Source: Psammoneis japonica (lineage: Eukaryota). Taken from it: 64,000 bases of DNA. The position numbers and the translations under genes were made by a program. This document shows, piece after piece, positions 1 through 64,000 of this stretch (position 1 is the first letter of the stretch; every line of letters starts with the position of its first letter). The notes beneath the pieces are model-generated. The model was given only the letters and a program-made list of their open reading frames with translations, did not search any database and had not been told where the DNA came from. The DNA is taken from assembly GCA_008632985.1 (NCBI GenBank), contig QPGO01000014.1, positions 572,289 to 636,288 on the forward strand, read 5' to 3'.

Positions 1-654
1 CCCCCACAACTCATCATGTCGTGTAAAGACTCACCTATATCGCAACTTCCTAGGGCCCTGTACCTCTCACTCACTGTGCAAAGTCTCTTGAAATTATTTT
101 AACGGTAAGGGTTCATTCGATACTTGTTTTACTTTTGTTCCGAGCCAATTGATTAATACGTAGATGACGAGTCGGAGAGATACTCATTTCATTCATATCG
201 AGATCTCACATCATGACGATCAAGTACGAGGCATTTGTATGATGGCAGGCACCAATCAAAAAGTTGAGCTATAAAAATGTGCGACACATTCCAGCTTAAG
301 AAATGCTCTCCCTTTTGTTCTGTTTTCAGGCTGCCCCTTATGCACGAAGAGGAGGAACTTCTTTCTAGATGCCACTTGGAGTAACGATCAGCGGAGGAGC
401 ACTGGCTGGAAAAAGAACGTCGTATTGAGAGATTGGAATAGATATGCAGCTCAAGCTGAAATCAAACTCCTCGATTGACCGAGGTCGCAATGAATGCCAT
501 GACCAGGAAGTGAAATAAGAATTCAACCTCTTGAGAGATTCGCAATCATCGAGAACCACAGAGAATATCGTAGCCTACATGCTCTGTACATCTGCCGTCT
601 GCGACACTGGACCATGTGTGTTTCAGCAAATAGTGTAGTTCCCCTAATATGAAT

Positions 655-3600
655 TTACTCCCCGGTCCCGGTGCCAATGAATGCCGAAATCACGTCGCAC
701 GTTCGTGACAAGTAGCCAAATCCAGGTTTGGAATTGTTCACCAACTGTCTCCTCAAGGATTCCACATTCACGTTACCAGTCATCAATTCAAGATCGACGT
801 CTAGTTGGCTGAAAGGATAGGAGTCAAGAAGGCCAAAGGTAGCCTTCAGCTTTGTGTTGTCCTTGTTGCGTCTGAAAACTACCGAAAACAGAAATTTGGC
901 GCTGGAGGATTTCGGTGCAGCTTCCAAAGAAGTCACGTATCGATGCTGAAGAGCAGTAAGCTCATTGGCGGTCATTTCAAGTCTTCCCATAACCCAACTC
1001 ACACGTCGCATGGACGCTCCAATGTCATGAGGAGACTCCAAGGTGTGCTGGGTCACAGATTGGAGAAGCGCCTCTACATGCGACTCCAAAAAGTACAAAG
1101 TGGAAGTGTTGTGCGTTTTCGCTCGGCGGTGTCTTGATGTTTTACGAAAGGATGCGGGCTCCAAGCGGGCGCGACAAGTGACTGGTGATGATCCCGACCA
1201 CGTATACGAGAGCACGACAGAAGTCTTGGGAGTCAAACCTCCGGTGAATAAAAACGAGACTTCAGATCCGCAAATCTTAAGCGGGGTCCAGCCATGCAGC
1301 TTGCTCAGTGAAGTGAAGCTACGCTGGCTCTTTTCGCTGCTCTCCTCGAGACTTGGTACAATGGTCGCTAGATCATTCATCTTAGATAGAATGGACTTCA
1401 TGTTCTTCGCCGATGCTGCTTCTGATTGAACTGACTCCAACTCCTTTCTCGATTGTTCAATTTTAGCTTCAATCTCATCGATTTCTTCTTGTATTTTAGC
1501 CGCCTCCATCTGTGAGTGCAGAGTATAAAATGTTCTTGTAAGTAAGGAGAGTCCGACGAATAATCCAAAATTAGAAAAACTAACACATAGAGTAGATTGT
1601 AGCACATACCTTTTTCCGCGCGAGACTCTTCCTTTTGGCTCTCCTTACGGCCCTTCCGGTCATCTCTGCAATAGTCTGACGCGTGTCATTGACAAGAGTT
1701 GTGAACGTTTTGATGTCATCCTCTGGTTCCCGAAGCTCGTCGGAAACTTCATTGAATGCCACCGTCATAGCATCCAGAACTTTCGCCTCCCAACCTAACC
1801 ACTCGTGTAGCGCAAAAGCTGCAGAGTGCCTTGATAGTTCGGTCAATTTGTCCTTGAGAGCATCGCTCAACGGACCACTAGACCGCAACGTCTCTTGTAG
1901 CTTCAGTACATTTCACTACTGGCTTCGACTAGATTCTGCACGTAGAGGTCTCCGTCGAGAAAGCGCTCAATCACCGGTTCCATATTCTGACAAGAGTCGG
2001 AAAGGAAAGTATTCAGAGAATCCGAAATCAACGGACGAGCAAAATCTTTCGTAAGTCCTTGAACAAGGACAATCGGTCTGGACTCGGTTTCGACGGGTGC
2101 TCCGTCCAAAGCACAAAATCGGCGGATTTCTTCGTGAGTGATGTCAATCTCTTTGCTCTCCTCCACGGACATGACCTTGTCAGCATCTTCTATTGAGGGC
2201 GATGAAGTCTTTTGAGTAATGGATTCAGCTTGGATATCTTCATTTTCGCCGCCGACAGAAGGGTCTTCAACCACGCTCCCATCTGAGGACAATGAGAATC
2301 GCCTCTTTGGACCGAGGCTAAACCGGTGACGAGATATCGAAGGAGGGGTCTTTCCTTGCTCATTCGTAGACGGGCTGTCCTCCATGACAAGCCTTTGCCC
2401 AACGCGACCAGTAGTGTCGACGTGGGTATCATTCAGAAGAGCATCCATAGATGGTTCCAAAACGGGTGTAGACGTCGAGACTATTCCATCCCCTTCAATA
2501 GCAAACGAGTCTCGTGTGTGTCCGTCTCTCATCAAGACTGCCTCCAAACTACCCGGTACTTGAAACGTATCATCTTCGGACCTTCCACCGTATGGAGAAA
2601 AGGCGCTGTCTACGGAATGGTTCAACGCATCCTGGCGAGGGCTCTGTTGCGATCGATTGACTCCCTCGGACGCCACAGTGAAATTCCCAGTTTCATCGCG
2701 ATCAAGCCCGAGGCTGATAGTATCGTCATCCATCTTCATGCTTGTCTCGATACTTTCGCGCCCCACAGAAAGCTGAGTCTGAGGAACGGACGCACCCATC
2801 CCTTCACTCTTGTCGTCGTCTTGCGTATCTACGGGGTCATCGTTGTTGGCCAAAACATGATTCGTGTCATCCATCTTCACACTAGTCTCAATACTCTGAC
2901 TTCCAACAGAAAGTTGAGTCTGGGGAAAGGATACATCATTCTCGTCACCCGTGTTGTCCTCTTGAAGATCCATGGGGTCATCTGCATTGGCTAAAAGACT
3001 CTTCATGTCCACCTCGAGTTCCATGGTTACATCCTCAGTTACAACCTCCTGGGAATCGTTTGCTACCATGGAGGGACGACTCGGTTCAGGCTGTGGTTCG
3101 GACTGAGCCCTGTTGTTATCATTGGTGTTTTCTAGCTGGTCTTCTGTAAACGACAGAGCAGCCACATGGCCGGTTTCGGAGTCCTCACTTCCTAGTTCCC
3201 TCATGTCACCAGTGGTGTCTTCCAGGTTTCCAGAAACGACGTCCCTAAGCATGTCGCCGACACCAAATTCAATGGTATCATCTTCGTTGTCTGGAGAGGA
3301 CGGGAAAGTTTTGTCAGAGACTGGAGATTCTTCAGTCATACCCTGAGAGTGACCAGGTTCAGACGATTTAGCCATACCGCGAGCCGGATCCGGTTGAGAC
3401 GATTCAGCACCACCCTGGGACTGGTCGGCTTCCAACGTCGAGGCACCCTGAGTTTGGTCGGATTCCACTGACGCTTCCGTCTCAACTCGGTCTCCTTCTT
3501 TGTCCACGGTACGAGACATTGGAAACAGTTGCTTGGATTGGGTGGATGTCAAGGGCGTTACGTTGGAGGAGGGACTGCCCTTGTTGTACTCGGCAACTTT

Positions 3601-5991
3601 GGGCGATCCAAACTTGACAACCTTGGTTAATAGCGATTTCCGACGCTTTTGTGATTCTCCCGTTTCAGTTCGTTTTTTCATGGCCGATGTGAGAGCACCC
3701 CTGGGAGTGCCTCGCGATAGTTTCGCCGGGGATCGCGCAGAGTCGTTGGTTGGATTTGAAGTGCTTGTCAGCGTTTCGACGGCAAGATTTAACGACCGGA
3801 GCTCCGCCGTGTTGGCCATGAGAGAAGAGCTAATAGAGCTGGTGCGCCTGGAGCTCAGTCGCCGCTTGGATCTTGCACTACCGGCAATGGAGATTTCTTC
3901 TGCGTGCTCCATGTGTATCTTTCTCTTTTTCGATTCACGAGACTTATCCTTTGGAGAGTTACTGTCTAGCAAGCCATCAAACAAGTCGTTTATCTCGGCA
4001 GAATCAATCGACAGTCGGCTCTCGTCGCTTTCAACCGTTTCTTCACAAATAATACTGTGATCTTGATGCGTGTCATTCGTCTCCACTTCCATCGACTTTA
4101 GCTTTTCAGCGCTTCGAGTGTGCCTCGCCGGTGAATCGACAGCAATAGGTGACTTTAGCTTTTCAGCACTTCGAGTGTGCCTCGCCGGAGAATCGACAGC
4201 AATAGGTGACTTTAGCTTTTCAGCACTTCGGGTGTGTCTGGCCGGAGAATCTTCAATCATGGGTGACTTTTGTCGTTTCTCAGCACTTGGAGTGTGCCTC
4301 GCTGGAGAATCAACAATGGGCGACTTTGCCTTTTTGGCTAGAGGAGAAGCAATCTTGAGAGACTTGGATTTTTCGGCACTTCGTGTATGCCTCGCGGGAG
4401 AATCAATCATGGCCTTTACCTCGCGTGGTGCAAGCCGGGCTGGAGATGCAGCAGCGAGTGACTTGGCTTTTTCTGCACTTCGAGTGTGCCTGGCGGGAGA
4501 ATCCACAGCCATGGGATTGGGTACTCGACGGGGGGAGCCCTGAAGCTTGGTCGGTGTCATTGGCTTCCGGTTTGGTGACTTGCTGGCTTGTGGCGCATGG
4601 TCAGGGGAGGCGAGAGGTTCATCCGGTACCAGTGGGGAATCGTCCAGAGCCGACTCAGGAATTTTCTTTTCATGAGATGGCGACTCGTTGTCCGGTACCG
4701 ATTCGATGGGTGACTCTGTAGCTTGTGTCAAGGGAACTTCAGCTGCTTGTTTTGCACTCCTCGTGTGTCGTGCAGGAGAATCCATTGCTTGTGGGTTTGG
4801 AATTCTCCGGGGAGGACCAGATAGCCTTGTCGGAGTCAATCGCTTCTTCTGTAGGGAAGCGGGCGGAGTCAAGGTTCCCATAACGGTACTACCAGCTGCG
4901 TCCTTGTCTTGTTGCTTGGCAATGCCTTCAAAAAACGCAACAAGGCTTCCGCCTTGTTCCACGTCCACCATGACGGTTGAGTCTTCGTTGGGATCCGCAA
5001 TTGACCAAGCACCGGTTTCGTTGACACTCGATTCGTCGTTCGCCAACGCGACCGAGTCGTTCCGTTTGGAAGAGTGATGCACTGCCGGTATTGAGGAGCG
5101 TCGGAGAATTAGAGAGGCGGAAGCAATTGAATTGAAAGACGCCATGCTGAGTCGGCGCTCCTTGGCTAAGCGGGCATGACGTAGATGCGGATTGATCTTT
5201 CGACCGCTCGATCTCATGGCTGGAACCGAAGGGCGCTCTGTGGGAGTCTCTCTGATATTGGCGGCTTGAACAATAGACGACGGTCCGGGCGTGGCGGGAG
5301 AATTGCCCGCTGCTGGGATTGTAGCACCTTGAGAAGAGTCATTGCCTTGGAGAGACGCGAACGGCAGGCGCTCTCCTTGAGGACTATGGTCGGGCTTGGC
5401 AGGAGAGGCCTTCTTGACAGATTCAGCAGCTTTCTCGGTATCAGGATTCTCCTTGGTGAGTTCTTCTTTCGCGACCTGCGCCGCTTCTTGGGCTTTGCTG
5501 TGAATCTGCGCCGCTTCCGAGAGACGCTGCCTCGACGTTGCCGCCAAGACATAGTTGGAAGCTGTAAGTTCCGTCGTATCACTTAGAACACTCCTGTTTA
5601 GTACGTCTCCACCCTCGCTGCTCGAACTGGTTCCCATACTCAACACGCTTGTGTTCATCGCGTCGGTAACATTGACTTCATCCATCGTTTCGTCAACCTC
5701 TTCCAACGACAGATCCATCGTGATTCGTTTCTTCTTTTTTGAAGATAGCGCCACAGACATTGGTGTTTGGGGAAGGTTGGAAAAGTAGTAGGCAGAGGCG
5801 GCTGCCGATCCAAGGTTGACGGGAGCGTGATGATGCGATTTCATCGGTGTCGTGAGTGGAGCTGCTGCTGCTGCTTCGCCCATGGTGTGGCGCCGCTGCT
5901 GGCCTTCAGTAGCTGCGGCTCCACTAGCCATACCCCCTTCACTTGCCCGCCCTCGGACCGGCCGAGACATGGGCGACGGCGAGTCCGTCAT
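655..5991 (-). CDS. KNL1: KNL1/Spc105-like outer kinetochore scaffold protein
   Basis: Long disordered S/P/acidic N-terminal region with SILK-like (TSAMKKR) and RVxF-like (KVVKF) PP1 motifs and MELT-like words (TMELEVDM, TIEFGVGDM). It is followed by a coiled coil (EWLGWE...) and a C-terminal globular region ending YPF...GFGYLSRTCDVI, as in the Spc7/RWD region. Probable ATG at 5991 (an upstream ATG lies at 6093). GT-AG intron at 1510-1609. Apparent 1-nt frameshift near 1911. Confidence 0.7.
4095..4790 (-). repeat. Seven coding repeats of DSPARHT(R/P)SA, with a 57-bp period in the last copies
   Basis: Visible in the translation and in the DNA, e.g. gactttagcttttcagcacttcgagtgtgcctcgccgg repeated at 4093-4250. 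Confidence 0.9.
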
Positions 5992-6491
5992 GGTGGATAC
6001 TGTAGTTTTTTGCTGTGAACGATGGTTTTTTTTTTTTTTGCCGCTTTGATGATCGAGCTGTCCGCGTTCTCTCTCGAAATGGGCGCGATGCACGTAGAAT
6101 GCTGTAGACTCGGTACATTGACAGATGACCGTTAGCTTTTGAATAATTTGAACGCACCGAATTTTGTCTCGTAGATTTATGCAGGAACGTAAAGAAAACC
6201 AACGAATATTACTTAAAGTTATTTGTGAATGTAGGTTTACATTTTTTAGAAACTTATATATGAATGAAGTTTATATTCCACAGATGAATACTTCCTATTC
6301 TACAGATCGAAGATTTGAATAAAAATTTCAAAAATATTTCGAAAAACACAGCCGCCCATCTGGTACAGGACAACCGGCGAGAAACTCAGAACAGCCCGAA
6401 GCCATGGCGATGCAAGCACTAATCGACTTGTGTCATTGCATCCACCGATTGAGAGCATGAAATGCTATTGTAAACCGCTCAAGAAAGAGTC

Positions 6492-8167
6492 ATGACGGGT
6501 GCCTATCGAGTTTGGCGTGGTGTGATTGCCTTTTCATTGCTGACGCTCATGGCAAAAACCGTTTTGACAGCCTTTTCGGTTTCAACGACAATTGTAGATG
6601 TCGAGTCAAAAAACAGCTTGCAAGAGAGACTGATAGAGACCACTTCAAATTTTCCCAACCACACCAAAGCTGGTGAAAATCGTACTGCTACATTTTTCTT
6701 GAAAAAAAGCTTCCTACTGGCAAATGACGGAGTTCCTCAGTCAATAAGCCGCAACGAAAAGAACGTTTCTTCTGCAACAACACCGCCGGTCGGAAACAAC
6801 GCAACCAAAATAAAAGTACCGGACAATCAAGACAATGAAAGCAAATCCAAAATTATCGAAAGTCTAGTTCAGAAAAAGAGAAAAGCTATCCTAGAATATG
6901 GTGTCAAGATAACTGTACTGCAGTTCCAAAACACAAAAAGCGCAAAGTGATTGACATGCGAGAATCATTCTCGAAAAAGCGACCAAGTAAGCGGCCCAAG
7001 AATCCATATATCGACCAGTCCATGTGCGTTCCCATGAGCAAGTGGCAAGTCCGAACACGAGAAAACTGCAACTCGATACACGAGATTGAATTGAAAGGTG
7101 CAAGTCTTTTGGGAACCGGCGGTTGGAGATCCGCTTGGAAAATTAAAAAAGCAAAAGTAGGTCCAGCGTCCAACAGAACATGGTCGTTTCCAGATGAATT
7201 TGTACTCAAAACAACCAAGTATGTGATTTGGTGTAACGTCTGCTGTTACTGAAATGGATCGTCTCACGAATTACACGTTTGTGTCTCTTGTTCGTTTCAG
7301 GTTGCAAGACGACTTGTTTGACAAGGAGACACATTATCGACATTTTGTGGACGCGGCAATCACAGGTCAATTGACGCACTCTTCTCATGTCGTAGATATA
7401 TACGGGTTTTGTGCCAATGCAGCTCTGAATGAAGTTGCGGAAAGAAAGTTGTCGTCTGTTTTTAAACTTCGAGAAGAGAAAGGGAATCCGCTATCTTCGG
7501 TGGAGCTACTGGACTATGCGTATCAGGTTGCTTCCAGCCTCAAGGATTTGCACTCTATCAATGGCAGCAGCATCCCTTCTGCAGCACACAAGGATTTGAA
7601 ACCAGCCAACATTGTCGTGTCGAAGGACGGAAGCCTCCGCCTGAATGATTTCAATGATGCCGAACTCATCAAACTCAATACGACAAGCAACAGCACTTGC
7701 GCATATCGGAGGAGACGATGGAAAGCTAATGTAAGCGATTTCAATTTGCACGTCTCACAGTATTGCTGAATGATGCCTGTACTAACAATCTTGTGGTTTC
7801 ATTATTTTTGACTACGCCTCTGCAGTATCGATCACCAGAGGAACTTTTCCTGTTACCCCTCTCGGAACGCGTAGATGTGTATGCCCTGGGTGGAATCATT
7901 TACCATTTGCTGATGAAAAAGCACCCGTATTCTGGCAAGTCTGATTCTGAAACCTCCAAGTCCATCGCCAAAGGTATCAAACCAAAGCTGTCGTCCAAAT
8001 ACAAGAAGACCAGCGATCGAGCCTATAAATTTCTCGTCGAGACAATGAACAAATGCTGGACGTACGATCCGAAACTCCGACCATCGTCAAGGGAAATTTC
8101 AGATTTGTTGAAGAAAGAATTGGTTGCCATTTCGCAAACAAATCTTACTTCTATTGATAAACATTAA
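6492..8167 (+). CDS. Ser/Thr protein kinase with an N-terminal transmembrane anchor (diatom-type)
   Basis: Gly-loop LGTGGWRSAW, VLK, catalytic HKDLKPANI, LNDFN, YRSPEE, DVYALG and CW...P..RP motifs. Introns at 7219-7300 and 7731-7825. A frame change at about 6840-6950 has no obvious intron. Confidence 0.85.
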
Positions 8168-9058
8168 TTTGTACCGCATCATCCACCTCAACCGAAAAAG
8201 GTTTTACACTTACAGTATCTTCTACGCTGATTCTACTATCCAGCTTTGTCACCTAAAATGTCGCATGTGGTTGCATCCCCACGCTTCATCCCGTGTGGAC
8301 CGTGACGGTGGATTTGGTCGAATGGAGCAGCTAACAAAGGCGCGCATTTGGTTACCTTTGCACAACAACACTGTGAGAGGCGTTACAACATCATATTAGT
8401 ATGTGGCTTTGTCAATGCAAGATTCAGTATTGCAATAGTGAGGACAACTCACCTACGCCTCAGAGGCTCGCGAGTTCCCTCGTCTCAGATTAGTTCCATA
8501 CGTACCCGCGTGCTGGGAGGATGGCGCTGGTCTATCCCTATACCGACGCTATATCGAGACACATCGTCCGATGGCACAAGCTGCGACTCTTATCGATTAG
8601 GCTCAAGACAACACCCGCCACACGTGAGATAGCTATGCAATACCTTGACGAGAAGATCGACTCGGCGCCAGTTACGATTCAAATTCCGGGCTAAACTCAA
8701 TTCTACAGGATGTACAGTACACAGTGTTGGTGTTCGTACCGGTAGTATAGTGTTTGTCCATAAGTACATGAAATACCCCCTTTTCTTGTTATTTATTGCA
8801 TGCTGTTAAGCGACAATGTCTATGTAAGTCACAATAGCCACAACTGATATACATTATTTCATGCATCATTATTGCCTCGGATTACTTGAAATATCCTAAT
8901 CATAGTGATTGAGATATTTCAGTATTGTCCTCCACACTTCGCAGGAAAAACGAATTTGGCGCCTTTCACAATACCGGCACCGACCAGGGCACGGACACCG
9001 CAGTAACTCATGTTCAACCCCCTTTTGAAACCTAAAAGGAAAACGCAACATCATCATT

Positions 9059-10487
9059 ATGCTAGGAAAGGGAAAGGATCTCATTACGACCTTGATCCTT
9101 GTTGGATTTGTGATCTTCGTGTTGTTCCAAAGTCAGGCTGCTACCAAAACAAGTCTCAAAGGAATAATCACGCATGCGGGCATCACGGATGCACAACCAT
9201 ATTCAAGCCGAAAATATCATAGAGACTCGCGTCACAGCTCATACGCATATTGCTTTGTAATTGGTGGTGTTAATCTCGATACACCGCTCAAACACCGAGG
9301 CTACATTCACAACATCTTGGTGTCGGCGGCACTTTTTCGTGAGTTTGGTTCGACTGCAGATATTGTGGCGTTTTTCCAACTCAGTCCTTTTCAGACCAGT
9401 GATTCCAAGACACTTCCAGAGAGAGATGTTCAAGCGTTGGAGGCTCTTAATGTTAAAGTTCGATACATTGAACCTTCTGAAACGGAGTCGTTTTACGAAA
9501 CTGTGATGAACAAATTCGAGATACTGACGCTCACCCACTACAAGCGCGTACTTTTCATGGATGGCGATGTGATTCCGCTAACAAATCTCGACTTCCTTTT
9601 CGATCTATCCATGCAAGGAGCGTTGAAGACAAATGTTATCATTGCCACTTTATTGGTGCCTGCACACGGAGGGTTCTTCATGCTTGCGCCAGAAGAAGGA
9701 GACTTTGACCTGATTCAAGAAATTATCCGAGAAAGAGAAAGTAAGCCATTCAACGAGACCAGTGGATTTGGCCACGTCATAGCTGCTTCTGATCATTGGA
9801 GGAGTCGAAAAGGCGAAGGAAATTTGTGGAATTTTCATGGTGGAGCGTCAGATCAAGGACTGTGTAAGTATTTGCGCACATCACCGCTAGATGTGTGCAA
9901 CAATGCGGTCGATACTTGCCTTTGTTTCTCACATTCTCCTTGATTTTTTTCGAAAGTATATCACTGGGTGAAATATGTCAAGAAACAAGTGAGCATAATT
10001 TACAAAAACGACAAGGTCGAAAATTGGTCGTCAGATTTAAACGGTACCGGTAACGTGGTTGAGAAACTCTCAAATCCATTTTTAGGGCACGCGAAGACAC
10101 CGTTGGTTCCAGGGGACTGCGGGAAGTTTATGTGTGAGATCAAGCATTTCACAGGAGAAGCAAAGCCATGGTTGAGCATGCCATTGCCGGCAAATCACAG
10201 CCGACTGGACTCTCCTCATCATCTGTGGTGGCACACTTTGAGGCAACTGAATCTCGAACTGAGCTATGGCTTGGATTTCACTAACTGGCGAATCGGCGAG
10301 AGTCCCAGTAAGTATGATTGTGTTACAAAAAATGATGGGACATTGTTTTGAAAGACACCTTGCTAACTTGAGTAATATTTTTGGCATGAAACCATTGCAT
10401 TCAGGGCTTGGGTTATATGCCACACGGAGAAATATAGAAAGCGCCGTGGCAAGTCGTCAAAAAGTAGCTTCTTCTGTTGCTAGTTGA
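9059..10487 (+). CDS. Glycosyltransferase family 8 (glycogenin-like), type II membrane protein
   Basis: N-terminal TM segment, KFEILTLTHYKRVLFMDGD (DxD), SDQGLLY and HFTG..KPW motifs. Introns at 9864-9956 and 10308-10404 restore the frame. Confidence 0.85.
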
Positions 10488-11214
10488 AGGTCAGCCATCT
10501 GCCATCTAAATACGAACAAATGGGAAGGATCTAGCCTGCATATTTCTCGATGGGAAAATGAGAAAATCCAAAATACCTCATTACCATCAAAGGAGATTAT
10601 CGCTTCTCTTCTTCATATCCGTTTTTCTACAGTCTGATGTGAAACAGCAAAATTTCAGGTAGGCTGAGTTTGTTACTTGATCTATTGTCTTGGGTATGTA
10701 TCGGTGACTTGATCTGTCATATGTATGGCTACACCAATCCATTGCATAGCCTAAAGAAGTTGGAAGGTTGCTCATGATGATGATCACAAGACATCTACTT
10801 CCATGAATTCGCTAGTGATCACACGTACTAGTAATTTTAGAGCATTTTGGGGGGAGCATGTATTGAATCATCGACTTGGATTCTGACGGCTCTCTCTCTC
10901 TCTAAGCTAGAAAGAGAACCTATCTCTATTAGAGAGTAGCTAGCTGGGGCCTAGAATACCGGCAGCAAAAAGGAGCAGCACAGGAGTTAAGATTAAAAGA
11001 CCAGGACGAGAAGAAGGGGCACACTTGTTTGTAATTCCGCAGTCCACAACTTAGAGGTTCCTCACCCCATGAATGGGCAGAGTACTACGGTACCGTACTA
11101 TGAAGTCTCTACGACCATAGATGAGTAAAATTCGTCTGATATGAACAAATACATATTCCTTGCTCTTTTCGAGCGATGTCCAGTTCTAACAGTTCTCAGG
11201 ACGCCTTGGCAATT

Positions 11215-11658
11215 CTAATAGTTGCCGGGGGCATTGCCAAGTACGACGAGCAATATGTACAATAAGAAGACCACAACAAAGCCAGCGCAGCATCCATTCC
11301 ATGCCATACGGGTTGGATAATTAGGTCGGTGGCTGTTGGCGCAAAACACCACACCGGAACCAAGGAGACCACAAAAGCCTTGCGCCAAGCAGCAAACCCA
11401 AAAATCGGACATTTCTTGTGCTTCGTTGTTGTTGGACGTGGACGTTTTGCTCACATCCATGGGATTGAGTTGCGCTTTGGAGGATTTCTTGTGCTGTGGA
11501 GTGCCCGTTTCCATTTGATCGACTTGATCCGCATCGTCGACTTGAGTCGTCGTGATTTTATCGCAAGAGACCTCACGCTCCACGTTTTTGGTGTCATCAT
11601 CGCGGACGGGAACATCGGCGTAGATTTCGCCATCTTTCGTTGTGCTTTTCGTGGCCAT
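11215..11658 (-). CDS. Small hypothetical membrane protein with two C-terminal hydrophobic Cys-containing helices
   Basis: ATG at 11658. Acidic disordered N-terminus followed by FWVCCLAQGFCGLLG and GCCAGFVVVFLLYILLVVL. Confidence 0.6.
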   Translation of the reverse strand: MATKSTTKDGEIYADVPVRDDDTKNVEREVSCDKITTTQVDDADQVDQMETGTPQHKKSSKAQLNPMDVSKTSTSNNNEAQEMSDFWVCCLAQGFCGLLGSGVVFCANSHRPNYPTRMAWNGCCAGFVVVFLLYILLVVLGNAPGNY

Positions 11659-11999
11659 GTTATATCTTTTGTTGAAGGTCGATTTGGAAATACAGCAAGC
11701 ATTAGCCCTTGTCGTCGTGACTGTGATGGCAAAAGAACAAGACGGTAAGTAACATCCAACATCACATCCGCGTTTCGTCGAGTCGTGTTTCAAAGCAAGA
11801 TTGGGTGTCGCGCGGAAAGCATGCTAGATACGGTAGTTCCTACAAAATATGCGTAGAAAATTCGTACAGACAGACCGCCACTGCGATGCTTCTGCTGCGC
11901 GCGCGCTGCGCCTGGGTCCTTCCTCCGCTTCATCCGGGAACTCGCTTCAACTCTTCAAAGTGAGGAGTGCGTTCTGCTTCTGCTCTTGTCTCAACCACC

Positions 12000-14615
12000 A
12001 TGGCTAGCAAAGATGATGATTCGGAACAAATCTTAGTGGAGAGTCAGGTATGTAATGAAGAGAGACAAGCGATTCAGTGCTCTGAACGGTTGATTTGCCA
12101 CAGTGCGGCGCGATGGCAGATTCCGCGACCACCGAATTCTGTCCTCGTTTGATGTTTCGTAAGAAATCGCTCATTTTCTACGGGAGATTGATTGACGGCT
12201 TTGGGTATCGCGGGCTTTTCCACTCATTTTTTCGTGGACCATACCCGTTTTTGTTGCTTTTCTCGGTCTAGATTTCTCGACAATACGGACGCGAGTATAA
12301 TCAGCCTGTGGAAGTCAAGGAAGGATACAAGGATGCACAAGATTATCCCCGTCCATCGCGATTTTTGTGGGATTGGTACCTGACGAAAACTACCTCCAGG
12401 CCGAGCGAAGAAGAAACACCTCTCAAGTTTCAACGTCGTGAGCCATTGCCTGAATCTCATGACAGTTACTTTGAAGAGAGCCACGTCCTATACGGATATT
12501 TAGAGCCTCGCCCGCCAGAGGACATAGACCGAGAGGCACTGACGCGCATCAAGGTGAAATTGACTTGTTTAGATTACTGGTTCATAGATCGATCAGATGA
12601 AACGCGTGGTATTTGGGTACAAACAAAAGCACCCAATGGAGAAGCCGCTGCTGCGTATTATTGTCTCAAGGAGCCGTGTAAGAAGAAGTTGGATATGAAT
12701 ATCAAGCTTCTTCGACGCTCCAGCAGCAGCAGTTCGTCATCAGACAGCATGCGCCCTTTGGAAGCTGCGTTGCCCTCGCAGGAGCATCTTCATGTTCCGA
12801 TTCGAGCAAAGTTTGGACTACTTTCTAATCTTGTTGACGTTTTTGCTGAATCTTGTGGCACGCGAAACCACTGTGAGACACATGCCAGACGAACGCCTGT
12901 TGAAATCCATGCTCTCCTGACTCCATCAGAAGAACTGTGGAAGCAGCGCAAAGAAACGACCCCGGCTCTCCATGAGGAACCCTTTGACTTGAATCTCTTG
13001 CAATCGTGTCCCGAATTCATCAAGCGGTACATTATCCATTTTCATGAGGCTTTGGATGAATCGAGCCCATTCATAAAGGCACTGGACGATTTGAAGGAAG
13101 CAAACGAAACCGCCAAAAAGGAAAATGATGAAGATGAGGAATGGACCCACCAAGAGTATATCGAGAGTGCCAAAGCATCGGAAGAACGCTCCTGTCGTAC
13201 ACCGTGGGGCGACCTTCGAAAAGACAGCGCCGGTAACGCTCCGGTAATTTCTCCAAATCTCGTTGTGGCCTTGGAAGTAAAAATGGAAGGGGAGACCCTG
13301 AAAGCTTTGATGCAACGCGAGAAAGAAAGCGTTGCCAATGAGGAGGAGGAGGACGCCAAGCCACCCGCCGAGGCTGTATCATCGCTTTACTCCATTGGAA
13401 ACATGTTGAAGGCATTGGTAAGAGTGTTTGCTGTGTTCGGTTGTTTGCCTCCTGTCATTAAAATATGATTCTCATCTTGATGTGGATTTGTGACGCGACT
13501 AGAAACATTTAAGCGGTGCGCTGGAACCACTCCCGGAGAACGAAACAGGAGTATGGAAAGATGTGGAAGTGCAAGGCTTTTCTTTTGTTGATCATGCTGC
13601 TATTGCAGATATCATCAACGGCGTTGATTCGACGCAAGAGGACTCCTTGGAGGAAATGCTGTTGATTGCGTCGTGTTTACGTCAATGTTGTGCCAAGGGA
13701 AATAACAATAAGATCGTCAAGAAAATCTTTATCAGCAAGGATAAAGATAAGCCCGTTCCTGCCAAGGTTATGGGTGACGAGTGGCGCAAATTTGCTCTCC
13801 GACGCATTGAGGGGCGAAGCAAGTCAAACCAAGGGCAAGACTACGGGGCAACAGACGACCTGTTGGTGAACAACCTTATTCTTTTTATACAAGACTGTAA
13901 TATCATCAACACGTCGAACCAACTTGCGGTGTTGAAAGACAAACGCGGCTTGGACTGGAAAGAAATCGTGGATGATGTAAGTTGGAAGTAATTCTCATTT
14001 TTTCTTGTCGTTTGCTGCCTATTTCGCTCGTCGTTCGCTCTGACGCTTGCGCTTTCCGAATTCCATTCCTCTCTACCGAAGACCATGAAAAGAGCTCGAG
14101 CTCTTATGAATAATCAGATGATTGTATCATGTACAAAGGCGCAAAACCGTCTTAGACAGATTATGTCGCCCTCAGACACGGACAAAACAACTTCTGAGAA
14201 AGACAAAGTCGCGTCGAGTGCAACCAAGACGGCGCCTACAAAGGCTTTGGGTTCCGAATCATCTGGGGAAGCCCCTAGCGAGAAAGACAATAAGGAGAAA
14301 CAGAAAAAGGAACAGTCCAAGAAGCGCTTGGAAGGAATGCGAGCCAAGACAATGGGAAGAGCTGGCCCTGCACAAATTCAGTCGCCCGCAGACACGGACA
14401 AAACAACTTCTGAGAAAGACAAAGTCGCGTCGAGTGCAACCAAGACGGCGCCTGCAAAGGCTTTGGGTTCCGAATCATCTGGGGAAGCCCCTAGCGAGAA
14501 AGACAATAAGGAGAAACAAAAAAAGGAACAGTCAAAGAAGCGCTTGGAAGGAATGCGAGCCAAGATAATGGGAAGAGCTGGCCCTGCACAAATTCAGTCT
14601 TTGAAGCAGAGTTAG
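12000..14615 (+). CDS. Uncharacterised protein, copy A. Possible DNMT1-RFTS-like N-terminal domain; C-terminus replaced by a tandem duplication
   Basis: Exons 12000-12047, 12272-13417, 13503-13976 and 14082-14615 join in frame through GT-AG introns. Paralogous to 41376-43899. Confidence 0.7.
14165..14597 (+). repeat. In-frame tandem duplication, 2 x 216 bp (72 aa)
   Basis: gtcgccc(t/g)cagacacggacaaaac starts at 14165 and at 14381. The copies are nearly identical. Confidence 0.95.
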
Positions 14616-14689
14616 AGCAACCATGATGTAAATGCATCGAAACAAAAAGTGCAGTTAGTTCCAAGCACGACCGCAAAGAAAGTAGTGTG

Positions 14690-15020
14690 GCAAAAACGAC
14701 TTTATGTCACAACGACAACGCTCCCCACATAACAACGAAACGCTCAAGTGCTCTTCTCAATGCAATGAACAAATGACACGCGCCATGAAAGTCAACGGAT
14801 GGAGCCAAATCATTGAAGCATAAACGATGCGGCCAACAGCATGGGATCAAAATTCACAACAGTGCGCAAAAAACGACTTTTTTGTCATGGACAACACTCC
14901 CCATAACAACACAACAATCGTGTGCTCTTCTCAATGCAACAAACAAACGATCCGAGCCATGAAAGCCATCGGATGAAGCCGCATCCGTGAAGTGCAAACG
15001 ATGCGGCCATCAACGGAAGC
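14690..15020 (+). repeat. Diverged direct repeat, about 180-bp unit x2, at the island border
   Basis: aaaaacgacttt...gtgctcttctcaatgcaa...gccatgaaag...aaacgatgcggcca occurs twice. Confidence 0.75.
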
Positions 15021-18000
15021 AAAAACAGCAGTCTCAATGACTGTCTCAACGAGTTTACGACCGATTTTCGAAAACAAAGGTTAAAATAGACTCTTGCATT
15101 GATTTCTGATTCAACGACACCTTGTTCAATTGCAACAGAGGGCGAACAGGGATGCAATGGAGACAAGATGAGTTGCAAAATACATGTCGGTGCTGCAGCA
15201 TCCGATGAAGGCTCCTGGGGGGCCAGGCTGCAGCCATCAACAACCACCATCTCAAGCGTGTGATGCTGTTTGCAGGAGTGCAGCACTCTGGAGACTAGAA
15301 AAGCAAGTGCAAAACATCCCATTTGCTGTCAAGCAACTTTTGGACTCTGTCATTCCTCATTGCTCACAGCAATCCACCAAATTAGAACTTCTACAAAGCC
15401 AAGAAGCCTTCAACTCATGCAAGCCTTTGACTTTGTGTGGGGTTTTTCCACAAGAGCCCTCTAATTCCTGTGGCATGGTGATGACAATGTCGTTCCCCAT
15501 CACATTTCACAAGCTCCCTGGATCATTGCGAAAAAGGCTTTGCCTGCACAACAGAGGATTGCACTCATCTACATTCAGGCACAAGTTGTTTCAACATGGC
15601 GGCAATCTCAAACATGAAAAACTTGAGCATCTCCACTGTGAATGGATCCATGTCGTTGCTCAAATTAAGCTTGGCCAACAAATCTGAAATCACAGAAGCA
15701 TCCAAAAAAGGTTCGCAGCTGACCATTTCACATTTCTCTTGATTGTTGAGTCTGGGGTGAAAGGTGAATTTACGATCCAGATCAGCCCTGCAGAGCTGGG
15801 TAAACACCCTTCATGAGCAAATGAGAAGACTGGCACAAAAAGGGGATTGAGTTTTTGCAATTCACGAAACATGGCACAGCATGCAAAACATGGAAGGAAT
15901 GTCTTTGTGCTTGCCAAACAAGACCTTTTTCCCGTGCATGGAGTTCAGACCTGAGCATTGCTTGTGACACACTCGTCAAATCATCCATTGTTGTTTTCTC
16001 AGAAGAGCTGGCTCTTTGTTGCTCTGCACCTTCCATGCACGAGCCTGCTCTTTTTCCTCTTCATGGTGAAGCAAGAAAAACGAGAGAACTTCAAAGATGG
16101 CAAAAGTGTGCAGCAGTGCAGTTTCTTCACACTCTCCCTTTCTTCTTTTTGTTCAGATTTTGCAACTGACCATTGCCAGGATGATTGCAGTGCAAAGGAA
16201 GTGCCATTGTGCTGCAACTGAAAAAGATTTGTCGTTTTGATTTTTTGCCTCCGAGTCATTGGATTTGTGAGATGTCATCACTGTGCAGAAATGTGCAGAG
16301 ATTTTTGGCACATGTCTGTCAGATTGGCACCACATCCCACGCACAGGGTCCCCGTGTGCACGCTTGGCATTGTGTTTGAATGCATTCATTGTGTTTGAAT
16401 GCATTCATTTGCAATTGTCAATGCAAGGATTGTTCAATCACTCACAAAAACGAGAATGTCAGGCACTGTGATCAAAGCACGATGATGATGGCCATTGCGC
16501 TGTCTCTCAAAATTGGCCCAGTGGCACGAGGGATGAAAGCCCACAAATCAATCTGCACCACATTGTGACAACAAAACCAATGAGTGTCCCTTGTGATGTG
16601 ACACTTTGCAACTCACCACTTGTTGCAAACATCATCATTGTTGCATGCACTTTTGTTGTGTCGTTTTCTGTGGCAACACATCAAAAATGTGAAAAAACCT
16701 GGACAATGTGTGCAAAAAAAACAAGCCAATGCCCCCTTTTGGTTGCACTCCCCTTGACTTGTTTGTGGAGAGAAACTGCATGTTTGCATGCATTTGTCAT
16801 TTGCTGCAGCTCTGACAAACTCAAACATTGTGATGTTGGCATCTTTCTGATTGGATCCAGTGTGTGTCTTCAAAAACATGTGGAACTCTCCACAAACAAG
16901 TCAAGGGGATTGTGCAATTGGGTGGTCCAGACACATTGTCATGTGAAATGTTTAAGTTTCCATCATCCTGGAGAGCAGGGTTCAAGTCATTGAGGTGACT
17001 TTGGCAATTTGTGGGGAAAACATGCTAAGTTCTGTGCATGTAGAATCTGGTCCACTTTTGCACCCGCACCACCTTAAAAAATGGGTGACAGCACGCACGC
17101 GCACAGAAATCCACAAAAGTCTCAACTCAAAACACCAACTGTCACCTCCATGACACATCGCTGGGAGTCATGCATTCTTGAAGATGTGCCAGCACCACAG
17201 AAATGGGGCAGTTGATGGATCAGTGGATGACATGATGGCAGAGCTTGGCACTGGGATTTCTCAACAGGGCTTTCAAAAAAGGGACATTGCTGGCTGCAGG
17301 TGTTGGGGCTTGCAATCTTTTTTTTTCTGACACCATGTTGGGCTGATTTCTGGGCTGTGGCCCGGGCCAGAAGACATGGTGTGACACATTGCTTGCCCTT
17401 GGGTTCTGGCTCCCTTTGCAGATGTTGACAGCAAGGGACAGCTCTTTTTGAAGGACCCCAAGAATGACAAAAAGAACAACGATGAAAACAGGGATCACCC
17501 ACCATGCTTGCATTGTGCATGAAACTGAAACTTCACAAAAAAAGTGGATTGTGTGCATTGAATTTCTTGTGAGTCCACTGGAGCTGTGTGGAGCTCAACC
17601 ATCTTTGTCTTCAGAGAAGCACCAACCTTGCAGCAAACAAATGTGAGCTTGGAGCGCAATGTGCTGAAAATGCAAAACTGGCCCAGACATCAGAATGACA
17701 AGACATCTTGCACTCTTTTGGCAAAAGTGGAAAAACATCACAATCCCTGAAATCTGGGGTGAGCTCACTTCCTGCAGCAATTTTGTTGCAGCTCTCTCAA
17801 ATGGCGGGCAACATCCAAAGCTTGAAACTGTTGGGGTGCATCAACTGTGGCATCAAGAAGGTCAGCTTGAGGGCAGAAGTGGAACAAGCGTGTGACGTGT
17901 GGCTTGCCTTTGGGTTCAAGGCCACATTTGTGCACAAGTCTGCAATGCAAATGAGCAAAATTAAGAGCTGCTTTTTTAGACTGACAATGATGGAGTTGTT

Positions 18001-21000
18001 TTGATCTTGTTGTCTCCAACAACCTTGTCACATGCCTTTCTCTTGCAACTGCTTGATGTCATGGATCTTTTGACATTTTGGATCTGTCACGACTCATCTG
18101 GAGAGCTCTGTTTCCACAGAATCTGGACTCCAACTCTTGTGAATTCTGGTCCCATCCAGCAAAAAATTTGAGCTCATCCTGCACAATTGCCTGGGATCAA
18201 CATCCTTGATTTCATGTGATGGTTGTGCCTGTTCCTCAGAATGCCGTCAGTTTTTTCATGAGAGTCTTGGAACATTCAAAAACAAAGGTGCTCAACACAT
18301 TCACAAGTTGAATGGACATGTCATGATGTCAATGAATTTTCCACGCACCAACTGCACTGTGTGCACAGCACACAGAATTTGAATGTGATTGTCTGCAAGT
18401 GAGGCACATCCCCCCAACTGAAGACATCCACACAGGCTGGTGTGCACCACAAGAAGAACCCACACTGACCAATGTGCGCCATTCAGAAGAACACAACGCC
18501 AACACAATGTTGCTGTTGTTGCCACTGTTTGAGACATCACAGGTGTGAGTTGTGCTTTGAATTGCAGAAGGGGGGGTGAAAGAGATGCAGGCAAGCTTCT
18601 GTTTCAGCACCAAATTGAGTTGCATTGCTGTCTCTTGCATTGTTGTCACTTGTCACTCAACACATTTCATGCAATGCCTTGGCATCAAACACTGATGCAT
18701 GTTTCTAGCTGTGCTCATTTGTTCCATCTGAATTGACAGAGAGCACAGCATCATTGATGGTGCAACAGTGGGCTGTCACAGCAATGCTTGTTGCTCAAAT
18801 TCAGCTGTCAGTGCTGACGCTGCAGGAATGGCAAGGACACCTGCCACTTTTTAAGAATTTGCTCTTCCTTTTAGAAAGAACATTTTTGGAAATGGTTGTC
18901 ATGTTTGGCACTGTTGGATTTGAGTTGTGGATGAGGGGTGAAAGCAACACTTGCCTGTTTGTTTGAAGTTCCACCAGATTCCTTCCCACCTTGTTTTCTT
19001 TGACCTGATTGGCAAAACAAGAAGCAACGGATGAAGCAGTCTCAAATTTTTGATGGTGCTGCAGGCAAACCAGCCGCGGCAAGAGCCACCCATGACTCCA
19101 AATTAGCATCCTCCATGGCAGCGTTAAGGGAACTGAAGGCAAGTGTAGAGACATGCTTGCCAATGTCCATGTCTGCCATGCCCATCCCATGAACGACTGT
19201 GATTTAACACTGACAAGCAAAAAAACAGAAAAGGACAATCTGACACAACAGAACAACAGTGTTGTGATGCATGTTCACCTGTTTGTTTGATGTTCCACCA
19301 GATTCCATCCTGCCAATGATGAAAATGACAACACCAATTCTGTTGGTGATGGTTGGCTGCACCTGTTGCAATGCCAGAAATGCCCACACCAGAGCAAGTG
19401 AGTTAAGACGTGAAAAAACAACACCAGTGCAACAACAAACCAAACCAAGCTGTCACAATGTGCCTCACCATGTTGACAATCACACCGCACAGTGTGGGGT
19501 TGCCATCTGTTGCAACAAGTTTGAATGGCAATGTGCCATTTGGTTGTGTTGTTGATGGTGGCAATGTTTCACCTCACATGAAAAAAAGCAAGCGCACTTG
19601 TTGCTGTGGCAAACAAAGAGTCACCCCCCCCCCCCCCCCATGAGTGTGCACGTCCTTCCAATTGAGCAACTTTTTTGACCAGAACGCAACCTTTCTCACA
19701 TCAATCACCATGACCACTTCCCTTTGAGTCTGTTGCATGCCAACATTGTTGCAGCTGTCTTGCTGGCAATCATTTTTTCAACAAATCATTTGTTTTGCTC
19801 CTGTTGGCAATGAAAAGGATCACCAGCAGAAAGTGTTTTGTGACAACAACAGTTGCATCTCAATGTTGCCATCACCAATCTGCAGTGACATCCCAAACAC
19901 CTCCAAGCCCACCCAAACAGAGGAAAAGCCAACAAAAAGAAGCACGCAATCCTGGCACACAATGCATGGTGCCAGCATGGAAGAAAACCAGGGTTTCTGC
20001 ACAAGCAGCAAGTCACAAAATGTTGATGTTCTTTGTCATGTTGCACCAATGTCTTGCATCTTGCAAATGTTCATTTGCAACTGTCCTGCTGTCAATGCTT
20101 TCTCACAAATCATTTGTTCTGCTCCTGTTGGTGAGGTCTGATTATAAAAGGATTGACAGCTGGAGGTTTTTTCTTGTGACAACAATGTTGTGTCTTTTTT
20201 TGTGACAACAACCGTGCATCTCAACCACCAGATGAACTGCTGCTTGCCAGCATGTGCAGCATTTGTCACAACTCTAGATTCCAGGTCTCAATTCTGTGGC
20301 TCTCAGCTCCAGATTGCATCTGACAGAAACACTCTGCAAAGTGTTGCTTTGGTGTCTTGCACCACAACAGGAGTTGCTGCAGCACTCAAGCAACTCAGAG
20401 AGAAACACCCAATTGTTGCCTTGACTCCAATCATTGGTGAACAGAACCACTCTGCAAAGCATCACATTGGTGTCTTAGAATCATGCATTGACAGTTGTTG
20501 CCATGCTCAAACAACTCCCATGCAGAGGAACCACTCTCAAGCATCATTGCATGCCAACATGCAAGGGCATGTTTCTCCAGCTTGTTGGCAAAATCAATTG
20601 ACAATCAATGTCACCCCATTTCTCACCCCATTCTTTGCATCCACCATCATCAACAATCTTGGATTCTGAATCACTTCAATGCATTTCCAAATTGCCAGAG
20701 GCATTGGGAGCAGCATCATTGTTGTTGTCCTTGCACAAGCAGTCTGTGTCTGAATGTCCTCCGCCGCTGCCTTGCCATCCTTTTTTCTTGCGTTGCTCAG
20801 GAATTTTTTGTTCCCAATCCTTTCAGGAAGAGACCCTTTAAACTCCTTTGCCTTGTGTCAATTACATTGGAGTTCTTCACCTGCCAGAGTGACAGTGCAA
20901 GAATGCCTCTTGCCTTGGCAGTCATCCACTTGGAGTGTGGCTCAATTTGATGCACTTGGGAGGGCAGATGCGACCTTGGACTTGCAAAGTCCTGGAAAGC

Positions 21001-24000
21001 CACCACATTGCAGTGCCTTCAGCACAAGGTTGCTGTCCATCCATGCATCTTGCAACACATCTGGAAAAGTGGTGACAAGAAGCCTTGCAACCTCGGCAAT
21101 CTTCACAGTTGGCTTGCCATCATTGTGATGGAAAAAACATCACACAGCTGTTGCGGAGCTGAAGCAGCCATCAACAATGCACAGACTTGCAAAGGTTCCC
21201 TGCAGTTGATGTCTGTTGTTCTGCCTGTCAACTGTGTGTGAATGCACGTTCCAATTTCAAGTTCTGCCATCAAAATCTCTGATCAACATTGCAGTCACAA
21301 TTTTCAGTCAACAGCTTTTGCAACAAAAACAGCTGCCAGTTTGCAACCTTGAGCACCAGCTCTTTTGATGTCTGCAGTTGCACACTGGCACAACAAGTGG
21401 TCATCAAGCCCAAATGCAGTGTGCAGCTTCTTTTGACGGAACTGCACCGACCCACCATGTTCTCATTGAATGCAACAGTCATCAACAAGTCTTTGATTGT
21501 CTGTCAGAGGCTGCAGATTGTCCATCAGAGGCTGCAACATGGTGGTGTTCACTTCCCTTCATCTAATTTGTGCCAATTGGCATCATGTGAGTTTCCTTTT
21601 TTTTTCACAATGTTGCATGTAAAAGCAATCTTTACAGTGCATTTGATTTTCACGTTTTGTGCAAATTGTTGTCACCTTTTTGTTTTAACTTAATTTTGAC
21701 AATCCATCCAAATGTGCCTTGTTTTTTATCTCAATGTGGTGTGTTTTGACAACATCATTGCATTCATTTTGAAGCATTGTCTTTGACAGTGGTCCGCAAC
21801 AGCTCCACCCCATTCACACGCCACCGCAGTGGCTGGCATCCCCTCTGTGCCCAAGTCATCCCCTGTTTGCTTGCCTCATTGTTTTCTCCAGCACTTTCCA
21901 GAATTTCAGTGCATGGCTCTCCACCTGGTTTTTAGTGCATGTTCCACATGTGCAACAGTCTGCCTGTTTCACAACAGTGCATCCTCTCCCCAAAATGCAT
22001 TGGACCAGAGCACGTGCTGTTGTGATTCACACATTTCTACGTGAATCAACAACTGACTTTTGGCCATGGCGGTCAACCACTTTGCCCCACCCCACAATGA
22101 GGTTGACCCCAAACCTTCCTTCCAATTTGCTGATGAGTGTGATTTTGATGAAACAGAATGTTTTGCCAATGGTTTTGGATTTGAATTGTTTGGTTCCAAG
22201 CTCAAATGCACAACTGCAATGCGTGCATCCAAAAAAGAAGTTTTTGGAGACAATGAATTGGCCCCCTCTCCAGAATTCCTTGCTCTTCCCTTCCTTTGTC
22301 ACAAGCAGAAGTTGCATCACATTCCATGCATTGCAGAAGTCATCCACACCAACAACACTGTAAGGAAACTCTTGGATGCCCCAACATTTGGTCCTGCATC
22401 ATGGACTCATGGTTGGTCCATGAAGAAATCCTGCACACTGAAAGGTGAATGTGTTCTTTGATGTCAAAATTTGGAGGACGCTCTCTGTTTCTCCAAAATG
22501 GCCCAAGAGACAGAAAAAGAAGAGGAGCACCACATGCTGCTTCACCGCAACATCCAGGCAATGGTGGAATTTGTCTGTGCAATCATCACCGGCAACAACC
22601 TGAATGATCCTGTCTCTGGTGAGCCTTGTTTGCATTTTTCATGGTGCAAAAGTCTCAAAAATTTGATCAATGAACAAGCCCACGACCTTTGCAGTGCATG
22701 CTTTGTCACCAACATTGTCGTGCATTGCATCCAGTGCAAACCCAAGGACATGGGCTGTTGGTTTGTGTAGATTTTTTGCCATGTCAATGCCCAAAAAGAA
22801 TGGCGCATGTTCATCAATGGCTTTCTGGTCATGTGCAATTCCAATGATCCTGGTTCCCAGGACAAGGACAATGTCAAGGGGTTCCTCAGAGACAAAATCA
22901 GTGACATTGAGAACTCTTTGACAATGGCAGGCAATTTCCTTGCATGTTGGGAGGCGTGCAAAGAAAAAATCAGTTCCGTGTTAATCATGAATTTGGGAAG
23001 CGCTGTCCTGAGGAGCAACCTGGCACACAACCCAGGTGCAGCAAGCAGCTCACAATGCTTTGTTGCAGAATGCGTGATCAGAGGGCCAGCTGCCCAGAAG
23101 ATGACAACAAATGAGATCAAAAATCCAAAACCAAAAGCAAAACAAGGAGGATCCAAAAAGATGGCACCTGTTTGCATGATGGCAAGCCTCCGCCCTCTTT
23201 GCCTTCATTGCCCGCCTGCATCTGTTGTCTCATGAATCCTTTTCCCCCTTGATTTTACATGCCCTGCCAGAGCCTTCCTTCACCGTCCCCAACAAGAAGG
23301 CCAAGATCATGTCACGCTCAAACCTGGCACCTCCATTGTTGTCTGGTGATGTGCCATCATGCAGGGAGGCACACCGCACTCTCACCGCCAATCTTCCGAC
23401 ATTGTTGGAAATCATGGATCTGGGAAAACCTTCTCTCCCTCCCCAAAGGCACTCCCTCCAAACGGCGTTCCTCTTGGCTGGGTGTCTTCACAAATTGCTT
23501 GGTCATTTTGTCTCCTCCCCCTGACCCCAAAGACATGTCATGGCTGGACAAGTCTGCCATCCACCAGCACTTTGACCCATCCAAGTGTCAATCTGTTGCC
23601 TTGGAGGAAGTTGTTGCCCATCTGTCATGCCTGCACATCATTGACATGGCCACCAACACTGAGCACATGCTGCATCATTCTGCCACCGACTTTTACCTGG
23701 CAGACAACTTGCAGGAAAACTGGCACACGTTCTCAAACAAAACGTCCAAACTGAGCACCCTCCTCACCTGGATCACTTCTTGGAGGAACTCTCCATCACC
23801 CAACAAGAAAAAGCTCTGTGCAAAGCCCACTTTGGGTTTCTTTGTGTGTGCATTCCTGCCCTTCTGCTTTTCATTTTGTTGAAGGGTGAGTCAAATCTGA
23901 AATGCAACAGATTGGTTGCACTTCAGTCCAGCAACAGACAAAGGATGAAGAGTTTGGTTGTGCGGGGTGGTCGCATCATCCAAAGGAGCCCAGCTCTGCC

Positions 24001-25614
24001 AAATCAGCTGGACCCAAGGCAACCTGCAGTCTTCATGTTCTCAATCCTGATGGAAACTTCAATGCCAAGGAGTCATCCAGAATCAAGGCTACAGTGGCAG
24101 ACATTCTTGACTTGATTCAGCTGTGCGAAAACAAGGTTGAGCTTCAGAAACTGAGCAATCCACCACCATTCAACTGGTTGCTTTGGTGCAAGCAGCATTT
24201 GAAAGTTTTGTGTGACAAAATGGGTTGTCTGCACTTTCTACATGAGGATGTTGCCATGCAGGGATTGTCATTTCTTGGGGTCAATTCTGTGATGGACACT
24301 TTGACAGAAAAAACTGCACCTGGCATCAACGCAGGAAAACAGCCGCAGGTTGTTTCTTTGACATGGATGCCTTTGGCAGCACACAGTCCTTCAATGAGAC
24401 AGTCACCAATGGCAGAAGTCCCACAGATCAACACTGCAATGACAAGCATGACATGAAGCCAATGCTGACTTGGATGCACCACAATCAAGCTCAGCTTGAC
24501 TTTGCACTTCAAGACTTGGACCTGCAAAACACAACAGTCCCTCAATCCTGACATGTTGCTGTCCACTGACACATTCAAGAATCTTCTGCTGGATGACAAC
24601 AGGCCATGGAACAATGTTGCAATGGGTGAAGGTGGCAACACGGCACTTCCCAAGGTGTGCATGGATTGGCTGAAGTTCCCGACATTCCCTGTGAGGGACT
24701 TTTGCTTGTCGGCTCCAGTCACAGTGCTCTGCCATTTCAAGAACATTGTTTGCAGATCCAGGCCAGACCCAAAACAAGTCATGAGATTGGCAATTCTTGC
24801 CAGTCATCCAACAGGATGCCACTGCTTCCACTGTGTCAGGGACAAGCATCTGCCCAGCCTGTGTTGCAAAGGCATGGACCCATTTGTGCAATTTGCCAAA
24901 TGCTTGAAGAATGAGTTTGGCATGTTGTTCGGCAACCCACATGTGGGGTGGATCAGCCTGACCAATTTGATGTGTGAGAAGTTTTCTGTGGTTTTCATTG
25001 ACAAGAGGTGCACAAGCATGGCAAATGACCCAGTTGATCTCATCGTGGACAAAATCTGTGCTGTGCTGCTTTGGATTAATGACAACATGATCACCAAAGA
25101 GTTCTGTCCCAATTTAATGGAACAATGCTGCAAGGCTGCCTGCAATGTTTGGCCACACCGGGGAGCAGATTTCAGCAAGATTCATCTCATGTTGGTGCTG
25201 CAATGTCTTGCGCTGGCCAGTGTTGTGGTGAAGGACCATCCACGTCTGAATGACATGGTGCATCCTGTCTTCAATTGTGGTGCTGCTGCACAACTGTTGC
25301 ATGTCAACCCAGAAGAATGTCTGCTCATGCACCAATGGACATCATCAGAGACTGGGACCAAAGAGCACAGTTGGAATGGAATGGAGCACAAACTGTGTGA
25401 GAATTCCAGCTGTTGCGCAGCACCTGCACATTCAATTGTGCACTCCATGGTCCCTGTTTGGGACAAGACCTGTTCATCTTCTCTCCCTCTGGTCAGCGTC
25501 TGCACAAGGCATGTGGACTGACAGAGCATCAAAAGGTGGAGTGTGTTGATGGCAACCCAAACATGTGCAAGGAATGCAACAGCCAAGATGCCACATCAGA
25601 TGTGTCTAACTTTG

Positions 25615-25830
25615 TCACAGACGGACTCATTGCTGACAATGAATCTCACTCATTGCTGGAGAAAACCCACAGCAACAATGACAGTGGCAAATTGTTGGTT
25701 CCCAATGGACTGGTTGCTGACAATGAATTAAACTCATTGTCTGCGGAATCTGCCATGAATGATGGTGGTGGCATTTCCTCTGCACATGATGGACTTGTGG
25801 CAGACAATGAACTGGGCTCATTGTCAGAGG
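25615..25830 (+). repeat. Three approximately 84-bp coding-type repeats, (D/N)GL(I/V)ADNE.SL
   Basis: TDGLIADNESHSL, PNGLVADNELNSL and HDGLVADNELGSL in ORF 25413-26024. Confidence 0.75.
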
Positions 25831-27059
25831 ACTCCAAAAGCAACAAATCAGAGCCCACATGTCACAAATTCACATCCAAGGAATCTGCCATTGACAAAGT
25901 TGTTGACGGGTTTGATGATTCAGAGCACTGCCTGCCCATTGTCACAGGTGAATCAGCAGTCATCCTGTTGCCGGAAAAAGATTTGGATGATGAGGATGTG
26001 TGCAATGATCCTGTGGACAATTGAGCCAAACCACCAGTCCTTTGAAAAGTGCAAAATTTTGATGTGGGGGGCATGCATGGATGCAACTTTTTTCAAGTCT
26101 CGGATTCGCACATCAGCTCATTCTGTGTTTTGCTTGTGTCATTCAACATGAAACACAATGCTGGAACTGTCTTGTGCAAAACTTTTGCAGCAAGTTTTTC
26201 ATCCTTACAAGCAATGACGGAGGTGCAAATGTCCCATGGCTGTGCATGACAAGGCCTGTCAACACAGGAGATCTGTCCTTGGATGAGCTCTGTTTGGACC
26301 ATGGTGTGAAGGCTGTCCAATCCACACAGCAGCAAAGAGATGAGGCTGGGTGCCAAGTTGTGAAGGAACTTTGTGCAAACGCCTCTGTTGAGGCATGCAC
26401 CATGTCTCTGCAGGATGGAAGTGCCATGCACCACTTTAATTGCAACATTTCTGCCAAGGATTCTGATGACCACATGAAGTTGTGATTTGGAAGTGAGATT
26501 GATTTTTAAGAAGAGCAGATTTGTTCAGATTTGCATGGACTGCCACTGGATGCAATGAGGGGAGTGGCAGCAAACGTCATTCAGAAAATGCTTTTTTTGC
26601 AAAAACCTCAAAGAGATGATGAAATCATTGTTGCATCTGAAGCTTGAGAGGTGCCACATCATTGTCCCATGCAACCTGTGGTCCCTTGCCCAAGTCATGC
26701 GCAACTTGGAGTGCATGGAAGAATGTGCGCTGGAGCTTGGCATGACCAACAAGATGGCATGTGGCAAAGTGATGATTTGCCAGGCATCCCATGAAATTGC
26801 AGAGCAGGACAGGGGGGGGGGGTTGGCTTGGAAAACCTTCCAACCAGGAAGCACTGCATTTGGGAGTCATGGAACAGGAAATTTGGGAAACCCTTCCAGA
26901 GACAGAAAGGGATGCAGTCCTGAAATTCATCAAGGAACTTCACAGATTTGATCCAACAAAACTGACAAAGTTCTTTTCCTTTGAGAGGAGAATGCCCTCT
27001 TGTGTGACTCTGCAATCCCAGGCAGCTCCTCACAAATCAACAACTTGTCACCAATGGCC

Positions 27060-29950
27060 TTGATTGGCACCAAGAACAGCTTGGGTGAGCACACTGCATT
27101 TTTGGAAGTGGACAGAGCTTGGTTTTTTACTTGGTCCAATTGTCAATGACTGACTGGGTTGGTGTGTTGCATGCACTCTATCATGGAATGCTTGTCTGCC
27201 TTGCACACGCATGGGTGAAAGACCGCGTGCAACTCACCATTGCTTTCCTTTTTGAAGAAACAGTGCAGCTGGGATGGGAAGAACAAATCCCCCCTCCTTG
27301 TCCCAAAGTTCACATCATTTGCCCAGTGGTGCACAGGTCCTTTGCTGTTGCAGCCAGGGTGAGCGTGGCAAGTGTCTGGCCCATTTTTGTTGTGAAACTC
27401 TGTTTTTGCAAAAAGGTTGTTGGAGAAACTCTCTCCTGCACCAACGCAATCCCACCACTTTTCCAAAAGAAATTGAGCAGGACTGGGTGGAGCTGACATT
27501 GTTTTTGCTTTCTGTGCCAGAGGAAGCTGACTGCCTTGTTTGTCACACTGCAGTGGATGGAAAATGTGCTCCCCCCAGTTTGTGTTCTTCCAACTCACGT
27601 GCCATGTTGTTTCTTTCCACCTTTGATGAAATCCATGGGTTTGCCAACAAGGCTTGGTGTGCCGTCATTTGGTCTTGCATGCGTGGCGCCACCTGACCAA
27701 GGAATGCATCAAAGCTGCATTGTTGTGCTGTCACCAAGGGCAATTTGAAAAAGTCTTTTAACAAGATTCCCCGAGACCCACATCAAAGTTCATGGCACAA
27801 CAGAAATGACACAGAAAGATTGGCAGGTGGAGCAGCTTGTGCAACTTTTGCAGCTTCCACCCAGCTCCTTCATGTCTGGTGAGAAATGGACAACGCAAGA
27901 CACCAGCAACCAAGTTTTCTTTGAGATTTTGTTCAGATTGGTTCTGTCATTTGGTTGGTTCCCAATTAGATGCCAAGCATGGAAGGTGAGCAAGTCTTCC
28001 AACAACTGGATGCACTGTCTGACACTGCATCTAAGGGGCTGTCTCTCATTTTTGCTTTTCTGTCAGTTGCATGTGTGGCAAGTTCCTTCATCTTCAGATT
28101 CATCCTGGTTGTGTCATGCAGAATTGTCTGAGTCCATCTTGCATGGAGCATTGGTTTCATCCTCACTGCATTCTTCCCCAACCACTGCATGGTTGTTGTT
28201 GGGATCACACTCTTCTGGGCTTTGGAAACAATTAATTTGGAACATGGGAATGCCACAACCCACTGGCAATGGAGAATCGTCTTCATCCTCTGCTCAGAAA
28301 CAAGAATTGTGTGCCTCTTGCCCTTCCTTTGTCAGAAGCAAGGGTGAAAAACAAAGGCCAGGCCTGCCCAGTGGTGAGAGTTTGGGGAGGCAAGTGAGGC
28401 AGCACCGCCTTTCCAAATTGGTTTGCAAGAAAGAGTTGCAAGTTGATCTGTGTTTCCCAAACATTTTTTCAACCAGTCTGTCAACCTTGCTTCTCACAGA
28501 GTTGGTCATGCTGTCAACTAACACACCGATCTCCCTTTTTAAAGTTCCATTTTCAAACAGTTGCATCATGTCACTGGCCGTTGAAAAGGCAACCCCAAAC
28601 AGCTGCTCACCAAAATCTGCCTTCAGCAAGCAGTTGGTGGGGACATTGTGTTGCTTCATGCAGTGCAGCTGTTGCTGCCAGTGATTCTTCTCTTTTTTGT
28701 CAAGACTTGGATCATTTACCTTGTGTTAAATGAGCAACAGATTGCTTGCATGCATGAGCTTGCAATCCTTCCAGGGGTCATCAAGTTCATTGTGTCCCAT
28801 TGTGAAAAACCTGGAACACTGTTGGCGACAATTTTTTGCACCGCACCAGCCCACAAGACAATCGCCACTCTTTGTGTCACCGTCAATTGGGGTTGTGGTT
28901 GGAATGACATGTAGGTGGCAGATCCAGTCACCGCATTGCACACAACAGCTGAAGCCACCTTGTTCCACAATGTCAAGAAGTGGCCAGAGCATTGTGGCCA
29001 GAGCATTGTGGCCAATGCCTTGTCACAATCATGGAGGCTTTGCCTCTTCTCCAAGTTGCGTGCATCAGACTGTTGTTTGGCTGTGGAGGAGGACATCTTC
29101 TCCAAGTCAGGAATGCAACCAAGGACTTGCCACTTTGCCCTGTCATGCCATTGGTTGCAGGCAACATGAGCCAAGGCAACTGTGACAGGCTCTCCACAAA
29201 AGGATCCCACAGAGGCTGTTTTTCCCATCTTGTCCATGCAAAATGTCAAACAATCAAGGAGCTCTTTAAGAGGATCCAAGACTCTGGCTGTGCATGTCCT
29301 TCTGTGCCACTTGCTGGCCAAAACACACTTGTCATTGTTGCCCTTGGCAACACACATTCCAAATGGATTGTTTGGGTCCACAAGATTGCTTTTGGTTGCC
29401 CATGTGCAAGTGTCCAGCATGAACGATTCCCAGGCATCTTTGAAATTCCATCGCGGAACTCAGGCAGTTGTCTCACCACGTTCCCTGGTTGCACTTTCCA
29501 GGTTGACTAGAATCATCTCGCATTTGGGACCAGGAAATGATTTGTGGAGGCTCTCCATTGGTTTGCTCCATTGTGGCATTTGCATGTCAACCTGGAATGT
29601 GCTCCCACAGTGTTGTTCAATGAATTCAGCAATCTTGTCATGCAGGTGCAGTGGTGCTCAGCAGTCATCTGCCAGCTTGCAAAGCTCTGCGCAAGCACCG
29701 TTGAGGTTGCTCAGAGAAGGCAAGCTGGCAAATGCATCTTTGGCTGGTTTTTTGCAGACCTTTCTCAATCTGCTGTCATTGCTGAGTGATTCCTTGTCAG
29801 CGTCTGATGATGTTGAATCATCATCATGTGGGGCTTTGGAAGCACACATGGTGACATCAGGCAATGTGTCAAAACAGTTAACTTCTGACTTGCTCTCATC
29901 CAACAACATCTCCAACGACATGCAGTGGCTCTCCTCAGGATTGCACTGCA
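27060..29950 (-). pseudogene. Decayed Plavaka-type (CMC-related) DNA transposase
   Basis: Motifs are recognisable once C/H are read back as Y: SKW[Y]RRT[Y], LTF[Y]MDK.G, EPVT, W.VLG[Y]IPDLE, DGDTKSGD.LVG, TASDMM.LFENG, LEDLLTFHAW, [YR]AHPG[Y]NSKGP..WA. Multiple frameshifts, including a 14-bp duplication at about 28980-29013. Confidence 0.7.
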
Positions 29951-32235
29951 ACCCAAGAGGGGAAACATCATCATCAAAAGATGCTGACTGTGGTGCATTG
30001 GTTGGTTGTGTTTGACAGCAGTTGGCCCAAGCCAGACATTTGCAGCAGATGCCCTCCGTTGTGACCGCCTCAGCCTGGGCAGTGACGAGTTGTCTGATGA
30101 TGAAGAAAGGTCCAGTTCCTCTGACTGCCTTCCATGTGCAATGTTGTTCCTCCCAGGGGAAGTGCAACCCACAACGCTGATGGACACCTCCAGCAATGGG
30201 TGTGGGGCAACAGGCTCTCAATGTGACAAGTTGGCCTTCTCTTGAACAAACAAGAAACATTGCAGGTTGTGATGGAAATGGGTGAGCATGCACGTGAATG
30301 ATTGTTTGCAACACGGACATGCCATTGCCCCATCCTCACCCTGCCAAACACCGTTGTCATCCATTTGGAAAATGGCAATGATTTGTGAATTGCACAACTG
30401 TGTTTGTGGAGCAATGGCCTCACTTGGTTAGATCATGGAAAGTGAGATGATTGTGCAGGGAAGCAAGAGAAACATGACACAAAATGGTGCAAAAATGCCA
30501 GTGCATTACATTCTTCCCATCAATGAAAACATTTGTGGGTGCAGATGAATTGCACATGTTGGGATCATTGTCTGCAGAAAGGAGAAAGTAAGTTGTGATG
30601 TGTTGGTTGCAATCATTCTGGATGCACCTCACTGTGATTTGCAATTGAGTGTAAAAGCAGGGGTGCACCCATGCCCACAGCAGGAGACAACACTTTGCCA
30701 TCAACCATGAATCTGGTTGCACAAAATGACAGATTAATGACCCCTTGGCCAAACAACTGCTGGCAAAAATCAAGGCAATGACAAACATGATGGATGAAAC
30801 AAGAGAGCAAATTACAGAAGCAGAGCATGATGCAGCTTTTGATGAAGTGGAGCACTTGATGCAATCAACAGACTCTGGGAGGATGGAACACACTGATGGC
30901 AATGGGGGGTGGTGGTTTGAGGAGGGGAGGAGGGAACATGCGGATGACCCGCACCTCTGCCATGACTGCATGGACATGTTTAGCATGTTGGACAGTTTAC
31001 AATGGCGTTGGGATGATGAGGAACACCAGTTGGTGTGGGAGGAACAATGGAAAAATGCATGCAACTTGATGGTTGTGGTGTGCCACCACATAAAAAAAAT
31101 GGAGTGACAAAGCAGTTGAGTGCATGCATGCTGGCACACGCATGTTCTCCATGTGTGATGACATCAACTGGGTGAACAACATCATCAATCATGGGGGAAG
31201 CGCTCACAAGTGCAAGGAATGTTGGGACTGCATTGCGATGCACCAAGACAGGCAAGGAAAGAGGCACTGTGTCTGCAGTCATTGCAACAACAATGGAGAG
31301 AGTGAAATGAGGGATGAACTTGCAGCAGGATCCATGGTGGGCAAAACGAAACTAGCCAAAGACAGGATGGACATTTGTGCTTTGAAGGAGATGTCCAGCA
31401 TTGGCTTGCCGACTTGTGGAATGGATGACAAAGGAACGTGCAGACCACTCAGAGAAAGGTCAAGGTGGGGAGGCACTTGCAGACCAGTGATGGACAAGGA
31501 TGGGATTGCCTTTGATGCCATGAAACAGGCAAAGTGGCTCCAGTGTGAAATGCTGCAGGACAAGCATGAAAAACTTTGATTTTGTGATGGAATGGAGTTC
31601 TTTTGTTTGTCACCCAGGACAGTCAATCATTGGACAATGGATTTTGTCAAGAAGTAGATTCAAGGTGAAATTTGTGAGCAGCAACATCAAAATGAGAGTG
31701 AGAGATGCTGTCTGGCAGAGAAACTCCGGGCACAATCACGTGGACCATTTTGTGAATTGTGTCAGACTAGAGACATTGGCTTTCAATTGCATGACTGATT
31801 GTTCTGACATCAGTCGGTGCAGCATGTTTAAAGTTGCAAGTTTGGAGGGAGACAAGGAATTGGACCAGACAACAATGTGGCACCAAAATGCCAGTGATGC
31901 CACAGCACCATTGTGGCACCGGGATGGTGGGAACAGGTGTCATTTGTTCATTGCACTCAAAATCACTTTTGCAGGTGAAATGGTTTCCAAATGCCTTTGC
32001 AGGTTGGACAAATGCGTGTGTCCTCAAATGAGTTGGAAATGAATTTAGAAATCACAGTCATGCAGAAGGTTTGAACTGGATTGTGGGTTGACATTTTTTT
32101 TTAAACACAATGAAGAGTGGCAAAACCAACAAAAAGATTGTGTGTTCACAGTTGTGGTTGTTTGCAAATTGTGTTGCAGTTAAAGGAGCGGAGTCATTGG
32201 TGAGAGCATCAGGTGTTTAGTGTTGAAAGAGAGGT

Positions 32236-33506
32236 TTGAAGATTTTGCAATGGCGACCATCGTCAAGGGAACAGAGGCATGCAGCTGCCCCACAATTCAC
32301 AACAGCCACAGAGGCAATGGCAAGGAAGAAGGAAAAACAGTGTGAGGAGGTGGCTAGAGATCAACCAACCAGCCCGAGGCTGGCCACAGCATTGATGAGG
32401 GCAGGAGCCAGTGGAGATTGCCAGTCCACAAAGAGAGAGGAAGAAGAGGTGGCACAGAGAGAGCCATTCCCAAGGGCGGAGTTCCTTGCAAAGGTGGACA
32501 TGGCTGGCAGTGGCAAAGTGCTGCAGCTCATTTGGAAAAAGACAGCAAGTGGCAATTTCAGCAAGCAAGACTGGGCAGGATTGTGGAAAGACTGGGCAAA
32601 GAAGTGCATCATGAATGCAACCAATGCAAAAAGGAACACCATCACCCAGACAATGCAGAAGAATGCAATGACTGGCAAGTGTTTTGTGATGCATGGCATG
32701 TTGAGTGTGGTTGTGCTTAACACCACCCTTCTTTGGTGAAGATGTGATGACAGAGCAGCAAGCCGAGGAATTGCATGGTCAGAAGAAACCTGCCATCAAA
32801 AACAAATGAGGGAACAAAAGGAAGAAGAAGGATCAAGCGGCGGATGAAGAACCATTCTTGGAAACTTGGGAGGAGCAGACAGCAAACACAATTGTGAAGG
32901 AGAAGCACAGCAACAAGGAAGCATGTGCATGGTTCTATGACAATGTCCTAAAATTCACAAAGCACACTGCAGTGTGGAGAAAAAAGGTGGAGTCAGGCAG
33001 GTGAGACCAAGGCTCCAGATCTAACTGCGGCAAGTGACAAGGCTCTGGGGCTGTTGACATTGGAAAACCACTGGAAGAATTGGGAGCACAAGGCCCTCAA
33101 TGAGAAGACTGTTGGAGGGGGGAAGACTCAGGGGACAAGGAGGAGGAGGAGGAGTCAAACTGGCACCCAAGTGCACATGCCCAACACCACAGTGCAACTC
33201 ATGGAATGAGAAAGGAAAATTGCAATTCAACGCCCTGCTTGTGCAAGTGAAGGAACAACATGGTGCAGTGGCAGCAAGAAAAGGGAGAGCAATCAAAAGG
33301 ACAAGGGAGCAAAAAGGAAGAAAATGCTGGTGGAGAAGGAGGCAAGAAAACAGGCAATGACAGAGCTTTTCAGTGACAACAAGGAGGACAAGGAAGAGGT
33401 GACAGACAGGAATGGGGGCAACAAGGATGGTGAAGATGAGGAAGAAGGAAGTGAAGATGGAAGCAACAATGAAGAAGAGGCAGAAATTGAGCAAACTTTG
33501 GTGTGA
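32236..33506 (+). pseudogene. Decayed accessory ORF of the type found with Plavaka-like elements
   Basis: Fragments AWFYDNVL, (SD.A)LGLLTLENHWKNWE, PK[Y]T...WNEKGKL.FNALL.QVKE and an acidic tail. Assignment is from recalled motif similarity only. Confidence 0.45.
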
Positions 33507-34379
33507 AGAGGGAGTGGAGCCTTTTGTCAATGCAAGAATGGAGCATGGCAAAGCAATGCATCGGTGTTCATTGAAAACAATCACAAACTGGGAATGCAGC
33601 AATTTAGTGTTCATTGAGAGATGTTTCATCCTTTTGATTGACAAACAGTTTGTGACACAGATTTTACAAACCCCATGAAACATGTTTGTTGGCATTGATT
33701 TGTTTTTTTGAAAGGCTTTTCAATGTCACAGTGAAAAGGTGAGAAAGGCATGTACTCTGAAGGGGGAACAGGTTGCATTTTCACAGTCAAAGGTTGCATC
33801 TCATGGGAGATGGTGGGCCCCCATGGCAACAATTTTTTTGTCTGTCATGTTCAACAAATTGTCACCACGTGCACAACTGTCAAGGTTTGAAACAACGGAA
33901 TTTCATGCCACAACAGACTGAAAGGTTTTCCATGAGAAAGGTGGTCTGGATCACTGTGATGTGTGCTCTGATGTCTGTTTCAAACAGGGTTGCCATTCAT
34001 TGATTTCCTTGAGAGACATCTCCAGTCTGTTGACATCAATGCTGCACGCAGCTGAGCCTTCCTCCTTCATTGACAGGCTCGCGTGCATTTTCCTGCCACC
34101 AGAGCTGATGCATGGACCCAGAACCACCATTGTTGTTAGTCATCATTTTTAACCGTTGCAACGTCAAACCCAGACTGAGTTGTTTGGAACTCTCTGTCTC
34201 TGCAAAGTCAAGACTGGCCCCTCAAGACATCCTTCAATGCTGCCAATCATTGCTGTTTCATTTTTGAGTTTCTGAGGCAGTCTCCGAACAATCCAACATC
34301 TCAAGAGCTTCCATTTGATGTTTTGTTTTGAGTTCTGCACACATTTTGTACCAGATCCTGTGCTTGAAGCCGTGTCTTT

Positions 34380-36100
34380 GATGTGCATCAGCCATGACAT
34401 CCAATTCACCAAGATCTACACCACTCCTGGCTTCACCAGGATGGACCACTGCAACTGCCAATGCCAACCCTTCATCAACTGTGCCTGTGCCTCTCAGGTG
34501 TGGCAGGATTCATTCTGAGCATGGGTGCTTCATGGGTGGATCACCATTGGACAACAACTGCAAGCCCAAGCTCTCTTGGTCCTGCTGTTCTGCCAACCAG
34601 TCTCACAAAAAGAAGATTCTGCCACACATTGAGTGCACTCTTTGTGAAGCAAGGAATGGAACGGATGTTGTCAAGTTTGACAGAAGTGCTGAACTCACCA
34701 AGGACGGTCACAACAAACTTGATGAAGCTCATTTCATTCAAGCTCTTTGCACCCCAGTCAAAGAACATGGGCCAGAGAACTTCTTTGCTGTGAAGCTTGA
34801 TGGCAAGGTCATGCCTCCATTTGAACATCTCCACTGATGAACACACGGAACGAGCCAAAAAAGCTTTGGATTTCTCCACCGGCAGCAAATGTGAGCACAA
34901 TGACATCTTTCTTTCAAGGTTGGTTGTCAAGTCTTGCACCTCCCATCAATTTTGAGGGAAGATCAAGGTCCAGCACGGTCATGAGAACCTGTTCAAGTGC
35001 TGTCCAGGCCAAGTCCACCTCTCATGATGGCCTTGGATGCTTGCAGTGCATCTGCCATCCATGATGTTGAACAAGCTGCCAAGGATCTCAATGCTCCATT
35101 GCTCTCGTCCTTTCCTTGCAAGGACATTTCTGAGTTTGCCACTGAAGCACTCCATCTCACCAAGCTTCTCCAAGCTGGCTGTGTGTCATTGATTGATCTT
35201 GGCTTGGATGTCCTGAAGAAATGTCTCAAGACATCATGCAAGGCTTTCAATTGTAAAATCCATGCCATGTTGGACAAGGTGTCACTCAAGAAACACAAGT
35301 GTCATCTCAGTGATCCCAAGGCACTTGCCAAGGACTCTGACTGTGACACTCTTGGGCCTGTGGTGTGCATTGCGCATCTCCAACAGCAGCATTGCTTCCA
35401 TGTTGCTGACAAGGATTGGCCCAGGCTCTCTACAAAGCTTCCCCAGAGCAACAACACTTCCAAGACCACTGGCAGGTGTGCCTGCAATGCCTGTGGAGCC
35501 AAGGACCACTGGGACAACAATCCCAAGTGTCCCAAGCATGCGGAATGTCAGAAGTGCTAGAAAGAAAAACGTCAGCAGTGATGACAGAACAGAAAGGATG
35601 ACTCAATGGCAGCTCCTGCCAACACATCGCCTCTTGCATCCTCTGTCACTGTTGACACTGTCCCTGCTGAGAAACAACCCAAACTCAAGGAATCGCTTGC
35701 CAAAAAGCCCCATTGTTGCACCCGCCTGGCAGATCTGTCAAGCCCATCATAAACAAGTGCGGTTTGACCACCAATTTTTGTGGAAAGTGCATGTGCAACC
35801 ACACCGGCATTGGAGGGATGCACACAAATCACAAGGAGTCAGACCATGTTTGCAAGCCACCCAAACAAGAGCAGCCTGCAGGAAATTTTGCCTCTGTTGA
35901 CAATCTAGATTCGGGCGTCCCATCTGTGCCACCCACCCAGACTGCTCCAGATCCAACCAATGTGCCCAAGGACATTTCTGTCAATGGGGACGAGCTGGTT
36001 TGGACCAGGTTTCATTGCTGCAAGGTTGAGGACCCGTCTCCCCTCCTGCCATGCCTGTCATCAACATCTCCTGCAGGTGGCTGCAAGCCTGCTCCTGCAT
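34380..36100 (+). pseudogene. Decayed Ty1/Copia (CoDi-like) gag
   Basis: Helical gag-like region (DISEFATEAL.L.KLLQAG...DTLGPV), zinc knuckle CNACGAKDHWDNNPKC and a second FCGKC.C..TG..G.H..H...H motif. A weak PBS-like tttgtaccagatc lies at about 34345. Confidence 0.6.
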
Positions 36101-37089
36101 CTCAGAGGGAGCAACCAATGATTGCAGTTGAGACCGTTGAACCTGAAGATGAGCTGATGATTTCAGCAATTGCTTCAACAGCTACAACAACCTTTCTTGG
36201 GATGATTCAATTGTCATGTTTCTGACCCAGCCCACCCCACCATCCATTGTTCCTGCCTTGGATTCTCCAGCTCCTCCTGCTGAGTGCTTCTTTGATGCCA
36301 TGTCCAAGCCCAAACCAACGCTGGACCCACTGGTTCCCCAAGCTCACCATCTGTGGCTGTGACATCTCCTCAAGCTTCTGCTCTTCTGGATCTCTGCCAT
36401 GCTTTGGCCTGTGGCTTGTTTGCTCTTGTGATGATCCTCCTTCTCCTCTTCACCGTGTCCGCACACTCAAGCACTGGCCTGCAGTGTGTTGCCATCCCTG
36501 CCGTTGGGGCGTGATTGCATGCGCGATTGCTCTTTGGCATTTTGTCTGCAGCGGCACTGCTCCTCCCCACCCCTTTCAGTCTTTTGACTGCCTCTCCTCC
36601 TCTCAAACATTCAAAGTTGTCTCTGCTCTGATCTGTTGCCCCTGGCACATTTGTCCAGTGCCACACTGTCAAGGCCAGATGTCAAGGCCAGACAGTTTGA
36701 ATGTGAGTTGGTGTGTTCAGAGGGAGTCAAGTCAAAAACACATCCACTCTGCCTTTCAAACTTGCCAAGTTGATTGATGCAAGTGATGCCAATGATTTCT
36801 TTGATGCACACACAGAGCTGCGGCTGCTCATTTGCCAGGAGTGCTTCTTTCATGCTGAGACCTTCCGTCAATCCGCCAGCCCGGATGTCTTTGGCATTGC
36901 TGACTTGTGTCATGCCCGACATTTGATTGATTGCACTCACACTCCAGCAATTGCTCCGGAGGACCTGTCTGCCTCTCATGTCCATCCATTCTCTGCTGTG
37001 ATCCTTCCAGGACAGAAAGCTTTGCTGAAGGAAGTAAAAGGGTGGGCTGCATGCTCAACAAAGGAGGCATGCCCAAAGCTTCAGTAGAA

Positions 37090-37800
37090 GGAGGCAAAGA
37101 GACCGCAAACAGTCTCAGTGACCTCTTGCTGAGCATTTGCGATGGCCATGGCATGCTTGGGATTTGGAGTGGAAGCAGGGGCCTGTGTGGGTGCTGGAGG
37201 AGGAGCAGTGGTGCAGCTGGAGATGCAGTGGCTGCTCCAGCAACTTTGGCCACAGGACAGCAGCGCTTGGTCTTGTGACAACAACAATGATCTTTGCCAT
37301 CAATGTTGCGGTGACTTTGGTGATGAGAATCATTGAATGTTCCATGCAAAGGTCATGAGTCTTGAAGGTGGCAGTGTCAATGACTTGAAAAATGTCATCC
37401 ATGTTGCACTTGACATGATTCAACTGCACAGTTTCAGTGGACATGGCCAGGTCACAAGTGTCTTCAGGCTTGTCAGGATTGTTGGTGTTGAGGATGAGCA
37501 GGTCAAAGCAGGTCTGCTGCTTGGCAGTTGCCTTTTGGAACAAGTCATTGAGTTTGTCTGGGTCCAAAGAGTCCCTCTGAGACTTGGCACGTGACGCCTT
37601 CAGAGTTTCAGTGGATGTCTTTGGCGCAGTGCAGACTTTTGCCTTTCATCCATTTGTCTCCACTGCAGACATGCTGGCTGGAGATGGAGTGTGCAAAGGC
37701 GGCAGAGGTGTGCTTGCTGCAGACATGCAGGCTGCACAAGAAAGCACAGGTTCTTTGGGTGACGGTCAGTTGCACTCCTGTTGTCTGTCCAAATGTGGTT
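37090..37800 (-). pseudogene. Second decayed LTR-retrotransposon gag-like fragment
   Basis: LDPDKLNDLFQKATAKQQT.FDLL...KPEDT.DLAMS.ETV.LNHVK.NMDDIFQVID resembles the N-terminus of diatom Copia gag. Confidence 0.4.
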
Positions 37801-40800
37801 CAGCAATGCAAGCAACAGTGTTGGCCTGATGGTCCAGGATGTTGACTGTCCAACAGAAGTTGCAAATTTTGTTTGCAAGCACAATGCCATTGCCAAGGCG
37901 GAAGTCCGCAATGGTCAGTTCTCTGTTGATGGATGTGTGAGCCTTTCCAGCTCACGTGTTGATTTGTTGTTTGCGTTCTTCAGCAATGCAATGAACAAGG
38001 TCTCAGCTTTTTGCAGTTGAAGCCTCTGCAGTTGTTCAATGAGGTTGTCAAGTGTTTCAGATCTTTGACTGGACATGCGCAAGAAGTTCAAGTTCTGCAT
38101 GCAGAATTGCACACAGAAACACACGGAGCTCAATTCTTGGTCGGAGAGAAAGAGATGAGTGCAGGAGTCATCAAGTGTGATGCTTGGGCTCCTGACCTGT
38201 GATGACTCTCAATTGAAAGCAGAATTGGAGATAACTGTTGGTTGAATTGGGTGGCACATTGCCAACAGCAGGGCTGGCAATGCACAAGAAGTGGATCAAG
38301 CTGCTGGAGTGTCATCACACTGGATGTGCAGGAATTGTGACAAGTCTGGAGACAAGCAAGGTGACAAACCACATGTGCAAGTGCAAAAGCATGCAAATTG
38401 CACATGAGTTTGCACTGTGCTGACATGTGGTGCAGGTCTAAAAAAAAAGTGACAACACATGGCATCTGCTCATTTTTGACAACATCACTCCAACATGAGC
38501 AACCAAGGTGCAGCTGGAGTCACACGTGCTTTCATTTGTTTGACTGTGACTTTTCCTCAGCTGGGCCCCAAGTGACTTCATTGTGGGGAGCATTTTGTGA
38601 GTGTTTGCAAACACACATCATGGCTTTGCCACACTCAAATTCATGTCACCCTCATGAATTATTGAAAAAAACAGGGCTGCTTTTTTTGTGGCAGCTGCCC
38701 CAAGATGTCTGTGGCCCTGTGGCAGATGTGCTGAGAATGACAATCTTGTTGACCTTGGCATTGATGTGGGCAGCATTGGTGCATGCAAAAAACATCTTGT
38801 GCCAAATTGACAACTGTGTCAATGCAAGATGCCACTCCAGAACCCTGCAGAGGCCATTGCTGAGGAGCTCAAAACGCAAGTTGTGATGCGGCCATTGATT
38901 GGATCAAGACATTTTTCACATCATGAGGCCAAACAAACCATCAGACAGCATGTCTCAAACCACACTGAAAGTGGATGCACTGCCCAAAGAAGAGCTTCTG
39001 GAATGAAATGTCAACACAGGTTTCATGCCTTGCATGTGCCGCAAAATGTGCCGGGATCACACACAGTGCTGCCACTCATGCGCCACACCAGCAGCAAAGC
39101 ACCAAGGAACCATGTTGAGTTTTCCTTCAATGCCAAACACAAAGCACACTTCCAAGCATTGGGCCAGTTGTCCCAAGGCTGCAAGGTGTGGGGAAGCCCT
39201 GATGTTTGACTCAACAAGCCCGAATGATTGATTTGTGATTCAAGCCTGAATGATTGATTTGTTGTTCAAGAGCAAAATTGAGTGTAAACCAACTGGTGCT
39301 GGTCATTGTGTTGCATTGTGTTGCACTGTGTGTCATGCTGCATTGAATTGTGCTTCACCACATTGACATGTGTTTCAACTCCACGGTCATTTTGCTCTGC
39401 CTGTCACACCCTGAGCACACCAATTCCCATGACATTGACAAACAACATCTTTTGCAGACTTCTTGATGCTCTGAAAGATGAGTTGGTGGTGGTGGTGGTG
39501 GGGGTTCTTATCTTCATTGGACGCAACACTGCACGCAACAATGTGGCTCTCTTGATTCAAACTGACAACATTGACTGGCATTAAACCAGCGTTTCTTGAG
39601 CACAAGGCAGGTGCCATTTGTGTTGACAGTTAAAAAGAAATCCTGCCCCCAACACAAGTTGACAACATCCACTCAGCAGCAGATTCTCTGCCAAAAAATC
39701 ATGGCAAAATTGTTCTGTGTTTGCTGTTGCAAAAATGTGCTCCTCACCACAAAGGTGAGTTGTGTGCTCATCAAATGTGTCAAAATTCATTGAGTCATGC
39801 TTGCATCCCACAAGGGTGTCCACAATGCCTTCCCAGCCCTCTTCCTTTCCTCCATTGGCACAGTGCAATGTCACCACCACTTGCTTTGTTTTGAAAGCAT
39901 CCTCTTGGCTTTCCTCTGTGTGCCCCAGTTGTGATTCAAATTCTTTTCAAGGCCCTTTTGAAGCAACTAACTTGGGCACGACTCAGCATGAAATGGTGAG
40001 CCAAAGATTTGCAAGGCTTGTTTTGCCAGTTGGCTCTCATGGAAAGACATGTTGTGGTGGTCAGCATGATGCATTGCTCTTTTAAAATTTGGCTGTTGTT
40101 TGGAGGCTTTTGAACAATCTCTGCATGGCACTTGCACTTGCTCTGATGACAATGAAGTGTGCACATCACCACTCATTGTTTCCCACCCTTCATTGTCATC
40201 AGTGAAAACACTGATTCCCACATTGTGGTTGATCCAATGATCAAGCTCAAAGGTGTTTTAGTTTCTCTTGGCACTCAAACACTGGAACAGGAACCTTGTT
40301 GCCACTCATGTTTGTTGCAGTCAATGGCAAAGCAAAAACCACAACACAGCAAATGAATGGGGAGCAGGAGAGATGGCACAAGAGCATTGGTGCAGTGTGC
40401 TGCAGTTGAAGCAAACCTTTGGATTTTTTGCACAATGCCAGACACAACAAGAACAGCTGATAATTGGCCACTCTGCAGTTTCTGGCCTGACTGCTGGGGG
40501 GAGGATTCAAGGAGTCCCACAAATGAGAAGGAGCCCATGCTGAATCTTTGGCTCTGGACAAAGTCAATCTGCCAGGGGCGGTTTTCCCAAATGAGTGTTG
40601 CACATGCTGACACATCAATGTGTGGGGTCACATGCACATGAGTTTGCCAATCACACTGAGTGGCAAGCACATCTGTCACCAACAGCTGGGCAAACTTGCC
40701 ATTTGCACTGCAAAGCCTGTCGATTGCTGAGTCGCAAGAATCGTCACTCTCTTTGTCCATTTTTCAGCTGCCCCAGTTGCACTTGCTCACTTTTTCAGAG

Positions 40801-41375
40801 ATGCCATGCACAACCAACTTGCTTGGAAGCCTGGAGCAGCCATCCCATTTCTTGCAGATTGACTGACTTTTGTTGTGTCAAATGACAAGCAGCACGCTGC
40901 TTTTTGATGACACAGTTGTCAAAAAATGACAACTTGTGGAACAACGTTCTTGCTGGCAGTGTTTGTCAGCTGCAACACATGTGAGCATCTGTTTGCATCA
41001 ACAGCTACTAGAACAATGTCATTCATTGACAGTTGTCAGGTGCAACAGCATGATGTCACTTAAACCCAGTGCACACGCCAAGCAAAAGTGCAAAAATGAA
41101 CTGTGTGACATCATTTGCACATTGCTCACAGCAGAGATGACGGACAGACAAGTGCGCACCGGCAGGGCGCGGGACGGATGATGTCGGATGGCTGGAGCGG
41201 CACGCACTGCCTGCACGAGTACCATACAGTACGGCATGTACTGTAGGGCCCTACTGATCGTAGTACGACGCGAAACACACATGCTGTACCGTAAAATTGA
41301 GCAGCAGAGCATCACACATCATACACCAGCAGTGAACGAGAGGTCCTTCCTGCTTCTGCTCTTGTCTCAACCGCC

Positions 41376-43899
41376 ATGTCTAGCAAAGATGATGATTCGA
41401 AACAAATCGGAGAGGAGAGTCAGGTGTGTAATGAAGAGAGACAAGAAGCAATTCAGTGCTTTGAATGGTTGGTTTGCCATTGCGCGACCCCCGAATTCCG
41501 CCCTCGGGAGATCTCTCGTAGGGCATCGTACGTTTGCTACGGGAGGTTGAAGGTTTCGCGCGTTTTTCCACTCTTTTTTTTTGTCGACTTACCCGATTTT
41601 TTGTTGTTGCTTTTCTCTTTCTAGATTTCTCGACAAGACGTGGGCGAAAGCCTTGCCGATGAGGAGGAGGAGGACGCCAAACCACCCGCCGAGGCTATAT
41701 CTTCATTTTACTCCAATGAAAATATGTTGAAGGCATTGGTGAGGGTGTTTGCTGTGTTGTTTGCCTCCTGTCATTGTATGATTCTCATCTTGATGTCGAT
41801 TTGTGACGCGACTAGAAACATTTAAGTGGTGCGCTGGAACCAACCCCGGAGAACGAAACAGGAGCATGGAAAGATGTGGAAGTAAAAGGCTTTTCTTTTG
41901 TTGATAATGCTGCCATTGCAGGCATCATCAACGGCGTTGATTCGACGCAAGAGAGCTCCTTGGAGGAAATGCTGTTGATTGCGTCGTGTTTACGTCAATG
42001 TTGTGCCAAGGGAAATAACAATAAGATCGTCAAGAAAATCTTTATCAGCAAGGATAAAGATAAGCCCATTCCTGCCAAGGTCATGGGTGACGAGTGGCGC
42101 AAATTTGCTCTCCGACGCATTGAGGAGCGAAGCATGTCAAACCAAGGGCGAGACTACGGGGCAACAGACCATCTGTTGGTGAACAACCTTATTCTTTTTA
42201 TACAAGAGTGTAATATGATCAACACTTCGAAACAACTTGTGGTGTTGAAAGACAAACGTGGCTTGGACTGGAAAGAAATCGTGGATGATGTAAGTTGGAA
42301 GTAATTCTCTGCATTGTTTCTTGTGTCGTTTGCTGCCTGTTTCGCCTGTCGTTCGCTCTGACGCTTGCGCTTTCCGAATTCCATTCCTCTGCACCCAAGA
42401 CCATGAAAAGAGCTCGAGCCCTTAAGAACAATCAGATGATTGTATCGTGTACAAAGGCGCAAAACCGTCTTAGACAGATCATGTCGCCCTCAGACACGGA
42501 CAAAACAACTTCTGAGAAAGACAAAGTCGCGTCGAGTGCAACCAAGACGGCGCCTACAAAGGCTTTGGGTTCCGAATCATCTGGGGAAGCCCCCAGCGAG
42601 AAAGGCAACAAGGAGAAACAAAAAAAGAATCAGTCGAAGAAGCGCCGCGAAGGAATGCTAGCCCAGATGATGAAAAAAGCTCTCCCTGCGGCATCTGCTG
42701 CAAAGAAAGGGACGAAATCCGCCGCCGGCACACCGAACGCCGCATCCTCACATCCTGCTACAAACCAACAATTGCAAGATGGCACTTCTGGTAACGGTTG
42801 GTGCGGTTTATTTCCTCCACCTAAACCAGAAATAAGAGGTTGGTCACAAACACCGGGTGTGGCAACAGGGTCGGGGTGGGATCGCAAGAAGTTGGCAATG
42901 CAAAAAGTTGCCGATGTGACGAATGGTGTCGTCGGGAGAGACACGAGTGCCGAGGGAGCTGCTGCTTCCATTGCTCAGTCTCTACGCGACAACCAATCGA
43001 ATCTCGGTGGACAACCAAATGGATCTTACCCATCCGACAAATGGAACGCGGACCCACTGCCAACGTCGTCCGTTGACGAAGCACCGGCTGGTCGTACTGT
43101 ATTGCCACCTGCCACAGACGAAAACATCTTTTTTTATAACAGGGCGCATTCAGAACCGTCTCATGGCGCCCCATCTGACAGAGGTGATCCCAGAGACAGG
43201 CGCGGAAATCAAGAAAGGGACAGACACCCGCGTAGTTCCAGATCAGGTCGCGAGGAACCTCCCAGCAAAAGAGCTCGCCACGAATTTGACAGACGTGACT
43301 CTGGATCGCTTCGTCAAGAGAATTACAGCAGTGCTGCGTCTGGGAATCCGCCTTCTGGAGCGGCACATTGCAGCGGAGCTGCGCCCCATGAACAAGGCCG
43401 CGGGCGGAGGAGTCCGGCCATGAATGATCCAACATCCTTCACAGTTGGTCAGCCGTCCCCTGGCACCAACAACTGGAACCAAGGACAAAGCAAACAGCAA
43501 TGGAATGATCCACCGCCCAGCAGTCACGCTCCACCAGCAGTCATCCCACATGCAAATGCAAGTGGTGCTGGTCTAGGAAGGGGACGCGGCAGAAATCTCC
43601 CAGCTTGGATGACTCAAGGTGCTGCACAACAGCATGGCAGCTTGGGAAGTGCACCGGTGGACAATAGAACCGATTCCACCTGTGCTCCCACCACCGGTCT
43701 GCCAGCCCCAGCGCCTGCCGCCAACAACAACTGGAACCAAGGATCGAACCAGCAACAACAGGACTACCCTCGGTCTAGGAGTCAAGCACCATGGGGAGGC
43801 GTTCCCAGCAGCGGCAGTGCTGGTCGAGGAAGAGGTCGTGGCAGAGGTGTTAATCTCCCAGCTTGGATGACTCAAGGTGACAATCCTGCACCGTCGTAG
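41376..43899 (+). CDS. Uncharacterised protein, copy B. Lacks about 345 codons of exon 2; has an RGG-type C-terminal tail
   Basis: Exons 41376-41423, 41625-41738, 41816-42289 and 42400-43899 join in frame. High identity to copy A. GRGRGR(GV)NLPAWMTQG occurs twice. Confidence 0.75.
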
Positions 43900-44259
43900 A
43901 CGAACTGTGTTTTTGCATCTAACATGAAAGTGGCATGTGAGAATGCCTGGCAAGCAAGTTAATGATTTTCATGCATTGTTTCAAATTAGCTTTCCTCTTG
44001 TCTTGCTGCTCTAGATGCTTTTTTCTAGCTAGTTGATAGCGCACATTTGGGTTCGAGATGTAACCACGCAAAAGTAGCCACAACCTCACCCTGCAAGAAA
44101 AGCCGTCAATGGGTTTTCCATGCACTTTCTGAGGAAACATTCACGAAATACAAGGCAAATCCGGCGGCCGTCTGATCGGCCAAGAGGAAGGTTTGGCATG
44201 TTGAGGCACGCTATCTGCTGATTGACTGGTGTTGGGTGTGGAAGACACATTCCGTCTGA

Positions 44260-44860
44260 AATTTCCACCATTAGCATTTTTCTTTTCAAGAGTCCTAACA
44301 TGAGCATAATGTTTTATTTATGTGGGTGGGCCGGGGTTCTCAATTTCCACCATTAGCATTTTTCTTTTCAAGAGTCCTAACATGAGCATAATGTTTTATT
44401 TATGTGGGTGGGCCGGGGTTCTCAATTTCCTCTTGGCCTGCTGCAACCCAATATTTGTGCACGATATTTCTTTCAAAAGCTCAACATGTTGCTTGTGTTT
44501 ACTTCTTTGGGCGAACCAGGGATCTCGGCCCATTCAATTTCTTATCGGCCTACAACGCACGTTTTTGCATGAATTGCGTTTCAAAAGTGCAACTTTTTCA
44601 TGTTCTTCAAAGTGGGCGGGATGTTATTGTGTCAAAATTCCTAAACATGAGCGTATTATTTATGTGGGTGGGCTGGGATTCTCGGCCTGGCCTGCTACAA
44701 CCCAAGTTTGTGCTCGTTATTTGTTTCAAAAGTCCTAACATGAGCATATATAACTGAAAGTTGGCGGGATGTTATTTGCTTCAAATTTATGTGTGCGGCG
44801 CTGGCCGGGATTCTTGGCCCGTTCAATTTTACTCGACCTGCTACGACCCAAACTTATTCA
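44260..44860 (+). repeat. AT-rich tandem/dispersed repeat family, with a perfect 82-bp doublet at 44260-44428
   Basis: aatttccaccattagcatttttcttttcaagagtcctaacatgagc...gggccggggttctc is repeated, and related units follow. Confidence 0.8.
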
Positions 44861-44989
44861 CGTTCTACACAAAATAATGGTCGCAATTCGACCTCTCCCA
44901 GGACGAAATTAAATGCTACGTTTCCTTCAACCAAGTGTATTCTTAATTAGTGTCTCCTGAACTTACCTTTGAATAGAAACTGCAAGTCT

Positions 44990-45195
44990 CGAGCTTCAAT
45001 CGATAAGATTATCGCCCTAGAATTTTGAATTGGCTACTTTATGTTGAAAAATGTTTCGAAAGGTGCAGTTTCTGAGGCTTGATAGGCAGGTTTCGAGCTT
45101 CAATCGATAAGATTATCGCCCTAAAATTTTGAATTGGCTACTTTATGTTGAAAAATGTCTCGAAAGGTGCAGTTTCTGAGGCTTGATAGGCAGGT
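44990..45195 (+). repeat. Approximately 103-bp direct tandem duplication
   Basis: cgagcttcaatcgataagattatcgcccta...gaggcttgataggcaggt occurs twice. Confidence 0.9.
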
Positions 45196-45984
45196 AAGAC
45201 AGTAGATGATGAATTGTCCAGGTACTTGAAATTTTTAGCATTTTCATCTTGGAAGTGCTGTTCATGCGCTTACAAGACGATAATGGAGAAGCGATAAATG
45301 AGCGATCGCCGAAACGGAATTTCCGTTGCACAAAACACGTATAAATATGCGCAAGCCGACCATGTGGTTCGCTAAACAATCAGGAATTCATCATCATTTC
45401 CCATGATTTTCACTGAAAATGTGCGCAGAAATTTTTTTCACCATTTCTACCTCGTACCACCTTTACGGATGGATCGACCAGATGAGTTATTTTTTTATTA
45501 GCTCGTGATTTTGCAATTTTCTCGTGCTTCGACCATGTTATTTTGCGATGCCTCTGAGCACCCCGCCCCAAAAACTAATGAGTGTGTTGATCCCCCATCA
45601 GGACTGCTAGACCTTTATGTGAACTACACTTGCCAACCTTCAAACGCCAATTATCGTATTTGGTACAGTTGTCAGGTTCGATAAATCTCTAGTTTTTGCC
45701 AAAATCACACTGCTTATGGTAGATACGCCGTAACTTTCCAGGAAAGGCCGATAATTGGCGTTTGGCTGGCCATAGACATATCTACAGTCGTTAAGCTACA
45801 GATCATGCATGGCCATGACCATCGTCTATGCATTCTATGGTGTCTTTTAAACAGAAAGTTGCGCCTATCGCTGAAAAAAAAATATTTTGGCGAACGCGCG
45901 CATTTTGTACGAGGCATCCGATTATTTTCCAAAAAAAAAAGAGCTCGCGCGAAAACAGACCTCAACTGGTCGATCCAGCCGTAA

Positions 45985-46420
45985 GTGGGCGGGATGTTAT
46001 TTATTTCAAATTGACGTGAACGGGATGTTACTTATTTCAAACTGATTTGGGCGGGTTCTCGGCCCGTTCAATCTCTTATCGGCCTAACCTTTTACAACCC
46101 TTTTTGTGCACGTACGTAGTTTGTTTCAAAAATCCTAAAATGAGCATTTGTTTCCAAGTAATGTAGGTGGGTCGGGATTTTCAAATTTATGTGGGCGGGC
46201 CGGCGTTCTCGGCCCGTTCAATCTTTAACCGACCTGGCCTGCTACCCTTTTTTGTGCATGCATTTGTTTCCAAGTAATGTAGGTGGGTCGGGATTCTCAA
46301 ATTTATGTGGGCGGGCCGGAGTTCTCAGCCCGTCCAATCTCTAACCGGCCTGGCCTGCTACGACCCTTTTTTGTGCACGCTTTTTCTTTCAAAAGTCTTA
46401 ACATGAGCATATTTATTGAA
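45985..46420 (+). repeat. Second cluster of the 44.3-44.9 kb repeat family
   Basis: Shares the words gggcgggatgtta, ttctcggcccgttcaat, cctgctac and aacatgagcat. Includes an approximately 116-bp doublet at 46144-46375. Confidence 0.75.
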
Positions 46421-48828
46421 GTTCACAGGAAGTTATTTTTTTCGAATTTATATGAGCGGGGCGGTGTTCAAAGCACCGTTAGCCCGTAAAAAATGTGCAG
46501 ATTTCGACTCGTCAACCGAAATTATGCGCATCATAACACGGACATTGGCGTTTCGAAAATGAAGCATGCTCTTAGGTTCGTATGTATGCATTGCTTGCGT
46601 AATCAGATTTGTCATAGATAGCCTTTCAAGAACACACAAAGCTTATCTGCCTCACGCATGGAGCACTGTGTCAAGTCAAGTCTGTCTTAAAAGTCGATTT
46701 TGGCAGAGAAAGCCAGATGTTGCGTGTTACGGTCTGGCTGATCTATTTCGTTTGACTCAAGCTTTTCTAGTTTTATACATTTAAATAGAATTGATATAAA
46801 TCATTCCTTTTGTTTTTCTCTAACTACAAATAAGGTGAAAAACAACTTCCTTGATTGTGCCACCACCGGCTCAATTTTGTCAACCACTTGTGGTTGACTT
46901 ATGCTTCATTATAGACAAAGCAAGACTGCGCATCTATCTTACTTATTAAAGCCAAGTATGATTCTACTTTTGCCGTAGCCTTTGCTCTACAAGGAGATGC
47001 CTTATGGTTTTGCATTTGTGACGACACGACGCAAGCACAATTTTTGCCTTACAAACGATCTGTTGTACTCGGCACATACCATATTTTATCTTATCTTTTA
47101 CGAGTAAGCTATTTATAGCATTCAAACAATATCAGGAGTATTAATTACGTTCTTTGGCGTAATGATTGATTGACAAAAATTGTCATAAAAGGGATTCGAA
47201 TGCACCATTGCATTCTTGCCGATTCTGGCAGGTCACGTTGCCTGTAAAACAAATTTCAAAATACTCGCAACAGAAAACACCACGAATGATCTATGTCAGT
47301 CTTGTTTGTGATTTCGGGACGTACCCTCAATGAGTTGGTGAAAGGAGCTACAGAAAGGTAGGGCTACGAGCAAATGCCATTTGGTGTTTCGTCACCAGGA
47401 GTCGTCGTGATGACAAATCTGTTTCAGTCTCCAAAAGTGCTAAGATGAGTGATTGGATGTTGTTATACAAACCCATTATTTTTTATGACGGCAGAAGAGA
47501 ATACGAACGGAAATAATAACATTCCAGAGAAAGCTGCATCTTGAGTAAAGTCAGCAGGTCGTCACCTTTTCGTATCTTAAAGTTATCATGTTGGTTCTTA
47601 TTTTGTTTTGTGTAATGTTTCATCCTGATAGATGACTGAGTGATTCTCTGTTGTTACTGAGGGTAACACATTTCTGTATCACTAGGTGTGTGACAGGGCA
47701 AATTAACATTAAAGAGTTTGGTCACAAAGAAATTTCCGGACTATTACACGGATTACTTACAAACTTGGAAACTAATTCAATTAATTTACAGCATTTGGTT
47801 TTGTACATCCAATTTGATACTCAGATTTGTCAAGCTAAAGAAAAAGCTTATCTTATCTCGAGTGGTGATCGCAAAGTTAGAAGTTAATTCAATGAATTTG
47901 CAACATTCGATTTACGTTTGTGGAGTCATTTGGTTTTCTGCATTCTATTTCAAGCTAAAGAAAAAGTTATCTTATCAATCCAGCAAAAGAACTCGACAGA
48001 CAACTAGTGATCATTATTTGCAAATGTTGTCATCAACCAGTTGATCGAAAATTGATGGCAAGTTGGACATTCTGAGCTGAGAAAAAAGCTAATCTTATCT
48101 TGAGTGGTGTTAAGCTGAAAACTCAGGCAAAGAAACTCAACAAAGAACACAACAAGGGATCGTTTGCAAATGTGGTCATCATTAACCAGTTTCATCTCCA
48201 GCTGAAAATTGTTAGCCAAAATTGGATGTTTTAGCTAGAGGCCTGCACTATGCTTCTGTCATAACGCAAGCTAGAGTGTGAAAGACCCCAAACCAATAGG
48301 GGCATTCTGTCACAGCCAAAATCATTGACAACGATTGAGTTGTTCGCTTGCTTGAAAATGCTCATCTTGGGAAGTTTCTGATGTAAACACTTTGCCATGT
48401 CGTTTTCCAAGTTGGATTACTTATCGTGAACGTCTGTAGAGCGTGAAACGAGGAAAGACAAGAAGAAACAAAAACATCAAGCACCGGCGGCATCCTAAAC
48501 CTGCTATGGTGGACCAAGCGCCAAAAACGATTCAAATTCCGTGCGTGGCTGCTCTTTGAGAATTTGCGCGCGCGAAACTCAATTATTCACATGCTTTTTT
48601 AAAGGGGGCTCATCCCCGCGTTTAAAAAATCATCGTTGCATTTGAAAAATTACCGTTGCATTTGAAAGTCTACGTTCCTTTCGCCTTTACTGTACAATGC
48701 TTGGCGTTTCGGTACCTTCGATTGGAATTTCGAGTGTTTGCAATGAAATTTTCAAGACGTGCTTTTTTGCGCATCGGAGCAATAAAGCAGTGAACTGACG
48801 AGTTGAGTTGATGCATTGGGTTGTCGCT

Positions 48829-48906
48829 CTTGATGGCAGTTTCCAGCGTAAAGGGAGGAACGGGAGGCTTGATCTCGGGCGTGACGGATGCGGCAGCAGC
48901 ACTCAT
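48829..48906 (-). pseudogene. N-terminal fragment of a DUF1348 (SnoaL/NTF2-like) protein
   Basis: MSAAAASVTPEIKPPVPPFTLETAIK matches the family's PP.PPFT.ETA..K start. Similarity then stops abruptly. Confidence 0.5.
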
Positions 48907-49294
48907 TCTTTCGTAGTGATATTTTATAATGAAATGAATTTATGAGCGGTTTGGGATATTTCGTAACTGATCCAAGAGAACTCCAACGAAATCTATTGAC
49001 GAAGATCAGCATCATGAATGAAAGATACCTGTGCGGGCGATCTCGCAATAAGACACTGATTCGGAAAGATTTCGCGCCTGCGACATTGAGTCGTGATTGA
49101 GCAAAATGATGATTGGGTAGTGGATACGTAGAATGTGTACTAAAAACAACGTGACCACGTCATCCACGAGTCGAAAATCGGAAGGAGGTGAATGAAAGTC
49201 CAAGCCAACCATTTTTTGTCGGCGGCAGCGATACTGAAAAGAAGCTGTCGGCGCATAATCGTTGTTTCTTTCAAGACGTTCGCTGACTGCAACA

Positions 49295-50537
49295 ATGACG
49301 ACCGACTTTATTGCTTACAACGTTGATGATTACCAACAGAAGGCAAAGCTGGTCCTGCCAAAAGCACTGTACGAGTATCTGGCGTCTGGCACCGATGATG
49401 AGCAAACCCTCCGCGAGAATCGTTCGTCTTTTAATTTATGGTACCTGCGACCTCGTGTTCTTCGGTCCGTAGCAAACCTTTCAACGGCGACTCATTTGTT
49501 TGGCCAAGCTCTCGATTTTCCGGTGTTTGTCAGCCCGGCAGGAGTTCATGCGCTTTGCGACCCAAAACACGGCGAATGCTCATCAGCAAGGGCATGCGGG
49601 CGAGACGGGATCAAAACAATTTTTGGACTGTCACAGCATGCGACCAGGTCGATCGAAGATGTCGCTGCGGCGGCACCAAATTCAAATCTCTGGTACCAAT
49701 CGTATCTTCTCAAAGACCGCCAATTGACTCTTCGGCTCCTAAAACGTGCCATCCAAGCAGGCTACCAAGGCGTATTTCTAACTTTGGACTCTGTTAAGTT
49801 TGGATATCGTGAGGCGGATGCGCGCAATGGGTGAGTTAAAATGCGGCCTTTCTCACACATGGCTTTTTCGATAGAATGGGAGCTTACTTACCACCATTTG
49901 TCTCACACCTTCCAATTTGTTCAGTTTCAACGCCCTTCCGCCGCCTCACAGATTGGCCAATTATGACGAAGAAGGTCGATCAAACCTTGAACAGACGTAC
50001 AATGGCAAAGCTGAAAAGGCCTGGGATCAGAATTCTGAGCAAATGTTCAAGCAAGATGTCACCTGGGATGATCTGAGATGGCTCAAGCAACATTGCGAAG
50101 GCCTCCCGCTTGTTGTTAAAGGCATCATGACTGCGGAGGATGCCCGTTTGGCGGTGGAAAACGGCGCCGATGGAGTAATGGTGTCCAACCATGGTGGAAG
50201 AGCCCTCGGCACGTCACTGGCCTCCATTGACGCACTTCCTGAGGTTGCCAAGGCCGTTGGCAGCCGTGTTCCAGTGCTGTTGGACGGAGGAGTACGACGA
50301 GGGACGGATGTTCTAAAGGCGCTCGCGCTCGGCGCGACCGCAGTGGGTATCGGGAAACCCGTGTTCTTTGCCTTGTCCATAAATGGTGAAGAAGCGGTTG
50401 TAGATATGATGAAATTGCTAAAGACCGAGCTGGAAGCCGCCATGGCAATATGCGGCGTTGAAAGCATTTGCGAAATACAAGCAAGCCTTGTGACTCGTCA
50501 CCCCGTCCGTGAACCCTACATTCGTTCGTCGCTATGA
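49295..50537 (+). CDS. GOX: FMN-dependent (S)-2-hydroxy-acid oxidase / glycolate oxidase, probably peroxisomal
   Basis: LRPRVL, WYQSY, LVVKGIM, SNHGGR and DGGVRRGTDVLKALALGA motifs. Intron at 49831-49924. C-terminal PTS1-like SSL. Confidence 0.92.
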
Positions 50538-50612
50538 GAAGTTCTGAGGAGGCAGTTCTGTGACATCTAGCTAGAAATTTTTTTTTCATAGAACCATTAT
50601 CATGTACTTCCT

Positions 50613-51514
50613 CTACAGGTTGTTTTCTGTTTCCAGACGTGCCATTTCACTGAGTGTTATGCAATGCAGTCCTTTGGCCTGCACTCCTTCCAAAAAGGAC
50701 TCGATCGCGGTGAAACATGCTTCTCGAAAGCCGCGCTCAGGCATATGAAAAATGGCAATGCTCCCACCCGAATGTATCTGGCGCAACATCAATGGAGCAA
50801 CATGTCTTATGTCAGATGCTGAATCTGAGAAAGCCCAATCATCGCAGTAAGCGTCACCAAGAACATGTCTAAGACCTTGTTCGCTTATGACCTCCTTTAT
50901 GCGTCGCGTCAAAATTCCCTGAGGTGCTCGAAACCATCGACCACTCTCAAAACCTCCATCGATTTCATTTAAGAACTTGTTGGAATTCCGGAGTTCAGCA
51001 TCGAATTCGTCCTTTGATAGTCTGGAGTAATGCCCGGAAATATCTTCGCAAAGGTGATTTCCCAATTCATGGCACTCACGGACGAGTTCACTTGCAGTTT
51101 CAAGTGTCGTGTATTCGGTACAAACAAAGAAAGTTGCATGAGCATTGAAGCGTCGCAAAAGATCTTTATTTCCGGTAGCATTGACGATTCAGACCCTCCT
51201 CTCGAAAGCCCATCATCAATCGTCAACGCAACGTAGCCCTCCACGTTCTGCCCTTCAAAGTAAAACCGTGTGTCTCTGTACGCTGGAAAAAGTTTGACCA
51301 GCCGTGTAAGATTTCTTACCCCTATAGATGATGCCATAGCTTTCCAGAAAATTTTTATTGCACCCTTCGACATCGCTGCTTGTTGATGACTGTGCTGTAA
51401 GCTAGAAGCTGAGACGCGATGATAACATGGAGACCGAGCAGGCAATATGTTGTGGGGGAATGCACCGCATAAAACCAATGCGTATACCACAACAGCAATC
51501 TCCAGCCTCTTCAT
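50613..51514 (-). CDS. Polysaccharide deacetylase (CE4/NodB domain)
   Basis: VALTIDDG, ATFF, HELGNH, WFRAPQG, DDW and IAIFHM motifs, with a signal-like N-terminus. A 1-nt frameshift lies at about 51165. Confidence 0.85.
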
Positions 51515-51519
51515 GGGTG

Positions 51520-54500
51520 CCCAACACTGAAGCTATTCGCTCTTTTTGTTGTTGTCATCAAAGATCAAAGAAGCAACAGCATCGTCGTGTCACGGACAAC
51601 GTGCCCAATCACGAACGCGTCCGCACGCACTCCCTCCACACTCGTGACTAAAAAATTGAGGTTGATGTCAACGAAGTTTTCGCCGAGAGAGCGACGACAA
51701 CGACCATGACCCAAAGCACAAAGCAAAGCGGGTCGGGAGAAAGCAACAAAAAGCAACACCATGGCACGAGTTATCCCTTGCTACGGTCCCTGGAAGGGAA
51801 AGATTGTGACACTGTTGAGCCATCTTGTTCTGGCAATGTCATTCTCATCGAGCAGTCGCGGTGCCATCAACGTCAGAACAGCTGGGCAATCGCGACGTTG
51901 GTCTCGAGAACAAAGAATGCCCCGTGAATGGCACCACTCTACATCTGCTCAGCAAATACAATTTTTGAACAAGTGTTTGTGTGATTGTCATTTTTGTCAG
52001 CCATCCAACTGCGTGCTTTGGCTGCATCAAGAGAGACACTGCTGTCAATTGCCAATGATGCTGTGACCTCTGATGTCACATGCAGAGACAGTTTGAAAAA
52101 CAGTGCAGGTGGCCATCAGTGAGAGACAGAGAGTCACATGAAAGCAGGTGCACACAGCAGCCTCAAAATGACACTTGCCAAGTGAGCATGCTCTCACAAT
52201 CATTCTGTGCACGCAGCTTTTTGTTCATTGTCAACACAGCCAGTTGAACGCTCGCTCCTTTTTGTGTGCATGTTGGGATCCAAACATTGCTGAGTTGGCA
52301 ATTTTTGTGGTGCAAAATTTGATGTGCAATCTGTGCACATCATTTTCTGGGTTCTCTTTGTTTCTAACCAGCACTGAGCAACACAAAGTGCTTTTGGAAA
52401 TGCAGGCAGTTTTACTTGGACTGTGGTTGTCTTTGACAGATTCCACCAAAATTTCTAATTGAGAAGATGGAGTGAGAAAAATCACTCGAAAAATGTGAAA
52501 ATTGACCTGCTCACTCAATGACGTCAAACAGGGTGCACCAGATCACAAGGGAAAGTGAAGGCAACATTTGCGCTGCATGAAAGACAAAATGGCACATCAA
52601 CCAATGATGATGACACCTTCTGTCAGTCAACAATGGAGTGGCCTGCCTGTCAGCTCATTTTCTGATGCACGTGCCACAAAAGAATGTCTTGACGCATTGC
52701 ATGAACTGTGCATGTTGTGAGGGGCATTTTGGCATGATGTTGCGGCTGTGGGACTTTGCTGAGTTCCCTTCAATTGACTCCAAAGTCCAATTTGATTTGT
52801 TCATGATAGTCTCAACCCTCTTGCCTTGCCCAACAGTGGGCTTCAAACTCAAATCCCACCAAACAGCTCCAACTGCCAAAAACAGCTCCAACTGCCAAAA
52901 ACAAAAAGAGCCTCTGCTCTGGGGGGGGGGGGGGGTGTTTTGGATCACTGTCATTCAAGGTTCCCTTGTGTGCCACTGCAAAAGTGCTCCAAAACCATTC
53001 AGGGAATGTTCTAAAATGTGCCAATTTGTGTGGAAACCAAACTTTGGAGCCAGCCAACTCACCAAAGAGACAGAGGATTTGCTGTTGTGAACATGCAGTT
53101 GTCCTGGCTGTTCAAGCATGATGTGCAGCAGTGCAAAAGCTTCACAGATTAGATGGGTCAAGTGCCAAGAGGTGTGCACCCATCAAAACTGGTTTCTGTT
53201 TCCTGCAAACAAAAGAGTGCATCTTGGAAGCCTTGTGAGTTTTCAATGGCAGCACCTGCAGCCACAAACTGTTGTGATGTGTCACAACCACCATGTCAAA
53301 TTTGCATTGAGTCAGCTCCAAAATGATCTTGAATTGCCCCGAAATTTAAATGCCAGTGGACAAAAAAGGCGTTTTGTCATTCCTGCATTCTGCCATTCCG
53401 GGGCCACACCAAAAGTGCTCCGGGGCTGCACCAAAGCCATTCCCAAAGGGAATCTCTGGAAAAAGCCTGGCACCAAAACAGTGTTTTCAGATGATGCTCT
53501 GAATGAAGCCCCACCAGGAACATGCAGCACCATCAACCCACCTGCAGCAACAAAAATGCTTCTGCGCCATGGCAAGAGAGCTGCAGCAACAATCAGCACA
53601 AAGTGTCAAACTCACAGTGCACGACTGCACTGCTCACCATGCAAATGTGCCACCAAAAGCCACAGCAGATTCTCTTGCAGAAACAGTCATCTAGAGGCTA
53701 ACAAGGTCAGAATAGATTTGGAGTGGAGGCTTGCGTCATGCTTCAGCACTTTGCCAGGCATGTTGTTCTTCAAGTTGTGGGGCCTTTTTCAACATGAGGG
53801 CAATGTTCCTCATGGGTTTCTGCCCACTCACTTGTTGCACACCCTTGTTTTCTGAAGCTGCATTGTTCTGAAACCTGTTGAGCTGGGAACCTGTGTTGGA
53901 GTGCACAAAGACATGACAAGAAAATGATTTGTGTCAGAACAGAGTCAGCTGCAAATTTGAGGTTGCTGAGTGCCATCACTCCAACACCTGTTTTTGAAAA
54001 TCAATGCATTGGTGTCAGCTTTGTGCATGTTTTCATCTTAGATTGACTGGCAAAGCAGGTTTGTGGATGACAATGGCACGCAAGGTGACAGTGGACAGCG
54101 CTGACTTTTGCATCACATCAACGCAGCATCACCATTTGCCATTCGCCGTTCAACCCCATCTGGGGGTTGCATGGTCCTGCCAATGCAATGTTTCATTGAC
54201 TGCTCAGTGGTTGGTGATTGCAAACTTTTTTGTGTGCGTCGGGCAGTTGGTCAGTTGGTTGGGCAGTCAGGATGCTGGAGTGCCACCAGCATCACCAATG
54301 GGAAGTGCACAAAGATTGTGGCTTGCACACTCCTGCTGTCAATTGTGGGCCCATGGTGAGGCCCAAGACCTGAGAGCCAGCAGCTAACTGAGCAGCAACC
54401 TGCGGCAACTCAAAGCAGCATGTGATGGGAATCCTTGCACCTGGTCCTTCTGCTCAGTGGGCCCATCAACATTGTCAAAAACAGCAGTGAGATCCAGGGC

Positions 54501-55900
54501 CAGGACTGCCAGGAGATTGATGTGCTCCCAGCAATGGAGCCAGAGTCATTGCAGGCAACTGGGTCCTGTGAGCTGGCAGCCAGTGCCAACATGAGGTGCT
54601 GCTGCATGGCTGGGCTGGGGGTGCACCCAACCCAGCTTGGCTTTGCACATGATGAACTCACAAGAACAATGCTGCTGGCATGCCACAGCGTGGGGGTGGT
54701 GTGTGCCCAATGGAGTCACCCATGAGACATGCCCACACTGGTGAGCAATCTTTACTTGCCAGGTGGAGAGCTGGGTGGCAGCAGATGCCGGGTGTGTCAG
54801 CCACTTTTTCATCCTGTGGTTTCAACTGTCAAAAATCTGTGCCTTCCTTGTGATTCGCAGATGCTTTTTGAGAACGATCAACTGGGTGCAAAAAAGCATT
54901 GTCCAGAGTGAAAGATTTTTTTTCCATCTTTTTTCTGTCAAGCATTGCAAGTCATCATGTTGCCGATTTAACTTCTGCTGTCTTTAAGCCATCACTTGAA
55001 GTGCCTTCTTCTTTCCTTCTGTTTTGTTTTCACACACTGGAAAAACTTTTTTCACCAACTGTCTTGCTTCAATCATCACCAATTGAAGTCACTGCTGCCC
55101 CAATGCTGTCACTTGAAGTGCTTTTTTCCTTTCCTTCTTTGGCATCCTTGCACATGCAGCACACACACACTGAGGGGAAAAAGCTCATCTCAGGACATTG
55201 CAACAATCGACATGAAGACTTCTGCTGCTCTGCCAGACAGCCAATGCTGCTGCCAGTGTCGAGCAAAAAAGAACTGAGCACACATGCCAGCAGTGCGTTG
55301 GCATTGTCATCACAGGTGTGCCCACCTCAAACATGCAAAACAATCTCATTTTGTCTGCAGAAACAGAGTCAATCTCAGTCCCTTGTGGGGCACCACCAGC
55401 ACCAGGCCCAACAATGCCCTGCACACAAAAGAAGACTGAGGCAGCGCTGCTTGCCTTCCACGGCACTGTCCAGCAAAAAAAAACATGCACACACGCCAGC
55501 AGTGCACCGGCCCCAAAGGTTCCCACTTTGCTGTGCCAACCCCAACCCAATTCCTTGACCAACCTCTGCGGCTCCATTCCATCGCACCCAGATCTGCGAG
55601 ATTGAGTCGGCACGGTCTATTTGCGCTTTTTCTTCGTCTTTGGACTGCAGTGGCTCAGCCTCTCTGTCTCAGCCGGACTCTCCATTTCCTCGGAATCTCC
55701 ATTTCCGCCGGGCTCTTCCTCTCCGCTGGATTGGTCCACTGCTTCGTTGGGTTGCAAAGCGGTGCGATGAAGGAAAAAGGAATTACGACTGCAGGTCACC
55801 ACCTGCTTGTCCTGGTGGTTGACAGACTCTGGTGCGAAAGCTGCGTTCATGTCATTCCTACGGCATGTCGGATCATGGAAATTGGCACATTATTTTTGAA
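51520..55900. other. Second TpA/CpG-depleted block, probably a decayed transposon, family not recognised
   Basis: Same dinucleotide signature and Tyr-free ORFs as the 14.6-41.2 kb island. Poly-G at 52921 and a 19-bp doublet at about 52862-52900. Confidence 0.7.
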
Positions 55901-56161
55901 CGTTTTTGATTTCGCAGCACATCCCACCAGGGACATAAATATAGTTGAAACATCAGCTTTTTAGTTTGTAGTGCAGTTTTAGTGTCGAGAAGACGAAAGT
56001 TTTGGAGCAGGCACTCTCTAGAGTAGCAGATAGCGTGGGTAAAACATTACGTGGAACTATGTAGACTTTACATGAAAATTACACCTTCAGAGGGCGCCGG
56101 ATGTGACAAAATAAAGGCAACGTGTAACAAGTATGGTAAATGTTCCTTCTCTTCCTCACCG

Positions 56162-59100
56162 TCACTTGGAACTATCGAAAAAGTTTGCAGTAAAACTGAG
56201 GCTCACTCCCACGGAGCCAATGGCTTGATTGTTCACTGGATTGGTACCATGAAAGTACTGTTGACGGAACCATTCTGTCGGGGACAATGACACAGGCAGC
56301 TTGAAAAAGTTCACATTCTCCAAGGAAAAGTCAAACGAGTCCACAAGATAGGCAAATTTTCCACCCTCGGCATCGACGAGGAAAATACTTGTCCCGAACT
56401 TGATGCCGAGGGGAAGCACGTCATAGTTGTCATTTTTGTACAATGTCAAATCATGTTCCAAGGACAAGTAATAGTCCGACGGCTCATCAAAAATTGTCAA
56501 CGACATTGGGAAAAACCCCATGATGGAATCGTTGATAAACTTTTTGATTTTGTACTTGAGCTTGGATCCATACCATCGTTGGCTGAATTTCCTGTTCAAC
56601 ACCGATCCGTAGATTTCCTTTTCACCCTTTTTCACTTGCTTCTGAAGTTCTCTCATAAAGGTGACAAGCAGGCGGCTTCGTTCAAAGGCTTCGGGTGACT
56701 CCCAGTACTTGTCTTTGTAATCGTACTTCTTGACAAAATCGTCCATGGCATTCTCATAACTCGAATCGCTTGAATCTATGCCCTCCCATTCCCATTTGTC
56801 AACCGCATTAAAGGTGTCGTAAGCACCACAAATCTTGTCACAACCACTGACAAAAAAATAGCACAACTCATCGGATGGGTCGCTGTCTGGCTCAAAGCAC
56901 TCGATTTCGGGATCAACGCTCAACTCCTTGAAATAGCCCTGAAGGTTCTGATAGCTATGTGCGGGACGAGTGAGTCGCATGCCAACAAGTTTCGTTTCGC
57001 ATAGACGAGGGACAATGTTAGAAAAGACGCGTAATAGCAACATTCATAACGCAGTTTCGTCCCATCAGAAAAACTCACGTTGTTTCAATGAGGTGTCGGT
57101 AACTGTCCCGAGATTTTGTGTGGGAAACTCCAACCCCGGCTTTGAAGGCGTGGCTATGAAAGAACTTTCCATCTTTCATCCCGAATTTCAGTTTGTAGGT
57201 CATCTTTAATAAAGTCACGTCCACGAAATTACCAATCTTGGTTTTTCCCGCGTCTACGAAATCCTTTTGTTTTTTCCCAAACACCTTGATTTTGACATAC
57301 TTTCCATATTTACTTTGCGTATATTCCGTGAATTCAGGGTTCACAGGAATGGGAATACTGAACGATAGTTCCCAGTTGTTCTTGCCGTATGAGAACACCC
57401 CTGGGTTAGACTGAAGCTGTCGCCTTGTATCGATGATATCAGATACGACGGCTGCAAACCCGCTGAAGAGTTGTTCAATATGAAAAGTGTAGGTTTCCCA
57501 AGCATTTGTATCAAAAGCTGGCTTTACGCAAAGAGGAATCTCAACGTCGCAGCTTGGAAATGGTGGAAGGCCCGTCACATCTGCAAGGTAGCTCCCAACC
57601 GGTATCGTTTGATTCTTGTACCCATTGCATCCTACAATGCTGGTAAACATATTGTGAATTGCATCCGTCAACTTGTCCACATCTGGGAACGAACCTTGAA
57701 TCTTATCCCAAAAGTCATCCGCGAATGGGAATGTCGGTGTTTCGCCTGGAAAGAGCTTTGCATAGCAGTTGATATCCAATTCGCAACCAGTGACTCGAGA
57801 AACAAACGAGTCGATATCAGAGATGTCTACGTCGATACCACTGAAGATGTCTGACAGAGGTGATTCCATAGCGCTCAGGTCTGGAAACGAAGCGCCAACA
57901 CTTGACAACCGATGGGAGTCGAGAACCTCCCCTAGCTTTTGTCCGACACTTTAACGTGGGAGAAGAAAGATTCAAATCAAGGAGGATTATACCAGTCAGT
58001 GAGCGATCATCGAGATGGACGGTCTAACTTACAGAACGAAATATTACTTACGCTTGAAGCTGCAGTATGTCTGTGATCGAGGGTGGATCTGGAATCGTTG
58101 GGAAGTTGAGGGAATCAAGAATGTCATTGAATGCATCCTTTCCCTCCTTAAGCGCCTCTCTAGCATAATCCTTGAGCTCTGACATCAAATCTTCAAGTTT
58201 TTTCTGAATTTGCGAGGCAGATATCCTTTCATAATTCCTCTTCATGCATGCAAGGGGTCCAATAGTCCACTCGCCGTCTCTGCATTTTCTCTTGCACTGC
58301 CTGTAGTAGCCCTCAGCATTCTTCGTACCCTCTGGACAGGATGGGGTTGTACTCGGTCGTTCCTTCTTCTTTCTTTCACAAAGTGTTTTCGTAGCGTCCA
58401 GCGACAGATCACCGGGACTGCCAGGAGCAAAAGTTTTATGATACACAAGCGAGTGAGTGTTTCGCAAAAGCAAAATAAGAAGATGTTGAGTGTACGTACC
58501 ATGGCATGGCGCAAAGGCCAATTTGGGTCCCTGCAACCGTCCTGAGATCATAGCACTTGTCCCGTCCGTCAGGAAGTTTACCAACACACTTATCACTTGG
58601 GCTGTTCGAGCAGTACTCATCTTGCTTGTTGAGACACTTCTTGAAGTCGGGTTCTCCAATTTTCTTCAGATGATTACTGGCGTGTTTACTAAGTTCCCCG
58701 CATTTCATTGCGCAGCCTGGATACTCGGTCCTTTTCCAATTATCACCACACCCATCTGCATCAACTTTGAGCTTACTTTCCACCGGTAGGTACTTGTTTT
58801 TACAGAAGGGCCCCAAATCCCTGTATCCAGGCGGGCAAGTCGTCCAGCACGTGCCCTCCGCAGCACTATAACCATCGCCACATCCACCGTAACATCGCCA
58901 GGTTACAGGATCGTAGTTGGGGTGTGTGTCTGGGCAACTGTCTTTCGCCACGAGCCTGCTTCGAATGTCATCGCTGGGTAGCGGGAACTTAACCTTGACG
59001 TCAAATGCCTTCTCGAGCTGCTTCTTCACCTCCTCGAGTGGGGACATGGCTGTGTCAATGGCCGTCGCAACTGTGTTCAGGACCGTCTTCATTGCCTCCC

Positions 59101-60001
59101 AGGCGCTTGAAGTCAAAACATCCAACAGCCGGGCAATGCTCTCAAGCAGGAACTCCAAAGCGTTTTAAATGTGAACCACAATTTCTTCGAATGCATTGTG
59201 CGCATCGTTGAATCCAGGGATGAATTGCTGGAAGATGCTCTCACCACATTGGCCGTCCACAAGTTGGGCAAATTCATAGACCCCATCGAATGCTTCTGTA
59301 AGCTTGCCCACCGCTACCCGCATGTCATCTAGAATGTCGACAATGGCTTCATCGTACGGGGAGAACACAACCCTGTCCGCCGTGTCAAGCGCGTCTTTGA
59401 CAGGGACGATTGCGGTCTTGACACCTTCCACAGCAGGCACAAGAGGAACAAACACGAGCTGACCAATGACTGGAATGGCGGCCAGGCCGTTCATCACAAC
59501 CCCAACGCTGGTGGCAATCGTGTTCAAGGAGTTCACACTCTCCTTTGCTTCAACACCCTTCTGCACAAACCTCGTAACTGGGTTCAGTTCATTCTCAACA
59601 TCATCCTGCATGCTCGAGAGAAGTTCTAGATGCTCCAGCATCGACTCCGATGCGCATCCGAGCTCTCCGCAACTTGCCAGCCTTCGCACCTCTTGCTTCA
59701 TGGTGAAAATGCCATCTCTCGCCTTTCGAAGATGCGATGAGTGGTCCACCACCAAATCATCAACACCCATCCGTGCATTGAGAGGCAACGTGGATTTGCC
59801 CAGGCCACGCAGTCCAGTCTCTCCAGAGCTGGAGACACCAGCAGTGCGAGTGCCCTTTGGAATCATCTCATCAACAAAAGTGCCAGAGCTCCCATCTCCA
59901 ACCACTGCCTCGAGAAGGAAACAAAGAGTGAAGAAAGTCAAAGCAACTTTGGAGACAGAGCCACCTCCACTCATGTCGAGTTTGTGAACGAATAACCTCA
60001 T
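56162..60001 (-). pseudogene. Large secreted protein with a helical region and Cys-rich repeats, interrupted by an in-frame stop
   Basis: Signal-like segment (VALTFFTLCFLLEAVVG) and Cys repeats (CWTTCPPGYRDLGPFC). In-frame TAA at 59165-59167 (VVHI*NALEF). Plausible introns near 58418-58499, 57949-58051 and 56953-57078. Confidence 0.55.
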
Positions 60002-60107
60002 TTACGCTTTCACGTTTGCCTGTAGTTTGGTTTTACCTATGACAAGTGTGAGCTGAACTCGCCTCATCATTCATTTTGTACGAGTTACAATGGGTTTCTT
60101 TTGCTTT

Positions 60108-61040
60108 TCGAACTTCAACTTCCCTTGTAGTTTGCCGAAGATTGTTGACATGAAAGATCGCGAGAGGGAAACGTAGAACTTGTACTAGCTGCATGCGTAA
60201 GAACTTCAACTTCCCTTGTAGTTTGCCGAAGATTGTTGACACGAAAGATCGCGAGAGGGAACTAACATTTATGTCGTAGAACTTGTACTAGCTGCGTGCG
60301 TGAAAACTTCAACTTCCCTTGTAATTTGCCGAAGATTGTTAGTTGACACGAAAGATCGCGAGAGGGAACTAATATTTATGTCGTAGAACTTGTACTAGCT
60401 GCGTGCGTGAAAACTTCAACTTCCCTTGTAATTTGCCGAAGATTGTTAGTTGACACGAAAGATCGCGAGAGGGAACTAACTAACATTTAAGTCGTAGAAC
60501 TTGTACTAGCTGCGTGCGTAAAGACTTCAACTTCTCTTGTAATTTGCCGAAGATTGTGACACGAAAGATTTCGATTGCCAGAGGGAAAATTATAATATGT
60601 ATGTGTACATGTAAGAACGTCAAGGTCATTGGCTAACATTATTTATGTCGTAGAACTTGTACTCTACCTCTCTAGCTAGCTAGCTGCGTACCACACCGAA
60701 TACGGCGCCACAATTAATTCAAATATCGCGCGGACAGCCTACAATCTTGCGCGCGACAACTGCCCCTTACTCGTACGACTGCATTTACCACATGACACCC
60801 ACTTTTTCACTGTGAGAACGTCAAGGTCATTGGCTAACATTTATGTCGTAGAAATTGTACTCTACCTCCAGCTGCGTGCGCAAAAACTTAAACTTCCCTT
60901 GCAATTTGCCAAAGATTGTTGACACGAAAGATCGCGAGAGGGAAACATGGAACTTGCACTCTCTGGCTGCGTGCGCAAAAACTTCAGCTTCCCTTGTAGT
61001 TTGCCGTAGATTGTTGACACGAAAGATCGCAAGAGGGAAA
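60108..61040 (+). repeat. Satellite-like repeat of 90-110 bp units (five at 60110-60590, two at 60870-61040), possibly subterminal repeats of the adjacent MULE
   Basis: Core aacttcaacttcccttgta(g/a)tttgccgaagattgttgacacgaaagatcgcgagaggga. Confidence 0.9.
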
Positions 61041-61779
61041 AAAAACACAAATCCTGTCCCCACCTGCATGAGTCCCCCATGTCCGCATGCCGGGTGCACC
61101 CTGCCCGACCACCCCACAAGCCGCTCCCAGCTATCTGGCGGAATCTCTCTCCTGTCTTTTTTGTTGTTTTCTCTCTTTTTGAATTTCCATGCTTGTCCCA
61201 ACAAATGAGGATTTTTCTTTTGCCCACATTTGAAGAGCATTCAGAATCTTCATTGCCCCAGACCATTTTTTGAAGACTCGTCTCTCCGCACACTTTCATC
61301 TCAAACCAAGTGACACAAGCATCGGCCACACGGACAGCTCCGGCTCATCGTTTGCAAGTTTGTGTGTGTCCCCCCCCCCTGGTTGTGCCAAAGCAATGGT
61401 TCCTCATCTTTGTTTCTTGCTCTGGCCAGGCGGCAACATCGCTTGGCATTGAAGCAAGCTCTGATTCTGTTCAGGAGGCGATGCGTTCCAGCTCCAGGTG
61501 GGACCTCGTACCACTGAACTGTGACATCAACAGTTTTTTGGATCGTGCCGCATGTCATGCAAGTGGATGGCTACATGTGACATTCTACGAAATTGTTTCA
61601 CACTTCCTGTTTTGCGAAGCCAAAGGCTTTCTATTTTCTGCAGTTGTGACAATGAAAATGCGCTGGGTGTGTTCTTTAATGTCTGTGGAACACACCCACA
61701 CAAACCATTGTTCATGTGCTTAAAGTGTGAAGAAGGAGATACGTTCATAAAATTGCCTCTTTTTCTGTTGGCAATCATT

Positions 61780-64000
61780 CACATTCTCATTGCTCAATGA
61801 ATTTACTGCGGAGCTCGTATGCAGAATTCTGTGGGCCCAATGTCACACGGAGTCCCACCTGGGATTGGAACCCGTCAGGCTTTGTCGCCTGTTGCTTTTC
61901 TGTCGCTTGATGCACCTCCTTTTTGTCACTCCATGACCACAGCTCAGCAAGCTGTTGGTGCTCCCGCTTCATCATGCAATGATTTGAATCAGTTGCTTCA
62001 GAGTTCTCTTGATGGACTGCTCACATGGTCTCCCAAACTCTGCATGGATGGTGTCATGGTTGGCCCTGGAACAAATCCCTCCAAATCAAAGGTTGACCTG
62101 ATGCCCTGCCTGGACAAGAGCAAAACTGGTTCCATTGTCAAGTTTTGCCCTCAGAGACATCCTCCCACCAATGAAAGCCATCTTCTTCTAAAACGTGATG
62201 TGCAAAATGCAGCAGCCGGTGAGTGTTGCAAGTTGGTGACAGACCAAGGTCGCGACATTTTTGAGTGCTGTCGTCACAAAGTTTGCAAGCCAAAGCACTC
62301 CAAATCCAAGCCATTGAAGAATGAAAAAGAGTTTGGGAATGAACTCTTTCCAAACCACCAAACGTCAGGCAATTTGCATCGTCAGTCAATGCACAACAAC
62401 AAGAAGCTCAACCAAGGTCGCCCCGCACAGAGCAACGGCAGGTGCACCACAACAACTCTGCCCATTCACAAAGCGCACTGGTGTTGATTTCACTTCACAA
62501 TCAAGTTCCACAATTTTGGCAATCTGGAAGACGGGTGCTTCCACCTGTTGTGCTGTTGTGGCATCCACACTTGTCACACGCACCCACGCAGTGCGCAGTG
62601 GTGATCATGTGACGCGGTCTCTGTCTCAGTTGTTGGAAGAGACGAAGATGCCAGTTAAGATGGGTGGCATGGCATCCACAGGATCTGGAGTTGTTTGTTG
62701 TTTGATGCATCACATGACCAATGAAACAGTCACCCAATCTCAGGTCCAGCGCCTTCAGTCGAGATTGCAGTCTTCTGTCTCTGCCAGCAAGTCATCCTCC
62801 TCTGACAAGTTGCCAAGGCATTTGCGTGACAGGCGTCAATTGCTGTCCTTCACAGCCTTGCATCACTTGGTTGATTCTCAGTTTGTGAAGCATTGCAAGG
62901 GCCATCCTCCAAAGGGCGGCTGCCATCCCATCTCAGAGATCAGAAAGGATCTCACTGTGAATGTGGAACCCATCATCAATGACTGTGATGCTGACTGCTG
63001 CATTCCTCCTTTGGCCAGCTGGTCTCCTGGTGATGATTGTGATGATGATGACAACTGCATTCCTGCCTTGACCAGCCAGTCCTCTGGTGAAGATTGTGAT
63101 GACAACAGAAATGATGATGCGGAAAACAATCTCCACATGCAAGGCTTCATTGAGTCAGATGTTGCAACCGGCCAAAATCCAAGGTGGTGCATTTTGGTCC
63201 ATTTCAGCCGGGAGCAACAAAGTGTGGTGTTGTGAACCAAGAGACTTCTCAAGCAAAGCCCAGCCAGTGATTGCTCCTCATCACCGCTTGGTGCTTTGAC
63301 TGTGAATGGCGTGAGTTCCTGAGGAATCTGGACATTGTCACTGTTGACGCCACACAGTTGGGTAAAGCCAGGCTGTGACACAAAATTGCAATGTCAAGTT
63401 TCCAAGCATCTGTTTTTTCTCCTTTTTAAAAACTGGAAGTGCTTGCAGCGTTGGGCAAGGCTGCAGCACAGAAAGTTCACGATTGGGTCATCAATCACAT
63501 CAAGCCATGCAAGAACAATTGTCTCTTTCATTTGCATGGTTGTGTGAGGCACCGTGACGAGTGCGCTGGGACTCCCAGCGAAGGCATGAACAAAGCTGTC
63601 AAGAAAAGCGGTGCAGCATCAAGACCCAACATGAACCTTGACACCTCAGCTCAAGCCATGGAGAATCAATCGCAAATGAAGAAATGCGAAACCAAAAGGA
63701 AGAGAGCACAGGACTTGCACACATCAAATTTATGGGCAAAGACTGGCCTTGAAGGCAAGGTCATGAACCTCATGAAGCAACTCATAAAAACACAAGTCCT
63801 GCAGTTTGTCAACTGCCACATTGCCAGGATGGGTCCCTTGGAGTGGTTGTTTCTTTGCAAAGAGGAGGGTGGTGATGCAAGTTCACCCAGGAAATGTGAT
63901 GTTCTTCCATGTTTCCATCATTTACGTCATGTGACCAAGACACCTGATGGTTGTCTCCTTTGTGATTGTGGATGTCATCATCACTGCGGCATTCTGTGTT
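61780..64000 (+). pseudogene. Decayed MULE (Mutator-like) transposase inside the third TpA/CpG-depleted block
   Basis: LLKRDVQNAAAGE, R.TTTTLPI...C.FHFTI, G...H.HP, AWCFD.E.REFLRN.DIVTVDAT (first catalytic Asp region) and SEGMNKAVK resemble diatom MULE transposases. Confidence 0.55.

What the first reader, a model, noticed from the sequence alone, without database searches (positions are those of the whole stretch)
41376..42620. The duplicated host gene shows the same TA->CA/TG bias
Seen by manual comparison with copy A (12000-14300): about 12 sites have TA in A and CA/TG in B. They are donors GTATGT->GTGTGT and GTAAGA->GTGAGG; GAGTATG->GAGCATG; GCTATT->GCCATT; GATATC->GGCATC; GGTTATG->GGTCATG; CCTATT->CCTGTT; CTACC->GCACC; AATAAT->AACAAT; ATTATG->ATCATG; CCTAGC->CCCAGC; and AATAAG->AACAAG. 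Only about 3 sites go the other way, and there are several CG->TG/CA changes in both copies. Many coding changes are synonymous and the frame is intact. Inference: the process leaks into a duplicated or island-adjacent gene, either by spreading or by RIP-like duplication sensing, and is filtered by selection.
Basis: partly seen in the sequence, partly recalled or inferred. Interest (0 to 1): 0.75.

Follow-up and report, generated by a model that had tools for sequence, protein, structure and literature searches.

The report
Light TA loss in live paralogue
One working copy of a triplicated diatom gene has lost about a fifth of its TA letter pairs to CA or TG, probably a light brush with the mutation process that erases TA in this genome's transposon blocks, while its sister copy beside the same block was spared.

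Summary
All 12 listed TA(A)->CA/TG(B) sites and 3 reverse sites are real; I add a 13th. A third, dead, heavily mutated copy C (sister of B) polarises them: at 7 of 13 sites C carries the opposite product, so the ancestor had TA and B lost it itself (control 2 of 146). B lost 7 to about 10 of 46 TA where 1.5-3 are expected (P 0.001-0.03); A shows no firm TA loss. B is open-framed and spliced. The leak is probably real but small. RIP-like pairing is contradicted: identical LTR pairs are hit on one side only, and a 97% duplicate pair is untouched. Distance-dependent spreading is not seen: TA content is flat around 43 islands. Filtering by selection is only partly supported, and B does not show the mutator's TAY preference. 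Best reading: B intermittently fell into the silenced state that licenses TpA A-to-G mutation, as in Bigelowiella natans (2026 preprint). This scan has already reported the island process many times on other DNA of this genome; a lightly hit live gene is the addition. The gene encodes an RFTS-fold protein; B lacks that domain and A lacks the tail.

The parts
41376..43899 (+). Copy B: predicted exons 41376-41423, 41625-41738, 41816-42289, 42400-43899; 711 codons, no internal stop; lacks the RFTS-fold part of exon 2
   Evidence: spliced contigs with B's letters in run X2
12000..14615 (+). Copy A: predicted exons 12000-12047, 12272-13417, 13503-13976, 14082-14615; 733 codons; keeps the RFTS-fold exon, lacks the low-complexity tail; no firm TA loss, 4 firm CG losses
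   Evidence: spliced 1995-nt contig with A's letters in run X2
12272..13417 (+). Exon 2 of A: domain with the fold of the DNMT1 RFTS domain; single copy in the genome; only its two ends survive in B and C
15094..41139 (.). TA- and CG-depleted island between A and B (TA o/e about 0.05, CG about 0.2); ends about 240 bp before B's ATG and begins about 480 bp after A's stop
41740..41741 (+). Firm B-specific TA->TG in the intron 2 donor (A TA, B TG, C CA); donor still used
41775..41776 (+). Firm B-specific TA->TG in intron 2 (13th site, beside an indel; C CA)
42082..42083 (+). Firm B-specific TA->CA, synonymous (C TG)
42338..42339 (+). Firm B-specific TA->TG, intron 3 (C CA)
42392..42393 (+). Firm B-specific TA->CA, intron 3 (C TG)
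42480..42481 (+). Firm B-specific TA->CA, synonymous (C TG)
42609..42610 (+). Firm B-specific TA->CA, synonymous (C TG)
41425..42595 (+). Six further TA(A) versus CA/TG(B) sites where C equals B (41425, 41865, 41914, 41923, 42429, 42594): not polarised one by one; the mixture estimate puts about half of them on B's branch
41696..41884 (+). Three reverse sites (41696, 41723, 41883): TA in B only, C equals A; most simply ordinary TA gains in B
42400..43899 (+). Exon 4 of B: low-complexity tail with repeated GRGRG...LPAWMT motifs as in full-length homologues; 11 more B/C opposite-product sites beyond 42690 show that losses continue along the gene

Best explanation
This genome has a domain-restricted mutator that turns TpA into TpG or CpA (A-to-G on either strand) inside silenced DNA. 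It acts fast, ahead of and apart from methyl-CpG decay. SHOWN: the direction, the strict TpA specificity, the lead of TA loss over CG loss, patch-wise action within single elements, and that B lost at least 7 (estimate about 10) of 46 TA after it split from C while A lost none that can be shown. INFERRED: B, a redundant, domain-deleted paralogue whose start lies about 240 bp from an island, was now and then taken as a whole into the silenced chromatin state. It received a few independent hits each time and escaped. Hits that changed the protein were mostly lost, so intronic and third-position changes remain. C, its sister, never escaped and went to near-saturation. The target is set by the chromatin state of the individual copy, not by pairing of duplicates or by distance. 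An adjacent island may help but is not enough. The chemistry is most likely deamination of adenine in DNA by a TadA/ADAT-type enzyme (proposed for B. natans; not shown there or here).
For: Polarisation: 7/13 opposite versus 2/146, P=1.3e-7; mixture estimate 9.75 (4.9-13) B-branch losses; null 1.5-3; P(>=7) = 0.001, 0.007, 0.034 for a null of 1.5, 2.2, 3. Four of the 7 firm sites are intronic, so codon choice cannot explain them. Firm losses: A 0 TA and 4 CG; B 7 TA and 1 CG; P=0.01. B's TA-without-CG profile matches the earliest stage in young LTR elements: 8/32, 19/31, 15/32 and 0/33 TA lost in the pol-side LTR, none in the other, with 0-2 CG changes. Copy C relative to B: TA kept 8/57, CG kept 30/141. 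Private changes in 5 young copies: T>C 89/1975 at TA against 8/4430 at TT, 10/4980 at TC and 11/4440 at TG, with no strand runs. Two other gene copies abutting islands are partly hit: a frameshifted copy at C13:374.7-375.8k (TA-only 18:2) and the 3' end of a copy at C13:498.2-499.5k (13:3). B is spliced in X2 contigs at both mutated donors, and these joints are absent from run X1. In B. natans the process is TpA-only, acts on a single-copy region and is active in only some lines (bioRxiv 10.64898/2026.01.13.699255).
Against: Small numbers, and the window was picked by eye from many. The mutator prefers TAY (188/570 versus TAR 74/540 in young elements; island survivors RTAY 3 versus YTAR 78), but B shows 7/45 versus 5/39. 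That is no support, though not a rejection (P about 0.25). The two other partly hit gene copies also lack the preference (11/31 versus 9/27; 8/39 versus 5/35). All host ORFs avoid synonymous TA (odds ratio 0.25-0.36) without the TAY signature, so another TA-removing force exists in live genes. Another live pair (C13:495k/511k) has firm TA losses in both copies (4 and 4), so B is not unique and the baseline may be higher than assumed. B's exon 4 synonymous TA ratio of 0.31 is low but shared by 16 of 134 ORFs. Non-TA changes show little purifying selection. No chromatin or methylation data.
Confidence: 0.55

Rival explanations
1. Ordinary TA turnover plus chance: live genes of this genome already avoid TA at synonymous sites about threefold, and B's excess is a fluctuation of that force, unrelated to the island mutator.
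For: Genome-wide synonymous TA odds ratio of 0.25-0.36 with no TAY preference, and none in B. Raw asymmetry only P=0.02-0.035. The live pair at C13:495k/511k has 22/113 and 16/108 TA-only sites in both directions.
Against: Under stationarity losses should match gains (3 seen, 1.5-2.2 expected), yet 7 firm and about 10 estimated losses occurred. A, with at least as long a path, has 0 firm losses. Live pairs away from island edges are symmetric (3:2, 5:8, 11:7, 7:4, 3:5). Four firm sites are intronic.
Confidence: 0.22
2. Distance-dependent spreading: the mutator overruns the island edge by about 1-2 kb into whatever lies next to it, like RIP leakage in fungi.
For: All three partly hit gene copies found (B, C13:375k, C13:499k) lie within about 250 bp of an island. 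The 375k copy falls from 6/7 and 7/9 TA lost near the edge to 5/13 and 6/11 further in. Leakage is proposed for Leptosphaeria effectors (PMC3105345, passage seen).
Against: TA o/e outside 43 islands is 0.47, 0.51, 0.50, 0.51, 0.49, 0.48, 0.50 from 0-100 bp to >4 kb. Synonymous TA use in 158 ORFs does not vary with distance (chi2 P=0.57; 0.51 for the 134 left after dropping ORFs with ratio <=0.2); in 89 ORFs rho=0.007. A and the copy at C13:515k border islands unharmed. B's losses are even over 2.5 kb. LTR elements are hit on the pol side even with host-like flanks (C120), or only internally (C59).
Confidence: 0.12
3. Gene conversion: B received CA/TG letters in tracts from an already mutated copy that is lost or unassembled.
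For: B has a dense B-specific patch at about 42620-42683 where A equals C, which shows that exchange or complex events happen in this family.
Against: C cannot be the donor (opposite product at 7 sites). Only three copies are found. A dead donor would bring linked non-synonymous TA changes and CG losses, yet B has 1 and about 1.
Confidence: 0.07
4. RIP-like duplication sensing: paired homologous copies are recognised and both mutated.
For: B and C are both duplicates and both hit. Two older LTR elements (C525, C282) are hit in both LTRs. Diatoms carry DNMT4, a relative of RID (PMC9998398, passages seen).
Against: A is as duplicated as B and has no firm TA loss. In 3 of 4 cleanly comparable young elements only one of two initially identical LTRs 6 kb apart is hit (42 versus 0). 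A 2-kb HSP70-like pair 96.9% identical shows TA 3/51 and 2/50. The hypermutated B. natans region is single-copy. The polarity is the reverse of RIP.
Confidence: 0.04

Closest known systems
TpA-specific hypermutation of integrated NCLDV and virophage DNA in Bigelowiella natans (Mettrop et al., bioRxiv 10.64898/2026.01.13.699255; parts 1-3 of 5 of the text read, plus two term look-ups)
   Same: TpA->TpG/CpA on both strands; locally confined; not dependent on a second copy; TA changes arise without CG changes at first; intermittent.
   Different: Here a diatom-like stramenopile, with targets that are transposon islands and gene copies. Later CG decay is added. A 3' preference (TAY) is measurable. 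A live, spliced host paralogue is lightly hit. The words diatom, paralog, host gene and CpG occur 0 times in that text; its supplements could not be seen.
RIP leakage into single-copy genes beside repeats (Leptosphaeria maculans effectors; PMC3105345, one discussion passage seen)
   Same: A genome-defence mutator reaching a functional gene near repeats, with selection proposed to limit the damage.
   Different: RIP is C-to-T and homology-triggered (the CpA->TpA preference and the sexual-stage timing are recalled, not from a call). Here the change is A-to-G at TpA, one-sided in repeat pairs, and shows no distance gradient.
Methyl-CpG decay in DNMT5-methylated diatom transposon islands (PMC9998398, passages seen)
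   Same: Sharp transposon islands with CG loss, as in copy C and the window's islands.
   Different: Does not remove TA. In young LTR pairs TA loss (42) runs far ahead of CG loss (3), and B lost TA with little CG loss.
Polymerase eta A-to-G mutagenesis at WA motifs (recalled)
   Same: A-to-G with TA as the top hotspot.
   Different: It would also raise AA/TT changes and give strand-coordinated tracts. Neither is seen (TT 8/4430, like TC and TG; run tests P 0.06-0.82).
RFTS (DNMT1-RFD, PF12047) domain of DNMT1, MET1 and DIM-2
   Same: The model of A's exon 2 (pLDDT 86.7) matches DNMT1 RFTS structures best (6pzv, E 1.2e-4); weak PF12047 hits in 5 of 26 homologues.
   Different: Stand-alone, with no methyltransferase domain found in the 26 homologues scanned; 12-14% identity, TM-score 0.3 by query and 0.5 by target; binding untested.

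Membership tests
B. natans-type TpA hypermutation | Changes are A>G/T>C confined to TpA | tested here: met
   T>C 89/1975 at TA versus 8-11 per 4400-5000 at TT, TC, TG in five young element copies; B 11/55 versus 11/222 at synonymous and non-coding sites
B. natans-type TpA hypermutation | Locally confined domains, host genes largely spared | tested here: met
   Sharp islands, flat TA content outside; B is a partial exception
B. natans-type TpA hypermutation | Does not need a second copy or pairing | tested here: met
   One-sided LTR hits; unharmed duplicates
B. natans-type TpA hypermutation | Measured rate about 1000-fold above background, active in a subset of lines | not testable with these tools
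   Needs mutation-accumulation lines
B. natans-type TpA hypermutation | B's changes carry the same fine signature (TAY preference) as this genome's mutator | tested here: inconclusive
   7/45 versus 5/39; P about 0.25 under the mutator's ratio
B. natans-type TpA hypermutation | Shared enzyme (ADAT2/TadA-like, proposed only) | tested here: inconclusive
   9 PF00383 matches in the genome, some with TadA/ADAT2-like motifs by my recall; such genes are near-universal (12 of 14 control genomes), so presence says nothing
Repeat-induced point mutation (RIP) | C:G to T:A transitions that create TpA | tested here: not met
   TA is destroyed, not created
Repeat-induced point mutation (RIP) | Both members of a linked duplication are mutated | tested here: not met
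   42 versus 0 in three young LTR pairs, a fourth unhit; two older pairs hit on both sides; A unhit
Repeat-induced point mutation (RIP) | Premeiotic timing and RID dependence | not testable with these tools
   No genetic data
RIP-like leakage (edge spreading) | Mutation load decays with distance from the repeat block | tested here: not met
   Flat metaprofile and synonymous TA use; no gradient in B; one frameshifted copy shows a weak gradient
RFTS-domain proteins | RFTS fold | tested here: met
   All 7 Foldseek matches at E<=0.001 are DNMT1 RFTS structures; applies to A only
RFTS-domain proteins | Binds ubiquitylated or K9-methylated H3 | not tested
   No binding test run

The most novel reading that the evidence does not exclude
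A TAY-preferring DNA adenine deaminase, licensed by transient silencing, repeatedly visits working paralogues in this diatom and is a routine source of synonymous, splice-donor and occasional amino-acid change in young gene copies. The gene hit here encodes a stand-alone RFTS-fold chromatin reader that may itself help to mark the target domains, with the domain-less copy B acting as a modulator.
Probability: 0.12. Interest if true: 0.8.

Novelty: new variant of a known kind. Interest (0 to 1): 0.48.

Why it matters
If true, the TpA mutator is not confined to dead or foreign DNA: it can brush a spliced host gene that survives. That would make it a source of paralogue divergence, comparable to RIP leakage in fungi but with opposite chemistry. 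It would also locate targeting in the chromatin state of single copies rather than in homology or distance. The three-copy family (unhit, lightly hit, saturated) and the one-sided LTR pairs give ready test loci. The claim for this one gene rests on 7-13 sites, and the island process itself is already in a preprint and in many earlier notes of this scan, which caps the interest.

Tried and rejected
(1) My first reading of the LTR pair at C13:779754-786369 as spreading from the neighbouring island was rejected by the other copies: the pol-side LTR is hit whatever the flank. In that call the C295 LTR comparison was mis-cut and dropped, and C171 had only one LTR in the stretch fetched. (2) First splice coordinates were off by one and were corrected. 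(3) A strand argument for selection (B exons T>C 8/31, A>G 0/31) was weakened because a frameshifted copy shows the same skew (14 CA to 6 TG). (4) Polymerase eta and processive tracts were rejected. (5) No nucleotide-level orthologue could be had: homologues are 31-45% identical at protein level and the genome has no relatives in the tool. (6) The ESM Atlas gave only hits under 0.9, which I ignored. Pfam found nothing in A or B themselves or in 13 island ORFs of the window, so the island's element types were not identified. (7) No RNA holder was listed. I treat X2 as RNA-like only because its contigs skip GT..AG introns that X1 does not. Contig depth was not used to rank A and B. (8) A source for TadA's 3' preference was sought and not found; that likeness is recalled only. 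(9) Literature searches for a diatom TpA process or a host-gene leak returned nothing on it; one search returned only the B. natans preprint. Most subscription papers are not in the library. (10) A words look-up of earlier findings for a leak into a live gene found none.

Full report
Setting. The window alternates between ordinary DNA (TA o/e about 0.5, CG about 1) and sharp islands where TA falls to about 0.05 and CG to about 0.2. A two-state model puts the island between the two gene copies at 15094-41139. The window lies on a contig of a 91-Mb genome. One named homologue of the gene is from the diatom Grammatophora oceanica; 'diatom' for this genome is my inference from that and agrees with earlier notes.

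Observation. All 12 listed sites and the 3 reverse sites are in the sequence. A 13th lies beside an indel in intron 2. On its own 12:3 is weak (P=0.035).

The gene. Both copies have four predicted exons with GT..AG introns and no internal stop. Contigs of run X2 skip these introns, while run X1 shows none of these joints. One X2 contig with B's letters uses both mutated donors and another matches B's tail exactly. X2 is not on record as RNA, so 'spliced' is inferred from the joints. Full-length homologues such as P0006 carry A's exon-2 domain, the exon-3 domain and B's GRGRG...LPAWMT tail. So A has lost the tail and B has lost 344 codons of exon 2 in frame. The lost domain has 103 homologues among 50%-identity representatives, weak PF12047 hits in 5 of 26 scanned, and a confident model whose 7 best structural matches are all DNMT1 RFTS. 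It is a host gene, and probably a chromatin reader (inference).

Polarisation. A genome search found a third copy C at C13:738041-734959, colinear with B, sharing its deletion and lying in a depleted zone. C is dead and heavily hit: of B's dinucleotides it keeps 8 of 57 TA and 30 of 141 CG. Because TA can go to CA or TG, a site where B and C carry opposite products must have been TA in their ancestor, given TA in A. That is so at 7 of 13 sites, against 2 of 146 CA/TG sites shared by A and B (P=1.3e-7). A mixture model gives 9.75 (4.9-13) losses on B's branch. B-only background transitions are 10 of 950 sites. If losses balanced gains, 1.5-3 would be expected, giving P(>=7) of 0.001-0.034. At the three reverse sites C equals A, so A has no firm TA loss. 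It has 4 firm CG losses, against 7 TA and 1 CG in B (P=0.01).

Selection. TA changes hit 7 of 27 synonymous, 4 of 28 non-coding and 1 of 35 non-synonymous opportunities; the synonymous background is 1 of 80. Against a simple filter: B's other changes are 8 non-synonymous to 3 synonymous on 687:181 sites, T>C alone is 7/21 versus 1/10, and a frameshifted copy elsewhere shows the same sense-strand skew. If the filter is real, the hits came as separate small events, since one burst could not be sorted by selection (inference).

What the mutator looks like. I compared copies of a young Ty3-type LTR element (RT-RNaseH-integrase order; copies). Of seven copies with two LTRs, four compare cleanly and are young: 8/32, 19/31, 15/32 and 0/33 TA are lost in the pol-side LTR, none in the promoter-side LTR, with 3 CG changes in all. 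One comparison was mis-cut, and two older copies are hit on both sides. Hits form patches of a few kb that differ between copies and do not depend on the flank. Private changes are confined to TA, with no AA/TT excess and no strand runs, which argues against polymerase eta (recalled signature). The process prefers TAY 2.4-fold; C and the island survivors confirm this. B's TA-without-CG profile matches this early stage, but B does not show the TAY preference (7/45 versus 5/39), nor do two other partly hit gene copies, nor does the general TA avoidance of host ORFs. This is the main result against my reading.

Targeting. Pairing is contradicted by the one-sided LTRs, by A, and by a 96.9% identical 2-kb pair with TA-only counts of 3/51 and 2/50. 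Distance spreading is not seen: in 600 kb of the contig, TA o/e outside 43 islands is flat from the first 100 bp onward and synonymous TA use in 158 ORFs does not vary with distance. Among the 29 duplicate alignments of at least 250 bp and 80% identity, those between gene-like copies are symmetric except A/B, a frameshifted copy at C13:375k (18:2) and a 3' end at C13:499k (13:3). All three hit copies touch an island, but so do unhit ones (A, C13:515k). Adjacency may help and is not sufficient. A second triplicated family shows 4 firm TA losses in each of its two gene-like copies along with CG losses, so light loss in live paralogues may be commoner than B alone suggests.

Model. Shown: direction, TpA specificity, lead over CG decay, patchiness, B-specific excess. 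Inferred: intermittent silencing of the whole B copy, sorting by selection, adenine deamination. The genome has 9 PF00383 matches, an ordinary repertoire. The 3' pyrimidine preference recalls TadA (from memory; not confirmed). Confidence 0.55; ordinary TA turnover plus chance 0.22; edge spreading 0.12; conversion 0.07; RIP-like pairing 0.04.

Known systems. It works like the TpA hypermutation of B. natans (bioRxiv 10.64898/2026.01.13.699255; abstract, introduction, results, discussion and conclusion read; supplements not seen, and they may hold flanking-base data that bear on the TAY claim). I reached that paper through earlier notes of this scan. It is not RIP. The gene-level effect parallels RIP leakage (PMC3105345, passage). 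Diatom CG-methylated islands and DNMT4 are described in PMC9998398 (passages). Searches found no paper on a diatom TpA process or on hits in live genes. Earlier notes on this genome report the island process, dead gene copies and asymmetric LTRs many times, mostly with genes 'untouched'.

Verdict. Observation confirmed; interpretation partly supported; new variant of a known kind; interest 0.48.

Noticed in passing
window 12272-13417: Stand-alone RFTS-fold domain in a family of 103 clusters (one named member is a diatom), although DNMT1 is reported as apparently lacking in most microeukaryote datasets; one homologue (P0027) also has a methyl-CpG-binding domain hit. A candidate heterochromatin reader.
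   Followed up: partly
G000:C13:738041-734959 (L004): Dead third copy C with an insert of about 500 bp, frameshifts and near-saturated TA and CG loss: direct proof that host-derived DNA is hit once silenced.
   Followed up: yes
G000:C13:779754-786369 and copies on C59, C71, C120, C295: Young Ty3-type elements lose TA in the pol half and pol-side LTR while the promoter-side LTR and the neighbouring 2 kb are mostly spared; patches differ per copy.
   Followed up: yes
window islands 15100-41100, 52000-55500: Surviving TA steps are mostly YTAR (78) and almost never RTAY (3), against 185 and 288 in host DNA: the mutator prefers T-A-pyrimidine.
   Followed up: yes
window 42620-42683: Dense patch of B-specific, mostly non-synonymous changes where A equals C.
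   Followed up: no
window 14156-14599: 216-bp tandem duplication at A's truncated 3' end; its two units differ at 8 positions, including one TA->TG and one CA->TA.
   Followed up: partly
window 15165-16066: The first kilobase of the island next to A is a mutated copy (TA 35 of 45 lost) of unhit sequence at C13:405989-406902; identity unknown.
   Followed up: partly
G000:C13:374700-375800: Frameshifted gene copy abutting an island with most TA lost (24 of 40) and CG mostly kept (7 of 45 lost).
   Followed up: partly
G000:C13:495092-499524, 511326-515827, 520450-527452: A second family with two gene-like copies and one saturated dead copy; a further copy lies at 296455-297786.
   Followed up: partly
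G000:C13:689911, 749800, 812740, 817607: 455-bp repeat family: 11-14 of 22 TA lost against 4-5 of 34 CG; the least mutated copy sits inside an island.
   Followed up: partly
G000:C13:654000-667300, 506375-509485, 718909-724564: Long open frames with synonymous TA almost gone (ratios mostly under 0.2) but CG largely kept; probably young mobile elements, not annotated here.
   Followed up: no
window 60110-61040: Tandem repeat array that is TA-rich (o/e 0.8), i.e. repeated yet not erased.
   Followed up: no
window 655-1644 and 1903-6270 (-): Knl1 RWD domain hit (E 8.5e-8) next to a 1455-codon ORF without Pfam hit; possibly one kinetochore gene.
   Followed up: no

Follow-up and report, generated by a model that had tools for sequence, protein, structure and literature searches.

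Some parts of this locus are almost devoid of the dinucleotides TA and CG, and the question is whether that poverty was inherited with the sequence or produced in place by a mutation process acting within limits. The question can be addressed at all because a satellite array runs across the border of one depleted block. In the stretch of 64,000 nucleotides analysed here (the window), the first-pass annotation had read the differences between outer and inner satellite copies as mutations with a direction, and had regarded the loss of TA as an active process that depends on position. We examined in turn the depleted blocks, the satellite, a ruined gene inside one of the blocks and the explanations that could account for them.

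Composition, borders and contents of the depleted blocks

The depleted state was found in 56 of the 128 half-kilobase intervals (about 44% of the window), clustered as three blocks (Table 1). Composition was counted over 31.3 kb of block sequence (15.5 to 40.9, 52.1 to 55.3 and 61.3 to 64.0 kb) and over 27.9 kb outside. Inside the blocks there are 140 TA (O/E 0.06), 346 CG (0.20), 3540 CA and 3566 TG (1.82 each), against 1085 TA (0.55), 1488 CG (0.98), 1975 CA (1.16) and 2015 TG (1.14) outside, which confirms that the depleted block next to the satellite, as previously annotated, is real. The CA and TG counts together rise from 3990 outside to 7106 in the blocks over comparable lengths, a surplus about as large as the combined deficit of TA and CG. 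Base composition is equal inside and outside to within 0.006 (GC 0.473 versus 0.466), and the other 12 dinucleotides shift by no more than 0.16 in O/E, with the largest shifts in GA/TC (from 1.13-1.14 to 0.97-0.98) and GC (from 1.04 to 1.19). The composition of the blocks is what transitions at TA and CG, which are self-complementary pyrimidine-purine steps, give on their own. Furthermore, CA and TG counts are similar in each 2-kb slice of block 1; it follows that the two strands were affected equally, and an RNA intermediate is thereby made less likely. Because TAA and TAG stops are almost absent from the blocks, long false open reading frames (ORFs) run through them on both strands, and depleted blocks of this kind are a hazard for annotation.

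Table 1. Features of the window, with positions counted from its first letter
Feature	Position	Strand	Remarks
Depleted block 1	15200..41100	.	About 26 kb
Spc25 C-terminal domain	15628-15807	-	Edge of block 1; Pfam
Dead gene, unnamed family	22126..25589	+	About 3.5 kb; tblastn pieces in three frames
Depleted block 2	51900..55450	.	About 3.5 kb
Satellite units 1-4	60112..60523	+	91, 103, 107 and 111 bp; TA and CG intact
Unit 5, broken	60524..60885	+	Head 60524-60592, then about 290 bp of other sequence including two unit-tail copies
Unit-5 tail copies	t5a 60628-60692; t5b 60822-60885	+	Alignment
Edge of TA-depleted domain in satellite	60864..60881	.	Last intact ancestral TA 60863; first converted (now CA) 60881-60882
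Unit 6, complete	60886..60980	+	Inside TA-depleted domain
Unit 7, truncated	60981..61041	+	Ends where other sequence begins
Depleted block 3	61041..64000	.	Runs off window; TA nearly absent, CG falls further in
High-copy element in block 3	61480..61876	.	Near-normal TA; depth 29,000-45,000 versus 64.5

Borders were placed from likelihood change points for TA and for CG, together with 100-bp profiles. The left edge of block 3 is confined within 17 bp inside the satellite array, and the four other borders are graded over 100 to 800 bp. At the left of block 3 the change points fall at 60890 for TA and at 61140 for CG, an offset of 250 bp, and units 6 and 7 of the array occupy a zone that is TA-poor and still CG-rich. 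TA depletion also outreaches CG depletion at the left (390 bp) and at the right (410 bp) of block 2, while at the right of block 1 CG depletion outreaches that of TA by 135 bp; the left border of block 1 falls in two steps. Since the TA and CG edges do not coincide, the two processes behind them are at least partly separate. A TA-only halo around every block was rejected as a description, as it fits three of the five borders, and the TA-poor kilobase at 59.0 to 60.0 kb was not counted as hypermutated, its ORF being that of an ordinary secreted-type protein with no excess of His or Cys.

The assembly was then compared with reads. Of the words sampled from 54 to 64 kb, 96% are present in one public run, and two other runs contain almost none of the stretch; the first run is probably the assembly's own sample, and the comparison tests the raw data and is not independent of the assembly. 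In single-copy sequence the word depth stays near 64.5 whether or not the part is depleted, and read-derived contigs lie over block 3 at a depth of about 64 outside its repeat. Moreover, k-mer contigs derived from the reads span three borders: one of 1729 bases crosses at 52.0 kb with a single difference, one of 7219 bases at 55.5 kb with two, and one of 491 bases at 60.87 kb with none. No half-and-half CA/TG variants were seen in the read-derived contigs over single-copy depleted parts. Contigs of equal depth thus bridge the borders, which indicates that the depletion is not an artefact.

As to what the blocks hold, none of their 95 ORFs of at least 110 aa matched Pfam. A six-frame read-through of 15.0 to 41.2 kb gave a Pfam match in one of 12 frames, to the Spc25 C-terminal domain, which is of host type, and no viral or transposon Pfam domain in these 26 kb of block 1; for the largest ORF of block 3 (62318-63232), proteins of similar length yielded no homologue at E <= 0.001. 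In the normal parts we found a Knl1 domain, a kinase, an FMN-dependent dehydrogenase and a polysaccharide deacetylase. The organism-named homologues of the dehydrogenase belong to Bacillariaceae sp., Amphora and Skeletonema (best identity 70-72%), and those of a 1455-aa ORF to Thalassionema nitzschioides and Bacillariaceae sp., every one of them a diatom; for the polysaccharide deacetylase ORF the Atlas search gave bacterial clusters only, which say nothing about the host.

Repeated parts of the blocks have a summed depth of 815-1340 (53.7 to 54.7 kb) and of 29,000-45,000 (61.2 to 62.1 kb), and other block parts are single-copy at 90% likeness. Contigs of the high-copy element of block 3 come in 41 variants, and loose ends occur at 61590, 61650 and 61873-61877. 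The element contains 10 TA in 397 bp, whereas the sequences on its two sides have 1 (439 bp) and 7 (2124 bp). It is probably a younger insertion, little affected so far by the process, and the presence of this TA-normal insert points to TA damage that is mostly old and to a process that is now inactive or slow. Paralogous repeat copies display double changes, TG versus CA, at 53804/5, 61798/9 and 62841/2, and in one contig of a sister run the repeat appears beyond 61544 in a form rich in TA and CG. One contig joint leads from 54612 to 61480, the shorter of its sides being 21 letters. Block 1 is itself flanked by a diverged direct duplication (11974-14587 versus 41350-42689; 92% over 1052 columns), whose copies differ at 70 positions in all, 25 of them transversions; changes of TA to CA/TG number 11 versus 3 and those of CG to CA/TG 6 versus 3, which is suggestive only as evidence of polarity.

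Direction of change in the satellite and in a dead gene

The satellite occupies 60108-61041, with unit lengths of 91 to 111 bp, and was described by TRF as having a period of 107, 3.6 copies and 93% matches. Unit borders were set by a common start motif, the alignment was built from window coordinates, and the differences of each unit were scored against the majority of the remaining units. The first-pass annotation had stated that the outer copies agree with each other: units 1-4 are indeed mutually close, but they are not identical, each showing 3 to 5 differences from the majority (unit 1, five, none at TA and two at CG; unit 2, three, two at TA; unit 3, three, one at TA; unit 4, three, none at TA) and keeping 5/5, 6/8, 6/7 and 7/7 of its TA, respectively. 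Within the broken unit 5, the segments 60610-60670 and 60811-60868 are 92% alike, and the tail copy t5b, which adjoins unit 6 on the left, kept its CG (3/3).

Unit 6 differs at 9 of 93 compared positions, one of these differences being an indel-edge effect. All five of its TA were lost, every one by a single transition to CA or TG, and two of its seven CG were lost, both now CA; the last real change is a transversion that makes a new TA in the resistant TTAA context. The binomial probability that 5 or more of the 9 changes of unit 6 would fall on the 10 TA positions is 0.00125, and t5b, the control, kept 5 of its 6 TA. Of the 61 positions of unit 7, four differ; one of these is a CG to CA change and none affects a TA. 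Its sole TA (60997) was kept and another was gained (61007). Taken together, units 6 and 7 lost 5 of 6 TA and 3 of 11 CG, in keeping with the TA-poor, CG-rich zone in which they lie. Since unit 7 lost no TA, the signal rests on unit 6 and not on two copies. The two 20-mers compared in the first-pass annotation lie exactly at 60167-60186 and 60941-60960, and the remaining base changes that it listed are also present in the sequence; the change of GCGTAA to GCGCAA, which it counted twice in the inner units, is real, but one of the two cases sits in t5b.

The assumption that the majority state is ancestral is weak on its own, units 1-4 being recent copies of one another. Two other sources agree on a polarity from TA to CA/TG, namely the relationship of t5b to unit 6 and the protein homologues of block 1. 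In particular, t5b and unit 6 have in common a derived ACTCT insertion and the GCGCAAAA end. The shared insertion makes them sisters, so units 1-4 can be used as an outgroup for the changes private to unit 6, and with this outgroup the alignment assigns the CA/TG states of unit 6 to the derived condition. At the GCGTAA site TA is found in units 1 and 4, TG in units 2 and 3, and CA in t5b and unit 6; this points to an ancestral TA, from which alone both TG and CA are reached in one step. A search of the window for satellite copies gave six matches, all within the array, and none outside it (0 expected); the 27-base core of the satellite gave no loci in the metagenome collection, and its summed word depth, 89-154 compared with 64.5 for single-copy sequence, gives no sign of other genomic copies.

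An account of direction that does not depend on the satellite is offered by block 1. A phmmer search with its longest ORF (24469-25518, 350 aa) against 1.84 billion representatives gave 34 homologues at E <= 0.001, the best of which is 47% identical over 294 residues (E 5.6e-78), and those looked up are all unnamed proteins on metagenome contigs. For the analysis of polarity, the read-through translation, with stops written as X, was aligned with seven homologues, giving 202 conserved columns. In the conserved Tyr columns the window has Tyr in 0 of 9 (His 3, Cys 2, other 4). In the conserved Arg columns it has Arg in 1 of 18, encoded by AGG, the others being Trp 4, Cys 3, Gln 1, His 1, stop 1 and other 7; an in-frame TGA at 24454 occupies a conserved Arg column. 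These are the predicted paths, TAY to CAY or TGY and CGN to TGN or CAN. Residues whose codons are without TA and CG were kept much more often in the conserved columns: Trp 5/6, Gln 5/6, His 4/5, Glu 6/8 and Leu 14/21. It follows from the pattern of Tyr and Arg replacement that the block once had TA and CG and lost both in this lineage, and that the gene died thereby. Thirteen members of the gene's family share an invariant H-x-D motif and then N (H123, D125 and N128 of the first member), and the structure predicted for the first member (pLDDT 73.8, pTM 0.71) has two parts. None of the 13 members matched Pfam, a PDB sequence profile search for the family returned a chance match only (E 0.42), and Foldseek with the family model gave no matches at E <= 0.001 in the PDB and in viral models.

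The view that TA loss is a place-dependent mutation process and not an inherited composition is therefore upheld, and the interpretation by mutation is supported. Four independent lines of evidence are in agreement, namely the derived states within the array, the protein homologues of block 1, the paralogous repeat copies with their TG versus CA changes and the TA- and CG-rich repeat version, and the same TpA spectrum seen to arise de novo in mutation-accumulation lines of another alga.

Chemistry of the process and competing explanations

The survival of TA and CG was expressed as the count left in the blocks versus that outside, the normal parts being assumed to be a proxy for the starting composition. 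For TA these counts are 0 versus 81 in ATAT, 3 versus 77 in GTAC, 9 versus 50 in CTAG and 39 versus 52 in TTAA, and the rate of loss by the base that follows the A, on either strand, is ordered T > C > G >> A. A one-flank additive model derived from the four palindromes fits the mixed contexts (CTAA/TTAG, predicted 0.32, observed 0.25 and 0.33). As for CG, TCGA is reduced to 5 versus 147 (survival 0.03), and the survival of the other NCGN contexts is 0.09-0.40; CG survival is 0.09 after any T versus 0.25-0.28 after A, C or G, with loss about 2.5 times faster where T precedes. Such context specificity fits enzymes better than selection. ADAR prefers a 3' G, and the natural site of TadA is UAC; the 3' T preference found here is unlike the preferences that we associate with known adenine deaminases.

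We consider it very probable that a real, directional and domain-limited mutation process has been at work. The direction of change, its restriction to the blocks, the edge within the array and the context rule are all shown by the data; the nature of the domain and the chemistry are inferred. In the explanation that we favour, the satellite would cross the outer edge of a chromosomal domain mutated to near saturation by two dinucleotide-specific transition processes, TpA to TpG/CpA and CpG to TpG/CpA, both acting on DNA and on both strands. The blocks would represent silenced DNA with dead genes and repeats. Their CpG loss would come from the deamination of methylated cytosine, and their TpA loss from an enzyme that deaminates adenine beside a 5' T in DNA, the resulting inosine being read as G, as has been proposed for the same spectrum in Bigelowiella natans. 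Chromatin state or guidance by small RNAs, for example, would keep the enzyme within the domain. Unit 6, inside the domain, would in this way have lost every TA, and t5b, 20 bp leftward and outside it, would have kept them. For the chemistry itself, adenine deamination is a tentative proposal, which may well be correct but which we would not call probable. A change from A to G on one strand is indistinguishable from one of T to C on the other. Unit 7, nearer to the block than unit 6, kept its TA, an observation that speaks against the explanation.

It is possible, albeit rather unlikely, that the primary lesion lies on thymine instead. A TET/JBP-type dioxygenase would mark the T of TpA in silenced domains, and the modified T (5-hydroxymethyl- or 5-formyl-uracil, possibly hypermodified) would occasionally pair with G, or be excised and repaired wrongly, giving C; TpA decay would then shadow a thymine mark just as CpG decay shadows 5mC. 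As a lead from modelling, the family of the dead gene may be a two-domain one, with a TET/JBP-like part and a part resembling thymidine-hypermodification transferases; TET/JBP dioxygenases are characterised by a double-stranded beta-helix fold with H-x-D and a distal His and Arg. Phage T-dioxygenases are reported, in the accessible part of one source (PMC13229309), to be linked with thymidine-hypermodification transferases, that is, with enzymes like the putative second part of the family, and the pairing within the family is suggestive in that it parallels this linkage. In dinoflagellates, according to the portion available of another source (PMC11572971), transposons are enriched in 5hmU, and the thymines of TA and TC are the ones preferentially replaced. 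An extension of this idea, which we put forward as a long shot, is that the blocks are chromatin domains bearing two mutagenic strand-symmetric marks. One would be 5mC at CpG; the other, at TpA, would be a modified thymine (or adenine), written by enzymes of the family to which the dead gene of block 1 belongs.

We regard as improbable a history in which the block, together with 1.6 satellite units, was hypermutated elsewhere before a recombination event in the satellite attached it to the intact array, the sharp edge then being a junction and no domain boundary. Such a history would agree with the extreme sharpness of the 17-bp edge, with the adjoining rearranged stretch in which unit 5 is broken and its tails duplicated, and with the direct duplication around block 1, which is the trace expected of integration by homologous recombination. 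However, derived features, among them the first converted site (GCGCAAAA), are common to t5b on the outside and unit 6 on the inside, which means that they were neighbours before or during the process. Moreover, the four graded borders are not clean joins, and neither the satellite's word depth nor the rest of the window gives a sign of other copies.

Much less credible still is the proposal that the blocks are foreign or selected DNA that was always poor in TA and CG, for instance a virus-derived insert under pressure from host nucleases or RNA sensors, with the satellite differences reflecting ordinary divergence and chance. CpG and UpA are both suppressed in many viruses, as stated in the part of the source available (PMC3829696), and the search among proteins of similar length gave no homologue for the largest ORF of block 3. 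Against this, conserved Tyr and Arg were replaced as TA and CG loss predicts, one Arg codon having become a stop, whereas selection for avoidance would not ruin a protein; the host satellite was hit too (P about 0.001). Furthermore, a TA O/E of 0.06 with ATAT at 0 versus 81 lies far below any genome-wide value known to us. Finally, a technical artefact, by which the sequencer misreads modified bases or regional polishing or assembly goes wrong, is hardly believable, even though a single run, probably the source of the assembly, holds the stretch, since the independently built k-mer contigs match the window over three borders at unchanged depth and a misread T in palindromic TA would give two read populations, whereas no mixed CA/TG calls were seen.

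Relation to known systems and significance

In a literature search, a TpA hypermutation spectrum was found only in Bigelowiella natans, and nothing was found on TpA depletion or hypermutation in diatoms. According to the available part of the B. natans preprint (bioRxiv 10.64898/2026.01.13.699255, Mettrop et al., 2026), 231 of the 302 nuclear single-nucleotide mutations of 15 mutation-accumulation lines lie in two inserts, a giant-virus region and a virophage region; 230 of these 231 are A to G or T to C. All of these GC-ward changes, according to its authors, are at TpA. The same text reports 124 genomic clusters of TpA-poor, CpA+TpG-rich windows, proposes an ADAT2-like deaminase, and describes de novo events at about 1000-fold the background rate, in some lines only, over an experiment of 378 days.

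The blocks described here resemble that system in the change of TpA to TpG/CpA on both strands, seen in the Tyr columns that became His or Cys and in the TA of unit 6 that became CA or TG. Both are confined to discrete regions, of kilobases to 186 kb in B. natans and in the form of three blocks with edges of 17 to about 800 bp here, and both leave a lasting TpA-poor, CpA+TpG-rich footprint, the B. natans clusters holding many unannotated genes as far as the preprint's available text describes them. Unlike B. natans, a chlorarachniophyte, the host here is diatom-like (Stramenopiles). The TA O/E of 0.06 is far deeper than the Rho of 0.45 given in the preprint text for the NCLDV region, and the blocks lost about 80% of their CG to TG/CA, whereas the spectrum given there has almost no GC to AT changes. 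Different from the viral inserts of B. natans, no viral hallmark genes were found in the blocks, the content identified so far being high-copy repeats and a dead gene of a family known only from metagenome contigs, and, different from its experimental lines, the footprint was read from a genome sequence, with no de novo events observed. The word CpG is absent from the preprint text (10.64898/2026.01.13.699255), its supplementary dinucleotide plots, which may bear on CpG in B. natans, being apart from that text. CpG loss in the blocks may be a separate and slower process, invisible to an experiment of 378 days.

Other known systems share single features with the blocks. Fungal RIP turns CpA into TpA, so that TA is enriched and GC lowered. 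It is similar in being a defence-like transition hypermutation that ruins genes in blocks, and it can leak into flanks; here, however, TA is removed, CA and TG are enriched, GC is unchanged (0.473 versus 0.466) and a large share of the affected DNA counts as single-copy at 90% likeness. APOBEC3/ADAR-type editing of retroelements likewise leaves context-specific deaminase damage fixed in the genome. It acts on single-stranded cDNA or RNA and leaves a strand bias, whereas the blocks show no imbalance between CA and TG, and the change to the host satellite happened in situ. The decay of CpG in methylated repeats of vertebrates and plants is comparable in that the loss of CG to TG/CA is confined to silenced DNA, as the blocks are presumed to be. 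In fact, CG O/E is 0.20 in the blocks and 0.98 outside, and the Arg columns, read as former CGN codons, now show Trp, Cys, Gln, His and a stop. Such decay would account for about half of the changes here, and the TpA process is without a counterpart there. The preference for T before CG resembles the TCG-biased hypermutation of some basidiomycetes, as the accessible part of the source presents it (PMC3318451). The marking of dinoflagellate DNA with 5hmU is similar as a base mark on repeats that prefers thymine in TA and TC, but the available part of that account (PMC11572971) describes no mutational footprint, whereas here there is a footprint, known from sequence alone.

Newly seen here are the diatom-like host, the saturation, the parallel CpG decay, the three-base context rule and the 17-bp edge. 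The context rule provides a handle for matching candidate deaminases or dioxygenases, and the pair of repeat copies lying inside and outside the domain is natural material for mapping base modifications and chromatin marks. Moreover, the protein signature, with Tyr replaced by His or Cys and Arg by Trp, Cys, Gln or His, offers a simple test for victims in other genomes. If the blocks did bear a thymine-based mark next to 5mC, TpA decay would be the evolutionary shadow of a second silencing mark in diatoms, a shadow readable from any genome sequence, and the 17-bp edge in the satellite would be the boundary of an epigenetic domain. The presence of a saturated footprint in a diatom-like genome suggests that TpA hypermutation is wider among algae.

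A high-copy element within a depleted block

Block 3, one of the window regions that are nearly without TA, poor in CG and rich in CA/TG, and that we read as TpA and CpG hypermutated, contains an element of roughly 400 bp whose TA content is near normal, although the surrounding block is otherwise TA-free. Its summed word depth (read-derived k-mer depth) of 29,000 to 45,000, against a single-copy level of 64.5, corresponds to hundreds of copies in the genome. At position 61818, the window copy carries T (TA), against a C (CA) that accounts for almost the entire summed depth of the remaining copies.

Features located in the window
Feature	Position	Strand	Basis or remark
Knl1 RWD domain	0.66-1.64 kb		
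Left flanking copy, block 1	11974-14587		direct duplication
216-bp tandem	14165-14599		within left flanking copy
Spc25 C-terminal (RWD) domain	15565-15810	-	Pfam E 7e-08
Right flanking copy, block 1	41350-42689		direct duplication
Short repeats	44260-46400		units of 82, 104 and 116 bp
ORF, signal-peptide-like start	59165-59975	-	
High-copy element	61480-61876		summed word depth

Surroundings of block 1

On either side of the 26-kb depleted block 1 lie the copies of a diverged direct duplication, which align in pieces at 75-92% identity; such a pattern would be left by circle integration via homologous recombination or by tandem duplication. The Spc25 domain match falls in the graded left edge of this block. 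The stretch at 44 to 46 kb, with several short repeats, both tandem and dispersed, is AT-richer and normal in TA.

Reading frames beside and within the blocks

The ORF whose start has the satellite (a tandem array of units of about 100 bp) immediately upstream is TA-poor, with 9 TA in the kilobase 59001-60000, and normal in CG. Since its product showed no excess of His/Cys, the protein trace expected of TA loss (Tyr to His/Cys), this ORF is probably an ordinary gene that has not been hypermutated.

In 15000-41000, 52000-55500 and 61000-64000, the near absence of TAA and TAG opens many long overlapping ORFs, of up to 350 aa, on both strands. A gene caller would wrongly predict most of them as genes, with products in which Cys, His, Gln and Trp are abundant.
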